Shown here: positions 1 through 64,000 of the stretch, in pieces
How the letters are laid out: every line of letters starts with the position of its first letter
Numbering within the stretch: the first letter of the stretch is position 1
Source: an uncultured Bacilli bacterium
GTDB taxonomy: Bacteria; Bacillota_I; Bacilli_A; RF39; UBA660
Assembly (NCBI GenBank): GCA_958413985.1
Contig: CATYVZ010000003.1
Coordinates: forward strand, 18,751-82,750
Direction of reading: 5' to 3'
Length of the DNA stretch: 64,000 nucleotides
Notes under the pieces: model-generated
Told to the model about the DNA's origin: nothing
The model's database searches: none
Seen by the model: the letters and a program-made list of their open reading frames with translations, nothing else
Made by a program: the position numbers and the translations under genes

Positions 1-10363: not shown

Positions 10364-10921
10364 ATGCCCGAGATGACATTAGAGTGGACTTTGACTGAAG
10401 CAGGAATTAACCCTAAAACAGATTTAACTATCGATACAAGTATTGAATTTGCTGCTATGTCAGGAGCATTTATCGGCGGAAATGGTGATTTTGTTTCATT
10501 ATTCGAACCAAATGCTCTACAACTAGAAAAACAGGGATATGGATATGTCGTTGCTTCCTTAGGTGAATTAGGAGGAGTCGTTCCATATACTTCATATAAT
10601 ACAAAAAAAAGTTATTTAGAAGCTAATCCTGAAATAATTGAAGGATTCACAAGAGCAATTCAAAAAGGTTTAGATTACGTTCATAGTCATACAGCTAGTG
10701 AAATTGCTGATGTCATATTAGACTATTTCCCTGATACTTCAAGAGATGACTTGGAAACAATTATCCAAAGATATAAAGATATTGATTCATGGTTTACAAC
10801 AACTTACATAACCGAAGAAAACTTTAATCATATTCAAGAAATTGCTGAAAATGCTGGACAATTAGATACTCGTGCACCATACGATAAACTAGTCGATAAT
10901 ACATACTCAAAAAATGAATGA
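10364..10921 (+). pseudogene. C-terminal fragment of the interrupted NMT1/SsuA-like substrate-binding protein gene
   Basis: 185-aa ORF beginning MPEMTLEW. It is in frame with the 6054-6477 fragment through the GGTGGAA junction. The joined protein would be ~328 aa, typical for SsuA/TauA-type SBPs. Confidence 0.7.
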
Positions 10922-11657
10922 ATTATTAAAAATTAAAGATTTAAGTAAAAATTATCACACTAAAAACACAGAAACTTTAGCTGTTGATAATTTTTCGTTT
11001 GATTTAATAAACGGTGAATTTGTCGCGATTGTTGGACCAAGTGGATGTGGTAAAAGCACAATTTTAAATATTTTAGCAGGTTTAGATACTAAATCTGGTG
11101 GTGAAATTATTTTAAATAAAGATACGAAAATGGGATATATGTTACAACAAGACGCTTTATTTAATTGGAAAACTGTTTTAGATAATTGTCTATTAGGTCT
11201 AGAAATAAATAAAGATTTAAATAAACAATCAAAACAATATGTTTTAGATCTTTTAAACACATATGGTCTTAAAGATTTTATAGACAATTATCCTAACACT
11301 CTATCAGGAGGAATGCGTCAAAGAGTTGCTTTAATTAGAACCTTAGCGACTAAACCAGATCTATTACTCATGGATGAACCCTTTTCCGCTCTTGACTATC
11401 AAACGAGATTATCGGTCTCTGACGATGTCTATCAGATAATTAAAAATGAAAAAAAATCAGCAATTATGGTTACTCATGATATAGCTGAAGCCATCAGTAT
11501 GGCTGATAAAATTATTATTTTATCTAAACGTCCTAGCAAGATTAAAAAAATAATCGACATTAAACTAACTGATAAAAGTACACCAATTAATAATCGGAAA
11601 ACTAAGGAATTTTCATACTATTATGATCTAATATGGAAAGAGATCGATCATGTATAG
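10914..11657 (+). CDS. ABC transporter ATP-binding protein (sulfonate/nitrate/taurine SsuB/TauB-like)
   Basis: Walker A GPSGCGKST, signature LSGGMRQRV, Walker B LLLMDEPFSALD. Overlaps the upstream gene by 8 nt. Confidence 0.85.
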   Translation: MNELLKIKDLSKNYHTKNTETLAVDNFSFDLINGEFVAIVGPSGCGKSTILNILAGLDTKSGGEIILNKDTKMGYMLQQDALFNWKTVLDNCLLGLEINKDLNKQSKQYVLDLLNTYGLKDFIDNYPNTLSGGMRQRVALIRTLATKPDLLLMDEPFSALDYQTRLSVSDDVYQIIKNEKKSAIMVTHDIAEAISMADKIIILSKRPSKIKKIIDIKLTDKSTPINNRKTKEFSYYYDLIWKEIDHV

Positions 11658-12438
11658 TTTAGAACATAAGAATTATTTAAAAAAAATAAAATTAAAAAAT
11701 TTCTTTGTCAAATTAACACAAATTTTGATTTTAATAGTATTTCTAATTGTTTGGCAACTGTTATCTGATTATAAAATAATCAATTCTTTTATCTTTTCCT
11801 CACCACTTAAAGTTTTAAATACCATTATCAATCTCCATACGACAGGTGACCTATATAATCATATTCTAATAACAGTTTGGGAAACCTTTATAAGTTTCAT
11901 TTTAGGAACGATAATCGGAATATTAATCGCTAGTATTATGTGGTGGAATAAATTTTTAGCTAAAGTTATCGATCCATATCTAACCGTTTTAAATAGCTTA
12001 CCCAAAGTAGCTCTAGGACCAATCTTAATTATTTGGGTCGGAGCTGGAATGCAATCGATTATTGTCATGGCTTTATTAATTTCAACCATCATTACTATTA
12101 TTAATGTTTATCAAGGATTCATTAATATCGATCCAATTAAAATTAAACTTATGCAAACATTTAAGGCTACTAAAAAACAAATCTACTTTAAATTGATTCT
12201 ACCAGGGACTTTATCCAATATTATTAGTTGCTTTAAAGTAAACATAAGTATGTCTTTAATTGGCGTCATTATGGGAGAATTCTTAGTTTCTAAGGAAGGC
12301 ATCGGTTATTTAATCATGTATGGTTCACAAGTCTTTAATCTTGATTTAGTCATAACTGGAACAATAATTTTATGTATTGTAGCCGCGATTATGTATAGTT
12401 TAGTTCTTTATATCGAAAAAAAATTAATAAAAAATTAA
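11650..12438 (+). CDS. ABC transporter permease (SsuC/TauC-like, BPD-transporter fold)
   Basis: 262 aa with 6 predicted TM segments. Overlaps the ATPase gene, operon-style. Confidence 0.75.
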   Translation: MYSLEHKNYLKKIKLKNFFVKLTQILILIVFLIVWQLLSDYKIINSFIFSSPLKVLNTIINLHTTGDLYNHILITVWETFISFILGTIIGILIASIMWWNKFLAKVIDPYLTVLNSLPKVALGPILIIWVGAGMQSIIVMALLISTIITIINVYQGFINIDPIKIKLMQTFKATKKQIYFKLILPGTLSNIISCFKVNISMSLIGVIMGEFLVSKEGIGYLIMYGSQVFNLDLVITGTIILCIVAAIMYSLVLYIEKKLIKN

Positions 12439-12463
12439 AAGAGAAAACAATTTTCTCTTTTAA

Positions 12464-12970
12464 TTATATACCTTCAAATTCTATCATTTTTAAAAGTTTT
12501 TCTATATCTTCTTTTGGTAAATTGTCATTACTATCTAACAACTTTTCTAAAAAATTCTTAGTATTTTGACTTTGTGGAAGCATAAAACCAGCTTCACGAT
12601 ATAAATCTTCGGCTATTAATCGATTAGCTCGAACAAGTGCTTTAGCAAATTGTTTTTCTATATCATTGTCAGTATTGTTATAAATATAACTAGCAATTTG
12701 TTCTTGTTCTACTTTATTTTTAATTAACCTATTTAATTTTTCAATAACCAATTCATCTTTTTCCTGTTGTTTAGGATACTGATATGGGACCATCGAAATT
12801 GCTCCAGATGGACAGGCTTTACTGCAAGCACCACAACCAATACATTTAGAAAAATCTATTTGACCTGTTTCTGTATCAGTCGCTCCAGTTGGACAAACAT
12901 AAAGACATAGACAATCTTTACTGCAAATGCGTAAATTTCTTACAGCTCTTATTTTACTCATTTTAAGCAC
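12464..12970 (-). CDS. 4Fe-4S ferredoxin-domain protein
   Basis: Two Cys clusters, including canonical [12 protein letters not shown]. Confidence 0.6.
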
Positions 12971-13598
12971 CTCTTTTCACTTCTAGTAATTTAAAACTAG
13001 GAACTTTACATACTGGGCAAATTTCTGGTTTTTCATCACCAACATAAATAAATCCACATATATCACATACGTATACCTTTGTATTTTTTATAAAATCTTT
13101 ATCATCTTGGTATTGATCTAACAAAGATTTTAAAATCATTGTCACTTTTTCACCCCAAGTAATAACACGAAGCGCACCACGGTCTTTTTTCTCATCTGCA
13201 ATAGTGCGAGCTTTACGATAATTAGTTTCTAAATCTTCATTAATTTTAGAAATCAAATCATTAAAATCAGCAGCTTTTTTTAATTTTGCTTTTTCGTTAT
13301 AATAATTAGCCAATTTAGTAAATAGTTTAGCTTCTTCTTCCAAATATTGTTTTTCACAACCACGAGCTAAACTACTACATAAAGCACTTATTTCACCATA
13401 ACTCATCTCTCTTAAATCCTCATTAATTGGTTCAGGACTTTCCTCGATAATTATTTCAGTAGCCTCTGCTTTGAATAAATTTTTAGGAGCACCACACCAA
13501 GGACATTTCCAATCATCTGGTAGATCTTCAAATTTTATTCCTTCTTTTTCTTCGTCGTAAACATAGCCACATATAGAGCAAACATACTTCTTCATCAT
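12963..13598 (-). CDS. Protein with rubredoxin-like Cys4 domains at both termini
   Basis: N-terminal CSICGYVY...CPWCGAP and C-terminal CDICGFIY...CPVCKVP rubredoxin-type CxxC pairs. The middle lacks the ExxH diiron motifs of rubrerythrin. Confidence 0.55.
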
Positions 13599-13699
13599 AA
13601 TACCTTCCCTTCTATTAAAATTATAGCATAAATATAAAATATTATTTCAAAAATTTACATATTTCATTTTTTCAAAACCATAATATAGTTGGTGAAATT

Positions 13700-14650
13700 A
13701 TGATTATCAGATTAGGTTATGTATCTATTTCCAAAACCTTAGATTTAACTTGTTCAAAGACAATTACCTATACTAATTTTAAAAAAAAGAGCGATTTTGA
13801 TAAAATTGATGAAATAATTTTAGAAAATTTAAATAATTTAGAAAAAATTATCGATTATAATATTAAAAACAATATTCATTTTTATCGCTTGACATCTAAG
13901 TTGATTCCATTGGCCACTAAAGAAGATGTAGATTTTGATTATATTTTAAAATACCAAAAACAATATCGCAAAATTGGCTCTAAAATAAACGAACATGAAA
14001 TACGAGTCGATGTACATCCTGATCAATTTTGTGTTTTAAATAGTACTAAAAAAGAAGTTTTAGAAAACACTTTCAAAATTTTAGAATATCATTATAAGAT
14101 TTTAGAGGCACTAAATATCAAAAATAAAATTATCATATTACATGTTGGGAGCAGTGTCTTTGGCAAAGAAAATAGTATCAAACGATTTATCAACAATTTT
14201 TATAAATTACCTATTCATATTCAAAAATGTATAGCTGTGGAAAATGACGATAAAATTTATAATGTTGCTGATTGTTTATATTTATGTCGTAAACTAAACA
14301 TTCCTTTTGTTTTGGATTATCATCATCACATCTGTAATAATGGTGGTTTAAATATCGATGATTACCTAAAAGATATTTTTAATACTTGGAATTATACTCC
14401 CAAAATTCATTTTTCATCGCCAAAAAACAAAACTAAAAAAGATATGCGATCACATCACGATTATATTGATATTAATGAATTTATTGATTTTCTAAATAAA
14501 ATAAAACATCTTAATATTAATTTAGATATTATGTTAGAAGCTAAAGCAAAAGATGAGGCCTTATTTAAATTAGTGAGACTATTAAAATATCATAATTATC
14601 GATTTATCGATGATACCACTTTCATCATCGAAAATAACTTTAATAATTAA
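13700..14650 (+). CDS. uvsE: UV DNA damage endonuclease (UVDE)
   Basis: 316 aa with UvsE blocks: IHVGS, AVENDDKIYNV, PFVLDYHHH, HFSSPK...RSHHDYID, MLEAKAKD. Confidence 0.85.
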   Translation: MIIRLGYVSISKTLDLTCSKTITYTNFKKKSDFDKIDEIILENLNNLEKIIDYNIKNNIHFYRLTSKLIPLATKEDVDFDYILKYQKQYRKIGSKINEHEIRVDVHPDQFCVLNSTKKEVLENTFKILEYHYKILEALNIKNKIIILHVGSSVFGKENSIKRFINNFYKLPIHIQKCIAVENDDKIYNVADCLYLCRKLNIPFVLDYHHHICNNGGLNIDDYLKDIFNTWNYTPKIHFSSPKNKTKKDMRSHHDYIDINEFIDFLNKIKHLNINLDIMLEAKAKDEALFKLVRLLKYHNYRFIDDTTFIIENNFNN

Positions 14651-14690
14651 TATCAAATAACAGAAAAAAAACAGAAAAATTAATTTCTGT

Positions 14691-17252
14691 TTAAACCCCA
14701 CCAATAATTCCTTTTTTCCTTAAGTATATTTTCCTTAAAAAGTCGACCGGTACAACCGTAAAACTTAATAAAAACATTATTTGAAATTCAATGAAAGTAA
14801 GACCAGATGTTCTAAATAATTCTCCCCCAAAATAAATTAATAAAACTTGAACAATAAATATAAAACTAATAATTAAAATAAATGCTTTGTTTCCCCCTAA
14901 ATGAGACAATAAATTTAAACGATGAGTTCTAGCATTAAAACTATTAAAGATACTAATAAAAATGAACAATCCGAAAAATGCCGTTAAAATATATTGCTCA
15001 CCGCTTCTAAATAGCTGATGAAAAATAGGTAATTTTAAAAACAAAATACAAATCAAAGTTGAATAAATACCAGTAAAAAGAATCTCATCTTTCATATATT
15101 GATTAATGATTGGTTCATCTCTTTTTTTAGGCTTTTCTTCCATATATTCTTTTAATGGCGCTTCAAAAGAAAATGCCAAGGCAGCTAAAGTATCCATAAC
15201 CATATTTATCCACAGCATTTGAATAACAGTAACTGGTGTATCCACGCCAATAAATGGTCCTATTATCGATAAACTTACTGCACATATATTAACCGTTAAT
15301 TGAAAAATAATAAATTTACGAATACTTTTAAAAATTGTTCTACCAAATAAAATTGCTTTAGCAATCGATAAAAAATTATTATCTAAAATTACAATCTCAC
15401 TAGCCTCTTTTGCCACTTCTGTTCCCGAACCAAAAGCAAACCCAACATCAGCTCGTTTTAAGGCCGGAGCATCATTAACGCCATCACCTGTCATTCCCAC
15501 CACCAAATCTAATTCTTGACTAATTCTAACTAATCGACTTTTATCCTGAGGAATTGCTCTTGCAACAACTCTTAATTTTGGTAAAACTTCTTTTAATTTT
15601 TCATCTGACATATCCTTCATTTCATCACTAGTTAAAATTAAATCCCCTTCTTGATATAGACCCACTTCTTTGGCAATCGCTAAGGCGGTTAATTTATTAT
15701 CACCAGTCACCATAACTGTTTGAATCGAAGCTTTCTTAACTAATTCTATACCTTCAAAAGCTTCTTTTCTAATCTCATCCTTAATTAATACAAAACCAAC
15801 CAAAGTTAAATTTTTAGAATTCTCTTTTGCGGAAGCAAAAGCAATAATTCGATTGCCATCTTTAGTTAATCTTTTTAAGTTTTCTTCGATAATTATTTTT
15901 TTTCTTAAAAACTTTTTATTACCTTCATTATCAAAATAAAACTCACATTGCTTTAAAACAACCTCAGGAGCACCTTTAATTAAATAAATATTTTCATTTT
16001 TATACTTTATTGTCGTCGAAGAATATTTATTTTTACTATCAAATGGAACAGTATCGATAATATCATACTGATTTTTTTCTTGAATATTTGTAAATTTTAA
16101 AATAGCTCTATCGGTTATATTACCACCAATTATTTGTCCTTTATCGTAACTACTAGCATTATTATAAGCTAAAGATATTAAAGCTATCTCTTTTAAATTC
16201 CCCGTTATTTTATCGAATGAATCATATTTCTTTAAATCACTATCTAAAAAATGAGTGACTTCTAAATTTCCCTTCGTAATTGTCCCTGTTTTATCACTAA
16301 ATAAAATATTAATACTTCCAGCAGTTTCTATTCCGGTTAGTTTTCTAACTAGAACATTACTTTTAAGCATTCTTTTAACATTAGAAGATAAAACTAAAGT
16401 AATCATCATTGGCAAGCCTTCAGGAACTGCAACTACGATCACAGTCACACATAAAGTTAACGCATATAAAATATGACCACTAATTAAAGGTAAATTAGTG
16501 ACTGTTTCTTTAATTAAATTTAGATCAAAATTATTTTTAATAAAAATAACTGAAAACAAATAGGAAACAAAAACTAAAAATGCTCCAATATAACCAATTT
16601 TACTAATTATTTGCGCTAAATGGCGAAGTCTTAACTTAAGTGGACTTTCCGGTTGCTCTTGTTGTAACTCTTTAGAAATGGCTCCATAAAATGTGTTGTC
16701 GCCAACTTTAGTAACAATCATAGTCGCCTGTTTAGAATAGACGATCGTCCCTCTAAAAACTACTTTATTTTCAATATTCTTGTATATTTCTTTTGTTTCG
16801 CCAGTCAAACTAGATTCATCGACACTTATCTCACCTTCGATAATCTCTCCATCAGCAGGTATTCTATCGCCAGATTCCAATAACACAATATCACCGACGA
16901 CCACTTCGTCAATATTAATTTCGATGATTTTATTATTTCTTTTAACGCGACATTTAATTTTAGAGGATTCCTCTTGTAATTTTTCGAAAGCTTTCTCACT
17001 GCCATATTCACTAATAGTCGAAATAAAAGAAGCTAAAAATATGGCAATAACTATCCCAACTGTTTCATACCAATCGAAACTTTTAATTAAAAATACTGTT
17101 TTAATGCCTAAAGCTATCAATAAAATTCTAATAATTGGGTCACCTAAAGTAGAAATATATTGTTTTAAAAAACTATTTTTCTTACTTGAATTTATAACGT
17201 TAGAGCCAAATTTTTTTCTTGATTCGATCACTTCATTATCTGTTAGCCCCAT
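14691..17252 (-). CDS. Cation-transporting P-type ATPase (Ca2+-ATPase-like, P2 type)
   Basis: 853 aa with SDKTGTIT phosphorylation motif, TGDN, GDGVNDAPALKRADVGFA hinge and ~10 TM segments. Confidence 0.85.
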   Translation of the reverse strand: MGLTDNEVIESRKKFGSNVINSSKKNSFLKQYISTLGDPIIRILLIALGIKTVFLIKSFDWYETVGIVIAIFLASFISTISEYGSEKAFEKLQEESSKIKCRVKRNNKIIEINIDEVVVGDIVLLESGDRIPADGEIIEGEISVDESSLTGETKEIYKNIENKVVFRGTIVYSKQATMIVTKVGDNTFYGAISKELQQEQPESPLKLRLRHLAQIISKIGYIGAFLVFVSYLFSVIFIKNNFDLNLIKETVTNLPLISGHILYALTLCVTVIVVAVPEGLPMMITLVLSSNVKRMLKSNVLVRKLTGIETAGSINILFSDKTGTITKGNLEVTHFLDSDLKKYDSFDKITGNLKEIALISLAYNNASSYDKGQIIGGNITDRAILKFTNIQEKNQYDIIDTVPFDSKNKYSSTTIKYKNENIYLIKGAPEVVLKQCEFYFDNEGNKKFLRKKIIIEENLKRLTKDGNRIIAFASAKENSKNLTLVGFVLIKDEIRKEAFEGIELVKKASIQTVMVTGDNKLTALAIAKEVGLYQEGDLILTSDEMKDMSDEKLKEVLPKLRVVARAIPQDKSRLVRISQELDLVVGMTGDGVNDAPALKRADVGFAFGSGTEVAKEASEIVILDNNFLSIAKAILFGRTIFKSIRKFIIFQLTVNICAVSLSIIGPFIGVDTPVTVIQMLWINMVMDTLAALAFSFEAPLKEYMEEKPKKRDEPIINQYMKDEILFTGIYSTLICILFLKLPIFHQLFRSGEQYILTAFFGLFIFISIFNSFNARTHRLNLLSHLGGNKAFILIISFIFIVQVLLIYFGGELFRTSGLTFIEFQIMFLLSFTVVPVDFLRKIYLRKKGIIGGV

Positions 17253-17435
17253 AAATATTCCTCCTCTAATAAAAACTATTAAAGGAACAATTTTATATTA
17301 ACAATTTCAATCGACAAAAATTTATTTTATGACAATATCTTAAAATAAATTTTTAAATTGACATTTAATTTTTTATATAAAAAATATATTAAATTTACAA
17401 AAATTATCCATAATAATTAAAAAGTAGGTGAATTT

Positions 17436-18893
17436 ATGGATCGTGAAATAGATAAAATAGTGGCTCATATCAAAGATATGAATGGCAACAGTTCCGATAT
17501 TAATGTTAGATACTTTGATATCCATAATAAAAAAGTAGCTTTCATGTTTCTTGAAAGTGTCTCTAGTGACGACAAAATTAGTGATTTTTTAGGAAAAAGC
17601 TTAAGTATAAGTGTAAGAAGTAAAAAAAATCTATTTGAGAATTTATTTGAAAGTATCAATAATACAATTCCAAACAGTAAAGTAAAAATAATCGATAAAT
17701 ATGACGACATCTTCTATCATTTAGCTAGTGGTTTTACTTGCGTTTTTGTCGATGGCTATAACAGAGCTATGGCTTTGGAAACTAAAGGTTCTTTAGATAG
17801 AAGCATCACCGATGCCTCTAGTGAACCCTCTTTAAAAGGTCCTAAAGACTGTTTTATAGAAAATATTTTAACTAATATGGGTTTGATTAGAAAGCGAATT
17901 AAAGATCCTAATCTTTATTTTGAAGAAACTAAAGTTGGTAGAAGAACAAAAACAAAAGTAGTAATTGGCTATATAAAAGATATTGTCGACGAAGAAAAAG
18001 TCGATTTATTAAAGAAAAAACTAGAAAAAATTGATATCGATGGAATTATCGATTCCAATTATATAACTGAATTATTAACCGATAATCAAAAGTCATTCTT
18101 ACCACGAATAGTATCGACAGAACGTCCCGATTTAACTTCCATGGGCTTATTAAGTGGGAAAATAGTAATCATTGTCGAAAATACACCATATGTCTTACTA
18201 TTGCCAACAGTTTTTGCCGATTTTTTCAAATCACCAGAAGATTATTATACGAAACCTTTTAATGCTTCTTTTACTAGAGTTTTAAGATATATAGCCTTCT
18301 TTATCGCTATTTTAGTTCCTGCTTTTTATATTGCTGTAACTACTTTTAATATGGAAATCATTCCTAGTTCCTTGTTGATTTCATTTTCAATTCAAAGGGA
18401 AAGTGTTCCTTTTCCCACTATAATAGAAGTCTTAATTTTAGTAATTGCTTATGAAATACTGCGAGAAGCAGATACTAGAAAACCTCAAATCATGGGTGCT
18501 TCTATCAGTATTGTCGGTGCTTTAATATTAGGAGAAGCAGCTGTTTCAGCAGGTATTATTTCACCGATCGTCGTCATTGTTATTTCAATTTCAGCAGTAG
18601 CAGGAATGGGATTTAACGATCCTAACATTACCAATGCTATTAGAAGTTGGCGAATATTATTTATGCTAGCAGCATGTCTATTTGGAATTGTTGGAATTGT
18701 CGTTTTATTTATTATCTTTATAACTAAATTAAACAATATCGAAGTATTAGGTACACCTTATCTAGCCCCTTTATCACCATTTAGTTTTAAAGATTTAAAA
18801 AATTCTTTAATCAGATCACCACAGAAAAAAATAAAAAATAGACCAACTTATTTCAACAAGAAAAACATTAATAGAATAGGAAGTGACAAATGA
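17436..18893 (+). CDS. Spore germination protein, GerA (A-subunit) family
   Basis: 485 aa. Soluble N-terminal domain plus a C-terminal multi-TM region typical of GerAA/GerKA. First gene of a three-gene overlapping operon. Confidence 0.8.
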   Translation: MDREIDKIVAHIKDMNGNSSDINVRYFDIHNKKVAFMFLESVSSDDKISDFLGKSLSISVRSKKNLFENLFESINNTIPNSKVKIIDKYDDIFYHLASGFTCVFVDGYNRAMALETKGSLDRSITDASSEPSLKGPKDCFIENILTNMGLIRKRIKDPNLYFEETKVGRRTKTKVVIGYIKDIVDEEKVDLLKKKLEKIDIDGIIDSNYITELLTDNQKSFLPRIVSTERPDLTSMGLLSGKIVIIVENTPYVLLLPTVFADFFKSPEDYYTKPFNASFTRVLRYIAFFIAILVPAFYIAVTTFNMEIIPSSLLISFSIQRESVPFPTIIEVLILVIAYEILREADTRKPQIMGASISIVGALILGEAAVSAGIISPIVVIVISISAVAGMGFNDPNITNAIRSWRILFMLAACLFGIVGIVVLFIIFITKLNNIEVLGTPYLAPLSPFSFKDLKNSLIRSPQKKIKNRPTYFNKKNINRIGSDK

Positions 18894-20050
18894 AAAAACT
18901 ACTAATTATTCCTTTGATTTTACTGTTAACGGGATGTTGGAATTATCGAGAACTCAATCAATTAGCGATAACCACAGGTATTGCAATCGATAAAGAAGAT
19001 AATATCTACAAAGTTACTATCATGATCGCTAATTCAAAAAAAGATACTGGTTCTGATGGCAGTATAACACCATCAGCTGCTGTATACGATGGAACAGGCA
19101 AAACAATCTATGAAGCTTTTAAAGATACCTCATTAAGTGTTTCTAAACAAATATATCTAAGTCATATTGACGTTTTAGTCTTATCTGAGGAAATCGCCAG
19201 TAATAATTTAACTGATGTTATCGATTTTTTATTTCGTTATCCACAAACTAGAAACAATTTTTATTTAGTATTAGCTAAAGAACAAACAGCTAGTGAAATA
19301 TTAAAAGTTACTACTCCTTTAGAGACCTTTCCATCACAAAATTTAGCTAAAAATCTAGAAATAACCAATAAATTACAAGGGTTTACTTATACCGTAGATT
19401 TCACTGAATTCACTAAATCTCTTGTATCAAAGGGAATAAATCCTGTCTTACCATCGGTTACTGTTATCGGAGATAGCGAAGAAGGAAATAAGGAAGATAA
19501 TATCAAACAAAACGAACCTACAACTTATTTAAAATTAGATATGCTTGGGATATTTAAAAATGATAAATTTGTCGCTTGGGCTGATCCAGATGAAAGCAAA
19601 GGAATTAACATAATTAATAATAAAATATATATTCTAGGTGTCATTATCGATTATCAAGACGAAAAAATTGTAACTGAAATAACTGAAATGGAAACAAGTT
19701 TTGAGGTAAAAGATAATAAAGTAAAAATCACCATTGATACTGAAGGAGCAATTCAAGAAATAAATGCCAAATTAGATTTATATGATACTAAAGTTATCGA
19801 AGAACTCAAAAATAGTAATATTGAAAAAATTAAGGAATATGTCAATAAAGCAATAGATTTAGCGAAAAATAACAAAACTGATATTTTTGGATTTGGTAAT
19901 TATGTTTACAAAAACGACCCAAAAAAATGGCAAGAAGTTAAAGACAAATGGGATGATGAAGTATTTCCTAATTTAGAAATCGAAATTGAAGTGAATTTAA
20001 ACTTACAATCTAAAGGTTCAATTAATAATGTATTCGAGGTGAAAGAATGA
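18890..20050 (+). CDS. Spore germination lipoprotein, GerAC (C-subunit) family
   Basis: Lipoprotein signal LLLTGCWNYRELN, which is the Ger(x)C N-terminal consensus. Overlaps its neighbours by 4 nt. Confidence 0.8.
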   Translation: MKKLLIIPLILLLTGCWNYRELNQLAITTGIAIDKEDNIYKVTIMIANSKKDTGSDGSITPSAAVYDGTGKTIYEAFKDTSLSVSKQIYLSHIDVLVLSEEIASNNLTDVIDFLFRYPQTRNNFYLVLAKEQTASEILKVTTPLETFPSQNLAKNLEITNKLQGFTYTVDFTEFTKSLVSKGINPVLPSVTVIGDSEEGNKEDNIKQNEPTTYLKLDMLGIFKNDKFVAWADPDESKGINIINNKIYILGVIIDYQDEKIVTEITEMETSFEVKDNKVKITIDTEGAIQEINAKLDLYDTKVIEELKNSNIEKIKEYVNKAIDLAKNNKTDIFGFGNYVYKNDPKKWQEVKDKWDDEVFPNLEIEIEVNLNLQSKGSINNVFEVKE

Positions 20051-21123
20051 AAGTAACTAATTCAGAATATGCTTGTCTATCTTCATTTTTAATGCGTTCG
20101 CTATTTTTCGGCCCAGCCATTTACAGTATATTACATTTTGCATTACAAGATGGTTGGATTAGCGTTATCCTTTCGTTTGTTTTAAGCTTTATTCCATTAA
20201 TAATTTATTATAAATTATTAAATCACAATCCTGATGATAATATCGTTACTTTAAACAATAAATTAGGAATAGTTGGTAAAATTATCAACATCATTTTAAC
20301 GATATTTGTCATCTTTCACGCTTGCTTAATTTTGTGGAATTTAACAAATTTTATTTATTCCCAATTTTTATTTCAAACACCACTATTTGTGATTGCCATT
20401 GTCCTTCTAATCGGAATATTTTATGTCAGTACCAAAAATTTAACAACTATTGCTAGAACTGGAACCATCTTTTTTATCATCAGTACTATATTATATATAA
20501 CAGCTGTCCTTTCATTAATTAAAGAATTTGATGTAAATGGACTTAAACCGATTTTAAATTCTGGTATCTTCCCAGTTTTAAAGGGAAGCTTTTCATCTTT
20601 AGGTCTTAACATTCTTCCTTTGTTTATAATCTTAATAATTCCTAAAAACGACATCAAAAATAACGATAAAGTTTTATCATCATTTTTTAAAGTATATACT
20701 TTTATATATTTATGCATGTTATTTGTATTGATTATCTGTGTCGCAATTTTAGGAATAGAACTTACTAATCTTTATCAATATCCAGAATACCATATTTTAA
20801 AAACTATTAATATCGCTAATTTTTTTCAAAGAGTTGAATCAATTCTTTCAATTCAATGGATATTCGATGCTGTTATGGCGATGTCTTTATGCATTTATTA
20901 TGCCAAAGAAAGTTTAACTAAAACCTTTAAATTTAAAAATAAATTTAATTTAATTAACATTATTGCCATCGTTATTATCTTATTTGTTTCTCAATATATT
21001 TTTAGTAGTAATACCGTTGCCGAAGCCTTTTATAAAAATATTTATCCATTTTTAACGTTTGGATTTTTCCTCATTGTTCCACTTATAATTCTAATAATTA
21101 CTAAAATCAAAAAAACAACATAG
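20047..21123 (+). CDS. Spore germination protein, GerAB (B-subunit, APC-transporter-like) family
   Basis: 358 aa polytopic membrane protein. Third gene of the ger operon. Confidence 0.75.
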   Translation: MKVTNSEYACLSSFLMRSLFFGPAIYSILHFALQDGWISVILSFVLSFIPLIIYYKLLNHNPDDNIVTLNNKLGIVGKIINIILTIFVIFHACLILWNLTNFIYSQFLFQTPLFVIAIVLLIGIFYVSTKNLTTIARTGTIFFIISTILYITAVLSLIKEFDVNGLKPILNSGIFPVLKGSFSSLGLNILPLFIILIIPKNDIKNNDKVLSSFFKVYTFIYLCMLFVLIICVAILGIELTNLYQYPEYHILKTINIANFFQRVESILSIQWIFDAVMAMSLCIYYAKESLTKTFKFKNKFNLINIIAIVIILFVSQYIFSSNTVAEAFYKNIYPFLTFGFFLIVPLIILIITKIKKTT

Positions 21124-21951
21124 CTATTCTAACCTTTTAGCTATGTTATAACCTATTAATAATAAAATTATTGCAATTATAGTCTCTAAAATACTATAAT
21201 TGTTTTTAAATGTTTGAAAAAACAATATTAAAATTGAACTTAATGTAAAACCGACAATGCCACAATACATATAATCTTTTTTATGTTCAAACAAATATGT
21301 CATCAATTTCGATAACATAATGACACATAGAATAATTCCCAACAAATAAGGTATTATTTTAAAAATATTAGCAAAAATTGCCGATATACTAGTCAAAGAA
21401 CTAAGGAACGACAATAGTAAATTATAACAACCCAAAAGCATCATCACTGCCGTACCACTAATACCAGGGATGATCATCGTTAAAGCATCGATAATTCCAA
21501 TGACAAAAAACACGATAAAATTAGCAATTTGACTATTAGTTTCAATAAAAAAATTTTGATTTCCAACTAATGAGATTAAAAAAACTGTGGAAAAACTTAA
21601 AATTAAAACTAAAACGTGAAAAAAATTTATTTTTTTTATTTTAATATTATCGACTAAACTAGGAATTCCCCCCATTATCAAACCTATGAACAACAGCATC
21701 GTCGGAAGATAATAATTATCGATAAAATATATTACTAGACCACTAGTTAAAGATATCGAAAGTAACAAACCTATTCCAATCGGCAATAAAAATAAAGAAT
21801 TTTTAATTGGATTTTTAAAAAAACCACTAATCGCTTTAATAGCCTTTTCATATATTCCAAAACTGATTGCAATTAAAGCTCCGCTTACTCCGGGAATTAT
21901 TTTAGCCATACCTATTATAAAACCTTTTAATACTAAAATCAAAAAATTCAT
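21124..21951 (-). CDS. DUF368-family polytopic membrane protein
   Basis: 275 aa with GFIIGMAKIIPGVSGALIAISFG and a second PGISGTA repeat, typical of DUF368. Confidence 0.55.
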   Translation of the reverse strand: MNFLILVLKGFIIGMAKIIPGVSGALIAISFGIYEKAIKAISGFFKNPIKNSLFLLPIGIGLLLSISLTSGLVIYFIDNYYLPTMLLFIGLIMGGIPSLVDNIKIKKINFFHVLVLILSFSTVFLISLVGNQNFFIETNSQIANFIVFFVIGIIDALTMIIPGISGTAVMMLLGCYNLLLSFLSSLTSISAIFANIFKIIPYLLGIILCVIMLSKLMTYLFEHKKDYMYCGIVGFTLSSILILFFQTFKNNYSILETIIAIILLLIGYNIAKRLE

Positions 21952-21985
21952 AAATCACCTCAAAAAAAGATGTTGTTATAACATC

Positions 21986-22990
21986 TTATTCAAAGTAATC
22001 TATTTTCATGTTCTTTCTTACCAATTTCATTTTTTTCTTAGCATAATTTTGGGCTTTCAAAGTTCCTTCTTTTAAAATATCATCAACTACATCTGAGTTT
22101 TGTTCATAATATTTTCTTTTTTCTCGAATTGGTTTTAAAAATTCTTGCATTTTATTAATAAGTTCTTTTTTACAAGCAACACAACCACGACTACCATTTT
22201 TACATTCTAAACAAACTGTCTTTAAATTATCTTTGTTAACCAACTTATGATAATAATAAACCATACATACTTCCGGATTTGCTTTATCATCTTTTTTTAT
22301 TTTATTAGGGTCAGTGATAGCCGACATAATTTTTTTAGAAATTGTTTCATCATCATCGATTAAATAGATCGCATTTCCTAAACTCTTACCCATTTTCTCA
22401 TTGCCATCTAGTCCTTTAATGCGCGTATTTTCAGTTAACATCTGTTCTGGTTCGACAAAAGTATTCCCATAAATAGTATTGAACTTTCTGACAATTTCAC
22501 GACATTGCTCTAAAAGAGGTAATTGATCTTCGCCAACTGGAACTAAGACCCCGTCAAAAATTGTTATATCAGCAGCCTGACTAACTGGGTACCCTAAAAA
22601 TCCATAAGTAACACTTTCACCACTGTGACCAAATATTTCTTTTTTTTGACTTATTTCAGTTTTAATGGTGGGATTACGATATAATCTAGAGATGGTTACT
22701 AAATTAGAAAAATAAACTGTCATCTCAGCTATTTCTGGTATCATCGATTGAATAAAAATTGTCACTTTGTTAGGATCGATACCACAAGATAATAAATCGG
22801 TAGTTAATTCTCTTACATTTTTTCTCACTTTATCAGGATTATTAAAATTATCTGTTAAGGCTTGAACATCAGCTATTTCAATATATGAATTATATTCTTC
22901 TTGTAATTTAACCCAATTAGAAACGGCCCCAAAATAATGACCTAAATGTAGGTTTCCAGTTGGTCTTATTCCTGTTAATATGTTTTTCAT
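21986..22990 (-). CDS. trpS: Tryptophan--tRNA ligase
   Basis: HIGH-type TGNLHLGHY and KMSKS-type KMGKSLGN motifs. 334 aa. Confidence 0.9.
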   Translation of the reverse strand: MKNILTGIRPTGNLHLGHYFGAVSNWVKLQEEYNSYIEIADVQALTDNFNNPDKVRKNVRELTTDLLSCGIDPNKVTIFIQSMIPEIAEMTVYFSNLVTISRLYRNPTIKTEISQKKEIFGHSGESVTYGFLGYPVSQAADITIFDGVLVPVGEDQLPLLEQCREIVRKFNTIYGNTFVEPEQMLTENTRIKGLDGNEKMGKSLGNAIYLIDDDETISKKIMSAITDPNKIKKDDKANPEVCMVYYYHKLVNKDNLKTVCLECKNGSRGCVACKKELINKMQEFLKPIREKRKYYEQNSDVVDDILKEGTLKAQNYAKKKMKLVRKNMKIDYFE

Positions 22991-22995
22991 TTATT

Positions 22996-24159
22996 TCACC
23001 TCACTACATATAAATAAATTGCTGCGGAAAATTCTTTTGGAAAAAAATTAAAAATGATATTTATTGGTTCATTATGACACAATTTAAGATATATGTATTT
23101 TGTAATAACAGCTTTATCTAATATTTTTTTTATTGCATCTAACTTGAACTTATCAAAGTTAACATTTTCAACTTCATTTAATTTTTTTAAAAGAAATTTA
23201 TTTAGTTTTCTAAAACTATAAATTTGATCGACCGGCATTTTAAAAATTTCCATCGTATTTTCAACTATTTTTTGAAAATTTTTTATCGCTTTTTCATCGT
23301 TGTTAAAATCTTTAAAATCGCCAAAATAACCTATTGTTTCACAAACATCTTTGATTTTATTCTTATATTTCAAATATAAATTTAAACTATCTTTTTTAAA
23401 GGTATATAACTCTCCTTCTAATCGATTAAACGTTTTCATTGTATCGTTATAACCCAAATTGATCATTCGTTTAGTAACTTTACTGTCAAACATTAAAAAT
23501 GAATCAAGTTTATTATTAGGTTTAATATTGGTTATATCAATATTTTTATCTTTAACTTGCCTTTTAATTCCTATTGCTCCTAAATCGACTGCAATAACTT
23601 CTTTAGCTCCTAAATCAATCGCTAGATTAATGGGAAAATTATCACAATAACCACCATCGATTAATAAATCATTTTCAACTTTAGTAGCTTTAAAAATAGG
23701 AAAACAAGTAGCTGAAGCTAAAATGTAATCTTTTAACTTTAAAGCGGTGGTATCAGATTTAGTAGCATAAATTGCTTTATTGGTTGTTAAGTTATATGCT
23801 ACGATTCCATATTTTATCTTCGAACGATATAATCTACGCGGATTGTAATATTTATCAATAATTAGTCTAATCTTTTCTGTATCAAGACCACCTTTGATCA
23901 TAGAATTAAAGTAAGCTAAATACATGGTTTTAGAATCGTCTACTTTTCCAAAGTTTTCATAAAGTAAATCATAATTTATTCTACGCCATAGTTTTAAACA
24001 CTTGTTGAGATCTTTTTGCACCATCATAAAACCGTTGATAGCACCGATTGAAGTCCCTGTTACTATGTCATATTTAATATGAAGTTTTTTTAATGCTTTC
24101 CAAACTCCTACCTCATATGCCCCTCTAGCACCACCGCCAGATAAAACAACTGCTAACAT
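22996..24159 (-). CDS. Patatin-like phospholipase
   Basis: GGGARG oxyanion motif and GTSIGA nucleophile elbow, with a DGG catalytic Asp motif. Confidence 0.75.
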   Translation of the reverse strand: MLAVVLSGGGARGAYEVGVWKALKKLHIKYDIVTGTSIGAINGFMMVQKDLNKCLKLWRRINYDLLYENFGKVDDSKTMYLAYFNSMIKGGLDTEKIRLIIDKYYNPRRLYRSKIKYGIVAYNLTTNKAIYATKSDTTALKLKDYILASATCFPIFKATKVENDLLIDGGYCDNFPINLAIDLGAKEVIAVDLGAIGIKRQVKDKNIDITNIKPNNKLDSFLMFDSKVTKRMINLGYNDTMKTFNRLEGELYTFKKDSLNLYLKYKNKIKDVCETIGYFGDFKDFNNDEKAIKNFQKIVENTMEIFKMPVDQIYSFRKLNKFLLKKLNEVENVNFDKFKLDAIKKILDKAVITKYIYLKLCHNEPINIIFNFFPKEFSAAIYLYVVR

Positions 24160-24162
24160 ATA

Positions 24163-25404
24163 TCATCTCCGTAAACTAGAATATATATATAAATTGATAT
24201 CTTTGTTAAATTCTAATTCTTGATAATCTATGATATTTCTCACACCAAAAATATCATTATATACTTGAATTATATTGCCGTTTACAAAATATATGTAATT
24301 ATCAACATAAAATACTGAGTCAATGCTTTTGGTACTGAATAAATGAATTAAGCTTTGTTGATCTTCACTTCTCATTCGATACACATTATATTGGTTATTG
24401 ACATTTTTATATAAATAATAATAATTACCTACTTTATCGATTCTTTCATATTGTGAATCCATATAATCGTTAGTATCTGTTATAAATTTTTTTTCTTCGT
24501 TAGCTTCGGCAACAGTCATGGTTGTCCAAGAGCCATTATAATACTTTATTTGATTAGTACTCAAAACAACAATCGTTTTATTGATAGGATCAATCTCGTA
24601 TTGAATCTTACTATCCTTATCATATAAATATATTTTATTGTCGACCACACCCTGAATATAACTATCAAAAGATATTACATTATTAGAAGTTATAACAAAA
24701 GTGTTCAAATTTACTAAATCGACAACATTTATTTTATTAAATTCATAATTTTCATTATAATCTGGCACAACATAATATTGACCAATAAACTGTCCTAATT
24801 TTTGTTTATAAACATCATTGTTGAATAAACTAATATTATAAACACTAGAATTAATATTACCACTTATCACATAAACACCTTTATAATTATTAAATCCTAT
24901 ATAATGATCTGATATTAAATTAGATTTATAAACATTTAATTGTTCGATTAAAGATGCACTAGCATTATCACTAAATTGTTCTATATTATATTGACCTATA
25001 TCTAATACAAAGTTGTCTAGGCTTTCATTTTGACCTTTTATATTATGATAAAAATTATATTCATTATCATTTAAACAGATCATATCTATTAAGACAAGAT
25101 TATCTTTAAAAATTGGCAAAATGCAATTATTATTTTTATCATAATGAATGTCGGTTAACACTTGTGAAGCCTTACCATAATCATGGAAAATTTCAAACCA
25201 GAATACCTTATTATCAACTGTTACAGTGTAATTATAACTATCAACTTTAGATGTGAAGTTTGATACTTCTTTAATTTCAAAAATAGACCCTTTAGATTCT
25301 ATTTCATAAACGTTGTCCTGTCCACTACTAAACCAGTAAAAAATAAATTGAATACCTAGATAAGCAATGAATAAAACTACTAACATTACAAATAATTTCT
25401 TCAT
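24163..25404 (-). CDS. Hypothetical membrane-anchored/secreted protein
   Basis: 413 aa. N-terminal TM segment and an Asn/Tyr-rich extracytoplasmic region. No recognised motifs. Confidence 0.4.
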   Translation of the reverse strand: MKKLFVMLVVLFIAYLGIQFIFYWFSSGQDNVYEIESKGSIFEIKEVSNFTSKVDSYNYTVTVDNKVFWFEIFHDYGKASQVLTDIHYDKNNNCILPIFKDNLVLIDMICLNDNEYNFYHNIKGQNESLDNFVLDIGQYNIEQFSDNASASLIEQLNVYKSNLISDHYIGFNNYKGVYVISGNINSSVYNISLFNNDVYKQKLGQFIGQYYVVPDYNENYEFNKINVVDLVNLNTFVITSNNVISFDSYIQGVVDNKIYLYDKDSKIQYEIDPINKTIVVLSTNQIKYYNGSWTTMTVAEANEEKKFITDTNDYMDSQYERIDKVGNYYYLYKNVNNQYNVYRMRSEDQQSLIHLFSTKSIDSVFYVDNYIYFVNGNIIQVYNDIFGVRNIIDYQELEFNKDINLYIYSSLRR

Positions 25405-25552
25405 ATTTTCACCTAAATTTATTATATATTATTTTTAAATATTTATCAATATAAGAAAAAATATTATACTTATTAAAAATAGGTATTTAATTCACACCCT
25501 TTTTAACTAGTGGAATATGCTATATTAGAAAATAAATGAAGGGGTGGATTAT

Positions 25553-25999
25553 ATGTGTAATAATGTAGACAATGATTCTTGCAAATGCATAGCCGAAATA
25601 TTGACCGTTATAAATATTTTACAACAAAATGCTAACTGCTGTGGTGATGCATGCTTAGATACCTGTGATCGTGGCTTTTTAGGTTGTGGAACTACTACTT
25701 TTAACTGTAACACTAGACCAATAATGCTATATACATGCTGTGGAAATGGAACTCCTTGGAGTATGCCTACAACCAAAGAAAACATTGATTGTACCACAAC
25801 TCCGGGAAGTTGCTCAAGCGTTTTCCGTGTTGAAAAAGTAGATGGTTGCTGTGCAACTTTTAGAGTGTTAGCAGCAAACCCAGATTCTACACAAGCAGCA
25901 ACAATACCTTATGTATCAACAAATTCTTTTTTCACAATGAATTTAAACTGTGTATGTAGTTTAAAATGTTTACAAGATACATTTGTAGAATGTATATAA
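25553..25999 (+). CDS. Cysteine-rich spore coat/exosporium protein, CotY/CotZ family
   Basis: The Cys-rich sequence has CSSVFRVEKVDGCCATFRVL and CVCSLKCL blocks matching Bacillus CotZ (NTVFFRVERVHGSCATL, CFCAINCL). ATG at 25553 with a GAAGGGG RBS. The ORF track starts at an upstream GTG (25544). Confidence 0.6.
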   Translation: MCNNVDNDSCKCIAEILTVINILQQNANCCGDACLDTCDRGFLGCGTTTFNCNTRPIMLYTCCGNGTPWSMPTTKENIDCTTTPGSCSSVFRVEKVDGCCATFRVLAANPDSTQAATIPYVSTNSFFTMNLNCVCSLKCLQDTFVECI

Positions 26000-26104
26000 T
26001 ACTAAAACAACGAATTCAATCGTTGTTTTTTATTCATACAAAAATTTAATAATTAGTTGCCTAATAAGGCAGAAAAACTATCCGTGAGGATAGAATGTCA
26101 AAAT

Positions 26105-26428
26105 TTATTTTGGATTTTGTTCAAACTCAATATCTAAGATATCAGCAATTTTGATAACCTCATTATCCATCGTAATTAATTCGTTACGATTACGGCCAAT
26201 AATTTTTTTATTCAATTTGCCATTTTTAGTTGTAATAACGACATCAGCTTTATATACATAACGCGAAGAACCAAAAATCTGATTTATCTTTTGATTAATC
26301 GAAAAAAAGGAATTAGTTTTAGATGGTTCTTCTTTTCTGTCTTCATTTTTTTCATAGTAAACTGTCTCATTGTTTTTTAATGGTTTATCAATTTTATTTG
26401 CAAAAACTTTCGGTAATTTTTTTTCCAT
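26105..26428 (-). CDS. Small hypothetical protein downstream of polC
   Basis: 107-aa ORF with weak resemblance to YabP/YqfC-type sporulation proteins (VVITTKNGKL...IIGRNRNELITMDNEVIKI). Confidence 0.3.
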   Translation of the reverse strand: MEKKLPKVFANKIDKPLKNNETVYYEKNEDRKEEPSKTNSFFSINQKINQIFGSSRYVYKADVVITTKNGKLNKKIIGRNRNELITMDNEVIKIADILDIEFEQNPK

Positions 26429-26483
26429 ATAACACCTCTAATAAATTATATTAAATTCATTTTAAAATATACGAAAAAGTCAA

Positions 26484-29400
26484 TTAAAACAAACTTAATT
26501 GACTAGATTCATCTAAATTATCTAAAATATGAATGTTTCGCATTTTTTCAATTATCGTACTAGAAATTTTAGCTCTTTTTTGCAAATCTTCAATACTTAA
26601 AAATGGACATTTCCCTCTTTCCTCGACAATAGCTTTAGCGACAGTTATACCAAGACCATCAATAGCATTAAAAGGTGGGATTAAGTTACCATCTTCATCT
26701 AAAGTAAAAGTCGTAGCTTCACTTTTTTGAAGATCAATATTATCAAACTTTAAACCTCTTGCTGTCATTTCTAAAGCTATTTTTAAACATTCTAAAACGC
26801 CAGTTTCTTTATTACTTGCATCATAACCCTTATTAGTTATTTCGATTACTTTGGCCTTAATTGCATCATATCCTTTAATCATTGTTTCAATATCAAAATC
26901 AGTAGCTTTAGTAGAAAACCATGAAGCATAAAAATAAGCAGGATAGTGTACTTTATAATAAGCTATTCGAAAGGCACTAATAACATAAGCAGTAGCATGA
27001 GCTTTAGGGAACATATATTTAATTTTACGACAAGAATCGATATACCAATCTTCGATTCCTATCGCTTTCATCTCTTTTTCAAATACAGCCCAACCCTCTG
27101 GGTCCTTACTAGCTTTACCCTTACGAACAAACTCCATAATTTTAAAAGCCATTAACGGTTTCATGCCTTTTTGCATTAGATAAACCATGATATCATCACG
27201 ACAACCAATTACATCTTTAAATGGAACAATATTATTTTTTATTAATTCCTGGGCATTGCCTAACCAAACATCAGTACCGTGTGATAAACCAGAAATTTTG
27301 ATCAATTCGGCAAAAGTAGTCGGTTTAGTTTCTGCAACTAATCCAATCGTGAAAGGAGTTCCAAATTCTGGTATTCCTAAAGTACCCGTTTCGTTTAAAA
27401 TTTGCTCTTTTGTTACACCTAATGGCTCCGATGATAAGAATATTCCCATTGTCTGTTTATCATCTAATGGTACTTTTGTAACATCATGACCAGATAAATC
27501 TTGAATTAATCTTAGTTGAGTTGGATCAGAATGACCTAAAATATCTAATTTTAACACATCTTGATCGATAGCGTGGTAATCAAAGTGCGTAGTTCTCCAA
27601 GGGCTCGTTGGATCATCAGCCGGATATTGAAACGGTGTGAAGTCAAAAACATCCATATATCCAGGTATTACTACAATCCCTCCTGGATGTTGACCAGTTG
27701 TTCTTTTAACGCCCGTACATCCCATCGCTAATCTTTCAATTTCAGCAGTTTTTTTAATAATGCCTTTATCTTCACAATAACCTTTGACAAAACCAAACGC
27801 TGTTTTATCGGCGACTGTACCGATCGTTCCAGCTCGATATACATTATCTTCGCCAAACAATACTTTCGTATAATCGTGAGCTGCTGCTTGATTTAAATCT
27901 GAAAAGTTCAAATCAATATCTGGTACTTTATCAGCGTTAAAACCTAAAAAGGTGGCAAATGGCATATCGTTACCATCTTTTATCATTTTACTTTTACATT
28001 TTGGACAATCATGATCAGGCAAATCAAAACCAGAAGAATATTTGTTAGCTAAAGGTTGCCCATCCAATTCAAAAATACTATGTTTACAAAGAGGACAACG
28101 ATAGTGTGCAGGTAGCGGATTTACTTCGGTAATTCCCATCATCGTTGCCACAAAACTTGAACCAACCGAACCTCGCGAACCAACTAAATAACCATCATCG
28201 TTAGATTTTTTTACTAATTTCTGCGCAATTAAATAAATAACATCAAAGCCACCACCGATAATGCCACCTAAAGTTTTCTTCAATTTTTTTTCTAATTCTT
28301 GATCAGATAATTCCGGTTCAGCTATCTTTAACTCTTGTTTAATTTTATCTTTAACGGCATCGAATCCTTTGATAATTGTCTCGTGCAAAAGTTTAAACGA
28401 TTCTTCAGTTGCATTTTCAACATTAGTACGTTTTAATTCTGCTTTAATACTATCGAATATCCCATCACCATATAATTCTTTAGCAATTCTTTCTTCAATA
28501 TTATGAGGAAGGGGATCCCCATACCAATCTTTAGCTTTATCGTAAACTAATTCAGTCACAGTTTCAACTGACTTATCGATTTTAGGGGAGAATGGTACAC
28601 CACCAGTTTCAATTATAACCTCGACAATTTCGATCAAATCAGCAATTTTATTAGGATTGGTAATTATGATTTCTTTCTTTATTTCATCATCTAAAAAATC
28701 AAAGTTTTCTAACATCTCTTCAGTCGTTCGAAGATGTTGGGATGGTATATCAGTGATATTATTTCGCGCTAATGGATGACGACCACCACCCGGAACCTTT
28801 TGGTTGACGATAATTTCTCTAAATATTTTATCTTCTTTATATAGATGATGAACATCACCAGTTGCTACTATCAGTTTACCAGACTCTTTAGTAACTCTAA
28901 TAATTTTACGTATATGCTCCATCAATTCACCCATCGATTGAAAATCACCAGATTGCAAAAGATGATTGTAGACATCCAACGGTTGAACTTCAACATAATC
29001 ATAAAATTTTATGATATTAGATAATTCTTCGTCACTTTTACTTTTTGCTTCGATAAAAACTTCGCTTTCATAACAGCCACTACCTAACAACAAGCCTTCT
29101 CTTAATTCGTTTAAAACACTACGCAAAATTCTTGGTGTTTTATAAAGATATTTCGTATTGGCATAAGATATTAATTTAAATAAATTTTTTAAACCGATCT
29201 TATTTTTAACTAAAACATTGACATGATAGGTACGACCAAATTTATGAATTTCACTTTTATCGATCATATTGTTTAACTGTGAAATTTTTTCGACGTTTTG
29301 ACTAGATAGTTTCTGCATCATTTTATGAAAAACTAAAGCGGTCCCTTCGGCATCGTAATCAGCTCGATGGTGAGCATCCTCATCCCATGGGACATCATAT

Positions 29401-31004
29401 CTTTTAACTAATGCGGTTAAATTGTGACGCGAATAATTACTATCTAATACTCGAGACAATTCTAAAGTATCTATAACTGTATTTTTAAATTCACCTAGAT
29501 TATATTTTTGATAACACATTTCTAAAAATGAAACATCAAACTTAGCATTGTGTGCTACCATCGGCAAGTCACCATACCAAGAAATAAATCTTTTGATCGC
29601 GTTTTCCTCGTTATCTTTATCAATCAACATCTCATCGGTAATATTAGTTAACTCAATAATTTTATTAGGTAACTTACGGCCAGGATTAATCAATTCATTA
29701 AAGCGATCGATAATTTCTCCATTACAGATTTTAACCGCACCAATTTCAATAATCGTATCCCCACCACCAGCATTAAAACCGGTTGTTTCAAAATCGAAAA
29801 CGACATAAGTATTATCTAATAAAATTGTATCATTTTCTCTTAAGACAATATTGACACTATCGTCAACTAAAGTAAATTCTGCTCCATATAAAACCTTAAA
29901 TTTATCTTTTTCATCTTTACCCTTATTTAAATCGCAAACAGCGTGATAAACATCAGGAAAAGCTTGAACACTATTATGATCAGTGACAGCAATAGCCCGA
30001 TGCCCCCATTCATAAGCCTGTTTTATTAATTTAGTAGCATCAACTACTCCGTCCATCTGACTCATCATGGTATGAGTATGTAATTCTACTCTTTTTTCTA
30101 AAGCATTATCTAGCGGTCTTTCTATTTTTTTATCGACAAGATTAATATCTCTTACATTTAAAACAATCTCATTTGAATATTTATCAAACTTAGTATAACC
30201 TCTAAATTTATACCATTTATTTTCCTTAATATGTTTTTTGTAAAAGTCAAAATCATTTTGTTCTTTGACAAACACTTTAGCATAAACACTGTCATTAAAA
30301 TCCGTCAACTTTAGAGTAAAAATCTTAAAATTATTTTTACTTGACTCAAAAATATCGATGCCAAAAATATATGCCTCGACAGCCACATTATCTTCTTCGA
30401 TTGCCAAATCACTCAGCTGATGTGTAGTTTTAGGAATATAGCTACCCATAATTTCGATAATTTCTTTTTTGACAACTGGTATTTCCACAGTTTTGTCCTT
30501 GGCAATTTCTTCTCTAATTTCAATATTTTTAGTATCATTGATGACTATTGCCATTTTAATGTTATCATATCCTAACGAACGTAATAGTTCTATTATTTCG
30601 CCTTCGATCGATTCTAATTTCATCTTTTCCGCTTTATTAGCTACTTCAACTGTAAATTCATCATCTGTAATCTTTGTTATATTATCCAAAAATATTTCTA
30701 ATAAAGGATTCTCTTTTAATTTGGTGTTGATTAAATAACGAAAATAATCTTTTATATAATCTTTTTCTTTATTAGCAACATTAAAAGAAACTTTAATTTT
30801 ATAATTGGCAAAAGCTTGTTTTAAGCCGGATAAAAACTTAAGATACACATCGATAGGTAAAGTTTTTTTAATATCTATATAAAAATGATAACTTGTTTTA
30901 GATTTGTTACCAACTATTTTATTTAATTGGCCATCACTAAAAAAATTAAATAATTCTTTATCTAATTTAGCTTGATTTAATAATATGTCTAGTTTGTCCT
31001 GCAT
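26484..31004 (-). CDS. polC: DNA polymerase III alpha subunit, PolC type (PHP, 3'-5' exonuclease, polymerase domains)
   Basis: 1506 aa. DnaQ-like exonuclease block FDFETTG...HNAKFD...HRADYDAEGT inserted in PHP/pol III alpha, which is Gram-positive PolC architecture. Confidence 0.95.
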   Translation of the reverse strand: MQDKLDILLNQAKLDKELFNFFSDGQLNKIVGNKSKTSYHFYIDIKKTLPIDVYLKFLSGLKQAFANYKIKVSFNVANKEKDYIKDYFRYLINTKLKENPLLEIFLDNITKITDDEFTVEVANKAEKMKLESIEGEIIELLRSLGYDNIKMAIVINDTKNIEIREEIAKDKTVEIPVVKKEIIEIMGSYIPKTTHQLSDLAIEEDNVAVEAYIFGIDIFESSKNNFKIFTLKLTDFNDSVYAKVFVKEQNDFDFYKKHIKENKWYKFRGYTKFDKYSNEIVLNVRDINLVDKKIERPLDNALEKRVELHTHTMMSQMDGVVDATKLIKQAYEWGHRAIAVTDHNSVQAFPDVYHAVCDLNKGKDEKDKFKVLYGAEFTLVDDSVNIVLRENDTILLDNTYVVFDFETTGFNAGGGDTIIEIGAVKICNGEIIDRFNELINPGRKLPNKIIELTNITDEMLIDKDNEENAIKRFISWYGDLPMVAHNAKFDVSFLEMCYQKYNLGEFKNTVIDTLELSRVLDSNYSRHNLTALVKRYDVPWDEDAHHRADYDAEGTALVFHKMMQKLSSQNVEKISQLNNMIDKSEIHKFGRTYHVNVLVKNKIGLKNLFKLISYANTKYLYKTPRILRSVLNELREGLLLGSGCYESEVFIEAKSKSDEELSNIIKFYDYVEVQPLDVYNHLLQSGDFQSMGELMEHIRKIIRVTKESGKLIVATGDVHHLYKEDKIFREIIVNQKVPGGGRHPLARNNITDIPSQHLRTTEEMLENFDFLDDEIKKEIIITNPNKIADLIEIVEVIIETGGVPFSPKIDKSVETVTELVYDKAKDWYGDPLPHNIEERIAKELYGDGIFDSIKAELKRTNVENATEESFKLLHETIIKGFDAVKDKIKQELKIAEPELSDQELEKKLKKTLGGIIGGGFDVIYLIAQKLVKKSNDDGYLVGSRGSVGSSFVATMMGITEVNPLPAHYRCPLCKHSIFELDGQPLANKYSSGFDLPDHDCPKCKSKMIKDGNDMPFATFLGFNADKVPDIDLNFSDLNQAAAHDYTKVLFGEDNVYRAGTIGTVADKTAFGFVKGYCEDKGIIKKTAEIERLAMGCTGVKRTTGQHPGGIVVIPGYMDVFDFTPFQYPADDPTSPWRTTHFDYHAIDQDVLKLDILGHSDPTQLRLIQDLSGHDVTKVPLDDKQTMGIFLSSEPLGVTKEQILNETGTLGIPEFGTPFTIGLVAETKPTTFAELIKISGLSHGTDVWLGNAQELIKNNIVPFKDVIGCRDDIMVYLMQKGMKPLMAFKIMEFVRKGKASKDPEGWAVFEKEMKAIGIEDWYIDSCRKIKYMFPKAHATAYVISAFRIAYYKVHYPAYFYASWFSTKATDFDIETMIKGYDAIKAKVIEITNKGYDASNKETGVLECLKIALEMTARGLKFDNIDLQKSEATTFTLDEDGNLIPPFNAIDGLGITVAKAIVEERGKCPFLSIEDLQKRAKISSTIIEKMRNIHILDNLDESSQLSLF

Positions 31005-31085
31005 AATACCACCATAATAATTGTATCAAATTTAAGTTCTTTTTTAAATAGTTTCGTTAGGAATTAAGAAAAAAAACTAATATAC

Positions 31086-31943
31086 TTAGTTTTTCATAAA
31101 AGGATATATTAGTTTTTTTAAACGACTATCATTTTCTTGGAAATAGTTTATTTTTTCTTTTTGTAAAGCGATATTAAAATCTTTACCTTTCGTTATTTCT
31201 CCATCGATATTACATATAATTGGTTGTAATGAATTAATTTGTAAGTTTTTAATATGACTATATTTTACTTGTGAATTGTTTTCATGTGTTCCTCTTAACA
31301 ATTTGGAAAAAAGGTAAATTATTTTTATTTTATTTAATTTTTCAACTAGATATAAATCAAATTGACCATCATCTATATCAGCATGGGGCGCTAATTGAAT
31401 ACCATTACCATAATATGAACCATTACAAATAGATAAAATAGTGATGTCTTTGGGAGTATTATTTAAAATGATCGATGGTGATTTAAACTTAGGAAAAGTC
31501 ATTATTATTCCTTTAGGATACACAAATTTAGAGCCACCATTTTTATTTAATTGGTTGACCTTGTTAGCTACTTCAGCATCGATGCCAAAGGAAACAATAT
31601 TAATAAAATAACGGTCATTAACTTTCCCTAGATCAATTTTATCTGTCTTATCATCGATATTACGGATAAAATCATTACCGCTACCGCAAGGAATAATTCC
31701 AAGATAAGCCTGTCCACCAGATAGACCATTTACGACATCATTCAAAGTACCATCACCACCAACACTATAAATAACCGCATTACAATTCTTATAGTATCTA
31801 GCTACATTAATAGTACTTATCTTATCGTCAGTATGAATAATGGTTATATCGTCATCCAAATAAAATGAATCATGAATATAAGAGCTAATTAAAGCGGCCT
31901 TCCCATTACCTGCTTTACTATTAATAATAAAAATTCTCTTCAT
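31086..31943 (-). CDS. Diacylglycerol/lipid kinase, DagK/YegS family
   Basis: IINSKAGNGKA...GGDGTLNDVVNGL catalytic-domain motifs. Confidence 0.75.
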   Translation of the reverse strand: MKRIFIINSKAGNGKAALISSYIHDSFYLDDDITIIHTDDKISTINVARYYKNCNAVIYSVGGDGTLNDVVNGLSGGQAYLGIIPCGSGNDFIRNIDDKTDKIDLGKVNDRYFINIVSFGIDAEVANKVNQLNKNGGSKFVYPKGIIMTFPKFKSPSIILNNTPKDITILSICNGSYYGNGIQLAPHADIDDGQFDLYLVEKLNKIKIIYLFSKLLRGTHENNSQVKYSHIKNLQINSLQPIICNIDGEITKGKDFNIALQKEKINYFQENDSRLKKLIYPFMKN

Positions 31944-31962
31944 CTTTTCCCCCTAAAACAAC

Positions 31963-32670
31963 TCAATTTTTTAAACTAATAAAAATAAACCGATCTTTTT
32001 TTTGTAAGTCTTTTTCGACAACTACTTCACAATCTAAGTATTGATAAGCTATTCTTTTTATTATCTCAGCTTGATTATGACCAATTTCAAAAGCGATTAA
32101 ACCATTTTTGTTAAGATATTTGTTACAATTAGATAAGATCTTTTCATAATAATATAGCCCATTATTATCAGCATACAAAGCTATATGTGGTTCATTATTT
32201 TTAACAATACTCATTATTTCTTCATCATGGGCAATATATGGTGGATTACTGATAATTAAATCATATTTTTTATTTAACGGTGTTAGCATATCGCCTAAAT
32301 AAAAATTAATACTAACTTGATTATTAATAGCATTTTTTTTAGCTACCTCTAAAGCCTCTTTTGAAATATCGACAGCATCGATATGACAATCTAAATTTTT
32401 AGCTAAAGCAATAGCTATACAACCACTACCAGTTCCTAAATCGGCAATATCTAAATTGGTTTTATTTTTTAATCTTTTAATTGTGCGATCAACCAATTCT
32501 TCGGTTTCAAATCTAGGTATTAAAACATTTTTGTTTACTTCGATAATATTGCCATAAAAATCGACATTGCCAACAATATATTGAACAGGAATGCCTAGAT
32601 TATATTTTCGTATCCCTTCCTCTAGTTTATCGTTAGGCAAATATTTTTTTAAATATTCGAGCTCGGTCAA
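31963..32670 (-). CDS. prmC: Release-factor glutamine N5-methyltransferase
   Basis: SAM motif DLGTGSGCIA and NPPY (IISNPPYI). Directly downstream of prfA. Confidence 0.85.
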   Translation of the reverse strand: MTELEYLKKYLPNDKLEEGIRKYNLGIPVQYIVGNVDFYGNIIEVNKNVLIPRFETEELVDRTIKRLKNKTNLDIADLGTGSGCIAIALAKNLDCHIDAVDISKEALEVAKKNAINNQVSINFYLGDMLTPLNKKYDLIISNPPYIAHDEEIMSIVKNNEPHIALYADNNGLYYYEKILSNCNKYLNKNGLIAFEIGHNQAEIIKRIAYQYLDCEVVVEKDLQKKDRFIFISLKN

Positions 32671-32671
32671 A

Positions 32672-33727
32672 TTATTCGCCTCTTAATTTACGATTTTGAT
32701 CTTCAGTAATTAAAGCATCGATAACTTTATCAATATCACCTTGCATAACACGATCTAGTGTATTTAAAGTAAAACCTATACGATGATCAGTAACTCTATT
32801 TTGTGGATAATTATATGTTCTAATTTTTTCGGAACGATCACCAGTTCCAATTTTACTTTTTCTTTCTTCACCTAGTTCTTTTTCTCGCTCTTGCATTTTT
32901 AAATCATAAAGACGAGTCTGTAATATCCTAATAGCTTTTTCCTTGTTTTTTATTTGGCTTCTTTCGGTTTGAGAATAAACGACTATGCCAGTTGGAATAT
33001 GCGTTAATCTTACTGCCGAATCAGTCGTGTTTACACCTTGACCACCACAACCACTACTTCTTGTAATATCGACTCTAACATCGTTCATATCCAAATCACA
33101 ATCTAACTCTTCAGCTTCTGGCATAACTAAAACAGTCGCAGTTGAAGTGTGAACACGTCCTTGAGTTTCTGTTACTGGAACTCTTTGAACACGGTGAGCC
33201 CCTGATTCATATTTCAATTTTGAATAAACGTTTTCTCCTCTTACGATAAAACTGATTAAAGTATAACCTCCTGCTTCCGATTTTTCTTCTTCGACAATTT
33301 CGATCTTCCAACCTTCTTTTTCAGCTAACTTTTTATACATATCAAATAAATCACCAGCAAAGATATTTCCTTCGTCACCACCAGCAGCTCCTCTTATTTC
33401 AACAATAACATCTTTTCCGTCATTAGGATCTTTCGGTAACAATAATATTTCAATATCTTTAATTAATTGTTCTAATTTAACTTGATTAGTTTCTAATTCT
33501 TCTTTAGCAAATTCACTTAATTCTGGATCTTTAACTAATTCTTTAGCTGCTTCAATATCAGATACTAAATTTTTATATTCTTGATATGCATCATAAGCTT
33601 CTTGCAAACTAGCTTGTTCCTTGGATAATTCAGTTGTCTTTTTTATATCGGTAATTATTTCAGGATTTGTTAGTTCATTATTAATCTGATTATATCTTTC
33701 TTCTATCGTTTTTAATCTTTCTATCAT
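32672..33727 (-). CDS. prfA: Peptide chain release factor 1
   Basis: GGQ motif [26 protein letters not shown]. 351 aa. Confidence 0.92.
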
Positions 33728-33822
33728 AAATTCACCTTTTCTATTATATTCCCGTTTTTCTTATATGATTATACTATATTATATAATTTTAAGCAAATGA
33801 AAACTTATTCATTTTGAATAAG

Positions 33823-35175
33823 TTATATCATTTTATTGATTATTTCCATAAATTCATCTTTGATTTCTTTTAAACGATCGTTACTGTTTGCTTCAAATCT
33901 AGCACTTATCACAGGTCCAGTATTTGAATATCTAACTAACGCCCAACCATCAGCAAATTCAACTCTAACACCATCGATATCATTAAATTTGTAATTTTTA
34001 CTAATAGCATATTTTCTTATTTCGTCAACTACTTTATATTTTTTTTCTTCGGTAGTGTCTATTTTCAATTCATCAGTAGAGTAATAAATATTGATATTAT
34101 TATATAATTCTGACATATTTTTATCCATGTTTGACAATACTTCGATCATTCTAAGACCAGCATATAAACCGTCGTCAAAACCATAGAAACGGTCGCCAAA
34201 CCACATATGCCCTGAATATTCACCAGCAAATTCTAATTTTTGTTCATGAAATTTACGATACATATATGAATTGCCAGTACGATACATGATATGATCAATT
34301 TTTAACTTATCTAATTCATCGATCAATGATTTAGAGCATTTAACGTCATACAAAGCTTTTCTATTTTTTAACTTATCATTCAAATAACGATACATAATAA
34401 TCATGAAAACATCAGAATTGACAAGATTACCTTTTTCATCGATAATTCTAACTCTATCACCATCGGCATCTAACGCAACGCCAATATCATATCCTAACTC
34501 AACTACTCGTTTTTGAATATCAACTAAATTTTCGCTAACTGATGGGTCGGGATGGTGGTTAGGGAAAGTAGGATCACTATTGCAATACAATAAATCATAA
34601 GTTATATTTAACTTATCTAATATTTCCTTTATGATAACAGATACGGTTCCGTTCCCACAGTCAAAAACAACTTTAATATTTTTATTTATCTTTAAATTAT
34701 CGACAATCAAATTAACATATTCATCTTTAATATCATATGTGTGCAATTTGCCAACACCGGTAAGGAACTTCCCTTTATTAGTAAAATCTCTAAAAGCGAT
34801 AATTTCATCTCCAGCAGCATTTCCGTTTTCGTCAAAAGAAATTTTAAATCCATTATGATTGCTTGGATTATGTGAAGCCGTTATCATCATAGCTGCCCAT
34901 TTATTTAAATGTTGTCTTGCAAAATAAAACATCGGTGTGGTGACTAAACCTAAATTAGTGACAGAAACCCCACTTTCTAATAACCCTCTAATCAAATTAT
35001 CAGCTAAAACAGGTGAAGATAGCCTATTATCATAGCCAACTAGAACATCATTTTTGCCTCTTAATTTAACATAGCTACCAAAGCTTTTTCCTAAAATATA
35101 AGCCGTTTCTATGGTGATTTGTTCGTCATATATACCTCTTATATCATAAGCTCTAAAAATAGTTTGATCGATCAT
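33823..35175 (-). CDS. Phosphomannomutase/phosphoglucomutase (alpha-D-phosphohexomutase)
   Basis: FRAYDIRGI N-terminus, active-site ITASHNPSNHNGFK, metal-binding DADGDR. Confidence 0.8.
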   Translation of the reverse strand: MIDQTIFRAYDIRGIYDEQITIETAYILGKSFGSYVKLRGKNDVLVGYDNRLSSPVLADNLIRGLLESGVSVTNLGLVTTPMFYFARQHLNKWAAMMITASHNPSNHNGFKISFDENGNAAGDEIIAFRDFTNKGKFLTGVGKLHTYDIKDEYVNLIVDNLKINKNIKVVFDCGNGTVSVIIKEILDKLNITYDLLYCNSDPTFPNHHPDPSVSENLVDIQKRVVELGYDIGVALDADGDRVRIIDEKGNLVNSDVFMIIMYRYLNDKLKNRKALYDVKCSKSLIDELDKLKIDHIMYRTGNSYMYRKFHEQKLEFAGEYSGHMWFGDRFYGFDDGLYAGLRMIEVLSNMDKNMSELYNNINIYYSTDELKIDTTEEKKYKVVDEIRKYAISKNYKFNDIDGVRVEFADGWALVRYSNTGPVISARFEANSNDRLKEIKDEFMEIINKMI

Positions 35176-35185
35176 TAAACACCTT

Positions 35186-35575
35186 CTATCTAATTATTAC
35201 ATCTATAACTTTTGGCGCAAAAATTATTATTCCTATAATAACAGCAACGATTGCTACAACCAATACTGCACCAGCTGATGTGTCTTTGGCTAACTTAGCT
35301 TTAGGATTAATTTCTGGCTTGCAAATATCAATCGTAGTTTCGATAGCTGTATTCATAAGTTCTAAAGTAATGACAAAACCAAATAGCAAAATACATATCA
35401 ACCACTCTGTTGAACTAATTTTAAATATAAATCCAAATATTATAACCAATAACATGGCACAAAAGTGAATAGCTAAATTTCTTTCGGTTAATATATTAAC
35501 TTTAATACCTTGAAAAGCATAATAAAAACTTTTCAACAATGATGGCTTTGATTTTTTAAACCTTTTTTTAAACAT
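35186..35575 (-). CDS. dgkA: Diacylglycerol kinase (prokaryotic DgkA / undecaprenol kinase family)
   Basis: 129 aa, 3 TM segments. ELMNTAIE resembles the DgkA ELxNSAIE signature. Confidence 0.7.
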   Translation of the reverse strand: MFKKRFKKSKPSLLKSFYYAFQGIKVNILTERNLAIHFCAMLLVIIFGFIFKISSTEWLICILLFGFVITLELMNTAIETTIDICKPEINPKAKLAKDTSAGAVLVVAIVAVIIGIIIFAPKVIDVIIR

Positions 35576-35824
35576 ACTATCACTTCCAATTATATAAATT
35601 ATATCATAAGCTATCTTATAAGTAAATGAGGGCCTATTAATATTTTGTTATCAAAATTACTATAATTCATGTTTGAAATGGGCGATAAATTAAAATGGGC
35701 CTTTTATTTCATCCAAGGGATTTGATAACTGTTAATTTTCTATTATATTTTGCATTATTATTGTTTTATCGTTTGCTATATTTAGCGTAAAATACCCTAT
35801 TTTACCTATCTTGTCATATACCTA

Positions 35825-36682
35825 TTATTTACCACTTAATATTTTACTTATAATCTCCTTATATTTGCTTTCATTTATTTGTTTATCTAAAGTATTTGTC
35901 AAATCTTTTATGGCCTTTTCAACTAGTTCTTTTTTGTTAATTAACGATTTATATACTATGTTTAGTTTTTCTTGATTTTCAGTTATATATTTATTATTTG
36001 TATCATAATAAAAATATCTTTTAATAAAGCTTTTATTATCTTTAAACTCATTAATAAAATGACTAATATTTATCAAATTTACATATGTACTCAAATCAAT
36101 AAAATTTAAATTAAATTTACTTTCTTCATTACCTATTTTTTTATTTAAAAAATTCAAATACATGTATTCTATTACTAACATTATGTATTTTAAATTACCT
36201 AATAAATAATTTTTATACTTTATAGTTTCACTCATATATGACAGTAATTCCTTCATACTGGATGGATGAATAATTTTACAAAGGTATTTATAAATTTCAT
36301 TGAAATCTTCTTTTTCAAAATAATCTGTAAAAATTTCTTTACAATTAAATTCTAAGATTGATCTTAAATCTCTTGAAACTGTATCTAATGTTATATTAAG
36401 TTTCTTATCATATGATTTTGCTATTATATAAATAATATTTTCATATAAAGTTCTTAAAATTGTGGCCGCATTTAATAAATCTTGTTTTTCTATAAGTTCA
36501 TTAACTAATCTAAAATCATGAGTAATTTTGATATACAAATTTTTTGACTTATTATATTTGCTTATTTTCTTAAATTCAAAATTATCTATTTCATCCAAAT
36601 ATACATAATTTGCACAGTTTAATATTCTCATACATTTTTTATAATTATTTATTCGTTTTATAAACTGACTTGCTGTTGCCAT
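35825..36682 (-). CDS. Hypothetical protein (285 aa) in the R-M/defense-like locus
   Basis: Lys/Asn-rich, predicted helical. No motif recognised by eye. Co-oriented with the 36839 gene, separated by a 156-bp spacer. Confidence 0.4.
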   Translation of the reverse strand: MATASQFIKRINNYKKCMRILNCANYVYLDEIDNFEFKKISKYNKSKNLYIKITHDFRLVNELIEKQDLLNAATILRTLYENIIYIIAKSYDKKLNITLDTVSRDLRSILEFNCKEIFTDYFEKEDFNEIYKYLCKIIHPSSMKELLSYMSETIKYKNYLLGNLKYIMLVIEYMYLNFLNKKIGNEESKFNLNFIDLSTYVNLINISHFINEFKDNKSFIKRYFYYDTNNKYITENQEKLNIVYKSLINKKELVEKAIKDLTNTLDKQINESKYKEIISKILSGK

Positions 36683-36838
36683 AATATCACCTTTGTAATT
36701 AATTATTATACCATAAAAAAGTCATCACTGACTTTTCTCATCATAATTCCATAACCCAATTTAACAGCAAGTAAAATTTCGCTTTTATTTTTCAGCATTT
36801 ATAATTTCCAAGCGTATCCTATTTTATCATCTTTTTCA

Positions 36839-37696
36839 TTATTCACTATCTATTATATTTGATAATTCAAATCTTTCTCCATATTTTTTTAATATATCCT
36901 CTGCGAATGATAAGAACGAAATATCTTCTAATTCTAAATCAAAGTCATTATCAATTAATCCATCTTTTTTTAGTTCATCAGTTGTATTATATATTACCGG
37001 TTTTTCTTTTGAAAAATCAACTATTAAAAGTGCGCATCTTTCATATTTATACTCATCATCATCTTTATTTAATCTGTTATTAATTGCAGAAAAGAAACTT
37101 ATATATTTTGCTAAATTTGTTTTTCTATTTGAAAAAGATACAATATTATTCTTAGCATCAGACTCATTATATTCATAAACAGGAATTAGATATACCTCAC
37201 CTAAAACAATACTTTTATAAATTGTGTGTAAATTCATAGCTTCTGCAAATGTTCTTTCAAATAGTGTATCGGCATTTTTCGCCAAACTACTAAGCTGACT
37301 TCTTATATTTATTACCAGACAATTAGATGTATATTCAATTCCAAACATGTCTTTTTTATTTTCATGCTTCAAAGGACCCCAATCAACAACGATTTCCTCT
37401 TTTTCAACATTAGAGGGAATTACTGTTACATCCTGATCTTTTTGTTTTAAAAAACCTGTTATTTTGACTTCTGGATTAGAGCGACCCAACGGAGGAAAAA
37501 TATTTCCGGATTTTACTTTATTCCTAACTAATTCTTCTTTTACACATTCGTGCAAATATCCTATTAATCTAGATGATCTTATCAAACTTTCTTTCGCTAA
37601 TGATCCATTACCAAAAATTTTCCCCTCATTTTCTCCTGTGGAAATACATAATTCTATTTCTTTTTTTATTATTGACATACAATTTTCTATATTCAT
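36839..37696 (-). CDS. Hypothetical protein (285 aa), candidate restriction endonuclease partner of the divergent methyltransferase
   Basis: Divergently transcribed from the MTase gene across a 117-bp shared upstream region. Its size is typical of Type II REases. No PD-(D/E)XK motif could be assigned by eye. Confidence 0.35.
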   Translation of the reverse strand: MNIENCMSIIKKEIELCISTGENEGKIFGNGSLAKESLIRSSRLIGYLHECVKEELVRNKVKSGNIFPPLGRSNPEVKITGFLKQKDQDVTVIPSNVEKEEIVVDWGPLKHENKKDMFGIEYTSNCLVINIRSQLSSLAKNADTLFERTFAEAMNLHTIYKSIVLGEVYLIPVYEYNESDAKNNIVSFSNRKTNLAKYISFFSAINNRLNKDDDEYKYERCALLIVDFSKEKPVIYNTTDELKKDGLIDNDFDLELEDISFLSFAEDILKKYGERFELSNIIDSE

Positions 37697-37813
37697 AAAA
37701 GCAACCTCTTAATATATTTTAACATTTTTTGTATTTTTTTTAAATTATTTGACAGTTATTTAATAAAAATATCTTTTTTTAATGTATAATTAGTATATAA
37801 GGATGGTGCATAA

Positions 37814-39604
37814 ATGAAAAACAATATTATATCAAAACTTTTACATTCTTACTCTATTGTAGATATAGAAAACGCTGCCATCAAATTATTTTTAAATAAC
37901 AATAATATTTCAGATATAAAAAATAGAATTATTCAAAATAGAATTAATATCGTTAATTCTGATATTTTAGAAACTTTAAAAAATAATTTTAATATTAAAA
38001 CTATTGATTCATTAGACAAATTTTTTGAAAATTTATTTAATGAAAAAGAAAAAACTGAAAACGGTATAGTATTTACTCCAGATTTTATAGCTGATTACAT
38101 TGTTAAAAATACTATTACAAGTTTTAATGAAAATACAAAAATCATTGATCCTTCTTGTGGATGCGGAATATTTTTAATTTCCACCATAAAACATATAAAA
38201 AGTTTAACTAATATTTCAATTAGTAATATTATTAAAAACAATTTATACGGAATAGATTTACAAAAAGAAAATATTGAAAGAGTTAAAGTATTGATATCAT
38301 TATATGCTATCATAAATGATGAAGATAATGAAGAATATAGTTTTAATTTAAAATGCTGTGATAGTTTATTTAGTGACTGGAAAAATATTTTTAAAGTTAA
38401 TAAATTTGACTATATAATTGGAAACCCGCCTTATATTAACAATCATGATCTAAAAGATGAGTATATAAATTTATTAAAAAATAGTTATGAATCAACTCAA
38501 GAAGGCACTTTCAACATTTTCTATGTTTTTATTGAAAAAAGCTCAATAAATTTATCAGATACAGGAAAAATTGGATATATTATTCCAAATAATTTTCTTC
38601 ATATTAAATCTGCCAAAAAATTAAGACAATACATAAAAAATAATAATTTATTAAATACTATCATTGATTTTAAAGATAATACTGTGTTTTCTCCTGTTTT
38701 AACATATAACTCTATTGTTTTCTTAACTAAAAATAATACAACAATTAAATATGCTCAAGTAAAGAAAACTAAAAACATTAATAACATCTTAGAAAATATT
38801 AATTTCAAAACAAAAAAAATTGATGAATTAGATGATGATTGTTGGATTTTATCAAATAACAATACAATTAATAACATTAGAAAAATTGAATCATATAATA
38901 AAATTGATTCGTTTATAAAAACTGGTATTGCAACTTTAAGAGATAAGTTATTTATATTAGACGGATATGATGAAGACAAAAAATTATATTTTAAAAGTAT
39001 TGATAATATTATATATTATATAGAACCAGAGATAACCAAACCATTCATTAAAATTTCTAAATATAAGGCAACTAAAAAAATAGAAAGAATAATTTTTCCA
39101 TATGAAATAAAACATGGCAAATCATCTATTTACGATATAGAAAAATTAAAAAAATTATTTCCATTGTGCTATAAATATTTTGAAGATAATAAAACTTTAA
39201 TAGAAAAAAAAGAAAAAGGTAAAATTATAACTCCTTGGTATATTTATGGTAGAGCGCAGGGATTAAATTTGTTTGATGACAAAATTATTTTTTCTACATT
39301 TAATAGTTTGCCAGAATTTATGGATTGTCCAAATAATGAGGCTCTTTTATCAAATGGTTATTGTATAACTAATTTTCCATATAATAAAATGTTATTATTA
39401 AAAATACTAAATTCTAAAGTTATGAAATATTATATAGAAAATACAAGTTATAGTATTTCTGGTAATTATAAATGTTTCCAGAAAAAATATATTAAAAACT
39501 TCTCTATACCTAATATAGATAAAAATATAGAAATGGAGATTTTACAATTAAATGGTAAAAAATTAGATGAATATCTATTTAATTTATACAAATTAGATGA
39601 ATAA
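37814..39604 (+). CDS. N6-adenine-specific DNA methyltransferase (gamma class: motif I before NPPY, large C-terminal target-recognition region)
   Basis: Motif I IIDPSCGCGIFL and motif IV YIIGNPPYI. 596 aa with a single catalytic domain. Confidence 0.75.
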   Translation: MKNNIISKLLHSYSIVDIENAAIKLFLNNNNISDIKNRIIQNRINIVNSDILETLKNNFNIKTIDSLDKFFENLFNEKEKTENGIVFTPDFIADYIVKNTITSFNENTKIIDPSCGCGIFLISTIKHIKSLTNISISNIIKNNLYGIDLQKENIERVKVLISLYAIINDEDNEEYSFNLKCCDSLFSDWKNIFKVNKFDYIIGNPPYINNHDLKDEYINLLKNSYESTQEGTFNIFYVFIEKSSINLSDTGKIGYIIPNNFLHIKSAKKLRQYIKNNNLLNTIIDFKDNTVFSPVLTYNSIVFLTKNNTTIKYAQVKKTKNINNILENINFKTKKIDELDDDCWILSNNNTINNIRKIESYNKIDSFIKTGIATLRDKLFILDGYDEDKKLYFKSIDNIIYYIEPEITKPFIKISKYKATKKIERIIFPYEIKHGKSSIYDIEKLKKLFPLCYKYFEDNKTLIEKKEKGKIITPWYIYGRAQGLNLFDDKIIFSTFNSLPEFMDCPNNEALLSNGYCITNFPYNKMLLLKILNSKVMKYYIENTSYSISGNYKCFQKKYIKNFSIPNIDKNIEMEILQLNGKKLDEYLFNLYKLDE

Positions 39605-40021
39605 AATCATCTTTTTTTCTTGACCTTTATTTTAAGTGGTTAACACAACAACCGGATGTTACATATGATTAGAAAAAATACAGATGAAGATATTTCTGAT
39701 TCTATACACTATATTAAATATTCTATTTTTGAATTCTATGACAATTCCTATTTGAACATTATTTTCCTCATCCACAATATCACATTCTTTGTTACCGCTT
39801 GTTCCATAGAAAAATTCTACTAATTAGTTTTTCTTTTTTAAAATAGTAATTCTACATCACTAAATCCATCAGGTTTTTGATTTGATAATTTTAAAAAATC
39901 TAATTCAACTTTACTAATAGAATTATATCATTTTTTATCGAAAAAAAATTAGCAATTTCAACTGAATTTATAAAATTCATTCCCAACTTGTTCACAAAAC
40001 CTTATAAATACTAGCTATACA

Positions 40022-40048
40022 CAAAAAAATGCTAGGCTTTCGCCTAGC
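40022..40048 (-). terminator. Rho-independent terminator downstream of recG
   Basis: Perfect hairpin GCTAGGC-TTTC-GCCTAGC (40031-40048) preceded on the + strand by A7, which is a T-run after the stem on the - strand. Confidence 0.6.
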
Positions 40049-40167
40049 TTCAGGGGGTTTGGTTGAGCCAACTCACATCATATTACAGTAAGAGACTCAA
40101 GCGTGGATACCACGCAATTATAATTATAAATAAGAAGTGCCTAATTGTCAAGACATTTAACAACATA

Positions 40168-42138
40168 TTAATCTAAATAATCTAAACCATTCACTATATC
40201 ATCATAAATATATTGATATTTAGGATCATGATTATTTAGAAATTCTAAACTATCTTCTTTAGCTTTAACAACCAAATTATAATCTTTTCTTAAATCAGCT
40301 AATTTAAACTGCATGTCACCACTTTGTCTAACACCAAATAAATCACCACTACCTCGCAATTTGAAATCCGCCTCACTAATACTAAAGCCATCATTAGTTT
40401 TCGTTAAAATATTTAATCTTTCGGCTTCTTCATTACTAATCATTATAAAATATGATTGCAAATCGTTTCTTCCAACACGACCTCGCAACTGATGAAGTGC
40501 GGACAAACCAAAACGATAACTATCGAATACTACCATCATCGTCGCATTAGGTACATCAACACCAACTTCGATGACAGTTGTACTAATTAAAATATTAATC
40601 TCGTTGTTTTTAAATCTCTGCATTACACTGTCCTTTTCCTGATTAGATAATTTGCCATGCATCACATCAACTGTAAAGTATTTACCGAAAGCTAAATTCA
40701 TTTTATCTTGCAATTTTATTACGTTTTCTAATTCTATTTTATCGCTTTCTTCAATTAATGGTGCGATAACATAAACTTGATGACCTTTTTTTAATTGTTC
40801 CAACATCATTGTTAAAACATCAGAAATCTCTTTTTCTTTCTTTAAATAAGTAATGACATCTTTGCGACCACTTGGCTTAGTTTTAATACTAGAAATATCC
40901 ATATCACCAAACAAAGTTATCGCATAGGTTCTTGGAATAGGAGTCGCACTCATATATAAAACATCGGGCATAATTCCTTTATTCTTTAAATCACTTCGTT
41001 GATTAACCCCAAAACGATGTTGTTCATCCGTAATTACCAAACCCAAATTACTATATTTCACATCTTCACTAATCAAAGCATGAGTACCAATAACTATATC
41101 GACACTACCATCCTCTAATTTTGAATATATCTCTCTTTTTTCTTTAACTTTTAATTTGCCTGTCAATAAACAAACATTAAGATCAGGTAATAACTTAACA
41201 ATATTATTGTAATGCTGTTTGGCTAATATTTCTGTTGGTGCCATTAAAGCTCCCTGATAACCTGCTAAATAGTTTATATAAAGTGCAATAAAAGCAACGA
41301 TCGTCTTACCACTACCAACATCACCTTGCAATAAACGATTCATTCTTCGACTACTAGTTAAATCACCGTATATTTCATCGACTGCTTTTATTTGATCACT
41401 GGTAAGATGAAATGGTAATTTTGCAATAAACTCTTGAACTTTTAAAAAAGAAACTGTCCTTTCTAGACCCTGTTGAACTTTTCTTGATTTCAAATAGTTT
41501 ATTTTCAACATAAACACAAATAATTCTTCATACTTTAATCTGTTAATAGCTTGCTTTAAAGTTTCACAATTATAAGGATTATGGATCTGTTTAATACAAA
41601 ATTTTTTATCCTTAAAGCCATATTTTAAAGATAAATATGACGGTAAATAGTCAACTATATCAATATCGACTAAACTTATCAAATGATTAATTTGGATACT
41701 ATTAATTCCAGTCGTAACGTGATAAATGGGCTCTATTTTAATCTCGTTACCCAATAAAGAAAACTTAATATCACTAGCAACAACCGTATTGTTTTTTTTA
41801 TCATATTTACCAATGACAGTAATTTTTGTACCAGCAGTTATTTTGTTTTTTAAAAAACCTCGATTAAAAATAGCAACATTCATCAAAAAAGCAAATGTCT
41901 TCAACTTAAAAGACATTTTATCTTTATGGTTTCTAAGATATACAACCACTGCGTTTGTTTCAACTATCCCATCGATAATTATCGGATCATCTTGTTCAAG
42001 TTTATCTATATCGCTTCTTTTAATAAAATTATAACGAAAAGGATAATATGTCAATAGATCATAGGTATTATTAATACCAAGTCTTCCTAGAGTATTAAGA
42101 GTTTTGGGACCTATCCCTTTTATATTAGCTAAATCCAT
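40168..42138 (-). CDS. recG: ATP-dependent DNA helicase RecG
   Basis: 656 aa. Wedge domain plus SF2 helicase motifs: GDVGSGKT, DEQHRFG and the TRG-motif region. Confidence 0.9.
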   Translation of the reverse strand: MDLANIKGIGPKTLNTLGRLGINNTYDLLTYYPFRYNFIKRSDIDKLEQDDPIIIDGIVETNAVVVYLRNHKDKMSFKLKTFAFLMNVAIFNRGFLKNKITAGTKITVIGKYDKKNNTVVASDIKFSLLGNEIKIEPIYHVTTGINSIQINHLISLVDIDIVDYLPSYLSLKYGFKDKKFCIKQIHNPYNCETLKQAINRLKYEELFVFMLKINYLKSRKVQQGLERTVSFLKVQEFIAKLPFHLTSDQIKAVDEIYGDLTSSRRMNRLLQGDVGSGKTIVAFIALYINYLAGYQGALMAPTEILAKQHYNNIVKLLPDLNVCLLTGKLKVKEKREIYSKLEDGSVDIVIGTHALISEDVKYSNLGLVITDEQHRFGVNQRSDLKNKGIMPDVLYMSATPIPRTYAITLFGDMDISSIKTKPSGRKDVITYLKKEKEISDVLTMMLEQLKKGHQVYVIAPLIEESDKIELENVIKLQDKMNLAFGKYFTVDVMHGKLSNQEKDSVMQRFKNNEINILISTTVIEVGVDVPNATMMVVFDSYRFGLSALHQLRGRVGRNDLQSYFIMISNEEAERLNILTKTNDGFSISEADFKLRGSGDLFGVRQSGDMQFKLADLRKDYNLVVKAKEDSLEFLNNHDPKYQYIYDDIVNGLDYLD

Positions 42139-42268
42139 AATTTCACCTTCCTAAATTATACCAAACATACTTTTGTTTGTCTATATGATGAACAAAAAAA
42201 TCTATGAGTTTATCCATTAGTTATATATGAAAAAAAAGGAGTTAAATCCTTTTAAAATCACTAGATTT

Positions 42269-43204
42269 TTATATTTTTAAATATTTTCTTACGGCACGCC
42301 AAGATCCAAACATTCCCACTAAAATACCGATTGCCATTAAAACTAATGAAACAAAATAAGTAAACGGTAACGGTACTATCAACTGGATAAATGGTGAAAC
42401 AATTTGTCCATTGTAAGAACTATATAAAGCATCATAACCGATAATAGTTATTAAAATTGGGATAATTGAACCTAGTAATCCAAGAAACAATCCTTCAAAA
42501 ATAAATGGAATTTTAATATTAGTGTTAGATGCACCAACCAAACGCATAATTTCGATTTCTCTTTTACGAGAAAATATCGTAATTTTAATCGTATTAGAAA
42601 TTAAGAATGCCGTAACAACAACTAAAGCAATTACTACGCCATAACTAATTTTTTTTACAACATCAAAAACTGATACTAACTGATCGACCATTCCCTCGCC
42701 ATACTTAACATCATTAACATTTTCGATTTGTTGAATCTGTTTTGCAACTTCATCAATCTTATTGATATCAGTTACTTTTATCTGGAAGGAATCTAACAAT
42801 GGGTTGTTCTCACGATCATTATACTTTCCTAAAAGACTGTTAAAATCGCTACTTCCTTCCATCATTTCTTCTGCTGTTGTCATTTTATCTTTGAAAACAA
42901 AAGTCTCAACATAATTGATAACATTAATTTCATCTTTTATTTCTTCGATTCTTTCTAATGTAACATCTCTATCCAAAAAAGCGACGATCGTCATATCTTT
43001 TTCGACATTTTTAGCAAAATTATTAACATTAAATGATAAAATTATAGCAATCGATACAACTAATAAAGTAATAATAATGCAAGCAATCGAAGCTAAAGAA
43101 AGAGAAAAATTACGAAATACACTTTTAAAAGCATCACGGATATTGCGCCCTAAAACCCTAAATGTTTTCATGTACGTATTCTCCTTCCTTATAGTCTTTA
43201 ACAA
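42269..43204 (-). CDS. ftsX: Cell-division ABC transporter permease FtsX
   Basis: FtsX/MacB-type 4-TM permease downstream of ftsE. The true start is probably the internal MKTFRVLGRN. Confidence 0.8.
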   Translation of the reverse strand: MLKTIRKENTYMKTFRVLGRNIRDAFKSVFRNFSLSLASIACIIITLLVVSIAIILSFNVNNFAKNVEKDMTIVAFLDRDVTLERIEEIKDEINVINYVETFVFKDKMTTAEEMMEGSSDFNSLLGKYNDRENNPLLDSFQIKVTDINKIDEVAKQIQQIENVNDVKYGEGMVDQLVSVFDVVKKISYGVVIALVVVTAFLISNTIKITIFSRKREIEIMRLVGASNTNIKIPFIFEGLFLGLLGSIIPILITIIGYDALYSSYNGQIVSPFIQLIVPLPFTYFVSLVLMAIGILVGMFGSWRAVRKYLKI

Positions 43205-43853
43205 TTCTACCAGAGTCTAACAATATGACTCTTTTCTTTAATTTGTTTACAATTTCTGTATCGTGTGTCACCATGATAATAGTAGTACCTAACTTGTTGA
43301 TTTCTTCAAGGACTTTCATTATTTCCATACTTGTTCGTTCATCTAAATTACCAGTCGGTTCATCACAAATTAACAACTTAGGGCCATTTACTATCGCTCT
43401 AGCTATTGCTACTCTTTGTTGTTCTCCTCCTGATAATTGATTAGGATAGTTTTTAGCTTTATGTTTTAATCCGACCAATTCTAAAGATTTTAAAACTTTT
43501 TCATGAATTTCTGAATTAGGTAAACCAAAGATTTCTAAGGCAAAAGCAACATTTTCATAAACAGTCGATTTAGGTAATAATTTAAAATCTTGAAATACTA
43601 CACCGATTTTTCTTCTGATTTTATATACGTTTCTATTTCTTAATTTACTAACGTTAATCCCACCTATATTGATGGTACCACTTGTTGGTTTTTCCTCGCG
43701 GTATAGCATTTTTATCAAAGTTGATTTCCCACAGCCAGTTGCCCCGATGACGAAGACAAATTCACCTTTTTCGATCGTCAGATTTAAATCATATATTGCC
43801 GTAACGCCGGTCTTGTACGTTTTTTCAACGTTGATCATTTTAATTAAATTCAT
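43158..43853 (-). CDS. ftsE: Cell-division ABC ATPase FtsE
   Basis: Walker A GATGCGKST, signature LSGGEQQRV, Walker B LLICDEPTGNLD. Confidence 0.9.
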   Translation of the reverse strand: MNLIKMINVEKTYKTGVTAIYDLNLTIEKGEFVFVIGATGCGKSTLIKMLYREEKPTSGTINIGGINVSKLRNRNVYKIRRKIGVVFQDFKLLPKSTVYENVAFALEIFGLPNSEIHEKVLKSLELVGLKHKAKNYPNQLSGGEQQRVAIARAIVNGPKLLICDEPTGNLDERTSMEIMKVLEEINKLGTTIIMVTHDTEIVNKLKKRVILLDSGRIVKDYKEGEYVHENI

Positions 43854-43865
43854 TTATCATTCTCC

Positions 43866-44729
43866 TTACTTATTTCCTATAACTTCATAAACATCGGATA
43901 CCATGATTAAAGCTTTAGGATCGATACTTAAAATTCCTTGTTTAACAGCAAAATATTCTCTAGTTGGAATTACACACATAATTAATTTAGTTATATTTCC
44001 TGTATATCCGCCACGACCATCTAAAATTGTCACACCATGGCTTAACTTGCTCAACAAAAAACGTTTGACATCTGTTTCATTTTCTGTAATAACTTGAAAT
44101 GTTTTAGACTGAGAAATACCAATCATAACTTTATCAATAACAATACTCATTAAATAAACTACTATTACAGAATAAATGACAGTCGATAAACCAAAGACTA
44201 AGAAACCAAAAGATATGATAATGGTATTAGTAATAATATTACAAGTACCCATCGGTCTTTTAAATAACTTATTAAAAATTAAACTTATTACATCAGAACC
44301 TCCAGTCGAATAGCCAACTTTGTAAGAAAGTCCTGAGCCAAAGCCACTTAATAAACCACCACAGAAAACTAAGACTATTTTTTCAATATTACTAACATCA
44401 ATATAAACTGTAAGATAAGAGGTTGCTTCGACCAATAAAGGATACAAAACAGAAGCGACAATCGCTTTTTTAGTTGATTCAATTCCTAGAATAATAAAAC
44501 TAAAAATCAAAATTATAATATAACTAATCAACAAAAACAATGATGGTCTTATTCCAAATAGATTATTAAAAATAGTCGATAAACCACTAAAACCAACAGC
44601 AATATTATTGGGAAACAAGAATAAATTAAACGATAAAGCCGAAAGCGTACAACCGATTAATAAAACTGTAAAATCGACCAAGCCACTTCTTTTTTTTGTG
44701 ACAGCTGGTTTTTTCTTTTTAAACAACAT
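43866..44729 (-). CDS. YitT-family membrane protein (DUF161 + C-terminal DUF2179)
   Basis: Polytopic N-terminal region with a soluble C-terminal ILDGRGGYTG domain. Confidence 0.6.
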   Translation of the reverse strand: MLFKKKKPAVTKKRSGLVDFTVLLIGCTLSALSFNLFLFPNNIAVGFSGLSTIFNNLFGIRPSLFLLISYIIILIFSFIILGIESTKKAIVASVLYPLLVEATSYLTVYIDVSNIEKIVLVFCGGLLSGFGSGLSYKVGYSTGGSDVISLIFNKLFKRPMGTCNIITNTIIISFGFLVFGLSTVIYSVIVVYLMSIVIDKVMIGISQSKTFQVITENETDVKRFLLSKLSHGVTILDGRGGYTGNITKLIMCVIPTREYFAVKQGILSIDPKALIMVSDVYEVIGNK

Positions 44730-44730
44730 A

Positions 44731-45819
44731 TTACCTAATTCCTTTCAATCCACTATTGATAAACAAGTCAATATCTCCATCTAAAACTTTATCGACATTA
44801 CTAGTTTCAACATTAGTTCGTAAATCTTTAACTAAAGAATAAGGATGCATGACATAATTTCTAATTTGAGAACCAAAATTAATATCCGTTTGCTCGCCTT
44901 TTAACGCTTTGATTTCCTTTTCTTTTTTTTCTATTTCTAATTGATATAATTTATTTTTTAAAATTTCCAATGCTTTTTCTTTATTTTGAATTTGACTGCG
45001 TTCATTTTGACATGTAACTACAATTTTAGTCGGTATATGAGTAATTCTGACCGCAGAATCAGTAGTGTTTACGCTTTGACCACCAGCGCCTGTACTTCGA
45101 TAAACATCGATTCTAATATCGTTAGGCTTTATTTCGATATCTATATCAGCATCGTCGATATAAGGCATAATGTCAACTGAGGCAAATGATGTATGGCGTC
45201 TTGCATTAGAATCAAAAGGTGAAATTCGAACCAAGCGATGAACTCCTTTTTCATTTTTTAAATAACCATATGCATTAATGCCATGGATCATCACGACAAC
45301 ACTTTTAATGCCAGCTTCCTCACCCTTCTGTTCATCGATTATTTCATAACTATAACCTTTTTTTTCGCACCAGCGAGTATACATTCGATATAACATATTA
45401 GCCCAATCACAGCTTTCTGTACCACCAGCACCAGGATGAATCTCCAATACGGCATCAAAACGATCATATGGTCCATTTAGTAAAGTAAAAATCTCTAGAT
45501 CATTTAATTCTGCTTTAATAGGATCAATATCATTGATTATTAGTTCGTTCATTTCCGCATCGTCAAACTCAAGCATTTCTAAATTAGAGTTTATTTTATT
45601 TGTTAAATTATCGATTCTTTCAATTATTTTATTTAAAGAGTTTAATCTTTCAATAATCGTAGTGGCATGATCAGGATCATTCCAAAAGTCAACACTATTA
45701 GTTTCTTGTTTTAGTTGTTCTACCACTAACTTTTTATTATCTAATTCAAAGTAACCTCCCTAATTCAGAAACTTTATCATGATAAGAATTATAAATACTT
45801 GTTAGTTCACTATGCTCCA
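44731..45819 (-). CDS. prfB: Peptide chain release factor 2, expressed via programmed +1 ribosomal frameshift
   Basis: Frame 0: ATG at 45817-45819 gives MEHSELTSIYNSYHDKVSELGRLL, then an in-frame TGA. The +1 frame continues ELDNKKLVVEQLKQ...SGAGGQSVNTTD. The shift site is AGGGAGG-TTA-CTT-TGA-A, matching E. coli AGGGGG-UAU-CUU-UGA-C. Confidence 0.9.
45745..45760 (-). promoter_or_regulatory. prfB: prfB programmed +1 frameshift cassette (internal SD-like AGGGAGG + CTT TGA)
   Basis: On the - strand: AGGGAGG (45754-45760), a 3-nt spacer, then CTT TGA (45745-45750). Confidence 0.85.
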
Positions 45820-45923
45820 TCTTTATCACCTATAATAATTTTATCATTTTTTTCTATAATTGTAAAATCTTTTTATTCTTAATAACACAATTTAAAAAAA
45901 GTGTCCTTTTAATAGGAAACACT

Positions 45924-46202
45924 TTAAACTTTTTTCTTGATGATGAAATATTTACATTCATAAGCACAGATTTCTTTGATGTATTCATCAATTTTGCTAT
46001 AATCATTTATGCTGTTAAATAACTTGTTGTTTTTATTGCAAAAACCTTTTAATCTTAGCTTATTATATGCCCAATCACCTAAGATATAATCATAATTTTT
46101 AAAATAATCAGTGTATTTGTTGTTTAATTGCTCTAAATCAAAACCATTTTTATATTCTTTTTCTAAAATATATTCAGTATCATCTAAAATAATTTTTTTC
46201 AT
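45924..46202 (-). CDS. YutD-like (DUF1027) small protein
   Basis: DYILGDWAYNKLRLKGF block. The likely start is MKKIILDD. The longer ORF-track start overlaps the upstream gene. Confidence 0.4.
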   Translation of the reverse strand: MKKIILDDTEYILEKEYKNGFDLEQLNNKYTDYFKNYDYILGDWAYNKLRLKGFCNKNNKLFNSINDYSKIDEYIKEICAYECKYFIIKKKV

Positions 46203-46203
46203 T

Positions 46204-47907
46204 TTAGTAGTCCTTTCCAAAAGCACTAGATATTTCATTATATTTAGATAAACTAGAGCCACCATTCCAAGTCATGAAACCACCGGTTAATCCTGCATCA
46301 TATAATCCACTAATTTCTTTACTTACCATATCAGGACCATAATGTGTAGCTGGACTTTTACTAGTATCATAAGCTTGAATCCAAGTACGAACGATAGCTG
46401 GTGTTGGGATTTCTGATTGTCTTTTCATGACAAATTCATTTCCCCATAAATATAACAAATCATAAGGAATAGTCCAAACAGGTGTCTTAAATCCATATTC
46501 AGTTGCTGTAAAATGATCTGGATAAGGCATACCACTTATAACATCAGCGATATTACTGATAGCGGCCCAATATTGTCCATAAGCCGTTACATAAGTATGC
46601 GCTGATTCACCAAAAACATCGATCGATACATAAGCGCCATGTTTATGGATTTCATCACATGCATACATGACAAATCTTTGGATAGCCTGTGCTTTTTCTT
46701 CGTCATAGGTATTATTATAACTAATTCGACCGGAAGTTTCTAAAGATCCAACCCGATCAGGAAATCTAACATAATCAAATTGGATTTCATTAAAACCGAT
46801 TTCTTCAACTGATTCGATCGCTAATGCGACATTAAATTCCCAAACATGACGTTTATAAGCACTTGGCCAATAAGAGCCATCATGATTATATGATTTACCT
46901 GTCTGGGTATCGATGATAGTGTTTTCCGGATGATCTTGAGAGTAATAACTATCTTTAAAAACAGTTATTCTACCGATAGCATATAATCCAGCATCCTTTA
47001 TTTTTTGGATAGCTTCTTTATATTCATCATAACTATTTACAGCATATTTATAATTAGTTGGTGAATATTGTTCCATAGCTTTAGCTGGATATGCTGGACT
47101 AGTATCATCTTTAATATCTACAACTATCGCATTGATTCCAGAGCTCTTAGCTAATTTAATATATTCATCGACATTATAAACAACTGACGAATTCATATAT
47201 AAAGCTCTTACTTCATCAGGCATAACATTGTTTTCAAACTTTGGTTTTTCATATGGATAATAATCTAAATTAGCCGCATCACCACCACCCCATGAATCAC
47301 CTCGATTGACATGAATTTGATAACTTCCATCAACGTCATAATTAGCCAAGGCTAAATCTTCAGTACTAACAAGATATTTACCATAAACATATCCTTCCTG
47401 ATTGCCATATTTTACTTTATACATATTAACAGAACCATCATTTTCTAAATAATTATAACCTGTTATCTGTAATTTACTTCCCTTATTTATCATGCCAAGA
47501 ATTTTTATGTCATCAGAATTTTCATATAATGTTAAGGCAGTTCTAACAAACATTTCTTCTTCTTTAACAGCTTTGTTTTCTTCACTGACTAAGTTTTCTT
47601 TTAAAACATAATAATCATTTTTTTCATAATTTATTTTGTAATAATCTAAGTCATTGTTTTTAATATTATCTTTCAAAATTGTTACCTTTGTGCCACGAGT
47701 TAACTGATCCACTTCGTTATAGTTCATATCATATAAAGGGATCGACAGTTCAGTAGAAGCAGTATACATCACATCCTTACTGACTATATTTTGTACACCT
47801 TTAAAAAGACCTTTTAACAAGAAAAAACAAAGGGTTGCAACCAACAAAACTGCGATAATAAAAACGATAATTTTTCCATAATGAATCTTTACTTTTTTCT
47901 TTTTCAT
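46204..47907 (-). CDS. Secreted/membrane-anchored putative glycoside-hydrolase-like TIM-barrel protein (GHL10/DUF4015-like) with N-terminal SH3-like repeats
   Basis: N-terminal TM anchor. C-terminal region with AIVVDIKDD...ITVFKD...EIQFDYVRFPD blocks. Assignment by resemblance only. Confidence 0.4.
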   Translation of the reverse strand: MKKKKVKIHYGKIIVFIIAVLLVATLCFFLLKGLFKGVQNIVSKDVMYTASTELSIPLYDMNYNEVDQLTRGTKVTILKDNIKNNDLDYYKINYEKNDYYVLKENLVSEENKAVKEEEMFVRTALTLYENSDDIKILGMINKGSKLQITGYNYLENDGSVNMYKVKYGNQEGYVYGKYLVSTEDLALANYDVDGSYQIHVNRGDSWGGGDAANLDYYPYEKPKFENNVMPDEVRALYMNSSVVYNVDEYIKLAKSSGINAIVVDIKDDTSPAYPAKAMEQYSPTNYKYAVNSYDEYKEAIQKIKDAGLYAIGRITVFKDSYYSQDHPENTIIDTQTGKSYNHDGSYWPSAYKRHVWEFNVALAIESVEEIGFNEIQFDYVRFPDRVGSLETSGRISYNNTYDEEKAQAIQRFVMYACDEIHKHGAYVSIDVFGESAHTYVTAYGQYWAAISNIADVISGMPYPDHFTATEYGFKTPVWTIPYDLLYLWGNEFVMKRQSEIPTPAIVRTWIQAYDTSKSPATHYGPDMVSKEISGLYDAGLTGGFMTWNGGSSLSKYNEISSAFGKDY

Positions 47908-47966
47908 TCTACTTCACCTATTAAGTAGTATAGCACATATCATATTTTTATACAATCTAAAATGAC

Positions 47967-48719
47967 TTAATTTATAGGTAAAGCGATCGATGGTGAATTT
48001 TGATTTAAACCATTCAAATAATAACTTGGAACATTCCCTTGAATAAGCTTTAAAGCCACGGGAACTGTGGTGTTTATACTAGTTTTATCAGTGATGAACG
48101 GTAATATTATTTGAAAAGATAAGTCTAAAACTACATTGACCTCAATTAATGCATTGTTGATACCATAATCGGTTACCGTTGTATTTACATAACTGACAAT
48201 ATCGCCAACCAAACTAAAACGAACGGGAACTTTAGGACCAACATTTGCTAAAAAAGAATTACCAAATATAACTCCACTTGGTATTTCATAAATAATACCT
48301 TGCTTTAATTTGCTTTGATTATAATCCATTAAAGCATTAGTGGTCAAATTTAGTAATTCTATTTTTCCTTGCTCCAAATATTTTAAGTTACTTTGAATTA
48401 AAGCTGTTGTTTCAGTCAATATTTTGTTAACTGTTATCGGATTAAAATCGATTGATTTTATTTCATCTTCTTCTTTTGTAATGATAAACAATTCCTCGAT
48501 ATCGATATTTTCGGTTATATTTTTATTAATAGCATCGTTTATAACAATACTGACCAATTTTCGTGATTCCATCTCAGCATATTCTAATAAAACAGGATTA
48601 GCTTTTAAACTGATAAATTTTAAGGATAAAAATATAAGGATAACAAAGATAAATATAATCAAAATTAATTTATTTATCTTTCTTTGCTTTTTTTTTAATT
48701 TTATTCGTCTTCGCATCAT
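47967..48719 (-). CDS. Sporulation protein YunB-like
   Basis: 250 aa. Basic N-terminus and a single TM segment, the size and topology of YunB. Confidence 0.45.
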   Translation of the reverse strand: MMRRRIKLKKKQRKINKLILIIFIFVILIFLSLKFISLKANPVLLEYAEMESRKLVSIVINDAINKNITENIDIEELFIITKEEDEIKSIDFNPITVNKILTETTALIQSNLKYLEQGKIELLNLTTNALMDYNQSKLKQGIIYEIPSGVIFGNSFLANVGPKVPVRFSLVGDIVSYVNTTVTDYGINNALIEVNVVLDLSFQIILPFITDKTSINTTVPVALKLIQGNVPSYYLNGLNQNSPSIALPIN

Positions 48720-48769
48720 ACCACCAATATATTTTATGTATAAATCTATTTATTTAAAACATAATAAGA

Positions 48770-49222
48770 GTGGTGAATAACATGATCGAAAAAATTATGA
48801 GTAAAAATTTAATAGTTTTAGATGTGGATAATAGCATTTATGATGTTGCTAAGACTATGAAAGAAAAAGATATAGGTTTTATTCCTATAAGTCAAGGTAA
48901 TAAAATTATTGGTGTATTAACTGATCGTGATATTGTAACTAGAATTTTAGCAAATAAAGATGACAAAATAGCTGGTTATTTATCCATAGATCCTATTAAA
49001 ATTTCTTATGATGCATCCATTGAAGAAGCTTTGGAAAAAATGAAGGAACATAAGATTAAAAGATTGTTAGTAGAAAAGAATAAAAAACTAATTGGTATTT
49101 TATCGTTATCTGATTTAATTAATCAAGATAATAAAAATTTGCTTGAAACTATACAAAATATATATGAAATCAATCGAAATACTGATTATTATAATACTAA
49201 AATAGATGAATTTGAATTATAA
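48770..49222 (+). CDS. CBS-domain pair protein
   Basis: Two CBS repeats (GFIPISQGNKIIGVLTDRDIV; RLLVEKNKKLIGILSLSDLI). Confidence 0.65.
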   Translation: MVNNMIEKIMSKNLIVLDVDNSIYDVAKTMKEKDIGFIPISQGNKIIGVLTDRDIVTRILANKDDKIAGYLSIDPIKISYDASIEEALEKMKEHKIKRLLVEKNKKLIGILSLSDLINQDNKNLLETIQNIYEINRNTDYYNTKIDEFEL

Positions 49223-49278
49223 AAACTGCAAATAAACTTTAGTTAAGACAAATAGTTAAATACTTATTTGTTTTTTTA

Positions 49279-50754
49279 TTATCCTATTCTAAAAGCTGGA
49301 GCTACGCCTAAAGTATTAGCAAGACCATAATAGCCCGCTTTACCATAAAGATCGACATAGTAAAAATAGCGATAATCGCCAACGTAAGGCGTACGTAACC
49401 ACCAATCTGATCTACTTCCTTGAAATTTCTTTTGTGATTCACCATTATTACTAGCTGAAGTTGTGTTGTTATTATTATAGTAATCTAATTGTCTTGTTAA
49501 TGCTTCGGCTGTATCAATTAACCAATTAGTTGGTTCCGGAATATAGGCTGATATAGATATTCCAAATAATTCTGTGGGAGATAATAAATATAATTTATCT
49601 GTTGAGGTAAAATTGGAACTATCACCTGGGCCATAACCTGATACTGTATAAGTATCTATTATAACACTTCTTAAATCACTTGGTAAAGCATTATATATAT
49701 CTTCATTCACAAAACTATATATCTCACTTCCTGGCCAACCTCTTCCAGTAGTATCAGTTGAATCCACGTTATGTTCAGTTATAATATCAACAAATTCTAC
49801 TACAAAACCACACGCTGTTTGTGAAAATCCTTCACTATTACATTCTTCTGGAGTTGACATATTCACTATTCTTACTGTAAAAGTCTGTTCACTTCCATTA
49901 GTATATCCTTCTACTGTTACCTCTTTAGTATCTCCTACATTATATACACTTGTATTACCATCTTTAATCGCTTGAGCAATTATCTCCCATGAATCTTTAG
50001 CAAACGATACTGGTTTTAGTTCAGCATATGTTATTAATATGTTATCAGTTACATTTGAAAGATATAAACTATATTGGTCAAATGTATAACTATCTTGATC
50101 AAGGATCAAATCACCAACTTTAACTTCAACATTAGGAATTAATTCTATAAAGTTTATAGTTAAATCCCCGCCACTTATAACTTGTTTAGGATAACCAGGG
50201 TCTGTTGGAAAATCTGCATAAGTGACTGTATAAAATGATCGAAAATCAAAATCTAAATTTAAGGCATAAGTCGTATTGCTGGCATTATAGCCACCATCTT
50301 TATATTTTATCGTTATATAAAATTCTTTTTTTATTCCTAAACTACATTGATTGTTATTGCATAGTTTATCTTGTAAAGTGTAACCACTAAGCTCATATTC
50401 GAGGTTACTTGGTAAATTATTTATAGCAAAAATTCCCATTTCGACATTGCCAAAATTTGTTACATCTACTTTATAGGTAATTGTAGAGTCACTATTAGGC
50501 AAGTTAACTCCCATCGAAATATTAGAAACATTATATTCTTCATATGAAGATATCGCAGCATTAGTATAAGAATCAACCGAGATACCTGTGACTCTTATAT
50601 AAGCTTCTATTCTTACATCAACTGCAATTCCACCAATATTTAAAGTTGTACCAAAAGCAGAATAAGCAATACTAAGTAAAACAACAAAAATAGCGACTAT
50701 GATTGGTATAGTTTGAATATTAAACAGTCTTTGGTATAAAATGCCCCCCCCCAT
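49279..50754 (-). CDS. Secreted/surface protein with poly-G tract at the 5' end and a C-terminal WWLRxPY...GVAPAFRI module
   Basis: ORF MGGGILYQRLFNIQTIPIIVAIFVVLLSIAYSAF is a signal anchor. Removing one G from the G9 tract fuses an upstream ATG, giving MLKKRSKLANSTHGGGILYQ... Confidence 0.55.
   Translation of the reverse strand: MGGGILYQRLFNIQTIPIIVAIFVVLLSIAYSAFGTTLNIGGIAVDVRIEAYIRVTGISVDSYTNAAISSYEEYNVSNISMGVNLPNSDSTITYKVDVTNFGNVEMGIFAINNLPSNLEYELSGYTLQDKLCNNNQCSLGIKKEFYITIKYKDGGYNASNTTYALNLDFDFRSFYTVTYADFPTDPGYPKQVISGGDLTINFIELIPNVEVKVGDLILDQDSYTFDQYSLYLSNVTDNILITYAELKPVSFAKDSWEIIAQAIKDGNTSVYNVGDTKEVTVEGYTNGSEQTFTVRIVNMSTPEECNSEGFSQTACGFVVEFVDIITEHNVDSTDTTGRGWPGSEIYSFVNEDIYNALPSDLRSVIIDTYTVSGYGPGDSSNFTSTDKLYLLSPTELFGISISAYIPEPTNWLIDTAEALTRQLDYYNNNNTTSASNNGESQKKFQGSRSDWWLRTPYVGDYRYFYYVDLYGKAGYYGLANTLGVAPAFRIG
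50744..50752. repeat. Homopolymeric C9 (G9 on the coding strand) tract at the start codon of the surface-protein gene
   Basis: Plus strand atgCCCCCCCCCatg. The longest G/C homopolymer seen in a ~25% GC window. Confidence 0.9.
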
Positions 50755-50869
50755 GTGTGCTATTTGCTAACTTACTTCTTTTTTTTAACATCTAACTACG
50801 CCTACTTTCTATATTTTTATTATATATTATTTATCTATCAAAAGCAATATTTTATTTATAAATAAAAAA

Positions 50870-51415
50870 CTACAAATAAATTGTAGTTTTTGAAATTGGT
50901 TCTTCATCGTCGCAATATCCTTGCATTAAAACAACTTCATTATTAGCTAAACTTTGTTTCACATCGATAACTCTTTGATTTCTAGAACCTTTAAATTTTA
51001 AATCTAAACTTCTTTGTTGTAAAATAAATCTACCATCGACTAAAACGTCGATATAACTTAAAAATTCTAAAACCAAATTATCATTTAACTTTAATAGTTG
51101 TTCAAAAGTGTATCCTGTATAACACCAAACATTTAAGTTTTGTTCCTTGCAGTACTTGGCTATTTCTAAACAGGGCTCAACTTGAAAAAATGGATCGCCA
51201 CCGGAAAAAGTTATTCCATCTTGGCCTTGTAAATCAGATATTGTCTTTTTTACACTTTCAACATCTTCTAAAAAGCCACCTTGGAAGTCCCACGTTCCTT
51301 GATTATGACAGCCGATGCAATGGTGAGAACAACCTTGCGTCCAAATGACTGTTCTAATTCCCTCACCATCGACAATACTGTCAAATTGAAGGGGCGCAGC
51401 CAATCTTATTTGCAT
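50870..51415 (-). CDS. nrdG: Anaerobic ribonucleoside-triphosphate reductase activating protein (radical SAM)
   Basis: CSHHCIGCHN cluster-binding CxxxCxxC motif. 181 aa. Its start overlaps the stop of the upstream micro-ORF (TAATG). Confidence 0.85.
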   Translation of the reverse strand: MQIRLAAPLQFDSIVDGEGIRTVIWTQGCSHHCIGCHNQGTWDFQGGFLEDVESVKKTISDLQGQDGITFSGGDPFFQVEPCLEIAKYCKEQNLNVWCYTGYTFEQLLKLNDNLVLEFLSYIDVLVDGRFILQQRSLDLKFKGSRNQRVIDVKQSLANNEVVLMQGYCDDEEPISKTTIYL

Positions 51416-51579
51416 TATGCAGCACTTTCTAAATCTTTCGTGCTATGTTTAACACGATCATGTTCTTCAGCTTTTTTGGCATTGTTGAAACGATCAACAG
51501 TTCCTGCTAAATAACCAGTAATACGACGAATTCTTTCAAATTTAACACCTTCGCCAACTTTTTTTTCTTCGTATTTCAT
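51415..51579 (-). CDS. Glycyl-radical segment of class III RNR encoded as a separate 54-aa ORF (MKYEEKKVGEGVKFERIRRITGYLAGTVDRFNNAKKAEEHDRVKHSTKDLESAA)
   Basis: RIRRITGYLAG...RFNNAKKAEEHDRVKH aligns with the E. coli NrdD C-terminus RRVCGYLGSPDARPFNAGKQEEVKRRVKH. It has its own GAAGGG RBS 7 nt upstream. It is in the same frame as nrdD but separated from it by TAG. Confidence 0.7.
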   Translation of the reverse strand: MKYEEKKVGEGVKFERIRRITGYLAGTVDRFNNAKKAEEHDRVKHSTKDLESAA

Positions 51580-51594
51580 TATTTTCCCTTCTTT

Positions 51595-53907
51595 CTATCT
51601 TCCAAATTTTGTCAAATCCATATTTTTAATGGTTTCAACACTAACACCTTCGTATTCGTGACGGCCACAGCCTGGACAAACATCACCAATCACACCAGTA
51701 TAGCCACAAACTGGATCACGATCGACTGGATGATTAATTGCTCCATAACCGATACCTTCTTTATACATAAGCCTGATTATACTTTCAAAAGCTTCTAAAT
51801 TCTTTGTCGTATCTCCATCTAGTTCAACATAAGTAATATGACCAGCATTAGTCAAAGCATGATAAGGTGCTTCAACATGAATTTTTTCAGCGGCTGAAAT
51901 ATTATAATAAACAGGGATATGGAAGGAATTAGTATAATAATCTCGATCAGTAATGCCTTTTAATTTTCCATAAATGGCACGATCGATATTAGTAAATCTA
52001 CCAGATAAGCCTTCAGCTGGAGTAGCTAATAAAGTGAAATTCAAATTATATTTACTAGCATATTCATCACATTTTTTACGCATAAAAGTGATGATTTTGT
52101 AACCTAATTTTCTAGCTTCTTCATCTTCTCCATGATGTTTACCAACTAAAGCTTTCAAACATTCTGCCAAACCGATAAAACCGATCGATAAAGTACCATG
52201 TTTATATACCTTACGTAACCTATCATTAGGTTTTAATTTTTCTGAATCAAGCCAAACACCACTTCCTAATAAAAATGGGAAATTATATACTTTCTTAGTA
52301 CATTGAAACTCAAATCTTTCTAATAATTGATCTCTAACTAAATCCATTTTTTCTTCTAGTTCTTTAAAGAAACCATCTAAGTCTGTTTTATCATTAACAA
52401 CTAGACCATGTTTAATACCTAATCTTGGCAAATTGATCGTTGTAAAAGATAAATTGCCACGTCCTGGTGTAACTGCTTTATCTGGATCGACTACATTACC
52501 CAAAACACGAGTTCGGCATCCCATGTAACCAACTTCTGTTGTATAGTCTCCATTATAGTATTGTTTATTAAATGGTGCATCCATAAATGAAAAATTCGGG
52601 AACAATCTTTTAGCTGAAACTTTACAAGCTAATTTAAACAAATCATAATTAGGATCATTTTTTTCATAGTTTGTTCCTTTACGAACTTTAAAAATTGAGA
52701 TTGGGAAAATAGGTGTTTCGCCTTTTCCTAACCCAGCATCAGTAGCCAATAGATAATTTTTGACTACCATTCTTCCTTCTGGGGAAATATCAGTACCAAA
52801 GTTGATTGAAGAAAATGGTACTTGAGCACCAGCTCTTGAATGCATCGTATTTAAATTATGAATGAATGCTTCCATAGCTTGATATGTTATACGGTCAGTT
52901 TTAGCTAAAGCTTTTTCATACGCAACCGCAAATAATCTTTCGACTTCTGAAGATTCTTTAGCAAAATGATAAAAATCACTAATATCAAATTGAATACTTT
53001 CTAACTTATCGATTTCTTTAACAATACTATTCATACTGACAAATTTGCCAAAATCACTGTAATCTAGCAAATCTGAGATAGTTTGCTTAAATTGTTTTTT
53101 AAATGTATTTAAAATTCCCGGTGCCATATAATAATCGAAAGCTGGTATACTTTGTCCTCCGTGTTGATCATTTTGATTAGATTGGATGGCAATGGCAGCT
53201 AAAGCACTATACGACATAATATCCTTTGGTGCTCTTAAATGACCATGACCAGTCGAAAAACCTGTTTTAAATAATTTACTTAAATCTATTTGCATACAAG
53301 TAGTTGTTCCCATTGCATAGAAATCCATATCATGAACATGAATATCACCACTATCATGAGCTTCTGAAAATTTGTATTTCATTAAATAAGCTTTACAGAA
53401 TTCCTTAGAAACCGTACTACCATATTGCAACATTGTTCCCATCGCGGTATCACCGTCGACGTTGGCATTTTCTCTTTTGCCATCTTCTTCATGAGCTGAT
53501 TTTAATCCTAAACTCTCGATAGCTTTCAAAAATTTATGTAATTGCTTTTCATCAGAAAACATCTTTCGTGATAAATTTCTTCTTTCGCGATATTCAGAGA
53601 AACTTTCATAAACATCGTTGTAACCTTTTTTTTGTAATTGTTCTTCGATCATATCTTGAATTGTCTCGATTTTTATTTTATCTTCATTAGCGTATTCTTT
53701 TTCGATTCTTTTTAACACACCTTCATAAACGACATTGATATCTTTAGTTGTATATTTTAATTTCTCACCAGTCTCTTCATCAATTTCATTTACGCTATCA
53801 AAACCCTTTTTAATAGCTAAAGCAATTTTAGAACCGTTAAAATCAACTTTTTTACCGTTTCTTTTTACAACTTGTAAGTTTGTAATTTTTTCTTCAACAT
53901 CAATCAT
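51595..53907 (-). CDS. nrdD: Anaerobic ribonucleoside-triphosphate reductase (class III), catalytic subunit lacking the glycyl-radical motif because of an in-frame TAG
   Basis: 770 aa. ATP-cone N-terminus and a class III RNR body ending in the zinc-ribbon region VCGYTGVIGDVCPGCG. It then stops 16 codons before the RxxGY glycyl-radical motif. Confidence 0.85.
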   Translation of the reverse strand: MIDVEEKITNLQVVKRNGKKVDFNGSKIALAIKKGFDSVNEIDEETGEKLKYTTKDINVVYEGVLKRIEKEYANEDKIKIETIQDMIEEQLQKKGYNDVYESFSEYRERRNLSRKMFSDEKQLHKFLKAIESLGLKSAHEEDGKRENANVDGDTAMGTMLQYGSTVSKEFCKAYLMKYKFSEAHDSGDIHVHDMDFYAMGTTTCMQIDLSKLFKTGFSTGHGHLRAPKDIMSYSALAAIAIQSNQNDQHGGQSIPAFDYYMAPGILNTFKKQFKQTISDLLDYSDFGKFVSMNSIVKEIDKLESIQFDISDFYHFAKESSEVERLFAVAYEKALAKTDRITYQAMEAFIHNLNTMHSRAGAQVPFSSINFGTDISPEGRMVVKNYLLATDAGLGKGETPIFPISIFKVRKGTNYEKNDPNYDLFKLACKVSAKRLFPNFSFMDAPFNKQYYNGDYTTEVGYMGCRTRVLGNVVDPDKAVTPGRGNLSFTTINLPRLGIKHGLVVNDKTDLDGFFKELEEKMDLVRDQLLERFEFQCTKKVYNFPFLLGSGVWLDSEKLKPNDRLRKVYKHGTLSIGFIGLAECLKALVGKHHGEDEEARKLGYKIITFMRKKCDEYASKYNLNFTLLATPAEGLSGRFTNIDRAIYGKLKGITDRDYYTNSFHIPVYYNISAAEKIHVEAPYHALTNAGHITYVELDGDTTKNLEAFESIIRLMYKEGIGYGAINHPVDRDPVCGYTGVIGDVCPGCGRHEYEGVSVETIKNMDLTKFGR

Positions 53908-54060
53908 AACATTCCCTCTACCTTCTAATATTAATTATAGTCATATATTACGAAAAAGTCAAACAAAATTTCATATTTTTTTAATTTTTATAAAATTTTA
54001 CTTTAACAAAAAATTAAAAACTTAAAAAACCCATTATTTTATAAATTCATAATTTTATTA

Positions 54061-54077
54061 TTAATTTTTGGTTAATT
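54061..54077. repeat. TTAATTTTTGGTTAATT motif copy 1 in the nrdD leader
   Basis: A near-identical copy (TTAATTTTCGGTTAATT) lies 70 bp downstream. Both are in the 380-bp AT-rich region upstream of nrdD. Confidence 0.5.
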
Positions 54078-54130
54078 AAAAATGTAAAAAATGGTAATTT
54101 TCTTTAATATAAAAGTTAAAACTACCAATA

Positions 54131-54147
54131 TTAATTTTCGGTTAATT
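54131..54147. repeat. TTAATTTTCGGTTAATT motif copy 2 in the nrdD leader
   Basis: See copy 1 (54061-54077). Confidence 0.5.
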
Positions 54148-54288
54148 TTTGAAAAAAATCAAAAAAATAAAAAATCATTATTTTTAAATTTCTGATTTTT
54201 ACAAAAAAGTAAAATTTTGTTGTCGAAAATATAAAACAAACATAATTTTGTATTTTAATAAAAAGCTTATTTTATAATATAATTAAAT

Positions 54289-54657
54289 ATGAAGAAAAGA
54301 GATCTGGAAGCAATAAATGCACAATTTATAATTTTAACCTTGCTCGCTATTACTTTAATAATATCATTTGTTGTGCTCTATGACGAAAAGCAACGGATCG
54401 AAAACAAGAAAAACCCACTCGGCGATAAATATAGATATGTTAATTTGTTTAATCGAGTTTTATTCTTGTTGACAGTAATATATAGTTTATATGTAAATTA
54501 TCAACAATACCAAAGAAAAAGAGGAGTACAAGAAGCTCCCTTTAAACATCAAGTATATGCATCTATTTTTAACGTAATCGGCGGTATAATCACTCTATAT
54601 GTCGTTTTTGAAACTTGGAACAACGTCGATATTGCCGACTTTGAAAATACTACCTAG
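54289..54657 (+). CDS. Small hypothetical membrane protein (3 predicted TM segments)
   Basis: 122-aa ORF with hydrophobic segments. No recognised motif. Confidence 0.4.
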   Translation: MKKRDLEAINAQFIILTLLAITLIISFVVLYDEKQRIENKKNPLGDKYRYVNLFNRVLFLLTVIYSLYVNYQQYQRKRGVQEAPFKHQVYASIFNVIGGIITLYVVFETWNNVDIADFENTT

Positions 54658-55529
54658 TTTTTATGATTGATAACAATTCTATTGATAGCGATATAGATAA
54701 TCAATAAAAATATCCCACTAAAACTAAATAAGACACCTATTTTAAACCAAATTGTAAGTAGGATAGTAATCAATGGTGAAAGTAATGTTTCCATATTATC
54801 AATTTGCGAAATAATTATATTGTTGATAAAACTATTGATAGAACCCAAAATAACGAATAAAACACCAGCGACGATCATTGGAATAGCTAAATACTTTAAT
54901 GGTTTATAAAAAGACCATAAACAAAAAATTGTAATAATAAATAAAATAGCTAAAATCAAATATAAATATCCGACATTAAAATTTAAAAAAGTTCTGATTG
55001 AAGAAACCGGTAGATTTCCTATCATTTCTTGTCGTTCTGGAATGATTTTTGGCAAATCTTCACAATATTCAATAATATATTCATCTAATTGATCTTTATC
55101 TATTATAATATTTATATGATTATCTAATGAATCATTAGCCACAACGATCATTTTATTAACTACATCATCTGATAATTGAGGTTGATCCCCACCATTGACC
55201 AGATAATCGATCATCTTGCTAAAAAAATCGCCTAAAATTAAATTTAATTCTTCACTTTCCAATATATCATCCATAATTTTCTTTGGTATATTGTTATCCA
55301 AACCTAATTGATAAATTTCTTCTCTTAAGGTCTGTCCAGATTCTTCTTGATTGAAAACTTGATTTAAATCGATATTAAGAATCTCAGCATTTTTTACATA
55401 ATCAGATAAATTTTCACGATTGATCAAACTTTTACCAGATTGAAGTAAAACAACTATAATAATTAGTAAAAACATTAAAAAAGAATTTATGACGGCCAAT
55501 ATTTTACCAATTTTTTTTAAAATTTTCAC
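54654..55529 (-). CDS. Hypothetical membrane protein
   Basis: 291 aa. An N-terminal TM segment, an acidic central domain and C-terminal TM segments. Confidence 0.4.
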   Translation of the reverse strand: MKILKKIGKILAVINSFLMFLLIIIVVLLQSGKSLINRENLSDYVKNAEILNIDLNQVFNQEESGQTLREEIYQLGLDNNIPKKIMDDILESEELNLILGDFFSKMIDYLVNGGDQPQLSDDVVNKMIVVANDSLDNHINIIIDKDQLDEYIIEYCEDLPKIIPERQEMIGNLPVSSIRTFLNFNVGYLYLILAILFIITIFCLWSFYKPLKYLAIPMIVAGVLFVILGSINSFINNIIISQIDNMETLLSPLITILLTIWFKIGVLFSFSGIFLLIIYIAINRIVINHKN

Positions 55530-55743
55530 AAATTTTCCTCCTACAATTACGATAATAATGGATATTTTTGATATAGATTTTATATAAATTCATTATCGCA
55601 ACAGCTTTTATATATTTATTATACAATGTGAAAAGTTGTTAGTCAACCACTCCTAATCATAGTTAACAGATCTAACATAAGGTAGATAGTTTACTTAAAT
55701 TGAACCATTTTTCTATTATATAAAAAGACAAAAAAAGCCGAAG

Positions 55744-56508
55744 TTAAATTCCGACTTGATGAAAATCTAATTTTAATTTATCAGCAACAGTAACAATAAA
55801 CTCTGAATTGGTAGGTTTAGCGCGATCGATATCCACACTATGACCAAAAATATTTTCCATTAATTTGATATCGCCACGATTCCAACTAACTTCAACCGCG
55901 TGTCTAATCGATCTTTCAACTCGCGATACTGTCGTGTTATATTTACTTGCTAATTCCGGATACAATTCTTTAGTGATCCCACCTATCATCTCAGGATTTT
56001 CAAAAATCATATTGACAGCATCTCTTAAAAATTGATAACCTTTAATATGAGAAGGTATTCCTAAATCATGCAACAACTTACTAATCGAGATCTGTAAGTT
56101 ACTATTATAAAAATCGATACTCTTTTCATTCTTTCTTTTAAAAACATCGTAGATTTTCTTTTCTAAATCATCCAAATCAAATGGTTTTAAAACAAAATAA
56201 CTAACATCATATTCTGAAACTTCTCTAATTACTTCACTAGCATTATAACTAGTTTCAACGATCACTTTTTTATTGATATTATTTCTTTGCATTTGTTCTA
56301 AAACATAAATGCCATCTTTTTTAGGCATTATTAAATCTAACAAAATAATGTCATATTGATCTGTCTTGTTTTTTATTATTTCAAAACCTTCTAAACCGTC
56401 ATGGGCTTCTAATACTACATTAATATCATTGTTATTTTTAAAATATTCCTTTACAGCATCAATCAATTTGACGTTATCGTCAATCATCAAAACTCTTATA
56501 TTTTTCAT
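55744..56508 (-). CDS. spo0A: Stage 0 sporulation response regulator Spo0A
   Basis: Receiver domain (MIDDN...LLDLIMP) plus the Spo0A-specific C-terminal DNA-binding domain (TVSRVERSIRHAVEVSWNRGD...KPTNSEFIV). Confidence 0.9.
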   Translation of the reverse strand: MKNIRVLMIDDNVKLIDAVKEYFKNNNDINVVLEAHDGLEGFEIIKNKTDQYDIILLDLIMPKKDGIYVLEQMQRNNINKKVIVETSYNASEVIREVSEYDVSYFVLKPFDLDDLEKKIYDVFKRKNEKSIDFYNSNLQISISKLLHDLGIPSHIKGYQFLRDAVNMIFENPEMIGGITKELYPELASKYNTTVSRVERSIRHAVEVSWNRGDIKLMENIFGHSVDIDRAKPTNSEFIVTVADKLKLDFHQVGI

Positions 56509-56616
56509 AAATTCTCCCTCTATATTACTGCTGTATTTATATTATATAATATTAATTAGCCATTTACTAGAGTAAATATTAGCTAATTTTGTCGAAAAAA
56601 ACAAAAAATTGTCGTT

Positions 56617-57294
56617 CTAAAGATTATCGACAATTTCTTTTAATTGTTTGCAATCTGTTGAAGCCTTTCCGATTAGAAAACCCGATAAATTTTTTACTTC
56701 TTTTAATGTTTTTATATTGTCTTTATCGACACTACCACCATATAAAATTTTAGCACCTTGCTGACAAATTTTGTTTAATGTTGTTTGAATAAAGCTAATT
56801 GTAGCTTCAATTTCTTCATTAGCAGGCGTAATGCCCGTTCCTATACACCAAATCGGTTCATAAGCGATAATTACATTTTCTAAATTATCGACACCTTTCA
56901 AGTCATTTAACAACTGATACTCCAATTTTTGCTTGCGATCTTCGCCTTTATTCTCACCAATACATAAAACAACTTTTAAACCATTATGCAATCCTTGAAG
57001 CACTTTAGCATTTATTTCTTCGTCGGTTTCTTTTTGATATGTTCTTCTTTCACTATGACCTACTAATGTATAGGTTACCCCCATATCTTTAGCTTGTCTA
57101 GCACTAATCTCACCAGTATAAGCCCCAAGATCATTAGTAGCGATATTTTGAAGTCCAACAGCAAATTTATGATTTAAAAAATATGGAACAAACAAAGCCG
57201 TAGGACATAAGACGATATCGCGATCGATGTTTTCAATATAATTTAAAACATCTTCGTAAGTCATATACATTTTCAAATTTCCAATTACGATCAT
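56617..57294 (-). CDS. tpiA: Triosephosphate isomerase
   Basis: GNLKMY, VGHSERR and YEPIWCIGTG motifs. Confidence 0.92.
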   Translation of the reverse strand: MIVIGNLKMYMTYEDVLNYIENIDRDIVLCPTALFVPYFLNHKFAVGLQNIATNDLGAYTGEISARQAKDMGVTYTLVGHSERRTYQKETDEEINAKVLQGLHNGLKVVLCIGENKGEDRKQKLEYQLLNDLKGVDNLENVIIAYEPIWCIGTGITPANEEIEATISFIQTTLNKICQQGAKILYGGSVDKDNIKTLKEVKNLSGFLIGKASTDCKQLKEIVDNL

Positions 57295-57304
57295 TTTTTC
57301 TCCT

Positions 57305-58462
57305 TTATTTTATATCTATTATTTCAATTCCCGGCAATTTTTTTCCTTCCAATAGTTCTAAGCTTGCTCCACCACCAGTAGAAATATGGGTAAAAACTTG
57401 TTCATAGCCAAAGTTTTTAATTGCACTAGCTGTATCACCGCCACCAGCTATTTTAATAGCATCGATGTTTTCTAATATTTGACAAATGCCTTTAGTACCA
57501 TTGCTATACTTTTCTTCTTCAAACATGCCTACTGGTCCATTCCAGATAATAGTTTTACTGTTATCTAAGTATTGTTTAAATAATTTAACCGTTTTAGGAC
57601 CAATATCCAATCCCTTTTCTTCTTTCGTTATATCTGTGATAAAACGTTCTTTTAAATCAGTGATTACATCGATCGGTAAGATCAATTTTTCTTTGTGTTC
57701 ATTTAACACTTTTTGGCAAAATTCAATATTTTCTTCATCTAATAATGATTTACCAATTTCAACACCACTTGCTTTTAAGAAGGTAAAAGCCATACCACCA
57801 CCTATTAAAATATAGTCAGCTATTTTAACTAAATTTTCGATAACTCCTATTTTATCGCTTACTTTAGCTCCACCCAAAATGACTGTAAACGGTCTTTTAG
57901 GATCATCGATAGCTGGTAATAAATTATCCAATTCCTTTTCGATTAAAAAGCCAATACCACTATCTAAATTACTAGCTATTCCTACGTTAGAAGCATGAGC
58001 ACGATGAGCAGTACCAAAAGCATCATTAATATAAATATCGCCTAAAGAAGCCCAATATTTACCTAGTTCTAAATCGTTTTTACTTTCTTTTTTATCTGGA
58101 AAATCTTCGAATCTTGTATTTTCCATTAATAAAACATCACCATTATTTAAATTAGCAATAGCTGTCTCTAATTCTATTCCCCTAGTGCTAGGTACAAAGG
58201 TAACATTTTTGCCTAATAATTCACTTAATCTAACAGCAACTGGTCTTAGTGTATTTTTTTCTTTGTCACTTTCTTCCTTAATTCTTCCTAAATGACTCAT
58301 CAAAATGACCTTAGCCTTATTATCAATAGCATAGTTAATAGTCTTTAAACTTTCTTTAATTCTTGTGTCATCTTCAATTATGCCATTTTTAATTGGTACA
58401 TTAAAGTCAACTCTAATTATTACTTTTTTGTTATTTAAATCAAAATCTCTTATTGTTTTCAT
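57305..58462 (-). CDS. pgk: Phosphoglycerate kinase
   Basis: RVDFNVP N-terminus and GGGASLELLEGK C-terminal signature. Confidence 0.95.
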   Translation of the reverse strand: MKTIRDFDLNNKKVIIRVDFNVPIKNGIIEDDTRIKESLKTINYAIDNKAKVILMSHLGRIKEESDKEKNTLRPVAVRLSELLGKNVTFVPSTRGIELETAIANLNNGDVLLMENTRFEDFPDKKESKNDLELGKYWASLGDIYINDAFGTAHRAHASNVGIASNLDSGIGFLIEKELDNLLPAIDDPKRPFTVILGGAKVSDKIGVIENLVKIADYILIGGGMAFTFLKASGVEIGKSLLDEENIEFCQKVLNEHKEKLILPIDVITDLKERFITDITKEEKGLDIGPKTVKLFKQYLDNSKTIIWNGPVGMFEEEKYSNGTKGICQILENIDAIKIAGGGDTASAIKNFGYEQVFTHISTGGGASLELLEGKKLPGIEIIDIK

Positions 58463-58477
58463 ATTATATTCCTTTCT

Positions 58478-60115
58478 TTATTGTAATTCGTATGGGGAAT
58501 TAGCAGTTCCTTTACCAGATGTGAATATCAATCCTGATTTTATAAATATAACAGGACGAACTCCATAACTATTAGTTAGGGAAGCTGAACTCATTGAACC
58601 TGTCTGATTAATATATAATGCATAAGAAGTAGTAGAGCGGTTCATCGTCCAATAATAATTTGAAACAGTTGGATTTTCAATCGTATTGACATCGACAAAT
58701 GTCTTACTACTAGATGTCGATAAATCAATATCATTTCCTGAAAACATCTCGCCTATTGTCGGTAAACCAATAGCATTATAAAGTGCCTCGTCTTGAACAA
58801 CTGTGTAACTTGATGAAGTTGATGGATAATCACCTATATAAAATGCATGATTACTACTTATATGACGATAATAAATCGGAATATTATTGGCAAAGGTATC
58901 AACTGCACTAATTATCGTAGAATTATAACCTATTGTTGCTGAACTTCCATACTGACTAGTAGTTGGCAGTAAACCATTTAAAACTATTTTAATACTATCA
59001 TCATATTTGCCTACTACCCTAAATGTACATACATTATCACTACCACACGCATTATCAGTACCTCGATATTGAATATTAATGTATTCTCCTACTTGAACAT
59101 CACTTGTACCTGTTGATTTCGTTTCAGTATAATAGTTAGATGATAAACTACCGGTACCCCCAACAACTACTAAATCTGAAATCTTTATAACAGGGCGCAC
59201 TCCATATCTCATTGTTGTAGGAGCATAAGTAAGAGAAGTTAAAACAACTCTAATATAAGAAGAACTATACCTATTTCCCAACCACCAATAATCACCAATA
59301 TCTAAATAAGAGGATATCCCACCAGCTCTTGTAAATTGATCATTATCTAATAAACCAACTTTTTGAGTAGTGGTGATTTCGTCAACATCAGTATATATTC
59401 CAATGTTGAAGTCATTATTTACTATATTATTTTGAATTCGACTGTCTAAACTATTGTAAAAATAATCATTTAACCAACTATTGATAAAACTATTGGTATA
59501 TGTTTGTTCAGTTGTCCAAATAGAATTGTTAGCATAAATTGTTGTCAGTGGTTGAGCGTTAATTAACGTTAAGGTGTTTTCACTTGTATCAAATTCAACT
59601 ACTCGCCACTGATGTCCACCATACCATAGATAATTGTTACTTACCTCATCATTAGTTCCTTTAAAATAATATATATTTGAATTAGTACTATCTTCTAACA
59701 ATCCTGTTGTATTACTAGAATCATATTGCTCTAATAGTAAACCAATCAACGTTTTTGAAGTCGTCAATTCATAACTAAAAGTCCAATCTTCATTTCTAGT
59801 AATTTTAACAGCATCATCACTACTAAAACTAAGATTAGTATTAGGATTTAAAGTGTTGATATCAATATAATTTTGACCGATCAAATCACGGATAATATTT
59901 ACATAAGTAAAACCACCAACCGTATCTAAGCTATTATCATAATTAGCCATAATATAATTTTCAGTCGCCATATAAATATTGTTTAAAGCTTCTTGACTTT
60001 TATTTTCTTCAGTTTTTTTTGTCATATCTGTTAAAGATGGCAAAGCAATTAAAATCATAATTGCCAGTATAACTAGTATCGCTAGCAATTCAACCAACGT
60101 AAAACCGCGCTTCAT
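58478..60115 (-). CDS. Large prepilin-type (type IV pilin/pseudopilin leader) secreted protein with two C-terminal YGVRPVI-ending modules
   Basis: N-terminal MKRGFTLVELLAILVILAIMILIAL, i.e. G|FTLVE, the prepilin peptidase cleavage/methylation motif. 545 aa with internal and C-terminal YWWLGNRY...YGVRPVI modules. Located between gap and pgk. Confidence 0.6.
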   Translation of the reverse strand: MKRGFTLVELLAILVILAIMILIALPSLTDMTKKTEENKSQEALNNIYMATENYIMANYDNSLDTVGGFTYVNIIRDLIGQNYIDINTLNPNTNLSFSSDDAVKITRNEDWTFSYELTTSKTLIGLLLEQYDSSNTTGLLEDSTNSNIYYFKGTNDEVSNNYLWYGGHQWRVVEFDTSENTLTLINAQPLTTIYANNSIWTTEQTYTNSFINSWLNDYFYNSLDSRIQNNIVNNDFNIGIYTDVDEITTTQKVGLLDNDQFTRAGGISSYLDIGDYWWLGNRYSSSYIRVVLTSLTYAPTTMRYGVRPVIKISDLVVVGGTGSLSSNYYTETKSTGTSDVQVGEYINIQYRGTDNACGSDNVCTFRVVGKYDDSIKIVLNGLLPTTSQYGSSATIGYNSTIISAVDTFANNIPIYYRHISSNHAFYIGDYPSTSSSYTVVQDEALYNAIGLPTIGEMFSGNDIDLSTSSSKTFVDVNTIENPTVSNYYWTMNRSTTSYALYINQTGSMSSASLTNSYGVRPVIFIKSGLIFTSGKGTANSPYELQ

Positions 60116-60197
60116 ATTATCACCATATTTATTATAAATTATTTTTCATAATTAATCAATTATTCTTTTAAATAATAATTATCAAAAAAAAGTCAAA

Positions 60198-61205
60198 TTA
60201 TTGACTTATTTCATTTAAATATTTTGCAGTTCTGACCATTTGATGTGAATAACCCATTTCATTATCATACCAAGCTATAACTTTAACCAACTGTTTACCA
60301 TCAACTTCTAACACATCAGTTAATAAACCATCGACTAACGCTCCACAAGATGAACCAATAATATCGCTTGAAACAACTGGATCAAAAGTAAATTTTAAAG
60401 TTTCATTACAATTATCCATTAAAGCATTATTGATTTCTTCAACCGTAACATTACGACTTAATTCTAAAGTTAAATCAACTACTGATCCGGTTGGTGTTGG
60501 TACTCTTAATGCACTACCATCTAGTTTTCCCTTTAAAGCAGGAATTACTAGACCTAAGGCACTAGCAGCTCCAGTGCTTGATGGAATTATATTCATAGCT
60601 CCAGCTCTACCACGACGAGCTTTTATTCCTTTTTTATGCGCGACATCTAAAATAACTTGATCATTAGTATAAGCATGAACAGTAGTCATATAACCTTTAA
60701 CTATACCAAATTTATCATTGATTACTTTAGCTACTGGCGCTAAACAATTCGTAGTACAAGAAGCTGCCGAAATAATTTGTTCAGTTCCATCTAAAGTTTC
60801 ATGATTTACATTATAAACGATCGTTTTCATCTCACCTTTACCTGGAGCAGAAATGATTACTTTTTTTGCTCCTGCTTGAATATGCTTGTAAGCATCTTCG
60901 TATTTTACAAACTTACCAGTACATTCAAATACTTGATCGATTCCCAATTCTTGCCAAGGTAAATTAACAGGATCCATTTCTTTAAATATTTTGATCCTAC
61001 GACCATTTATTATAATATTATTTTCATCGTAAGTTATTTCATCTAATTTATAGTTACGATGATTACTATCATATTTTAACAGATAAGCTAATTGCTCAGC
61101 ATCTGTCAAATCATTAATAGCCACTATTTCAATACTAGGGTCTTCCTCCATAATTCTAAATACTAATCTTCCAATTCTTCCAAATCCATTAATTGCTACT
61201 TTCAT
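60198..61205 (-). CDS. gap: Glyceraldehyde-3-phosphate dehydrogenase (type I)
   Basis: MKVAINGFGRIGR Rossmann N-terminus and active-site ASCTTNCLAP. The ORF-track start is extended upstream (61241); MKVAING is the likely true start. Confidence 0.93.
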   Translation of the reverse strand: MKVAINGFGRIGRLVFRIMEEDPSIEIVAINDLTDAEQLAYLLKYDSNHRNYKLDEITYDENNIIINGRRIKIFKEMDPVNLPWQELGIDQVFECTGKFVKYEDAYKHIQAGAKKVIISAPGKGEMKTIVYNVNHETLDGTEQIISAASCTTNCLAPVAKVINDKFGIVKGYMTTVHAYTNDQVILDVAHKKGIKARRGRAGAMNIIPSSTGAASALGLVIPALKGKLDGSALRVPTPTGSVVDLTLELSRNVTVEEINNALMDNCNETLKFTFDPVVSSDIIGSSCGALVDGLLTDVLEVDGKQLVKVIAWYDNEMGYSHQMVRTAKYLNEISQ

Positions 61206-61221
61206 TTTATCATTCCTTTCA

Positions 61222-64000: not shown

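Follow-up and report, generated by a model that had tools for sequence, protein, structure and literature searches.

The locus between dgkA and recG in the 64,000-nt stretch of DNA from an uncultured Bacilli bacterium analysed here (the window) is very probably composite, consisting of a classical Type IIP restriction–modification (R-M) pair, most likely directed at CTRYAG, and an unrelated, separately transcribed gene, ORF-A. This reading is built on computed family assignments, linkage statistics, site avoidance and transcription-unit anatomy.

Locus organization

Three open reading frames (ORFs) were confirmed when the sequence was re-read, with the coordinates, sizes and 117-bp divergent spacer that the preliminary description had reported, and the flanking genes were indeed dgkA (DAGK_prokar) and recG (RecG_dom3_C). 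The G+C content was 0.18–0.24 over the three genes compared to about 0.27–0.32 in the flanks. The features of the locus are as follows.

35716–35814, minus strand: non-coding block, A+T-rich and conserved, covering ~100 nt downstream of ORF-A
35825–36682, minus strand: ORF-A, 285 aa, modeled as all-helical, probable distant DUF5677 relative, outside the R-M system
36694–36687, minus strand: putative ribosome-binding site of ORF-A, AAAGGTGA, read from the sequence
36705–36736, minus strand: hairpin AAAAGTCA-gtga-TGACTTTT (36736–36717) with a T-run, abutting an extended −10 element, TGgTATAAT (36713–36705)
36754–36834, minus strand: C-terminal remnant of a decayed ASCH-domain gene
36839–37696, minus strand: Type II restriction endonuclease, 285 aa (PADLOC REase_II PDLC03558)
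37697–37813: divergent spacer of 117 bp between the starts of the endonuclease and methylase genes
37814–39604, plus strand: gamma-class N6-adenine DNA methyltransferase, 596 aa, with an N-terminal catalytic domain and a C-terminal target-recognition domain
39595–39618, plus strand: hairpin AGATGA-ataaaa-TCATCT with a T-run, identified by reading the sequence and overlapping the stop codon of the methylase gene
39910–40055, no strand assigned: edge of the island shared among strains

The divergent spacer must contain the promoters of both R-M genes. A consensus scan returned several weak sigma-70-like matches on both strands of it, none exceeding background, and giving a function to any single match would mean inferring it. 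No gene for a controller (C) protein was present among the ORFs of the locus. The hairpin and T-run at the end of the methylase gene are likely its intrinsic terminator, which the consensus scanner missed because the stem is A+T-rich. At the opposite end of the locus, the block downstream of ORF-A was found by nhmmer in one copy at each of 24 loci and also closes the equivalent slot of R-M loci devoid of ORF-A; it showed no Rfam match and no conserved secondary structure.

A Type II methylase and endonuclease pair

The methylase carries the SAM-binding motif I, IIDPSCGCGIFL (DPSCGCG, at approximately residue 111), ahead of DYIIGNPPYI, which houses the catalytic motif IV NPPY at residue 204, followed by a C-terminal recognition domain, and thus shows all the features of a gamma-class N6A methyltransferase, in the motif order that had been read by eye. 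It matched the Pfam families Eco57I (E 1e-28) and MmeI_Mtase (E 3e-9) and, over residues 5–595, the REBASE-derived PADLOC profile MTase_II PDLC03335 (E 1.1e-148). Residues 67–561 aligned with CamA of Clostridioides difficile (PDB 7LNI and related entries; E 1e-23), which has the same two-domain architecture. The two enzymes have nearly the same motif I (D-x-SCGCG-x-FL) and motif IV (DYI-x-GNPPYI), the overall match being remote. The C-terminal 350 aa, suggested earlier to be a target-recognition region, aligned with the recognition domain of CamA. CamA itself is an orphan enzyme that methylates the asymmetric target CAAAAA, unlike the window methylase, which is paired with a cognate endonuclease and predicted to act on a palindrome.

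The middle ORF matched the REBASE-derived PADLOC profile REase_II PDLC03558 (E 2.4e-107) over residues 1–277 of 285, which qualifies its product as a member of a recognised Type II endonuclease family; searches of Pfam, NCBIfam and PDB sequences returned no match. The preliminary description had seen no obvious nuclease motif in either 285-aa protein, which is fair by eye, the family membership of the middle one notwithstanding. The AlphaFold2 (AF2) model of the endonuclease (pLDDT 93.4) is alpha/beta, with a mixed sheet; D89, which is invariant, sits at a beta-hairpin, and the strand I-N-I-R-S-Q is conserved. The best Foldseek matches in the PDB were all restriction enzymes (BbvCI, PspGI, BsmI, BspD6I, BstEII and SgrAI), each weak and individually non-significant (E ≥ 2e-3). 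Invariant residues include K84, K86, D89, N130, R132, S133, Q134, K140, D143, E147, R148 and E152, and no canonical (D/E)XK triplet could be assigned. The modeled fold is probably of the PD-(D/E)XK type. We identified 1130 homologs, and over many hosts the identity ranges from 53 to 93% with 63 invariant columns.

In order to examine the linkage of the two genes, we considered the endonuclease loci outside the window's species, 71/88 of which also contain a methylase homolog. Of the other 17 loci, most are short contigs or carry the endonuclease at one end of the contig. The two genes are adjacent in Bacillus sp. FJAT-50079 and in loci L034–L039, and small Lactobacillus and Limosilactobacillus plasmids carry the pair on its own; Lactococcus plasmids in PLSDB gave no match. 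The genes are therefore separate, adjacent and co-inherited, as in Type IIP systems. Judged by homology, the pair is a conventional two-gene R-M system of an already known kind rather than a conceptually new one, and the earlier proposal of a candidate R-M locus is supported by the Type II PADLOC matches of both proteins.

Among known systems, the Type IIP enzymes recognising CTRYAG (SfcI, SfeI, BfmI, BstSFI and LlaBI of Lactococcus lactis W56) share with the window system two separate genes, an m6A methylase, a palindromic hexamer and Firmicute hosts. LlaBI is plasmid-borne, and the window system is further likened to these enzymes by a target predicted from site avoidance. For LlaBI, the sequenced methylase gene codes for ~580 aa and the endonuclease gene for ~300 aa, which would fit the sizes in the window. 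PstI and BsuBI recognise CTGCAG (m6A), one of the four CTRYAG words, and their methylases are likewise gamma-type N6A enzymes modifying the adenine before the final G, as predicted for the window enzyme. However, the window endonuclease did not match the Pfam BsuBI/PstI endonuclease family, and its predicted target is broader than CTGCAG.

The predicted mechanism follows that of classical R-M systems. The 596-aa methylase would use S-adenosylmethionine to methylate N6 of the target adenine on both strands, and the 285-aa endonuclease would cut incoming unmarked DNA, probably as a homodimer built on a PD-(D/E)XK core. The cleavage expected of a Type IIP enzyme, Mg2+-dependent, at a fixed position in a short palindrome and blocked by the cognate methylation, has its indirect support in the palindrome avoidance described below. 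Both genes would be transcribed divergently out of the 117-bp spacer, with no controller protein involved. We infer here the cleavage chemistry, the methylated position and the homodimer state, as well as any defence role of ORF-A.

Avoidance of CTRYAG in carrier loci

The 64-kb window contains no CTRYAG site, compared to 29 expected, and among the 16 CTNNAG words exactly the four CTRYAG (R-Y) words are missing. In 12 independent carrier loci (160 kb), 18 sites were observed against 79.5 expected (ratio 0.23, Poisson p 9e-17), the lowest ratio among the 338 low-degeneracy palindromic hexamers tested. Sixteen control loci from the same lineage that lack the system showed 134 sites against 123.5 expected. 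When the controls were combined with five more loci, including those of the sister species, each of the four words was undepleted separately (ratios 0.77–1.54); the sister species gave 7/10.1 and 6/9.0 observed/expected. As depletion is seen in carriers and not in controls, a specificity of the SfcI/SfeI/LlaBI type is predicted. The palindrome CTRYAG is thus the most likely target, with methylation of the adenine at position 5, making the system a predicted isoschizomer of SfcI, SfeI, BfmI and LlaBI, and the endonuclease is predicted to cut unmethylated CTRYAG. N6-adenine is expected as the methylated base on account of the NPPY motif. LlaBI cleaves C/TRYAG according to Nyengaard 1993 as cited in PMC4712225, and a predicted CTRYAG methylase has a pneumococcal relative that produces CTBVm6AG (PMC6265443). 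More distant family members (49–59% identity) showed other avoidance patterns, indicating that specificity varies within the family. The prediction gives an endonuclease family lying outside Pfam and NCBIfam, and annotated as "hypothetical protein", a target that can be tested (CTRYAG, m6A), and it points to a restriction barrier in a lineage of uncultured gut Bacilli.

Co-occurring R-M systems could in principle confound the link between this R-M family and CTRYAG depletion. CAATTG is also fully missing from the window (0 compared to about 25 expected), and therefore at least one other R-M system, still present or since lost, shaped the window's genome. The R-M pair might then be real with a target other than CTRYAG, the avoidance being due to a different system, and the depletion is only partial in several carriers, the residual sites in L042, L018 and L047 being mostly CTATAG. 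We nevertheless consider this unlikely, since the depletion follows the R-M family over 12 loci from different hosts (G+C 0.23–0.38), is not seen in the 16 lineage-matched controls or the sister-species loci, and singles out exactly the four R-Y words; moreover, the window contains a single DNA methylase. Another explanation is that the locus no longer restricts, with a decaying endonuclease and a methylase that in effect serves as an orphan or as an epigenetic regulator; CamA, its closest solved relative, is an orphan methylase. In one same-species contig (L010), a 1-nt deletion does shift the reading frame of the endonuclease gene after 45 nt. However, the window and the six further same-species contigs with this gene carry it at full length, its product is conserved over many hosts, and the lack of CTRYAG throughout 64 kb argues for sustained restriction pressure, which makes a decaying system very unlikely.

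ORF-A is independent of the R-M pair

The preliminary description had raised the possibility that the two 285-aa proteins form a heterodimeric endonuclease or belong to a three-gene novel defence module. All three genes could indeed constitute one system, in which ORF-A would serve as another subunit, as a factor for specificity or regulation, or as an additional effector, given that ORF-A and the endonuclease gene are adjacent, co-oriented and of equal size and that the three genes are retained together in every same-species contig and in one related species (L018). Outside the window's species, however, ORF-A occurs at 1/88 endonuclease loci and the endonuclease at 1/30 ORF-A loci, and the two-gene pair is found alone on plasmids. 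The proteins share no similarity in BLASTP (best E 0.71 over 18 residues) and differ in fold class, and a terminator hairpin, a separate promoter and the ASCH remnant lie between the genes. A single three-gene system is consequently highly improbable, and the proposal of a heterodimer found no support. Known heterodimeric endonucleases (BbvCI, BspD6I) consist of homologous PD-(D/E)XK subunits encoded together, and BbvCI, the top, weak Foldseek match of the window endonuclease, has subunits of about 275–285 aa; ORF-A, in contrast, is helical without beta strands, unrelated, and almost never co-inherited.

The composite reading is also reflected in the anatomy of the spacer between the endonuclease and ORF-A. 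From its sequence, the segment 36705–36736 reads as a terminator or insulator followed by the promoter of ORF-A itself. The same arrangement of hairpin, T-run, TGnTATAAT and GAGGTGA precedes ORF-A homologs in L001, L004, L015–L021, L026, L027 and L033, regardless of the upstream gene. In close relatives (L042), an ASCH gene directly follows the endonuclease, encoding 121 aa (Pfam E 2e-7) with a start overlapping the endonuclease stop. In tblastn, this ASCH protein matched window positions 36683–36838 with 14/28 identities and an in-frame stop (E 9e-5), and window positions 36704–36807 matched the equivalent place in L040 in blastn. Because the 3' remnant of an ASCH gene lies in the spacer, we conclude that ORF-A was inserted there secondarily, beside the endonuclease and after decay of the ASCH gene.

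The ORF-A family and its genomic contexts

ORF-A matched Pfam DUF5677 (PF18928) with 21.9 bits (E 2e-4) over profile positions 7–46 only, which is below the gathering cut-off of 27.1 bits. DUF5677 was matched by 27/41 members of the ORF-A family (E ≤ 0.1; best E 7e-8), some of them above the cut-off. On these profile scores, ORF-A appears to be a distant DUF5677 relative and no clear member. No match was found in PADLOC, NCBIfam, PHROG, PDB sequences, plasmids or phages, and a profile search against PDB sequences returned nothing relevant. The AF2 model (pLDDT 81.6) contains no beta strands. Its highest-probability Foldseek matches were small HEPN domains (1UFB, probability 0.72; 4NQF and 2Q00, probability 0.54), with E > 2; AbiV was listed at a probability of at most 0.15, and all structural matches had E > 0.5. 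HEPN/AbiV-type abortive-infection proteins are therefore a looser comparison. ORF-A was also considered as a HEPN ribonuclease, which was rejected: the Rx4-6H motif is missing, and the invariant R77-x3-E81 and K136-x2-H139 lie on different helices.

ORF-A is a roaming defence-island gene in related gut Bacilli, independent of the R-M system. Genes directly upstream of and co-oriented with its homologs encode GmrSD (L004, L016, L020 and L026), a NACHT-like 1130-aa protein (L017 and L027), an AbiP2 reverse transcriptase (L029; E 3e-186) and PDC-M12/AbiL-like proteins (L015). Further contexts include nSTAND3 with a serine recombinase nearby and an SNF2/DUF4391/methylase cluster. Members of a distant clade form tight operons with the gene of a 160-aa protein showing a weak HEPN match and that of either an AbiP2 reverse transcriptase or a 413-aa protein. 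DUF5677 itself was reported to be enriched beside defence-marking serine recombinases (PMC12632615).

Our best guess is that ORF-A is a stand-alone or accessory anti-phage factor. There is nevertheless a near-even chance that it is unrelated to defence and that mobile islands carry it as a passenger or for their maintenance, for instance as a regulator or a structural protein. No defence profile was matched, so that a defence role relies on guilt by association; integrase fragments and serine recombinases are frequent neighbors; and the E. faecalis DUF5677 ORF, the only published DUF5677 test we found, is not listed among the ORFs reported as phage-protecting (PMC12632615). On the other hand, ORF-A homologs lie directly downstream of at least five different types of known defence gene, the distant clade occurs in tight operons, and no phage or plasmid copies were found. 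A more specific proposal, which we put forward tentatively and regard as rather doubtful, is that ORF-A with its conserved terminator–promoter head and ~100-nt tail block forms a self-contained cassette. Its product would be a new member of the DUF5677 superfamily that acts against phages, or modulates defence, as a single-gene system; it would be restricted to uncultured gut Bacilli and shuffled among defence islands beside GmrSD, STAND, AbiL, reverse-transcriptase and R-M genes. The distant clade would then represent a system of three genes, the other two encoding an AbiP2-type reverse transcriptase (or the 413-aa protein) and a small HEPN-like protein. As a narrow, well-conserved family placed right after these kinds of defence genes, ORF-A is a modest lead; should it prove defensive, this would be the first function for DUF5677.

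The locus is accessory DNA with a strain-variable flank

The earlier suggestion of an acquired island is borne out. The locus is supported as accessory DNA by its low G+C content and by the sister species, which lacks it and yet keeps the polC-prmC-prfA-PMM-dgkA synteny. The preliminary description had named housekeeping homologs of the 285-aa proteins or an orphan methylase as grounds for refutation; ORF-A is not a housekeeping gene, and the methylase is not an orphan. Beyond the methylase gene, the non-coding DNA (39605–40167) measures 563 bp, close to the approximately 560 bp given earlier, and contains the ORF that had been called decayed. That ORF encodes 55 aa and starts at 39656 rather than at 39665, which is an internal ATG, and ends at 39823; a homolog search found none, and its decay is unsupported.

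One flank of the locus is a strain-variable insertion point. Homology with the same-species strains L007 and L009 stops at 39919, past which these strains have a DpnII-type R-M system, DUF8370/DUF8371 genes and an integrase. Their extra DNA contains an 80%-identical copy of 39910–40055.

Organization and acquisition of the locus

The three open reading frames lie exactly where the preliminary description placed them, and the divergent spacer between endonuclease and methylase is 117 bp, as claimed there.

35825-36682, minus strand: ORF-A, 285 aa
36839-37696, minus strand: endonuclease, 285 aa
37814-39604, plus strand: methylase, 596 aa

The locus is bounded by dgkA and recG according to Pfam labels and was present in every same-species contig spanning the position. 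G+C content is 0.18-0.24 across the three genes compared to about 0.27-0.32 on each side. Comparison of dgkA synteny with relatives showed that a sister species (PMM 88% identical) keeps polC-yegS-prmC-prfA-PMM-dgkA, but the genes left of dgkA there are unrelated. All three proteins are missing from this species and also from a species at 76% PMM identity. The low G+C and the absence from both species bear out the reading of an acquired island. The non-coding stretch reported 3′ of the methylase is real (563 bp); the decayed ORF reported within it was not confirmed, as a homologue search with the 55-aa reading frame at 39656-39823 found no relative, and this candidate was dropped.

Two strains of the same species (L007 and L009) stop matching the window at 39919, beyond which lies an additional island encoding a DpnII-type R-M system (DpnII endonuclease, with methylases of the Dam-like and N6_N4 types), DUF8370/DUF8371 genes, and an integrase. 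The 146-bp junction (39910-40055) has an 80%-identical copy within the extra DNA (L007 5320-5447) and may represent an att-like repeat.

The methylase and endonuclease probably form a Type IIP restriction-modification pair

In the methylase, DPSCGCGIFL precedes GNPPYI, with NPPY at residue 204, and the Pfam hits were to Eco57I (E 1e-28) and to MmeI_Mtase. End to end, the protein matched MTase_II PDLC03335 (E 1e-148), a REBASE-derived PADLOC profile. Clostridioides difficile CamA, for which a structure has been solved, aligned to residues 67-561 with almost identical motifs I and IV. On the basis of this alignment, the gamma-class motif order and the assignment of the C-terminal 350 aa as the recognition domain, both proposed earlier, are confirmed.

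The endonuclease showed no match to Pfam, NCBIfam, or PDB sequences, and the PADLOC profile REase_II PDLC03558 covered it in full (E 2.4e-107). AlphaFold modelled it with confidence (pLDDT 93.4), and the top Foldseek matches in the PDB, individually weak (E >= 2e-3), were all restriction enzymes with a PD-(D/E)XK core (BbvCI, PspGI, BsmI, BspD6I, BstEII, and SgrAI). The invariant charged residues are K84, K86, D89, R132, K140, D143, E147, R148, and E152, among which no canonical triad could be assigned.

The endonuclease family comprises 1130 members at E <= 1e-3. An Eco57I-type methylase of 590-634 aa adjoins the endonuclease in Bacillus sp. FJAT-50079, in three further lineages, and on small Lactobacillus and Limosilactobacillus plasmids. 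Outside the window's species, 71 of 88 endonuclease loci contain a methylase homologue; in most of the remaining 17, the contig is short or breaks off at the endonuclease. Gene order across loci is divergent, tandem, or otherwise arranged, and such variation is usual for Type II systems. With both proteins matching REBASE-derived Type II profiles and with this linkage, the R-M alternative of the preliminary description holds. The pair is most likely a standard Type IIP system of a family already in REBASE-derived profiles, and what is new is a specific target prediction.

An ASCH-domain gene begins on the endonuclease stop codon in the nearest relatives of this R-M pair (L040/L042 10858-11223), which suggests translational coupling. 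This gene is disrupted in L040 and present only as a remnant in the window, and the R-M family may include it as an optional third gene. In L010, a contig of the window's own species, a 1-nt deletion (~885, equivalent to window ~37650) lies 45 nt into the endonuclease ORF, changing GAATTATGT to GAA-TATGT and putting the first 17 codons out of frame. Either the strain has lost restriction naturally or the contig was misassembled at this base.

Site avoidance predicts CTRYAG as the target

Scanning the window for k-mers revealed two palindromes that are wholly missing: CAATTG (MunI/MfeI site), the most depleted hexamer (0 observed versus ~22-26 expected), and CTRYAG as a set of four words (0 observed versus 29 expected). 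From metagenomes, 80 further endonuclease-homologue loci were fetched, and the carriers were set against lineage-matched control loci without the system. Within 12 independent carriers (endonuclease identity 53-92%, 160 kb, window left out), CTRYAG occurred 18 times against 79.5 expected (Poisson p 9e-17), and its ratio of 0.23 was the lowest among 338 low-degeneracy palindromic hexamers. The 16 control loci contained 134 sites against 123.5 expected. Every pattern with a p-value below that of CTRYAG was equally depleted in the controls. Highly degenerate patterns, which the controls also lacked to the same degree, were rejected because their p-value rank was due only to large counts.

CAATTG was ruled out as the target of the pair since it was not depleted in the other carriers (51 observed versus 61.8 expected), and its avoidance was therefore assigned to another system. 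The methylase is the sole DNA methylase encoded in the 64-kb window, with no second one found, and the absence of CAATTG suggests that the genome encodes a second R-M system outside the window.

The window misses exactly the four R-Y words among the 16 CTNNAG words. These four were depleted in carriers (ratios 0.06-0.32) and normal in controls, and the other twelve showed no similar depletion in carriers (ratios 0.58-1.62). In the sister species, which does not carry the locus, CTRYAG counts were near normal, including in the orthologous polC-dgkA block. Because the depletion follows the carriers rather than the controls or the sister species and involves the R-Y words alone, we predict from sequence avoidance that the target is CTRYAG with m6A at position 5. 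This prediction fits the NPPY motif, a pneumococcal methylase that produces CTBVm6AG and is a relative of a predicted CTRYAG enzyme (PMC6265443), and Firmicute enzymes such as LlaBI. LlaBI cuts C/TRYAG (cited in PMC4712225), the same specificity as that predicted for the R-M pair. SfeI, SfcI, and BfmI also belong to this specificity group, and CTRYAG systems have been predicted in S. pseudintermedius ED99 and S. suis. Should the prediction hold, methylated CTRYAG sites in this species would lie mainly in newly acquired DNA, for example the L007 island.

More distant family members (49-59% identity) showed other avoidance patterns, indicating that not all family members share one specificity. 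A pooled scan of all 66 carrier loci was uninformative because it was dominated by general biases (GATC, CATG, and A-tracts) and because specificities probably differ in the distant half of the family.

ORF-A is a defence-island gene independent of the R-M pair

ORF-A, the other 285-aa protein, shows no sequence similarity to the endonuclease, and its model is all-helical (pLDDT 81.6) with weak resemblance to HEPN domains; the Rx4-6H motif was not found in it. It scored below threshold on Pfam DUF5677, a family matched by 27 of 41 ORF-A relatives. Searches of PADLOC, NCBIfam, PHROG, PDB sequences, plasmids, and phages gave no match, and the possibility of phage or plasmid copies was set aside accordingly. 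The family is small (83 representatives at E <= 1e-3 among 1.84 billion) and restricted to uncultured gut Bacilli (19 species genomes, for example 'Mycoplasma sp. CAG:956' and 'uncultured Bacilli bacterium'). A single one of these species (L018) carries the R-M pair as well, and in none of them do dgkA or recG lie near the ORF-A homologue. The neighbours are instead varied.

Neighbours of ORF-A homologues (directly upstream and co-oriented unless stated)
GmrSD: L004, L016, L020, L026
NACHT-like 1130-aa protein: L017, L027
PDC-M12/AbiL-like genes: L015
AbiP2 reverse transcriptase (E 3e-186): L029
nSTAND3 genes close to a serine recombinase: L123
SNF2-DUF4391-methylase cluster (beside the homologue): L120

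A hairpin and T-run at 36736-36715 lead directly into TGgTATAAT, with a GGTGA ribosome-binding site coming next ahead of ORF-A, and this head is kept before ORF-A homologues whatever the upstream gene. The 156-bp spacer between endonuclease and ORF-A contains the decayed 3′ end of the ASCH gene, which is the next gene after the endonuclease in L040 and L042. Based on the ASCH remnant and the conserved terminator-promoter head, we conclude that ORF-A joined the R-M pair secondarily and is transcribed independently.

On co-occurrence, fold class, and transcription anatomy, a heterodimer of the two 285-aa proteins, raised by their equal size, and a three-gene system were both rejected; the idea of a novel module likewise lacks support. 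ORF-A is a defence-island gene independent of the R-M pair, and it makes a sensible, though unproven, candidate for further study. The one published test of a DUF5677 ORF that was found does not name this ORF as protective (PMC12632615).

Distant ORF-A homologues (54-64% identity) occur as the second gene of a tight three-gene operon (L024 2718-5313, L025 6727-9338, L030 6752-9355, and L029 519-3366). The first gene encodes an unannotated 413-417-aa protein, replaced in L029 by the AbiP2-type reverse transcriptase. The third (155-162 aa) carries the invariant motifs ACEL..KS, H79, and WRYxYE and matches Pfam HEPN weakly (E 0.004). This operon may be an undescribed defence system. Kinship between ORF-A and its 160-aa HEPN-like partner was rejected (hhalign E 0.76); the two share no more than a short N-x5-R-x2-YE motif.

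A conserved A+T-rich non-coding block of ~100 nt lies 3′ of ORF-A (35716-35814, minus strand) and recurs in L001, L015-L021, L027, L033, and L040-L042, as a single copy per locus in 24 loci. In R-M loci without ORF-A, it follows the ASCH gene and a 246-aa membrane protein (L040/L042) or nothing (L041). Several locus pairs show stronger conservation in this block than at the third codon positions of ORF-A. A structured RNA was rejected, with no Rfam match or consensus secondary structure, as was a conserved small ORF, the frames differing among loci by inspection.

A further locus in the window

Three consecutive minus-strand genes elsewhere in the window resemble the recombinase-associated defence loci reported in PMC12632615.

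8447-10006, minus strand: large serine recombinase (Resolvase, Recombinase, and Zn_ribbon_recom)
7214-8401, minus strand: HipA-like kinase, just under the Pfam cut-off
6511-7227, minus strand: DNA/RNA non-specific endonuclease

Follow-up and report, generated by a model that had tools for sequence, protein, structure and literature searches.

How does a gene keep its coding sequence intact when the start codon that ribosomes would be expected to use lies one base out of phase with it? The question is raised by a locus of an uncultured bacterium from the human gut, at which a homopolymer of nine G's (G9) lies at the 5′ end of a gene for a predicted surface protein. The locus was analyzed within a 64-kb stretch of DNA, hereafter the window, whose genes include polC, gerA, yunB, recG and nrdDG and are consistent with a spore-forming member of the Bacilli. 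In the sole state observed, the start codon led by a Shine-Dalgarno (SD) sequence is out of phase, and yet the open reading frame (ORF) is intact and constrained, which constitutes a paradox. A preliminary description of this DNA had proposed that the tract acts as a phase-variation switch. Here we examine the tract, the start codons on either side of it, its length in other assemblies of the locus and its counterparts in related genes.

Results

The G9 tract is an outlier in the window

A scan of the 64 kb for G/C runs longer than six revealed no second tract besides G9, the runner-up being a single C6 at 21668-21673 (Table 1). Because the expected count of such runs in dinucleotide-preserving shuffles of the window is 0.01, the tract stands ~100-fold above chance. 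The preliminary description was therefore right to single it out as a striking outlier, although its estimate of ~25% for the GC content of the window has to be corrected to a computed value of 28.4%. Codon usage fails to explain the run, since GGG is used for only 7.5% of the glycines in 48 long ORFs of the window, less than any other Gly codon, and the eight other Gly-Gly-Gly tripeptides in the window are written mostly with GGT codons and contain a single GGG codon in total. Together, the shuffles and the codon usage indicate that the tract is real and no by-product of either composition or codon preference.

The tract occupies codons 14-16 counted from the SD-led ATG, beginning 39 nt downstream of that start codon. 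In its minus-strand context, ...AGCACAC ATG GGGGGGGG C ATTTT..., the first G of the run also serves as the third base of a second ATG, which we refer to as the tract-fused ATG. Several other readings of the run were considered and rejected: a promoter role for the tract in the window, because it lies 39 nt inside an ORF and downstream of the SD site; a G-quadruplex, because there is a single G run only; and a poly-G read artefact of the NextSeq type, because the run is of fixed length, internal to the contigs and homologous across species. Scans of the window for Rfam families and tRNAs gave no hits, and neither mutS nor mutL was seen in the 64 kb.

Table 1. Coordinates of features at the poly-G locus, in positions of the window
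Feature	Position	Strand	Remark
Second, imperfect hairpin copy (ACTAAAGTTTATTTGCAGTTTTT), right cassette boundary	49221..49243	-	
Main ORF with G9, 491 aa from the SD-less tract-fused ATG (50754-50752)	49279..50754	-	Identical to P0001
C-terminal DUF6273 domain (PF19789), residues 327-490, C-type-lectin-like fold	49285..49776	-	Pfam
Hydrophobic helix, residues 13-34 of the 491-aa form, signal anchor or signal peptide	50653..50718	-	
Upstream start, ATG 50791-50789; with G9, 23-codon ORF to TAA 50722-50720	50720..50791	-	Homologous to paralogue N-termini
G9 homopolymer (C9 on the + strand)	50744..50752	-	Lone G/C run >6 in the 64-kb window
Shine-Dalgarno-like GAAAGTAGG, for the upstream ATG	50801..50809	-	Anti-SD duplex -9.3 kcal/mol
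Promoter-like TTGATA-17-AAAAAT	50813..50841	-	Consensus match only
nrdG terminator-like hairpin AAAAACTACAATTTATTTGTAGTTTTT, left cassette boundary	50865..50891	-	

Tract length determines which start codon is in phase

The minus strand from 50791 to 50720 reads ATG TTA AAA AAA AGA AGT AAG TTA GCA AAT AGC ACA CAT GGG GGG GGG CAT TTT ATA CCA AAG ACT GTT TAA. The length of the tract was edited in silico, and the products were read from ATG 50791 and ATG 50754. At G6, G9 and G12, the upstream ATG gives products of 22, 23 and 24 aa, respectively, and the tract-fused ATG gives 490, 491 and 492 aa; the 23-aa peptide of the G9 state is MLKKRSKLANSTHGGGHFIPKTV. At G8 and G11, the upstream ATG opens a protein of 503 or 504 aa (MLKKRSKLANSTHGGGILYQRLFNIQTIPII...), of which the upstream ORF segment supplies the first 16 codons in the G8 state, while the tract-fused ATG yields 18 or 19 aa. 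At G7 and G10, only short products arise, 30 and 31 aa from the upstream ATG and 10 and 11 aa from the tract-fused one. The two start codons cover two of the three frames, 50791 being in phase with the gene body at G8/G11 and 50754 at G6/G9/G12, and neither is in phase at G7 or G10. These simulations reproduced the frame outcomes that had been proposed previously, namely that the upstream ATG terminates after 23 codons with G9, leaving the downstream ORF to the fused ATG (MGGGILYQ...), that it is in phase with the whole protein with G8, and that both starts are out of frame with G10. Any +1 slip inside the run likewise gives exactly ...STHGGGILYQ.... Three peptides would be diagnostic of the possible products: LANSTHGGGILYQR for the long form, whether from a G8 allele or a +1 slip, LANSTHGGGHFIPK for the product of the upstream ORF, and N-terminal (M)GGGILYQR for use of the fused start.

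Paralogue N-termini identify the upstream ATG as the ancestral start

Judged by sequence comparison, the upstream ATG is the ancestral start and the G8 reading the ancestral reading, because the N-termini of paralogues align with it. The proteins P0022 and P0136, which begin MKKVANSKAGRGRLLTSKLFNIHTIPII, and P0133 and P0134, which begin MKKVANSKNKGHLLSKKLFNVRT, all from related metagenomes and with this segment read in a single frame, align residue for residue with MLKKRSKLANSTHGGGILYQRLFNIQTIPII. In the DNA of the paralogues, promoter, SD site and ATG are arranged as in the window: the promoter-like element is positionally equivalent to TTGACA-17-TAAAAT in the upstream regions of two related loci (L001 and L005), and GAAAGTAGG aligns with GAAGGTAAG. 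The calculated anti-SD duplex at ATG 50791 (-9.3 kcal/mol) compares with a median of -7.1 in 43 reference genes, whereas that at the tract-fused ATG (-0.3 kcal/mol) is weaker than the random-position median (-1.8). From the paralogue N-termini and these energies, ribosomes are expected to load at 50791 at any tract length. The upstream ORF is also preserved in a third allele, L105, whose contig ends within the tract; the four positions at which it differs comprise two silent changes and two conservative replacements (R to K, S to N), and the frame is kept. The fused start is not kept in relatives, its place being taken by GTG in L005, CCG in L039 and CTG in L001. That the protein-database entry P0001 starts at MGGG simply reflects the first in-frame ATG, and the start chosen by gene callers conceals both the ancestral start and the 23-codon upstream ORF.

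The gene encodes a predicted surface protein of a modular family

An AlphaFold2 model built from 67 homologues (mean pLDDT 83) arranges the protein as the N-terminal helix, which ends in the family motif LSIAYSAF, a very confident beta-sandwich (residues 53-180), a small beta domain and DUF6273. The Pfam match to the last of these is above the gathering score, with the corresponding fold present. DUF6273 has been described as C-type-lectin-like and, in receptor-binding proteins of phages, as targeted by diversity-generating retroelements (PMC10743442). Because the protein combines a membrane-spanning or signal helix with a beta-sandwich and a lectin-like DUF6273, it is reasonably described, on sequence and modeling grounds, as a putative exported, ligand-binding surface protein, and the earlier proposal of a secreted protein with a hydrophobic signal anchor is supported by the same three elements. 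NCBIfam signal-peptide models gave no match to the N-terminus. The ORF is under purifying selection (dN/dS = 0.25, window versus the syntenic contig L002).

The N-terminal anchor and sandwich module is common to a large family in uncultured gut Bacilli, whose C-termini vary and include DUF6273, DUF285/LRR, Listeria-Bacteroides repeats and dockerin. Some paralogues have an even shorter N-terminus (MKKLFNVRNIPII...); in their operon they follow genes for an archaeal-type signal peptidase I (TIGR02228, 84 bits) and a DUF5305 protein, which suggests a dedicated processing route. Within the 64-kb window, the N-terminal module has no paralogue, and neither a SipW-type peptidase nor a DUF5305 gene occurs.

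The gene is an accessory cassette

Strains of the species differ in whether they carry the gene, which forms an accessory cassette. In the window the cassette spans ~1.64 kb and is flanked by two imperfect copies of the nrdG terminator hairpin. A contig with flanks 99% identical to those of the window (L111) has one hairpin and no copy of the gene, so that nrdG is followed directly by the CBS gene, and the gene is likewise missing from a sister species (86% identity). Another contig (L103) has the same 5′ end as the window and a different, longer 3′ allele. Related loci were found in MAGs from human, rabbit and other guts that are labelled uncultured Bacilli, Tenericutes or Mycoplasma sp. CAG:877. 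Assemblies commonly break within the gene, from both sides, as expected for a family that is repeated and variable; the break points fall in a part of the gene that is similar among paralogues, hundreds of bases 3′ of the tract.

Ten of ten assemblies of the locus have a G9 tract

Contigs carrying the same locus were recovered by exact look-up of the neighboring NrdG protein (L098-L104 and L107) and compared with the window and L002. Samples carrying the locus are those underlying ERZ27244826, ERZ27303498, ERZ27244874, ERZ28616671, ERZ28615161, ERZ27242338, ERZ19649520 and ERZ27244781, together with ERR11569659 and ERR11456728. In all ten assemblies, which come from 10 samples and were made with MEGAHIT, SPAdes-type and Logan assemblers, the tract was G9. 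The gene of L002 differs from that of the window at 54 of 1473 nt (3.7%; dS 0.093), and seven other contigs match the window without a difference over the region they cover. As 8/10 assemblies are near-identical in their flanks, they amount to few evolutionary replicates; among the near-identical contigs, the majority tract state has not flipped between hosts. No G8 or G10 consensus occurred among the ten assemblies, in which minority variants are invisible, and exact-flank pattern scans of genome contigs and metagenome contigs detected no alleles in which the tract is longer or shorter. Neither P0001 nor the neighboring CBS protein had a match in exact look-ups, and a look-up with the downstream DUF4015 protein returned 8 contigs, all of which end in the 3′ part of the gene, short of the tract. 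The tract-length heterogeneity that the preliminary description had suggested looking for in independent isolates is thus not borne out at the consensus level, which is half of what it had named as grounds for refutation, G9 being found also in the 3.7% divergent strain and in the strain with the different 3′ allele. These consensus data lean mildly against frequent flips at the population level.

Poly-G tracts recur at the 5′ ends of related genes

Matches to the N-terminal module supplied 35 loci in species-representative genomes and a further 52 in a metagenome collection, and 124 loci were fetched overall. G runs of at least 7 were present in 18 of the 124 loci (~400 kb), always on the strand of the family gene and at its 5′ end; among the 124 loci there were none on the opposite strand or elsewhere. 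The 52 loci of the metagenome collection contained no run of this length, and the tract is missing from most of the family. In a different species (L005, 68% aa identity), an in-frame G9 occupies the homologous codons, CGT GGG GGG GGG CAT (MIKLANITRGGGHLL... / MIKLANITRGGGHLLKQKLFNVRT...), and the same is true of the more distant L039 (~52% identity; MKLKKTFVRPGGGQSLL...). Although GGG is rare, these in-frame runs indicate that the homopolymer was kept or re-created across saturating divergence. A homologue search with the L005 protein found no close alleles of its in-frame G9 gene. Other relatives have G5 or G3AG5 at the tract position, where L001 has GGGAGGGGG and L004, L006 and L046 have AGGGGG.

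A second arrangement was found in seven family genes of two rabbit-gut MAGs (L007, three in L008, L011, L028 and L033), in which the tract lies upstream of the gene in the form aacTTGACC-G9/G10-ttagTGaTATTAT, with the run between TTGACC and TGnTATTAT. In a consensus scan these sequences scored as -35/extended -10 promoters with a spacer of 17 nt with G10 and 16 nt with G9. On one contig (L008), three of these genes stand in tandem as paralogues, with tracts of G10, G9 and G9. The recommended comparison with relatives thus turned up poly-G tracts like that of the window, again at 5′ ends of genes of this family.

Discussion

The locus is probably a poly-G switch that has been found everywhere in its predicted low or off state. 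In its full form, as a three-state contingency switch whose low/off state predominates in the gut and whose ON state (G8) is in the minority or transiently selected, this explanation has in our judgment about an even chance of being correct. The G9 run would be a hypermutable simple-sequence repeat that sets which start is in phase with the gene body. Ribosomes would load at the SD-led ATG 50791, which at G8 (or G11) would read the run as Gly-Gly-Gly into a 503-aa precursor, the predicted state of full expression. At G9, the SD-led ATG would yield only the 23-residue peptide and the gene body would be in phase only with the SD-less ATG at the edge of the run, giving a predicted low, leaky or off state, while at G10 (or G7) no start would be in phase and the gene would be off. 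Slipped-strand mispairing at replication would move a lineage between these states; we infer both a useful rate of length change and the expression level of each state. The evidence in favor of a switch is that the run is uninterrupted, that a change of one base alters the product (503 aa at G8, 23 plus 491 aa at G9, none at G10), and that the gene belongs to a variable surface cassette, as seen in its presence or absence within the species, its alternative 3′ allele and its lectin-like C-terminal domain. Against it stand the G9 consensus in 10/10 assemblies and the fact that the predicted ON state of the gene was never observed. Of the phase-variation proposal made earlier, then, the tract, its placement, the ancestral frame and the tracts of relatives hold up, whereas length variation is not seen at the consensus level.

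The uniformity of the tract would also be accounted for if G9 were a fixed functional state, a frozen relic, with constitutive synthesis of the protein initiated at the tract-fused ATG (MGGGILYQ...), perhaps aided by coupling or re-initiation from the overlapping 23-codon ORF, ~32 nt upstream of its stop. We consider this possible but rather unlikely. G9 is unchanged in all ten assemblies, including a strain at dS 0.09, and it is exactly at G9 that an ATG is in phase with the intact, constrained 491-codon ORF. In addition, the short N-terminus retains the hydrophobic helix, the paralogues beginning MKKLFNVRNIPII... have an even shorter leader, so that a short leader should be workable, and licA of Haemophilus influenzae provides a precedent for a second, weaker start (PMC2212159). 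However, the fused ATG would have to function without the SD sequence that genes of this genome typically have, its duplex being weaker than the random-position median, and from within a translated ORF; its codon is unconserved in L005, L039 and L001; and a nine-G run is intrinsically unstable whatever its present use. Much less credible, in our view, is that the gene has been recently frameshifted into a pseudogene in this clone or that the extra G is a sequencing or assembly artefact. The SD-led start is indeed out of frame, assemblies often break in the gene and homopolymers are error-prone in some sequencing technologies, but MEGAHIT, SPAdes-type and Logan assemblies, covering 10 samples, agree on G9; strains that differ by 3.7% share an open frame of 491 codons, with a dN/dS of 0.25; and where contigs break, they do so hundreds of bases 3′ of the tract.

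It is improbable, although not to the same degree, that the DNA stays at G9 and the run is a recoding site that sets a low rate of synthesis of a full-length protein identical to that of G8, by a +1 ribosomal slip on GGG-GGG-GGG, where the codons are rare and re-pairing would be perfect, or by slippage of RNA polymerase to give G8 transcripts. The out-of-frame state is invariant in 10/10 assemblies, a property shared with programmed frameshift genes; any +1 slip in the run restores the exact long reading, the rare GGG codon is available as the only candidate stimulator, and the third allele (L105) retains the frame of the basic upstream segment, its amino acid changes being conservative. Yet no stimulatory structure was found, mRNA folding around the tract being no better than that of shuffles (z 0.64), neither a stop codon nor an internal SD sequence flanks the run, and L005 and L039 read the same G9 in frame, with no recoding needed. 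Efficient transcriptional slippage is documented mainly for A/T runs. An equally small chance attaches to the broader idea that G9 is a fixed recoding or dual-start device instead of a switch at the DNA level, with the SD-led start one base out of phase everywhere. Such a device may work by a +1 slip, by RNA-polymerase slippage or through a start codon that is completed by the first G of the run and receives ribosomes from the upstream ORF overlapping it. A recoding site of this kind on poly-G would be unusual in a family that also uses the tract as a promoter spacer.

Under the contingency-switch explanation, the mechanism itself is textbook; the novelty lies in the host group, in the protein family and in the occurrence of coding and promoter poly-G tracts in one family. 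In the literature, we found no description of simple-sequence-repeat switches in these gut Bacilli or in DUF6273 genes. If switching does occur, contingency-locus biology, so far familiar chiefly from pathogens (Campylobacter, Neisseria, Haemophilus and the mycoplasmas among them), would extend to uncultured, small-genome Bacilli that are common commensals of the human gut. Its target would be modular surface proteins whose conserved anchor and beta-sandwich are followed by a C-terminal domain that varies in type, be it lectin-like, leucine-rich-repeat, dockerin or another. Concrete loci emerge from the comparison, namely the coding-tract genes of human-gut strains and the promoter-tract tandem arrays of rabbit-gut MAGs.

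One close parallel is offered by the poly-G/C genes of Campylobacter jejuni (e.g. cj1139 and cj0031), in which an intragenic G/C homopolymer is likewise set in an AT-rich genome. There, too, a one-base change shifts the frame of a gene with a surface-related function, and nine G's is the modal length in its contingency genes, a preference attributed to mutational pattern (PMC3401435). The two systems differ in that C. jejuni tracts vary in length between isolates and within populations, at rates that have been measured, whereas the tract described here is G9 in 10/10 assemblies. Moreover, C. jejuni is a mismatch-repair-deficient epsilonproteobacterium, while the bacterium described here is an uncultured and apparently spore-forming gut inhabitant from the Bacilli, and the tract in the window, unlike those of C. 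jejuni, lies in the n-region of the signal peptide, within the first 16 codons.

In the arrangement of its start codons, the locus resembles licA (lic1) of H. influenzae, whose repeats lie just downstream of alternative starts in two of three frames, so that repeat number decides which start, if any, is in phase (PMC2212159); the SD-led and tract-fused ATGs of the window similarly occupy two of the three frames. The licA repeat is a CAAT tetranucleotide, whereas that of the window is a homopolymer, and expression from both classes of start is documented for licA, while the second start in the window is presumptive and SD-less. Unlike in licA, this second start is formed by the first base of the repeat itself.

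For the promoter tracts of the relatives, the counterparts are spacer switches. The porA gene of Neisseria meningitidis is controlled by a poly-G switch of this kind. The vlp family of Mycoplasma hyorhinis has poly-A promoter-spacer switches, with one tract per gene (PMC10502178). In the same manner, the relatives L007, L008 (three genes), L011, L028 and L033 have G9/G10 between the -35 and extended -10 elements, and each tandem gene has a tract of its own. The tract of the window departs from both vlp and porA in lying in the coding region, outside the promoter. It is further distinguished from vlp by its base, G instead of A, and by its product, in which a hydrophobic anchor or signal and a beta-sandwich take the place of the lipoprotein signals of the mycoplasma proteins.

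Allelic variation and presence/absence of the surface-protein gene

The surface-protein gene is, in its entirety, a presence/absence polymorphism: one strain (L111) lacks it between flanks that are 99% identical to those of the window. In the window, the nrdG/CBS terminator hairpin occurs on both sides of the gene, as two imperfect copies.

Where the gene is present, its sequence also varies, and two variant forms were found. The L103 allele shares its 5′ end and G9 tract with the window and continues, beyond ~500 nt, as another, longer allele resembling the database protein P0002. The L003 allele has the gene body of the window, while its first ~75 codons and the upstream DUF5305 gene are those of the paralogue P0005; this hybrid could reflect true inter-paralogue recombination or could be an assembly chimera. 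A third allele is represented by the Logan contig L105, which breaks off at the fifth G of the tract. The upstream ORF of this allele, MLKKKNKLANSTHG, differs from that of the window by 4 nt, all A/G transitions, and retains both the frame and the basic residues.

Related genes and other features of the window

The window encodes another DUF6273 protein, of 545 aa, with a prepilin-type N-terminus (MKRGFTLVELL); the prepilin N-methylation motif PF07963 is also present in many DUF6273 homologues. The longest A/T runs of the window are an A14 and an A9 run. A patch in which GC drops to 21-22%, containing an Eco57I/MmeI-type methylase gene, and the region of a large serine recombinase are possible mobile or defence islands.

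Features of the window and of related loci
Feature	Sequence	Positions	Remark
Surface-protein gene segment	window	49221-50891	present
Corresponding segment	L111	2170-2250	gene absent
Variant allele	L103	1446-2960	
Variant allele	L003	1636-3093	
Third allele	L105	1649-1771	
Second DUF6273 gene	window	58478-60115 (-)	
A14 run	window	62922-62935	between divergent genes 61222-62883 (-) and 63001-63567 (+)
A9 run	window	48688-48696	within yunB codons 8-11
Low-GC patch	window	36000-40000	
Methylase gene	window	37814-39604	
Serine recombinase	window	8447-10006	
Short-leader operon, example	L041	696-3699	
Poly-G promoters	L008	194-222, 2183-2210, 4087-4114	one per paralogue
Same promoter kind	L007	111-120	
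Same promoter kind	L011		
Same promoter kind	L028		
Same promoter kind	L033	2948-2956	

Paralogues with short leaders or poly-G promoters

An operon (L040-L042) combines an archaeal-type signal peptidase I (TIGR02228), a DUF5305 gene and a short-leader family gene. In nine contigs (protein P0139), the ATG of this family gene is replaced by ATT and a 1-nt deletion breaks the gene in two.

A rabbit-gut MAG (L008) carries three paralogues in tandem (576, 549 and 562 aa), each separately preceded by a promoter of the form TTGACC-G9/G10-TGnTATTAT, in which the spacer measures 16 or 17 nt. Upstream of these promoters lies a conserved element of ~100 nt that bears a strong divergent TTTACA-17-TATAAT. 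As a multi-gene array with a single poly-G tract in every promoter, L008 resembles the vlp family of Mycoplasma hyorhinis, which has one poly-A tract per promoter.

Follow-up and report, generated by a model that had tools for sequence, protein, structure and literature searches.

A modular type IV pilin-like protein carrying two DUF6273 modules, encoded between gap and pgk in an RF39-like Bacilli genome

What is encoded by a large prepilin-like gene that stands inside a glycolytic operon, and how would its product be displayed and varied? The question is raised by a locus of an uncultured gut bacterium of the RF39-like Bacilli, analysed here in a stretch of 64,000 nucleotides (hereafter the window) from a monoderm spore-former carrying spo0A, GerA and SASP genes. 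The gene, which we call X, occupies positions 58478..60115 and encodes 545 aa; a second gene, encoding a 491-aa protein and containing a poly-G tract, was listed at 49279-50754. Both ORFs and their sequences had been given by a sequence-only reading of this DNA and are correct; all features of the window described below lie on the minus strand. On the evidence of the ORF, of Pfam matches (N_methyl and two DUF6273 stretches), of an AF2 model and of homologues, we consider it probable that X is a three-module type IV pilin, in which a class III signal peptide and pilin module act as carrier and two DUF6273 modules as cargo. X is most likely a variable adhesin made from known parts and not a new kind of system.

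X is preceded by gap, which encodes GAPDH (60198..61241; Gp_dh_N and Gp_dh_C; gene callers put its start at about 61205), and is followed by pgk (57305..58462; PF00162) and tpiA (56617..57294; PF00121). It starts 82 nt past the gap stop codon and ends 15 nt ahead of the pgk start codon, so that the location between gap and pgk originally assigned to it is right. No terminator is predicted in the gap-X spacer (60116..60197) or in the X-pgk spacer (58463..58477), and the latter holds the pgk ribosome-binding site, indicating tight coupling. One sigma70-like match in the gap-X spacer (60159-60131) is given no weight because promoter-like matches in this region occur at chance level (51 found vs 45.9 expected). 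From the spacing and the absent predicted terminators only, we infer that X would be co-transcribed with pgk-tpiA and hence constitutively expressed; a subunit of 545 aa made in glycolytic amounts would not be typical of a minor pilin. In the 64-kb window, Pfam scans covering every ORF of at least 120 aa, together with motif scans, gave no gene for T2SSE, T2SSF or an A24 peptidase, no further prepilin motif, and neither reverse transcriptase nor Avd; the statement that the window is devoid of pilus assembly genes therefore holds.

The N-terminus of X reads MKRGFTLVELLAILVILAI. Its first 25 residues (60041..60115) have the features of a class III signal peptide: a basic leader ending in Gly (MKRG), a predicted cleavage site before F5 (MKRG/FTLVE, or at greater length MKRG/FTLVELLAILVILAIMILIALP), Glu at +5 and the hydrophobic alpha1-N segment. 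The prepilin cleavage/methylation leader noticed earlier is genuine, since both N_methyl (22.7 bits vs a cutoff of 21.2) and TIGR02532 (18.2 vs 16.3) score above their cutoffs; moreover E9, L10 and P26 are invariant among 86 homologues. The leader opens a pilin module of residues 1-120 (59756..60115), recognised from AF2 secondary structure and a pilin profile match, in which a long alpha1 helix (residues 7-57) is followed by a small beta-sheet (residues 69-119). In the predicted model (pLDDT 85, pTM 0.77) this helix and sheet, which are the features of the pilin fold, precede two globular domains. Over residues 6-117 the profile of the X family aligns with type IV pilins of known structure, among them Streptococcus sanguinis PilE1 (8pfb, E 1.6e-8) and Neisseria PilE, and residues 1-117 of X are 31-36% identical to small pilins found at the same slot in distant relatives. 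X thus joins a pilin module to a domain foreign to pilus biology, the combination by which modular pilins are defined (Raynaud et al. 2021, PMC8179133).

The cargo consists of two modules of the same family. Module 1 (residues 121-315; 59171..59755; best Pfam stretch 199-312) ends in DYWWLGNRY...YGVRPVIKI, and module 2 (residues about 340-530; 58526..59098; second Pfam stretch and AF2 model) ends in NYYWTMNRS...YGVRPVIFI. The two terminal motifs, at residues 304-312 and 517-525, agree with the original description, which had DYWWLGNRY before both; this is true of the first module but not of the second, where NYYWTMNRS stands. Pfam DUF6273 (PF19789) matches X in two stretches (E 4.5e-10, 40.1 bits) and the 491-aa protein over residues 327-490 (E 3e-17, 63.4 bits; 49285..49776), whose C-terminus ...DWWLRTPYVGDYRYFYYVDLYGKAGYYGLANTLGVAPAFRIG is, as had been claimed, the same module. 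As both proteins score above the gathering cutoff of 23.5, the shared WWL...GVRP module reflects real homology and not chance; the proposed profile check bears out the similarity, for a family already named in Pfam. The two proteins had also been called paralogous: they share a Pfam domain family but are not close paralogues, because BLASTP between them is not significant (best E 3.8), and the term is valid at the level of the domain family only. Cys357 and Cys363 in module 2 are conserved among homologues of X.

The WWL...GVRP motif is the conserved frame of DUF6273 surrounding its hypervariable loop. Family variation is concentrated between WWL and GVRP, with entropies of 2.34 bits in loop 1 of X (residues 283-304; 59204..59269) and 2.40 bits in loop 2 (residues 494-517; 58565..58636), against about 0.8 bits in the scaffolds (0.77 in that of module 1). 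A Foldseek search with the X model returned as best solved structure the DUF6273 N-terminal domain of the Thomasclavelia ramosa IgA peptidase (9qa6, E 1.8e-6, 285 aligned columns), and 20 BFVD matches at E<=1e-3, which consist of DUF6273 proteins of phages and of receptor-binding proteins. CTLD structures gave only non-significant matches with the full model, and a domain-only model, which was poor (pLDDT 68), gave no significant match. The lectin-like label for these modules rests on the literature, where DUF6273 is reported as a C-type-lectin-like fold (PMC10743442), since our own fold searches gave no significant CTLD match. DUF6273 is also described as a scaffold whose C-terminus bears DGR variable regions, and it is frequent among the DGR targets and receptor-binding proteins of gut phages (PMC10743442, PMC11792537).

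Synteny across relatives bears on how X came to its place. The order gap-X-pgk is found in 10 sister MAGs, in which gap is 88-92% and pgk 83-88% identical and X only 54-63%. Prepilin genes directly 5' of pgk also occur in distant relatives (pgk identity 58-71%), where they carry Laminin_G_3, ALK_LTK_GRD or no cargo at all; in bacteria whose pgk identity falls to 51% or below, gap and pgk are contiguous. This comparison shows a prepilin slot directly 5' of pgk that is old and clade-wide, and not a recent insertion of X. The picture of a gene recently wedged into a normally contiguous gap-pgk pair must then be given up: the expected contiguity is real in the remoter bacteria, but in nearer relatives the prepilin gene belongs to the arrangement.

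X has more than 500 homologues, mostly of about 550 aa, with 4-9 loci per MAG, and in sister genomes each DUF6273 module type occurs behind either type of N-terminus. Many copies stand singly behind housekeeping genes, without adjoining pilus genes. Some do adjoin them: at L021 a T2SSF gene is followed by an A24 prepilin peptidase, a family member and another prepilin protein, and at L061 and L079 a T2SSE ATPase gene points away from the genes of two small pilins and one family member. Genes for PilB, PilC and PilD (T2SSE, T2SSF, A24) are therefore present beside family members in sister MAGs, L021 and L079 belonging to the same MAG.

The loops of family members in sister genomes are linked to a DGR, a connection that the sequence-only reading overlooked, as it did the exchange of alleles between strains and the part of the poly-G tract in shifting the frame, both described below. 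At L030 and L036 three-copy repeats were recognised in alignment as VR1, VR2 and TR, and both loci encode a reverse transcriptase (RVT_1, E 4e-19, motif SIGNLTSQ) and an Avd (PHROG 'Avd protein of DGR', E 1e-9). As in other DGR systems, mismatches between TR and VR are adenine-specific; they are concentrated at TR adenines with a Fisher p of about 1e-14 in two genomes. All targets in the sister genomes match one AAC-rich template, and blastn finds about 90 VR matches to the relatives' TR across loci. A VR that matches the TR and differs at its adenines, which marks a DGR target, is found in the L030 and L036 members and at many other loci. By these signs, the loop of the sister-genome orthologues and paralogues is a true DGR variable region, present twice per protein and in many target genes per genome.

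X of the window is without the signs of a DGR target: both loops are fixed and have lost their likeness to the template, although they stand at the positions of VR1 and VR2 of the relatives. The window holds no TR-like repeat, and blastn with the relatives' TR finds no match in it. The two loops are unlike each other and unequal in length, and so are not derived from one recent template, and their codons are of the native AT-rich kind, whereas real VRs have GC-rich, AAC-derived codons. The identical X protein is found on 12 contigs, and in the six fetched loci, each from a different sample, the VR DNA is 100% identical at the level of assemblies. A 99% variant (P0001) differs by E141K, Q388K, N398D and A444E, all outside the loops, and across all these assemblies no population hypervariability confined to the loops was seen. 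X might still be an active target in its host if a DGR cassette elsewhere in the genome mutagenised both loops in trans. A single TR does serve many loci in sister genomes, the gap-pgk orthologues L011, L013 and L008 have 80-84% matches to the relatives' TR in which the mismatches are adenine-biased, and the window covers no more than 64 kb of the genome. We judge this quite improbable in view of the loops themselves, of the missing template and reverse transcriptase in the window, and of the gap-pgk copies L009 and L040, which also lack a TR match even though they belong to the two genomes with identified DGRs.

Display of X on a filament is the reading we prefer. A prepilin peptidase encoded beyond the window would cleave X after Gly4, and a PilB/PilC-type machine, also encoded beyond the window, would build it into a type IV filament, in which it would probably serve as a minor subunit or as the tip; the two DUF6273 heads would bind ligands, and X would act as an adhesin. 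Processing and assembly in the host are suggested by analogy with the machinery of the sister MAGs. X could instead be processed like a pilin and stay out of filaments, its alpha1 anchoring the heads on the surface or the protein being released as a T2SS-like pseudopilus substrate. The size of X, the many single copies behind housekeeping genes and the non-pilin N-terminal anchor of the poly-G type, which can stand in for the pilin module in the family, speak for this possibility; we hold it to be unlikely, because the pilin module is complete, beta-sheet included, and is more than a transmembrane helix, Glu5, needed for pilin packing, is invariant, and in sister MAGs family members have PilB, PilC, PilD and small pilins as neighbours. 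Moreover, characterised modular pilins of like design polymerise into filaments (PMC8179133). An assignment to the ComG competence pseudopilus, as a minor pilin, or to the classical T2SS pseudopilins is very improbable. PGAP does call one homologue 'type II secretion system protein', the only database name, and there are weak NCBIfam matches, but these span only X residues 2-59 and fall far short of the curated thresholds (ComGE 36.7 vs 49, ComGC 31.5 vs 75, GspG 30.2 vs 88.9, ComGD 23.8 vs 70), no comG operon surrounds X, and its cargo is two DUF6273 modules. To our knowledge, a classical T2SS is not expected in a monoderm spore-former such as this host. That X is the remnant of a prophage receptor-binding protein landed in the operon is the least credible reading of all: the frequent occurrence of DUF6273 in DGR targets and in receptor-binding proteins of gut phages would suit it, but no phage genes flank X, the synteny is clade-wide within a housekeeping operon, and both the prepilin leader and the pilin module of X are bacterial.

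Strains differ at this locus on a larger scale. In L090 the flanks are 99% identical to the window, and codons about 186-540 of X are only 53-77% identical, so that strain variation here is a replacement of the whole 1-kb two-head core, which leaves the conserved 5' part of X in place. Pilus variation in Neisseria proceeds by recombination between pilE and pilS cassettes, and pilC carries a poly-G tract in its signal-peptide region. As with pilE, in X and L090 the variable part of the pilin is replaced and the conserved 5' part kept; unlike in Neisseria, a search for silent cassettes or a donor for the X core found none, and the X gene itself is without a G tract.

DGR variable proteins include Mtd of the Bordetella phage and TvpA of Treponema, from which X of the window differs in having no TR match, no reverse transcriptase and invariant loops. 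The nearest known counterparts by domain are DUF6273-type phage DGR targets, namely tentaclins and Faecalibacterium prophage targets (PMC10743442, PMC11792537): the Pfam domain is the same, and the VR lies at its C-terminal end, between a WWL-type motif and GVRP. The carrier in the sister genomes, unlike that of the phage targets, is a bacterial type IV pilin and not a phage tail protein, and a single template serves both variable regions of each family protein. Gut-commensal type V pili are likewise pilus adhesins diversified by DGR in a gut commensal, but here the pilus is of type IV and PilD-processed, the organisms are RF39-like Bacilli, the target belongs to another fold family, and poly-G phase switches and the replacement of whole-core alleles add further layers of variation. 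The T. ramosa IgA peptidase (9qa6; PMC12402451) also bears a DUF6273 domain on a surface protein of a gut Firmicutes; that domain, unlike those of X, lies ahead of an M64 peptidase in a protein anchored by sortase, and it shares only 14% sequence identity.

For the carrier the closest parallel is S. sanguinis, whose modular pilins PilB and PilC bear a vWA module and a ConA-like lectin module, respectively (PMC8179133, PMC9934059). As in X, the carrier is a class III signal peptide with a small pilin module, the load is a bulky ligand-binding module foreign to pilus biology, the host is a monoderm, and display at the tip or as a minor pilin is to be expected; a relative in the same slot (L094) even carries a ConA-like Laminin_G_3 module, as does PilC its ConA-like one. 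X differs in having two tandem DUF6273 modules as cargo, in its location between gap and pgk and outside any pil operon, and in belonging to a family with several to many copies per genome whose cargo is DGR-diversified in sister genomes. The S. sanguinis proteins are characterised, whereas the X family is known here from sequences and a predicted model.

The 491-aa protein has only one DUF6273 head, which belongs to a subfamily other than those in X and is mounted on another kind of N-terminal anchor: a basic stretch and a hydrophobic anchor at the N-terminus are followed by a beta-rich region and then by the module. This module, at 58-64% identity, is also found after prepilin leaders in proteins about 365 aa long. 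The ORF is listed from 50754, and its probable true start, to judge from the ORF, Pfam and the N-termini of homologues, is ATG 50791, giving a gene at 49279..50791. A run of 9 G on the coding strand (50744..50752), the only G/C run of at least 8 in the window, sets the 491-aa ORF one base out of frame with ATG 50791 and its ribosome-binding site; 8 or 11 G would bring it into frame. The gene thus has the feature of contingency genes, a 5' coding homopolymer whose length sets the reading frame, and the 9-G slippage tract would govern its expression, the ORF being at present out of frame with its proper start. Among paralogues G9 or G12 is in frame and G10 or G11 frameshifted, and tracts in the leader region would switch them on and off by frame, much as G tracts within the leader-coding region of Neisseria pilC switch pilus-associated genes by frameshift. 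The tract has 9 G alike in the window, L001 and L003, which are consensus assemblies, and the orthologue in the closest relative (L028) is in frame, with G5, and reads MKKVANSKNRGHLLSKKLFNVRTIPI.

The minus strand of this region is densely packed with genes (the G+C content of the window is about 28%) and carries, in this order, a PRK-like kinase gene, gap (60198-61241), the 545-aa ORF X (58478-60115), pgk (57305-58462), tpiA (56617-57294), spo0A, the genes of two unknown membrane proteins, nrdD, nrdG and a 491-aa ORF (49279-50754), here called the poly-G gene. X begins with MKRGFTLVELLAILVILAI and also contains YGVRPVIKI and YGVRPVIFI; the 491-aa protein has the C-terminus DWWLRTP...LGVAPAFRIG. 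The prepilin leader and the YGVRPVI modules that the sequence-only reading had seen in X, the latter matching the end of the 491-aa protein, are confirmed by profile searches: the N_methyl prepilin motif is above the Pfam threshold, with TIGR02532 of NCBIfam in agreement, and DUF6273 (PF19789) is above its gathering score both in X (E 4.5e-10, two stretches) and in the 491-aa protein (E 3e-17). Since both proteins belong to DUF6273 at this level, the shared module is real. Recent paralogy, however, did not hold, as pairwise BLASTP gave no significant alignment (E 3.8), and the description of the two as close paralogues was dropped for that of a shared Pfam domain.

The confident AlphaFold2 model of X, built with 86 homologues (pLDDT 85, pTM 0.77), consists of a long N-terminal helix (residues 7-57), a small beta-sheet (69-119) and then two globular domains. 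Over residues 6-117 the sequence profile of the family aligns with type IV pilins of solved structure, best with PilE1 of S. sanguinis (8pfb, E 1.6e-8) and also with Neisseria PilE. Because of the modelled helix and sheet and of the match to solved pilins, X is a modular pilin as defined by Raynaud et al. (PMC8179133), i.e. a pilin carrier with grafted functional modules. An identity as ComG or Gsp pseudopilin was rejected, the matches being confined to the N-terminus and far under the model cutoffs. Among solved structures, the cargo is closest to an N-terminal DUF6273 domain, that of the IgA peptidase of Thomasclavelia ramosa (9qa6, E 1.8e-6), and a viral structure library returned 20 matches at E<=1e-3, mostly gut-phage DUF6273 proteins and receptor-binding proteins. 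DUF6273 has been reported to be C-type-lectin-like, and its C-terminus to hold the variable regions (VR) of diversity-generating retroelements (DGR) (PMC10743442, PMC11792537). Matches of the full model to the C-type lectin fold (CTLD) were non-significant, and module 1 alone gave a low-confidence AF2 model (pLDDT 68) with no significant PDB match; the heads are described as lectin-like in the terms of the literature, for a predicted fold.

X belongs to a family of more than 500 homologues, most of them ~550 aa long with full-length identities of 50-70%; all come from metagenomes or MAGs, and the sole database name among them is 'type II secretion system protein'. The MAGs are filed as uncultured Bacilli, Tenericutes or Candidatus Faecisoma merdavium, whose genus is CAG-878 in GTDB (family CAG-822, order RF39; PMC8035907). 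Of 1.84 billion cluster representatives, 811 matched a profile of module 1 at E<=1e-3. Among the 80 loci listed, copy number ranges from at least four to at least nine loci per MAG, and the copies stand alone downstream of housekeeping genes, one of them 13 nt past an Asp/Asn-tRNA synthetase gene. Carriers and cargo are freely mixed: the two-head core (the tandem DUF6273 modules, X residues ~119-545) is also found behind an N-terminus of the poly-G type, the DUF6273 module of the poly-G protein also stands behind prepilin leaders in proteins of ~365 aa, and a single protein of locus L065 joins two cores and then a poly-G-type C-terminal module. An extreme modular pilin of 1517 aa, encoded in locus L061 of a relative (2731-7284), has about four large Ig-like repeats between pilin module and two-head core, and a T2SSE ATPase and two small pilins adjoin it.

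The gene had also been read as wedged between gap and pgk, and this position is correct. The arrangement gap-X-pgk, complete or as far as the contig extends, occurs in 10 different MAGs, in which identity to the window is 88-92% for gap and 83-88% for pgk, and only 54-63% for X. In a metagenome scan with pgk, relatives at 58-71% pgk identity keep the order prk-gap...pgk...tpiA-spo0A, and most of them have a prepilin gene directly 5' of pgk; in more distant bacteria gap and pgk are contiguous. The slot is occupied by small pilins of 120-172 aa (L091, L093, L102, L105), by N_methyl proteins with Laminin_G_3 (L094) or ALK_LTK_GRD (L095, L101) and by a DUF6273 protein (L092), and up to residue 117 the pilin modules of the occupants share homology with that of X. 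Prepilin genes 5' of pgk across relatives, together with these homologous modules, show an old, clade-wide pilin slot whose cargo varies by lineage, not a recent insertion. In the window the spacers measure 82 nt (gap-X) and 15 nt (X-pgk), and no terminator is predicted in either; this is compatible with co-transcription of X with its neighbours, which we infer, because promoter-like matches around X occur at chance frequency and the promoter scan is uninformative. In two sister MAGs gap is separated from the pilin gene by an inserted AAA-ATPase gene (398 aa in L009) and, after it, a second copy of part of the gap 3'-end (~residues 245-347), a recombination scar in the slot (L009 4427-5887; L040 ~4260-5887). 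Two extra genes, a multi-pass membrane protein and a glycosyltransferase-like protein as read from their translations alone, lie between pgk and tpiA in many relatives, in L009 (8840-11028) and also in L008, L011, L013, L015 and L040; the window is without them, its pgk and tpiA being 10 nt apart.

The two loops of X (residues 283-304 and 494-517), located between WWLGNR/WTMNR and GVRP, correspond to hypervariable regions of the family, with an entropy of 2.3-2.4 bits vs ~0.8 in the scaffolds (86 homologues). In sister MAGs these loops are genuine DGR variable regions. In locus L030 one target gene contains VR1 (6508-6603) and VR2 (7162-7257), and a third, AAC-rich copy (10783-10878) lies just upstream of the genes of the accessory protein Avd and of a reverse transcriptase (RT); the layout of L036 is the same, with the template 71 nt past the stop codon of the target. 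The RT, which has the motif SIGNLTSQ, is recognised by RVT_1 (E 4e-19) and by an RT family of PHROG (E 2e-75), and the accessory protein by 'Avd protein of DGR' (E 1e-9). Mismatches between template repeat (TR) and VR concentrate at template adenines, affecting 97 of 260 A sites vs 75 of 575 others in one genome and 50 of 99 vs 18 of 202 in a second (Fisher p ~1e-14 per genome). The template matches ~90 loops, in most family members and many genomes, including the gap-pgk copies of L011, L013 and L008. The complete cassettes (TR, Avd, RT) span L030 10783-12802 and L036 7760-9801, each preceded by a 136-aa ORF whose sole match is MutS domain I. TR-like copies are also present just 3' of other family members (L032 7793-7879, L051 7389-7465, L058 7383-7469, L059 7780-7865); where they differ from the L030 template there is no bias towards adenines, the captured flanks (a further ~5.8 kb in L059) contain no Avd or RT, and they may be extra or orphan templates.

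The window copy behaves as a fixed, non-hypermutating member of this family. Its two loops are unlike each other in sequence and length, and their codons are AT-rich and native in style. The identical protein is found on twelve contigs, the loop DNA is identical in the six loci fetched, each from another sample, and a 99% variant has four differing residues, all outside the loops. No template repeat was detected in the window by a repeat search (seed 10, >=40 nt) or by word-7 blastn with three loop regions, of which the sole match was a weak one (52 nt, 69%) between the two loops of X; the TR of relatives has no blastn match to the window, the X copy included, and neither Pfam searches of ORFs >=120 aa nor an RT motif scan revealed a reverse transcriptase. 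As far as can be seen from these sequences, X is not an active DGR target, and that an active DGR beyond view acts on it is very improbable. A different form of variation affects this locus, namely core replacement: in the second strain L090 the flanks are 99% identical to those of the window, but between sharp breakpoints there is another core of 1.06 kb (X codons ~186-540, 53-77% identical). No donor was found for this alternative core, encoded in L090 and in the variant protein P0004, and since the best other protein is just 69% identical, gene conversion from a known paralogue is without support.

A further level of variation concerns the poly-G gene. Its run of nine G (50744-50752) is the only G/C homopolymer of >=8 in the window. 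An upstream ATG (50791), with a ribosome-binding site, encodes MLKKRSKLANSTH-GGG... in a frame offset by one base from that of the long ORF; with 8 or 11 G the two would be fused. The orthologue of the closest relative has G5 and is read through in frame as MKKVANSKNRGHLLSKKLFNVRTIPI. In sister MAGs the same leader, M.K.(A/T)NSK.GGG(G)HLLNN-AFTLIELL, with tracts of G9-G12, heads prepilin members of the family; the frame is kept in those with 9, 9 and 12 G and shifted in those with 10, 10, 11 and 11 G, and four paralogues of one MAG have 12, 9, 11 and 11 G. This is the pattern of putative slipped-strand phase variation within a leader-coding region. A lookup of the exact 491-aa product returned nothing on record, which left three assemblies of the window species for a comparison of tract length, and as all three show 9 G, no variation within the population was seen at one locus. 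X itself has no G tract of this kind.

Taken as a mechanism, these elements would work as follows. A prepilin peptidase encoded elsewhere would cleave X, which would join a type IV filament as a minor subunit or at its tip, its two heads would bind ligands, and it would be co-expressed constitutively with pgk and tpiA. We propose, tentatively and with considerable doubt about the scheme as a whole, that the gap-pgk slot is a constitutive expression site for a type IV pilus adhesin, whose two-head cargo is swapped by recombination with a genomic pool of paralogues diversified by a trans-acting DGR and gated by poly-G leader switches. The main rival holds that the pilin module of X is a surface anchor only. 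As the sequence-only reading had stated, pilus assembly genes are absent from the window: Pfam searches of every ORF >=120 aa and T2SSE/T2SSF/A24 motif scans found no assembly ATPase, platform protein, prepilin peptidase or second prepilin. Elsewhere in the lineage, pilus machinery exists and adjoins family members. L021 has it in the order T2SSF, A24 prepilin peptidase, family member and another prepilin protein; in L061 and L079 two small pilins and a family member are encoded divergently from a T2SSE ATPase (L021 and L079 come from one MAG). We regard the anchor-only role as unlikely.

If true, the adhesin-slot proposal would describe a three-layer system of antigenic or ligand variation for type IV pili in uncultured, reduced-genome RF39-like gut Bacilli, with a trans-acting DGR serving two variable regions per protein and many loci per template. 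It would be analogous to pilE/pilS, from which it differs in having a retroelement as the source of diversity. RF39-like Bacilli are common in the gut, uncultured and small in genome. Because the family has several genes per small genome, with pilin-borne heads (lectin-like according to the literature), and because three separate mechanisms of variation are found on it in sister genomes (DGR hypermutation, poly-G switching and whole-core swap), a surface-recognition function under strong diversifying selection is suggested. Modular pilins, DUF6273 as DGR scaffold, DGR-diversified type V pilus adhesins and poly-G switches are all known already; new here is their combination in one lineage, of which the window gene is a static member. 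Within the literature searched, type IV pilins among DGR targets are just a passing survey entry (PMC11661182), and the characterised DGR-diversified pilus adhesins are type V pili of Bacteroides; searches for DGR with prepilin found no papers, and those for RF39 with pili nothing relevant to the X family. A type IV counterpart whose subunits each have two variable regions would widen both the DGR and the pilus fields, and a conserved pilin gene within gap-pgk-tpiA is an unusual and testable link of adhesin expression to central metabolism.

Other features of the window were also observed. An NMT1-type ABC substrate-binding gene (6054-10921), intact in the related genome L086, is interrupted by an insert of ~3.9 kb on the minus strand, which parts its N-terminal portion (6054-6506) from its C-terminal one (10364-10921). 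The insert, with genes for a large serine recombinase (8447-10006), a HipA-like kinase (7214-8401) and a non-specific endonuclease (6511-7227), resembles a mobile or intervening element integrated in the genome of a spore-former. An island of 21-22% G+C vs ~28% (35825-39604), with an Eco57I/MmeI-type methylase (37814-39604) and two adjacent 285-aa ORFs without assigned function (35825-36682, 36839-37696), may be an acquired restriction-modification or defence island. Finally, a full set of sporulation and germination markers is present (GerA/GerAC/spore permease, CotZ, YunB, Spo0A and SASP; 17436-21123, 25544-25999, 47967-48719, 55744-56508 and 63574-63768), in a lineage that is placed under Mycoplasmatota in NCBI and in RF39 in GTDB.
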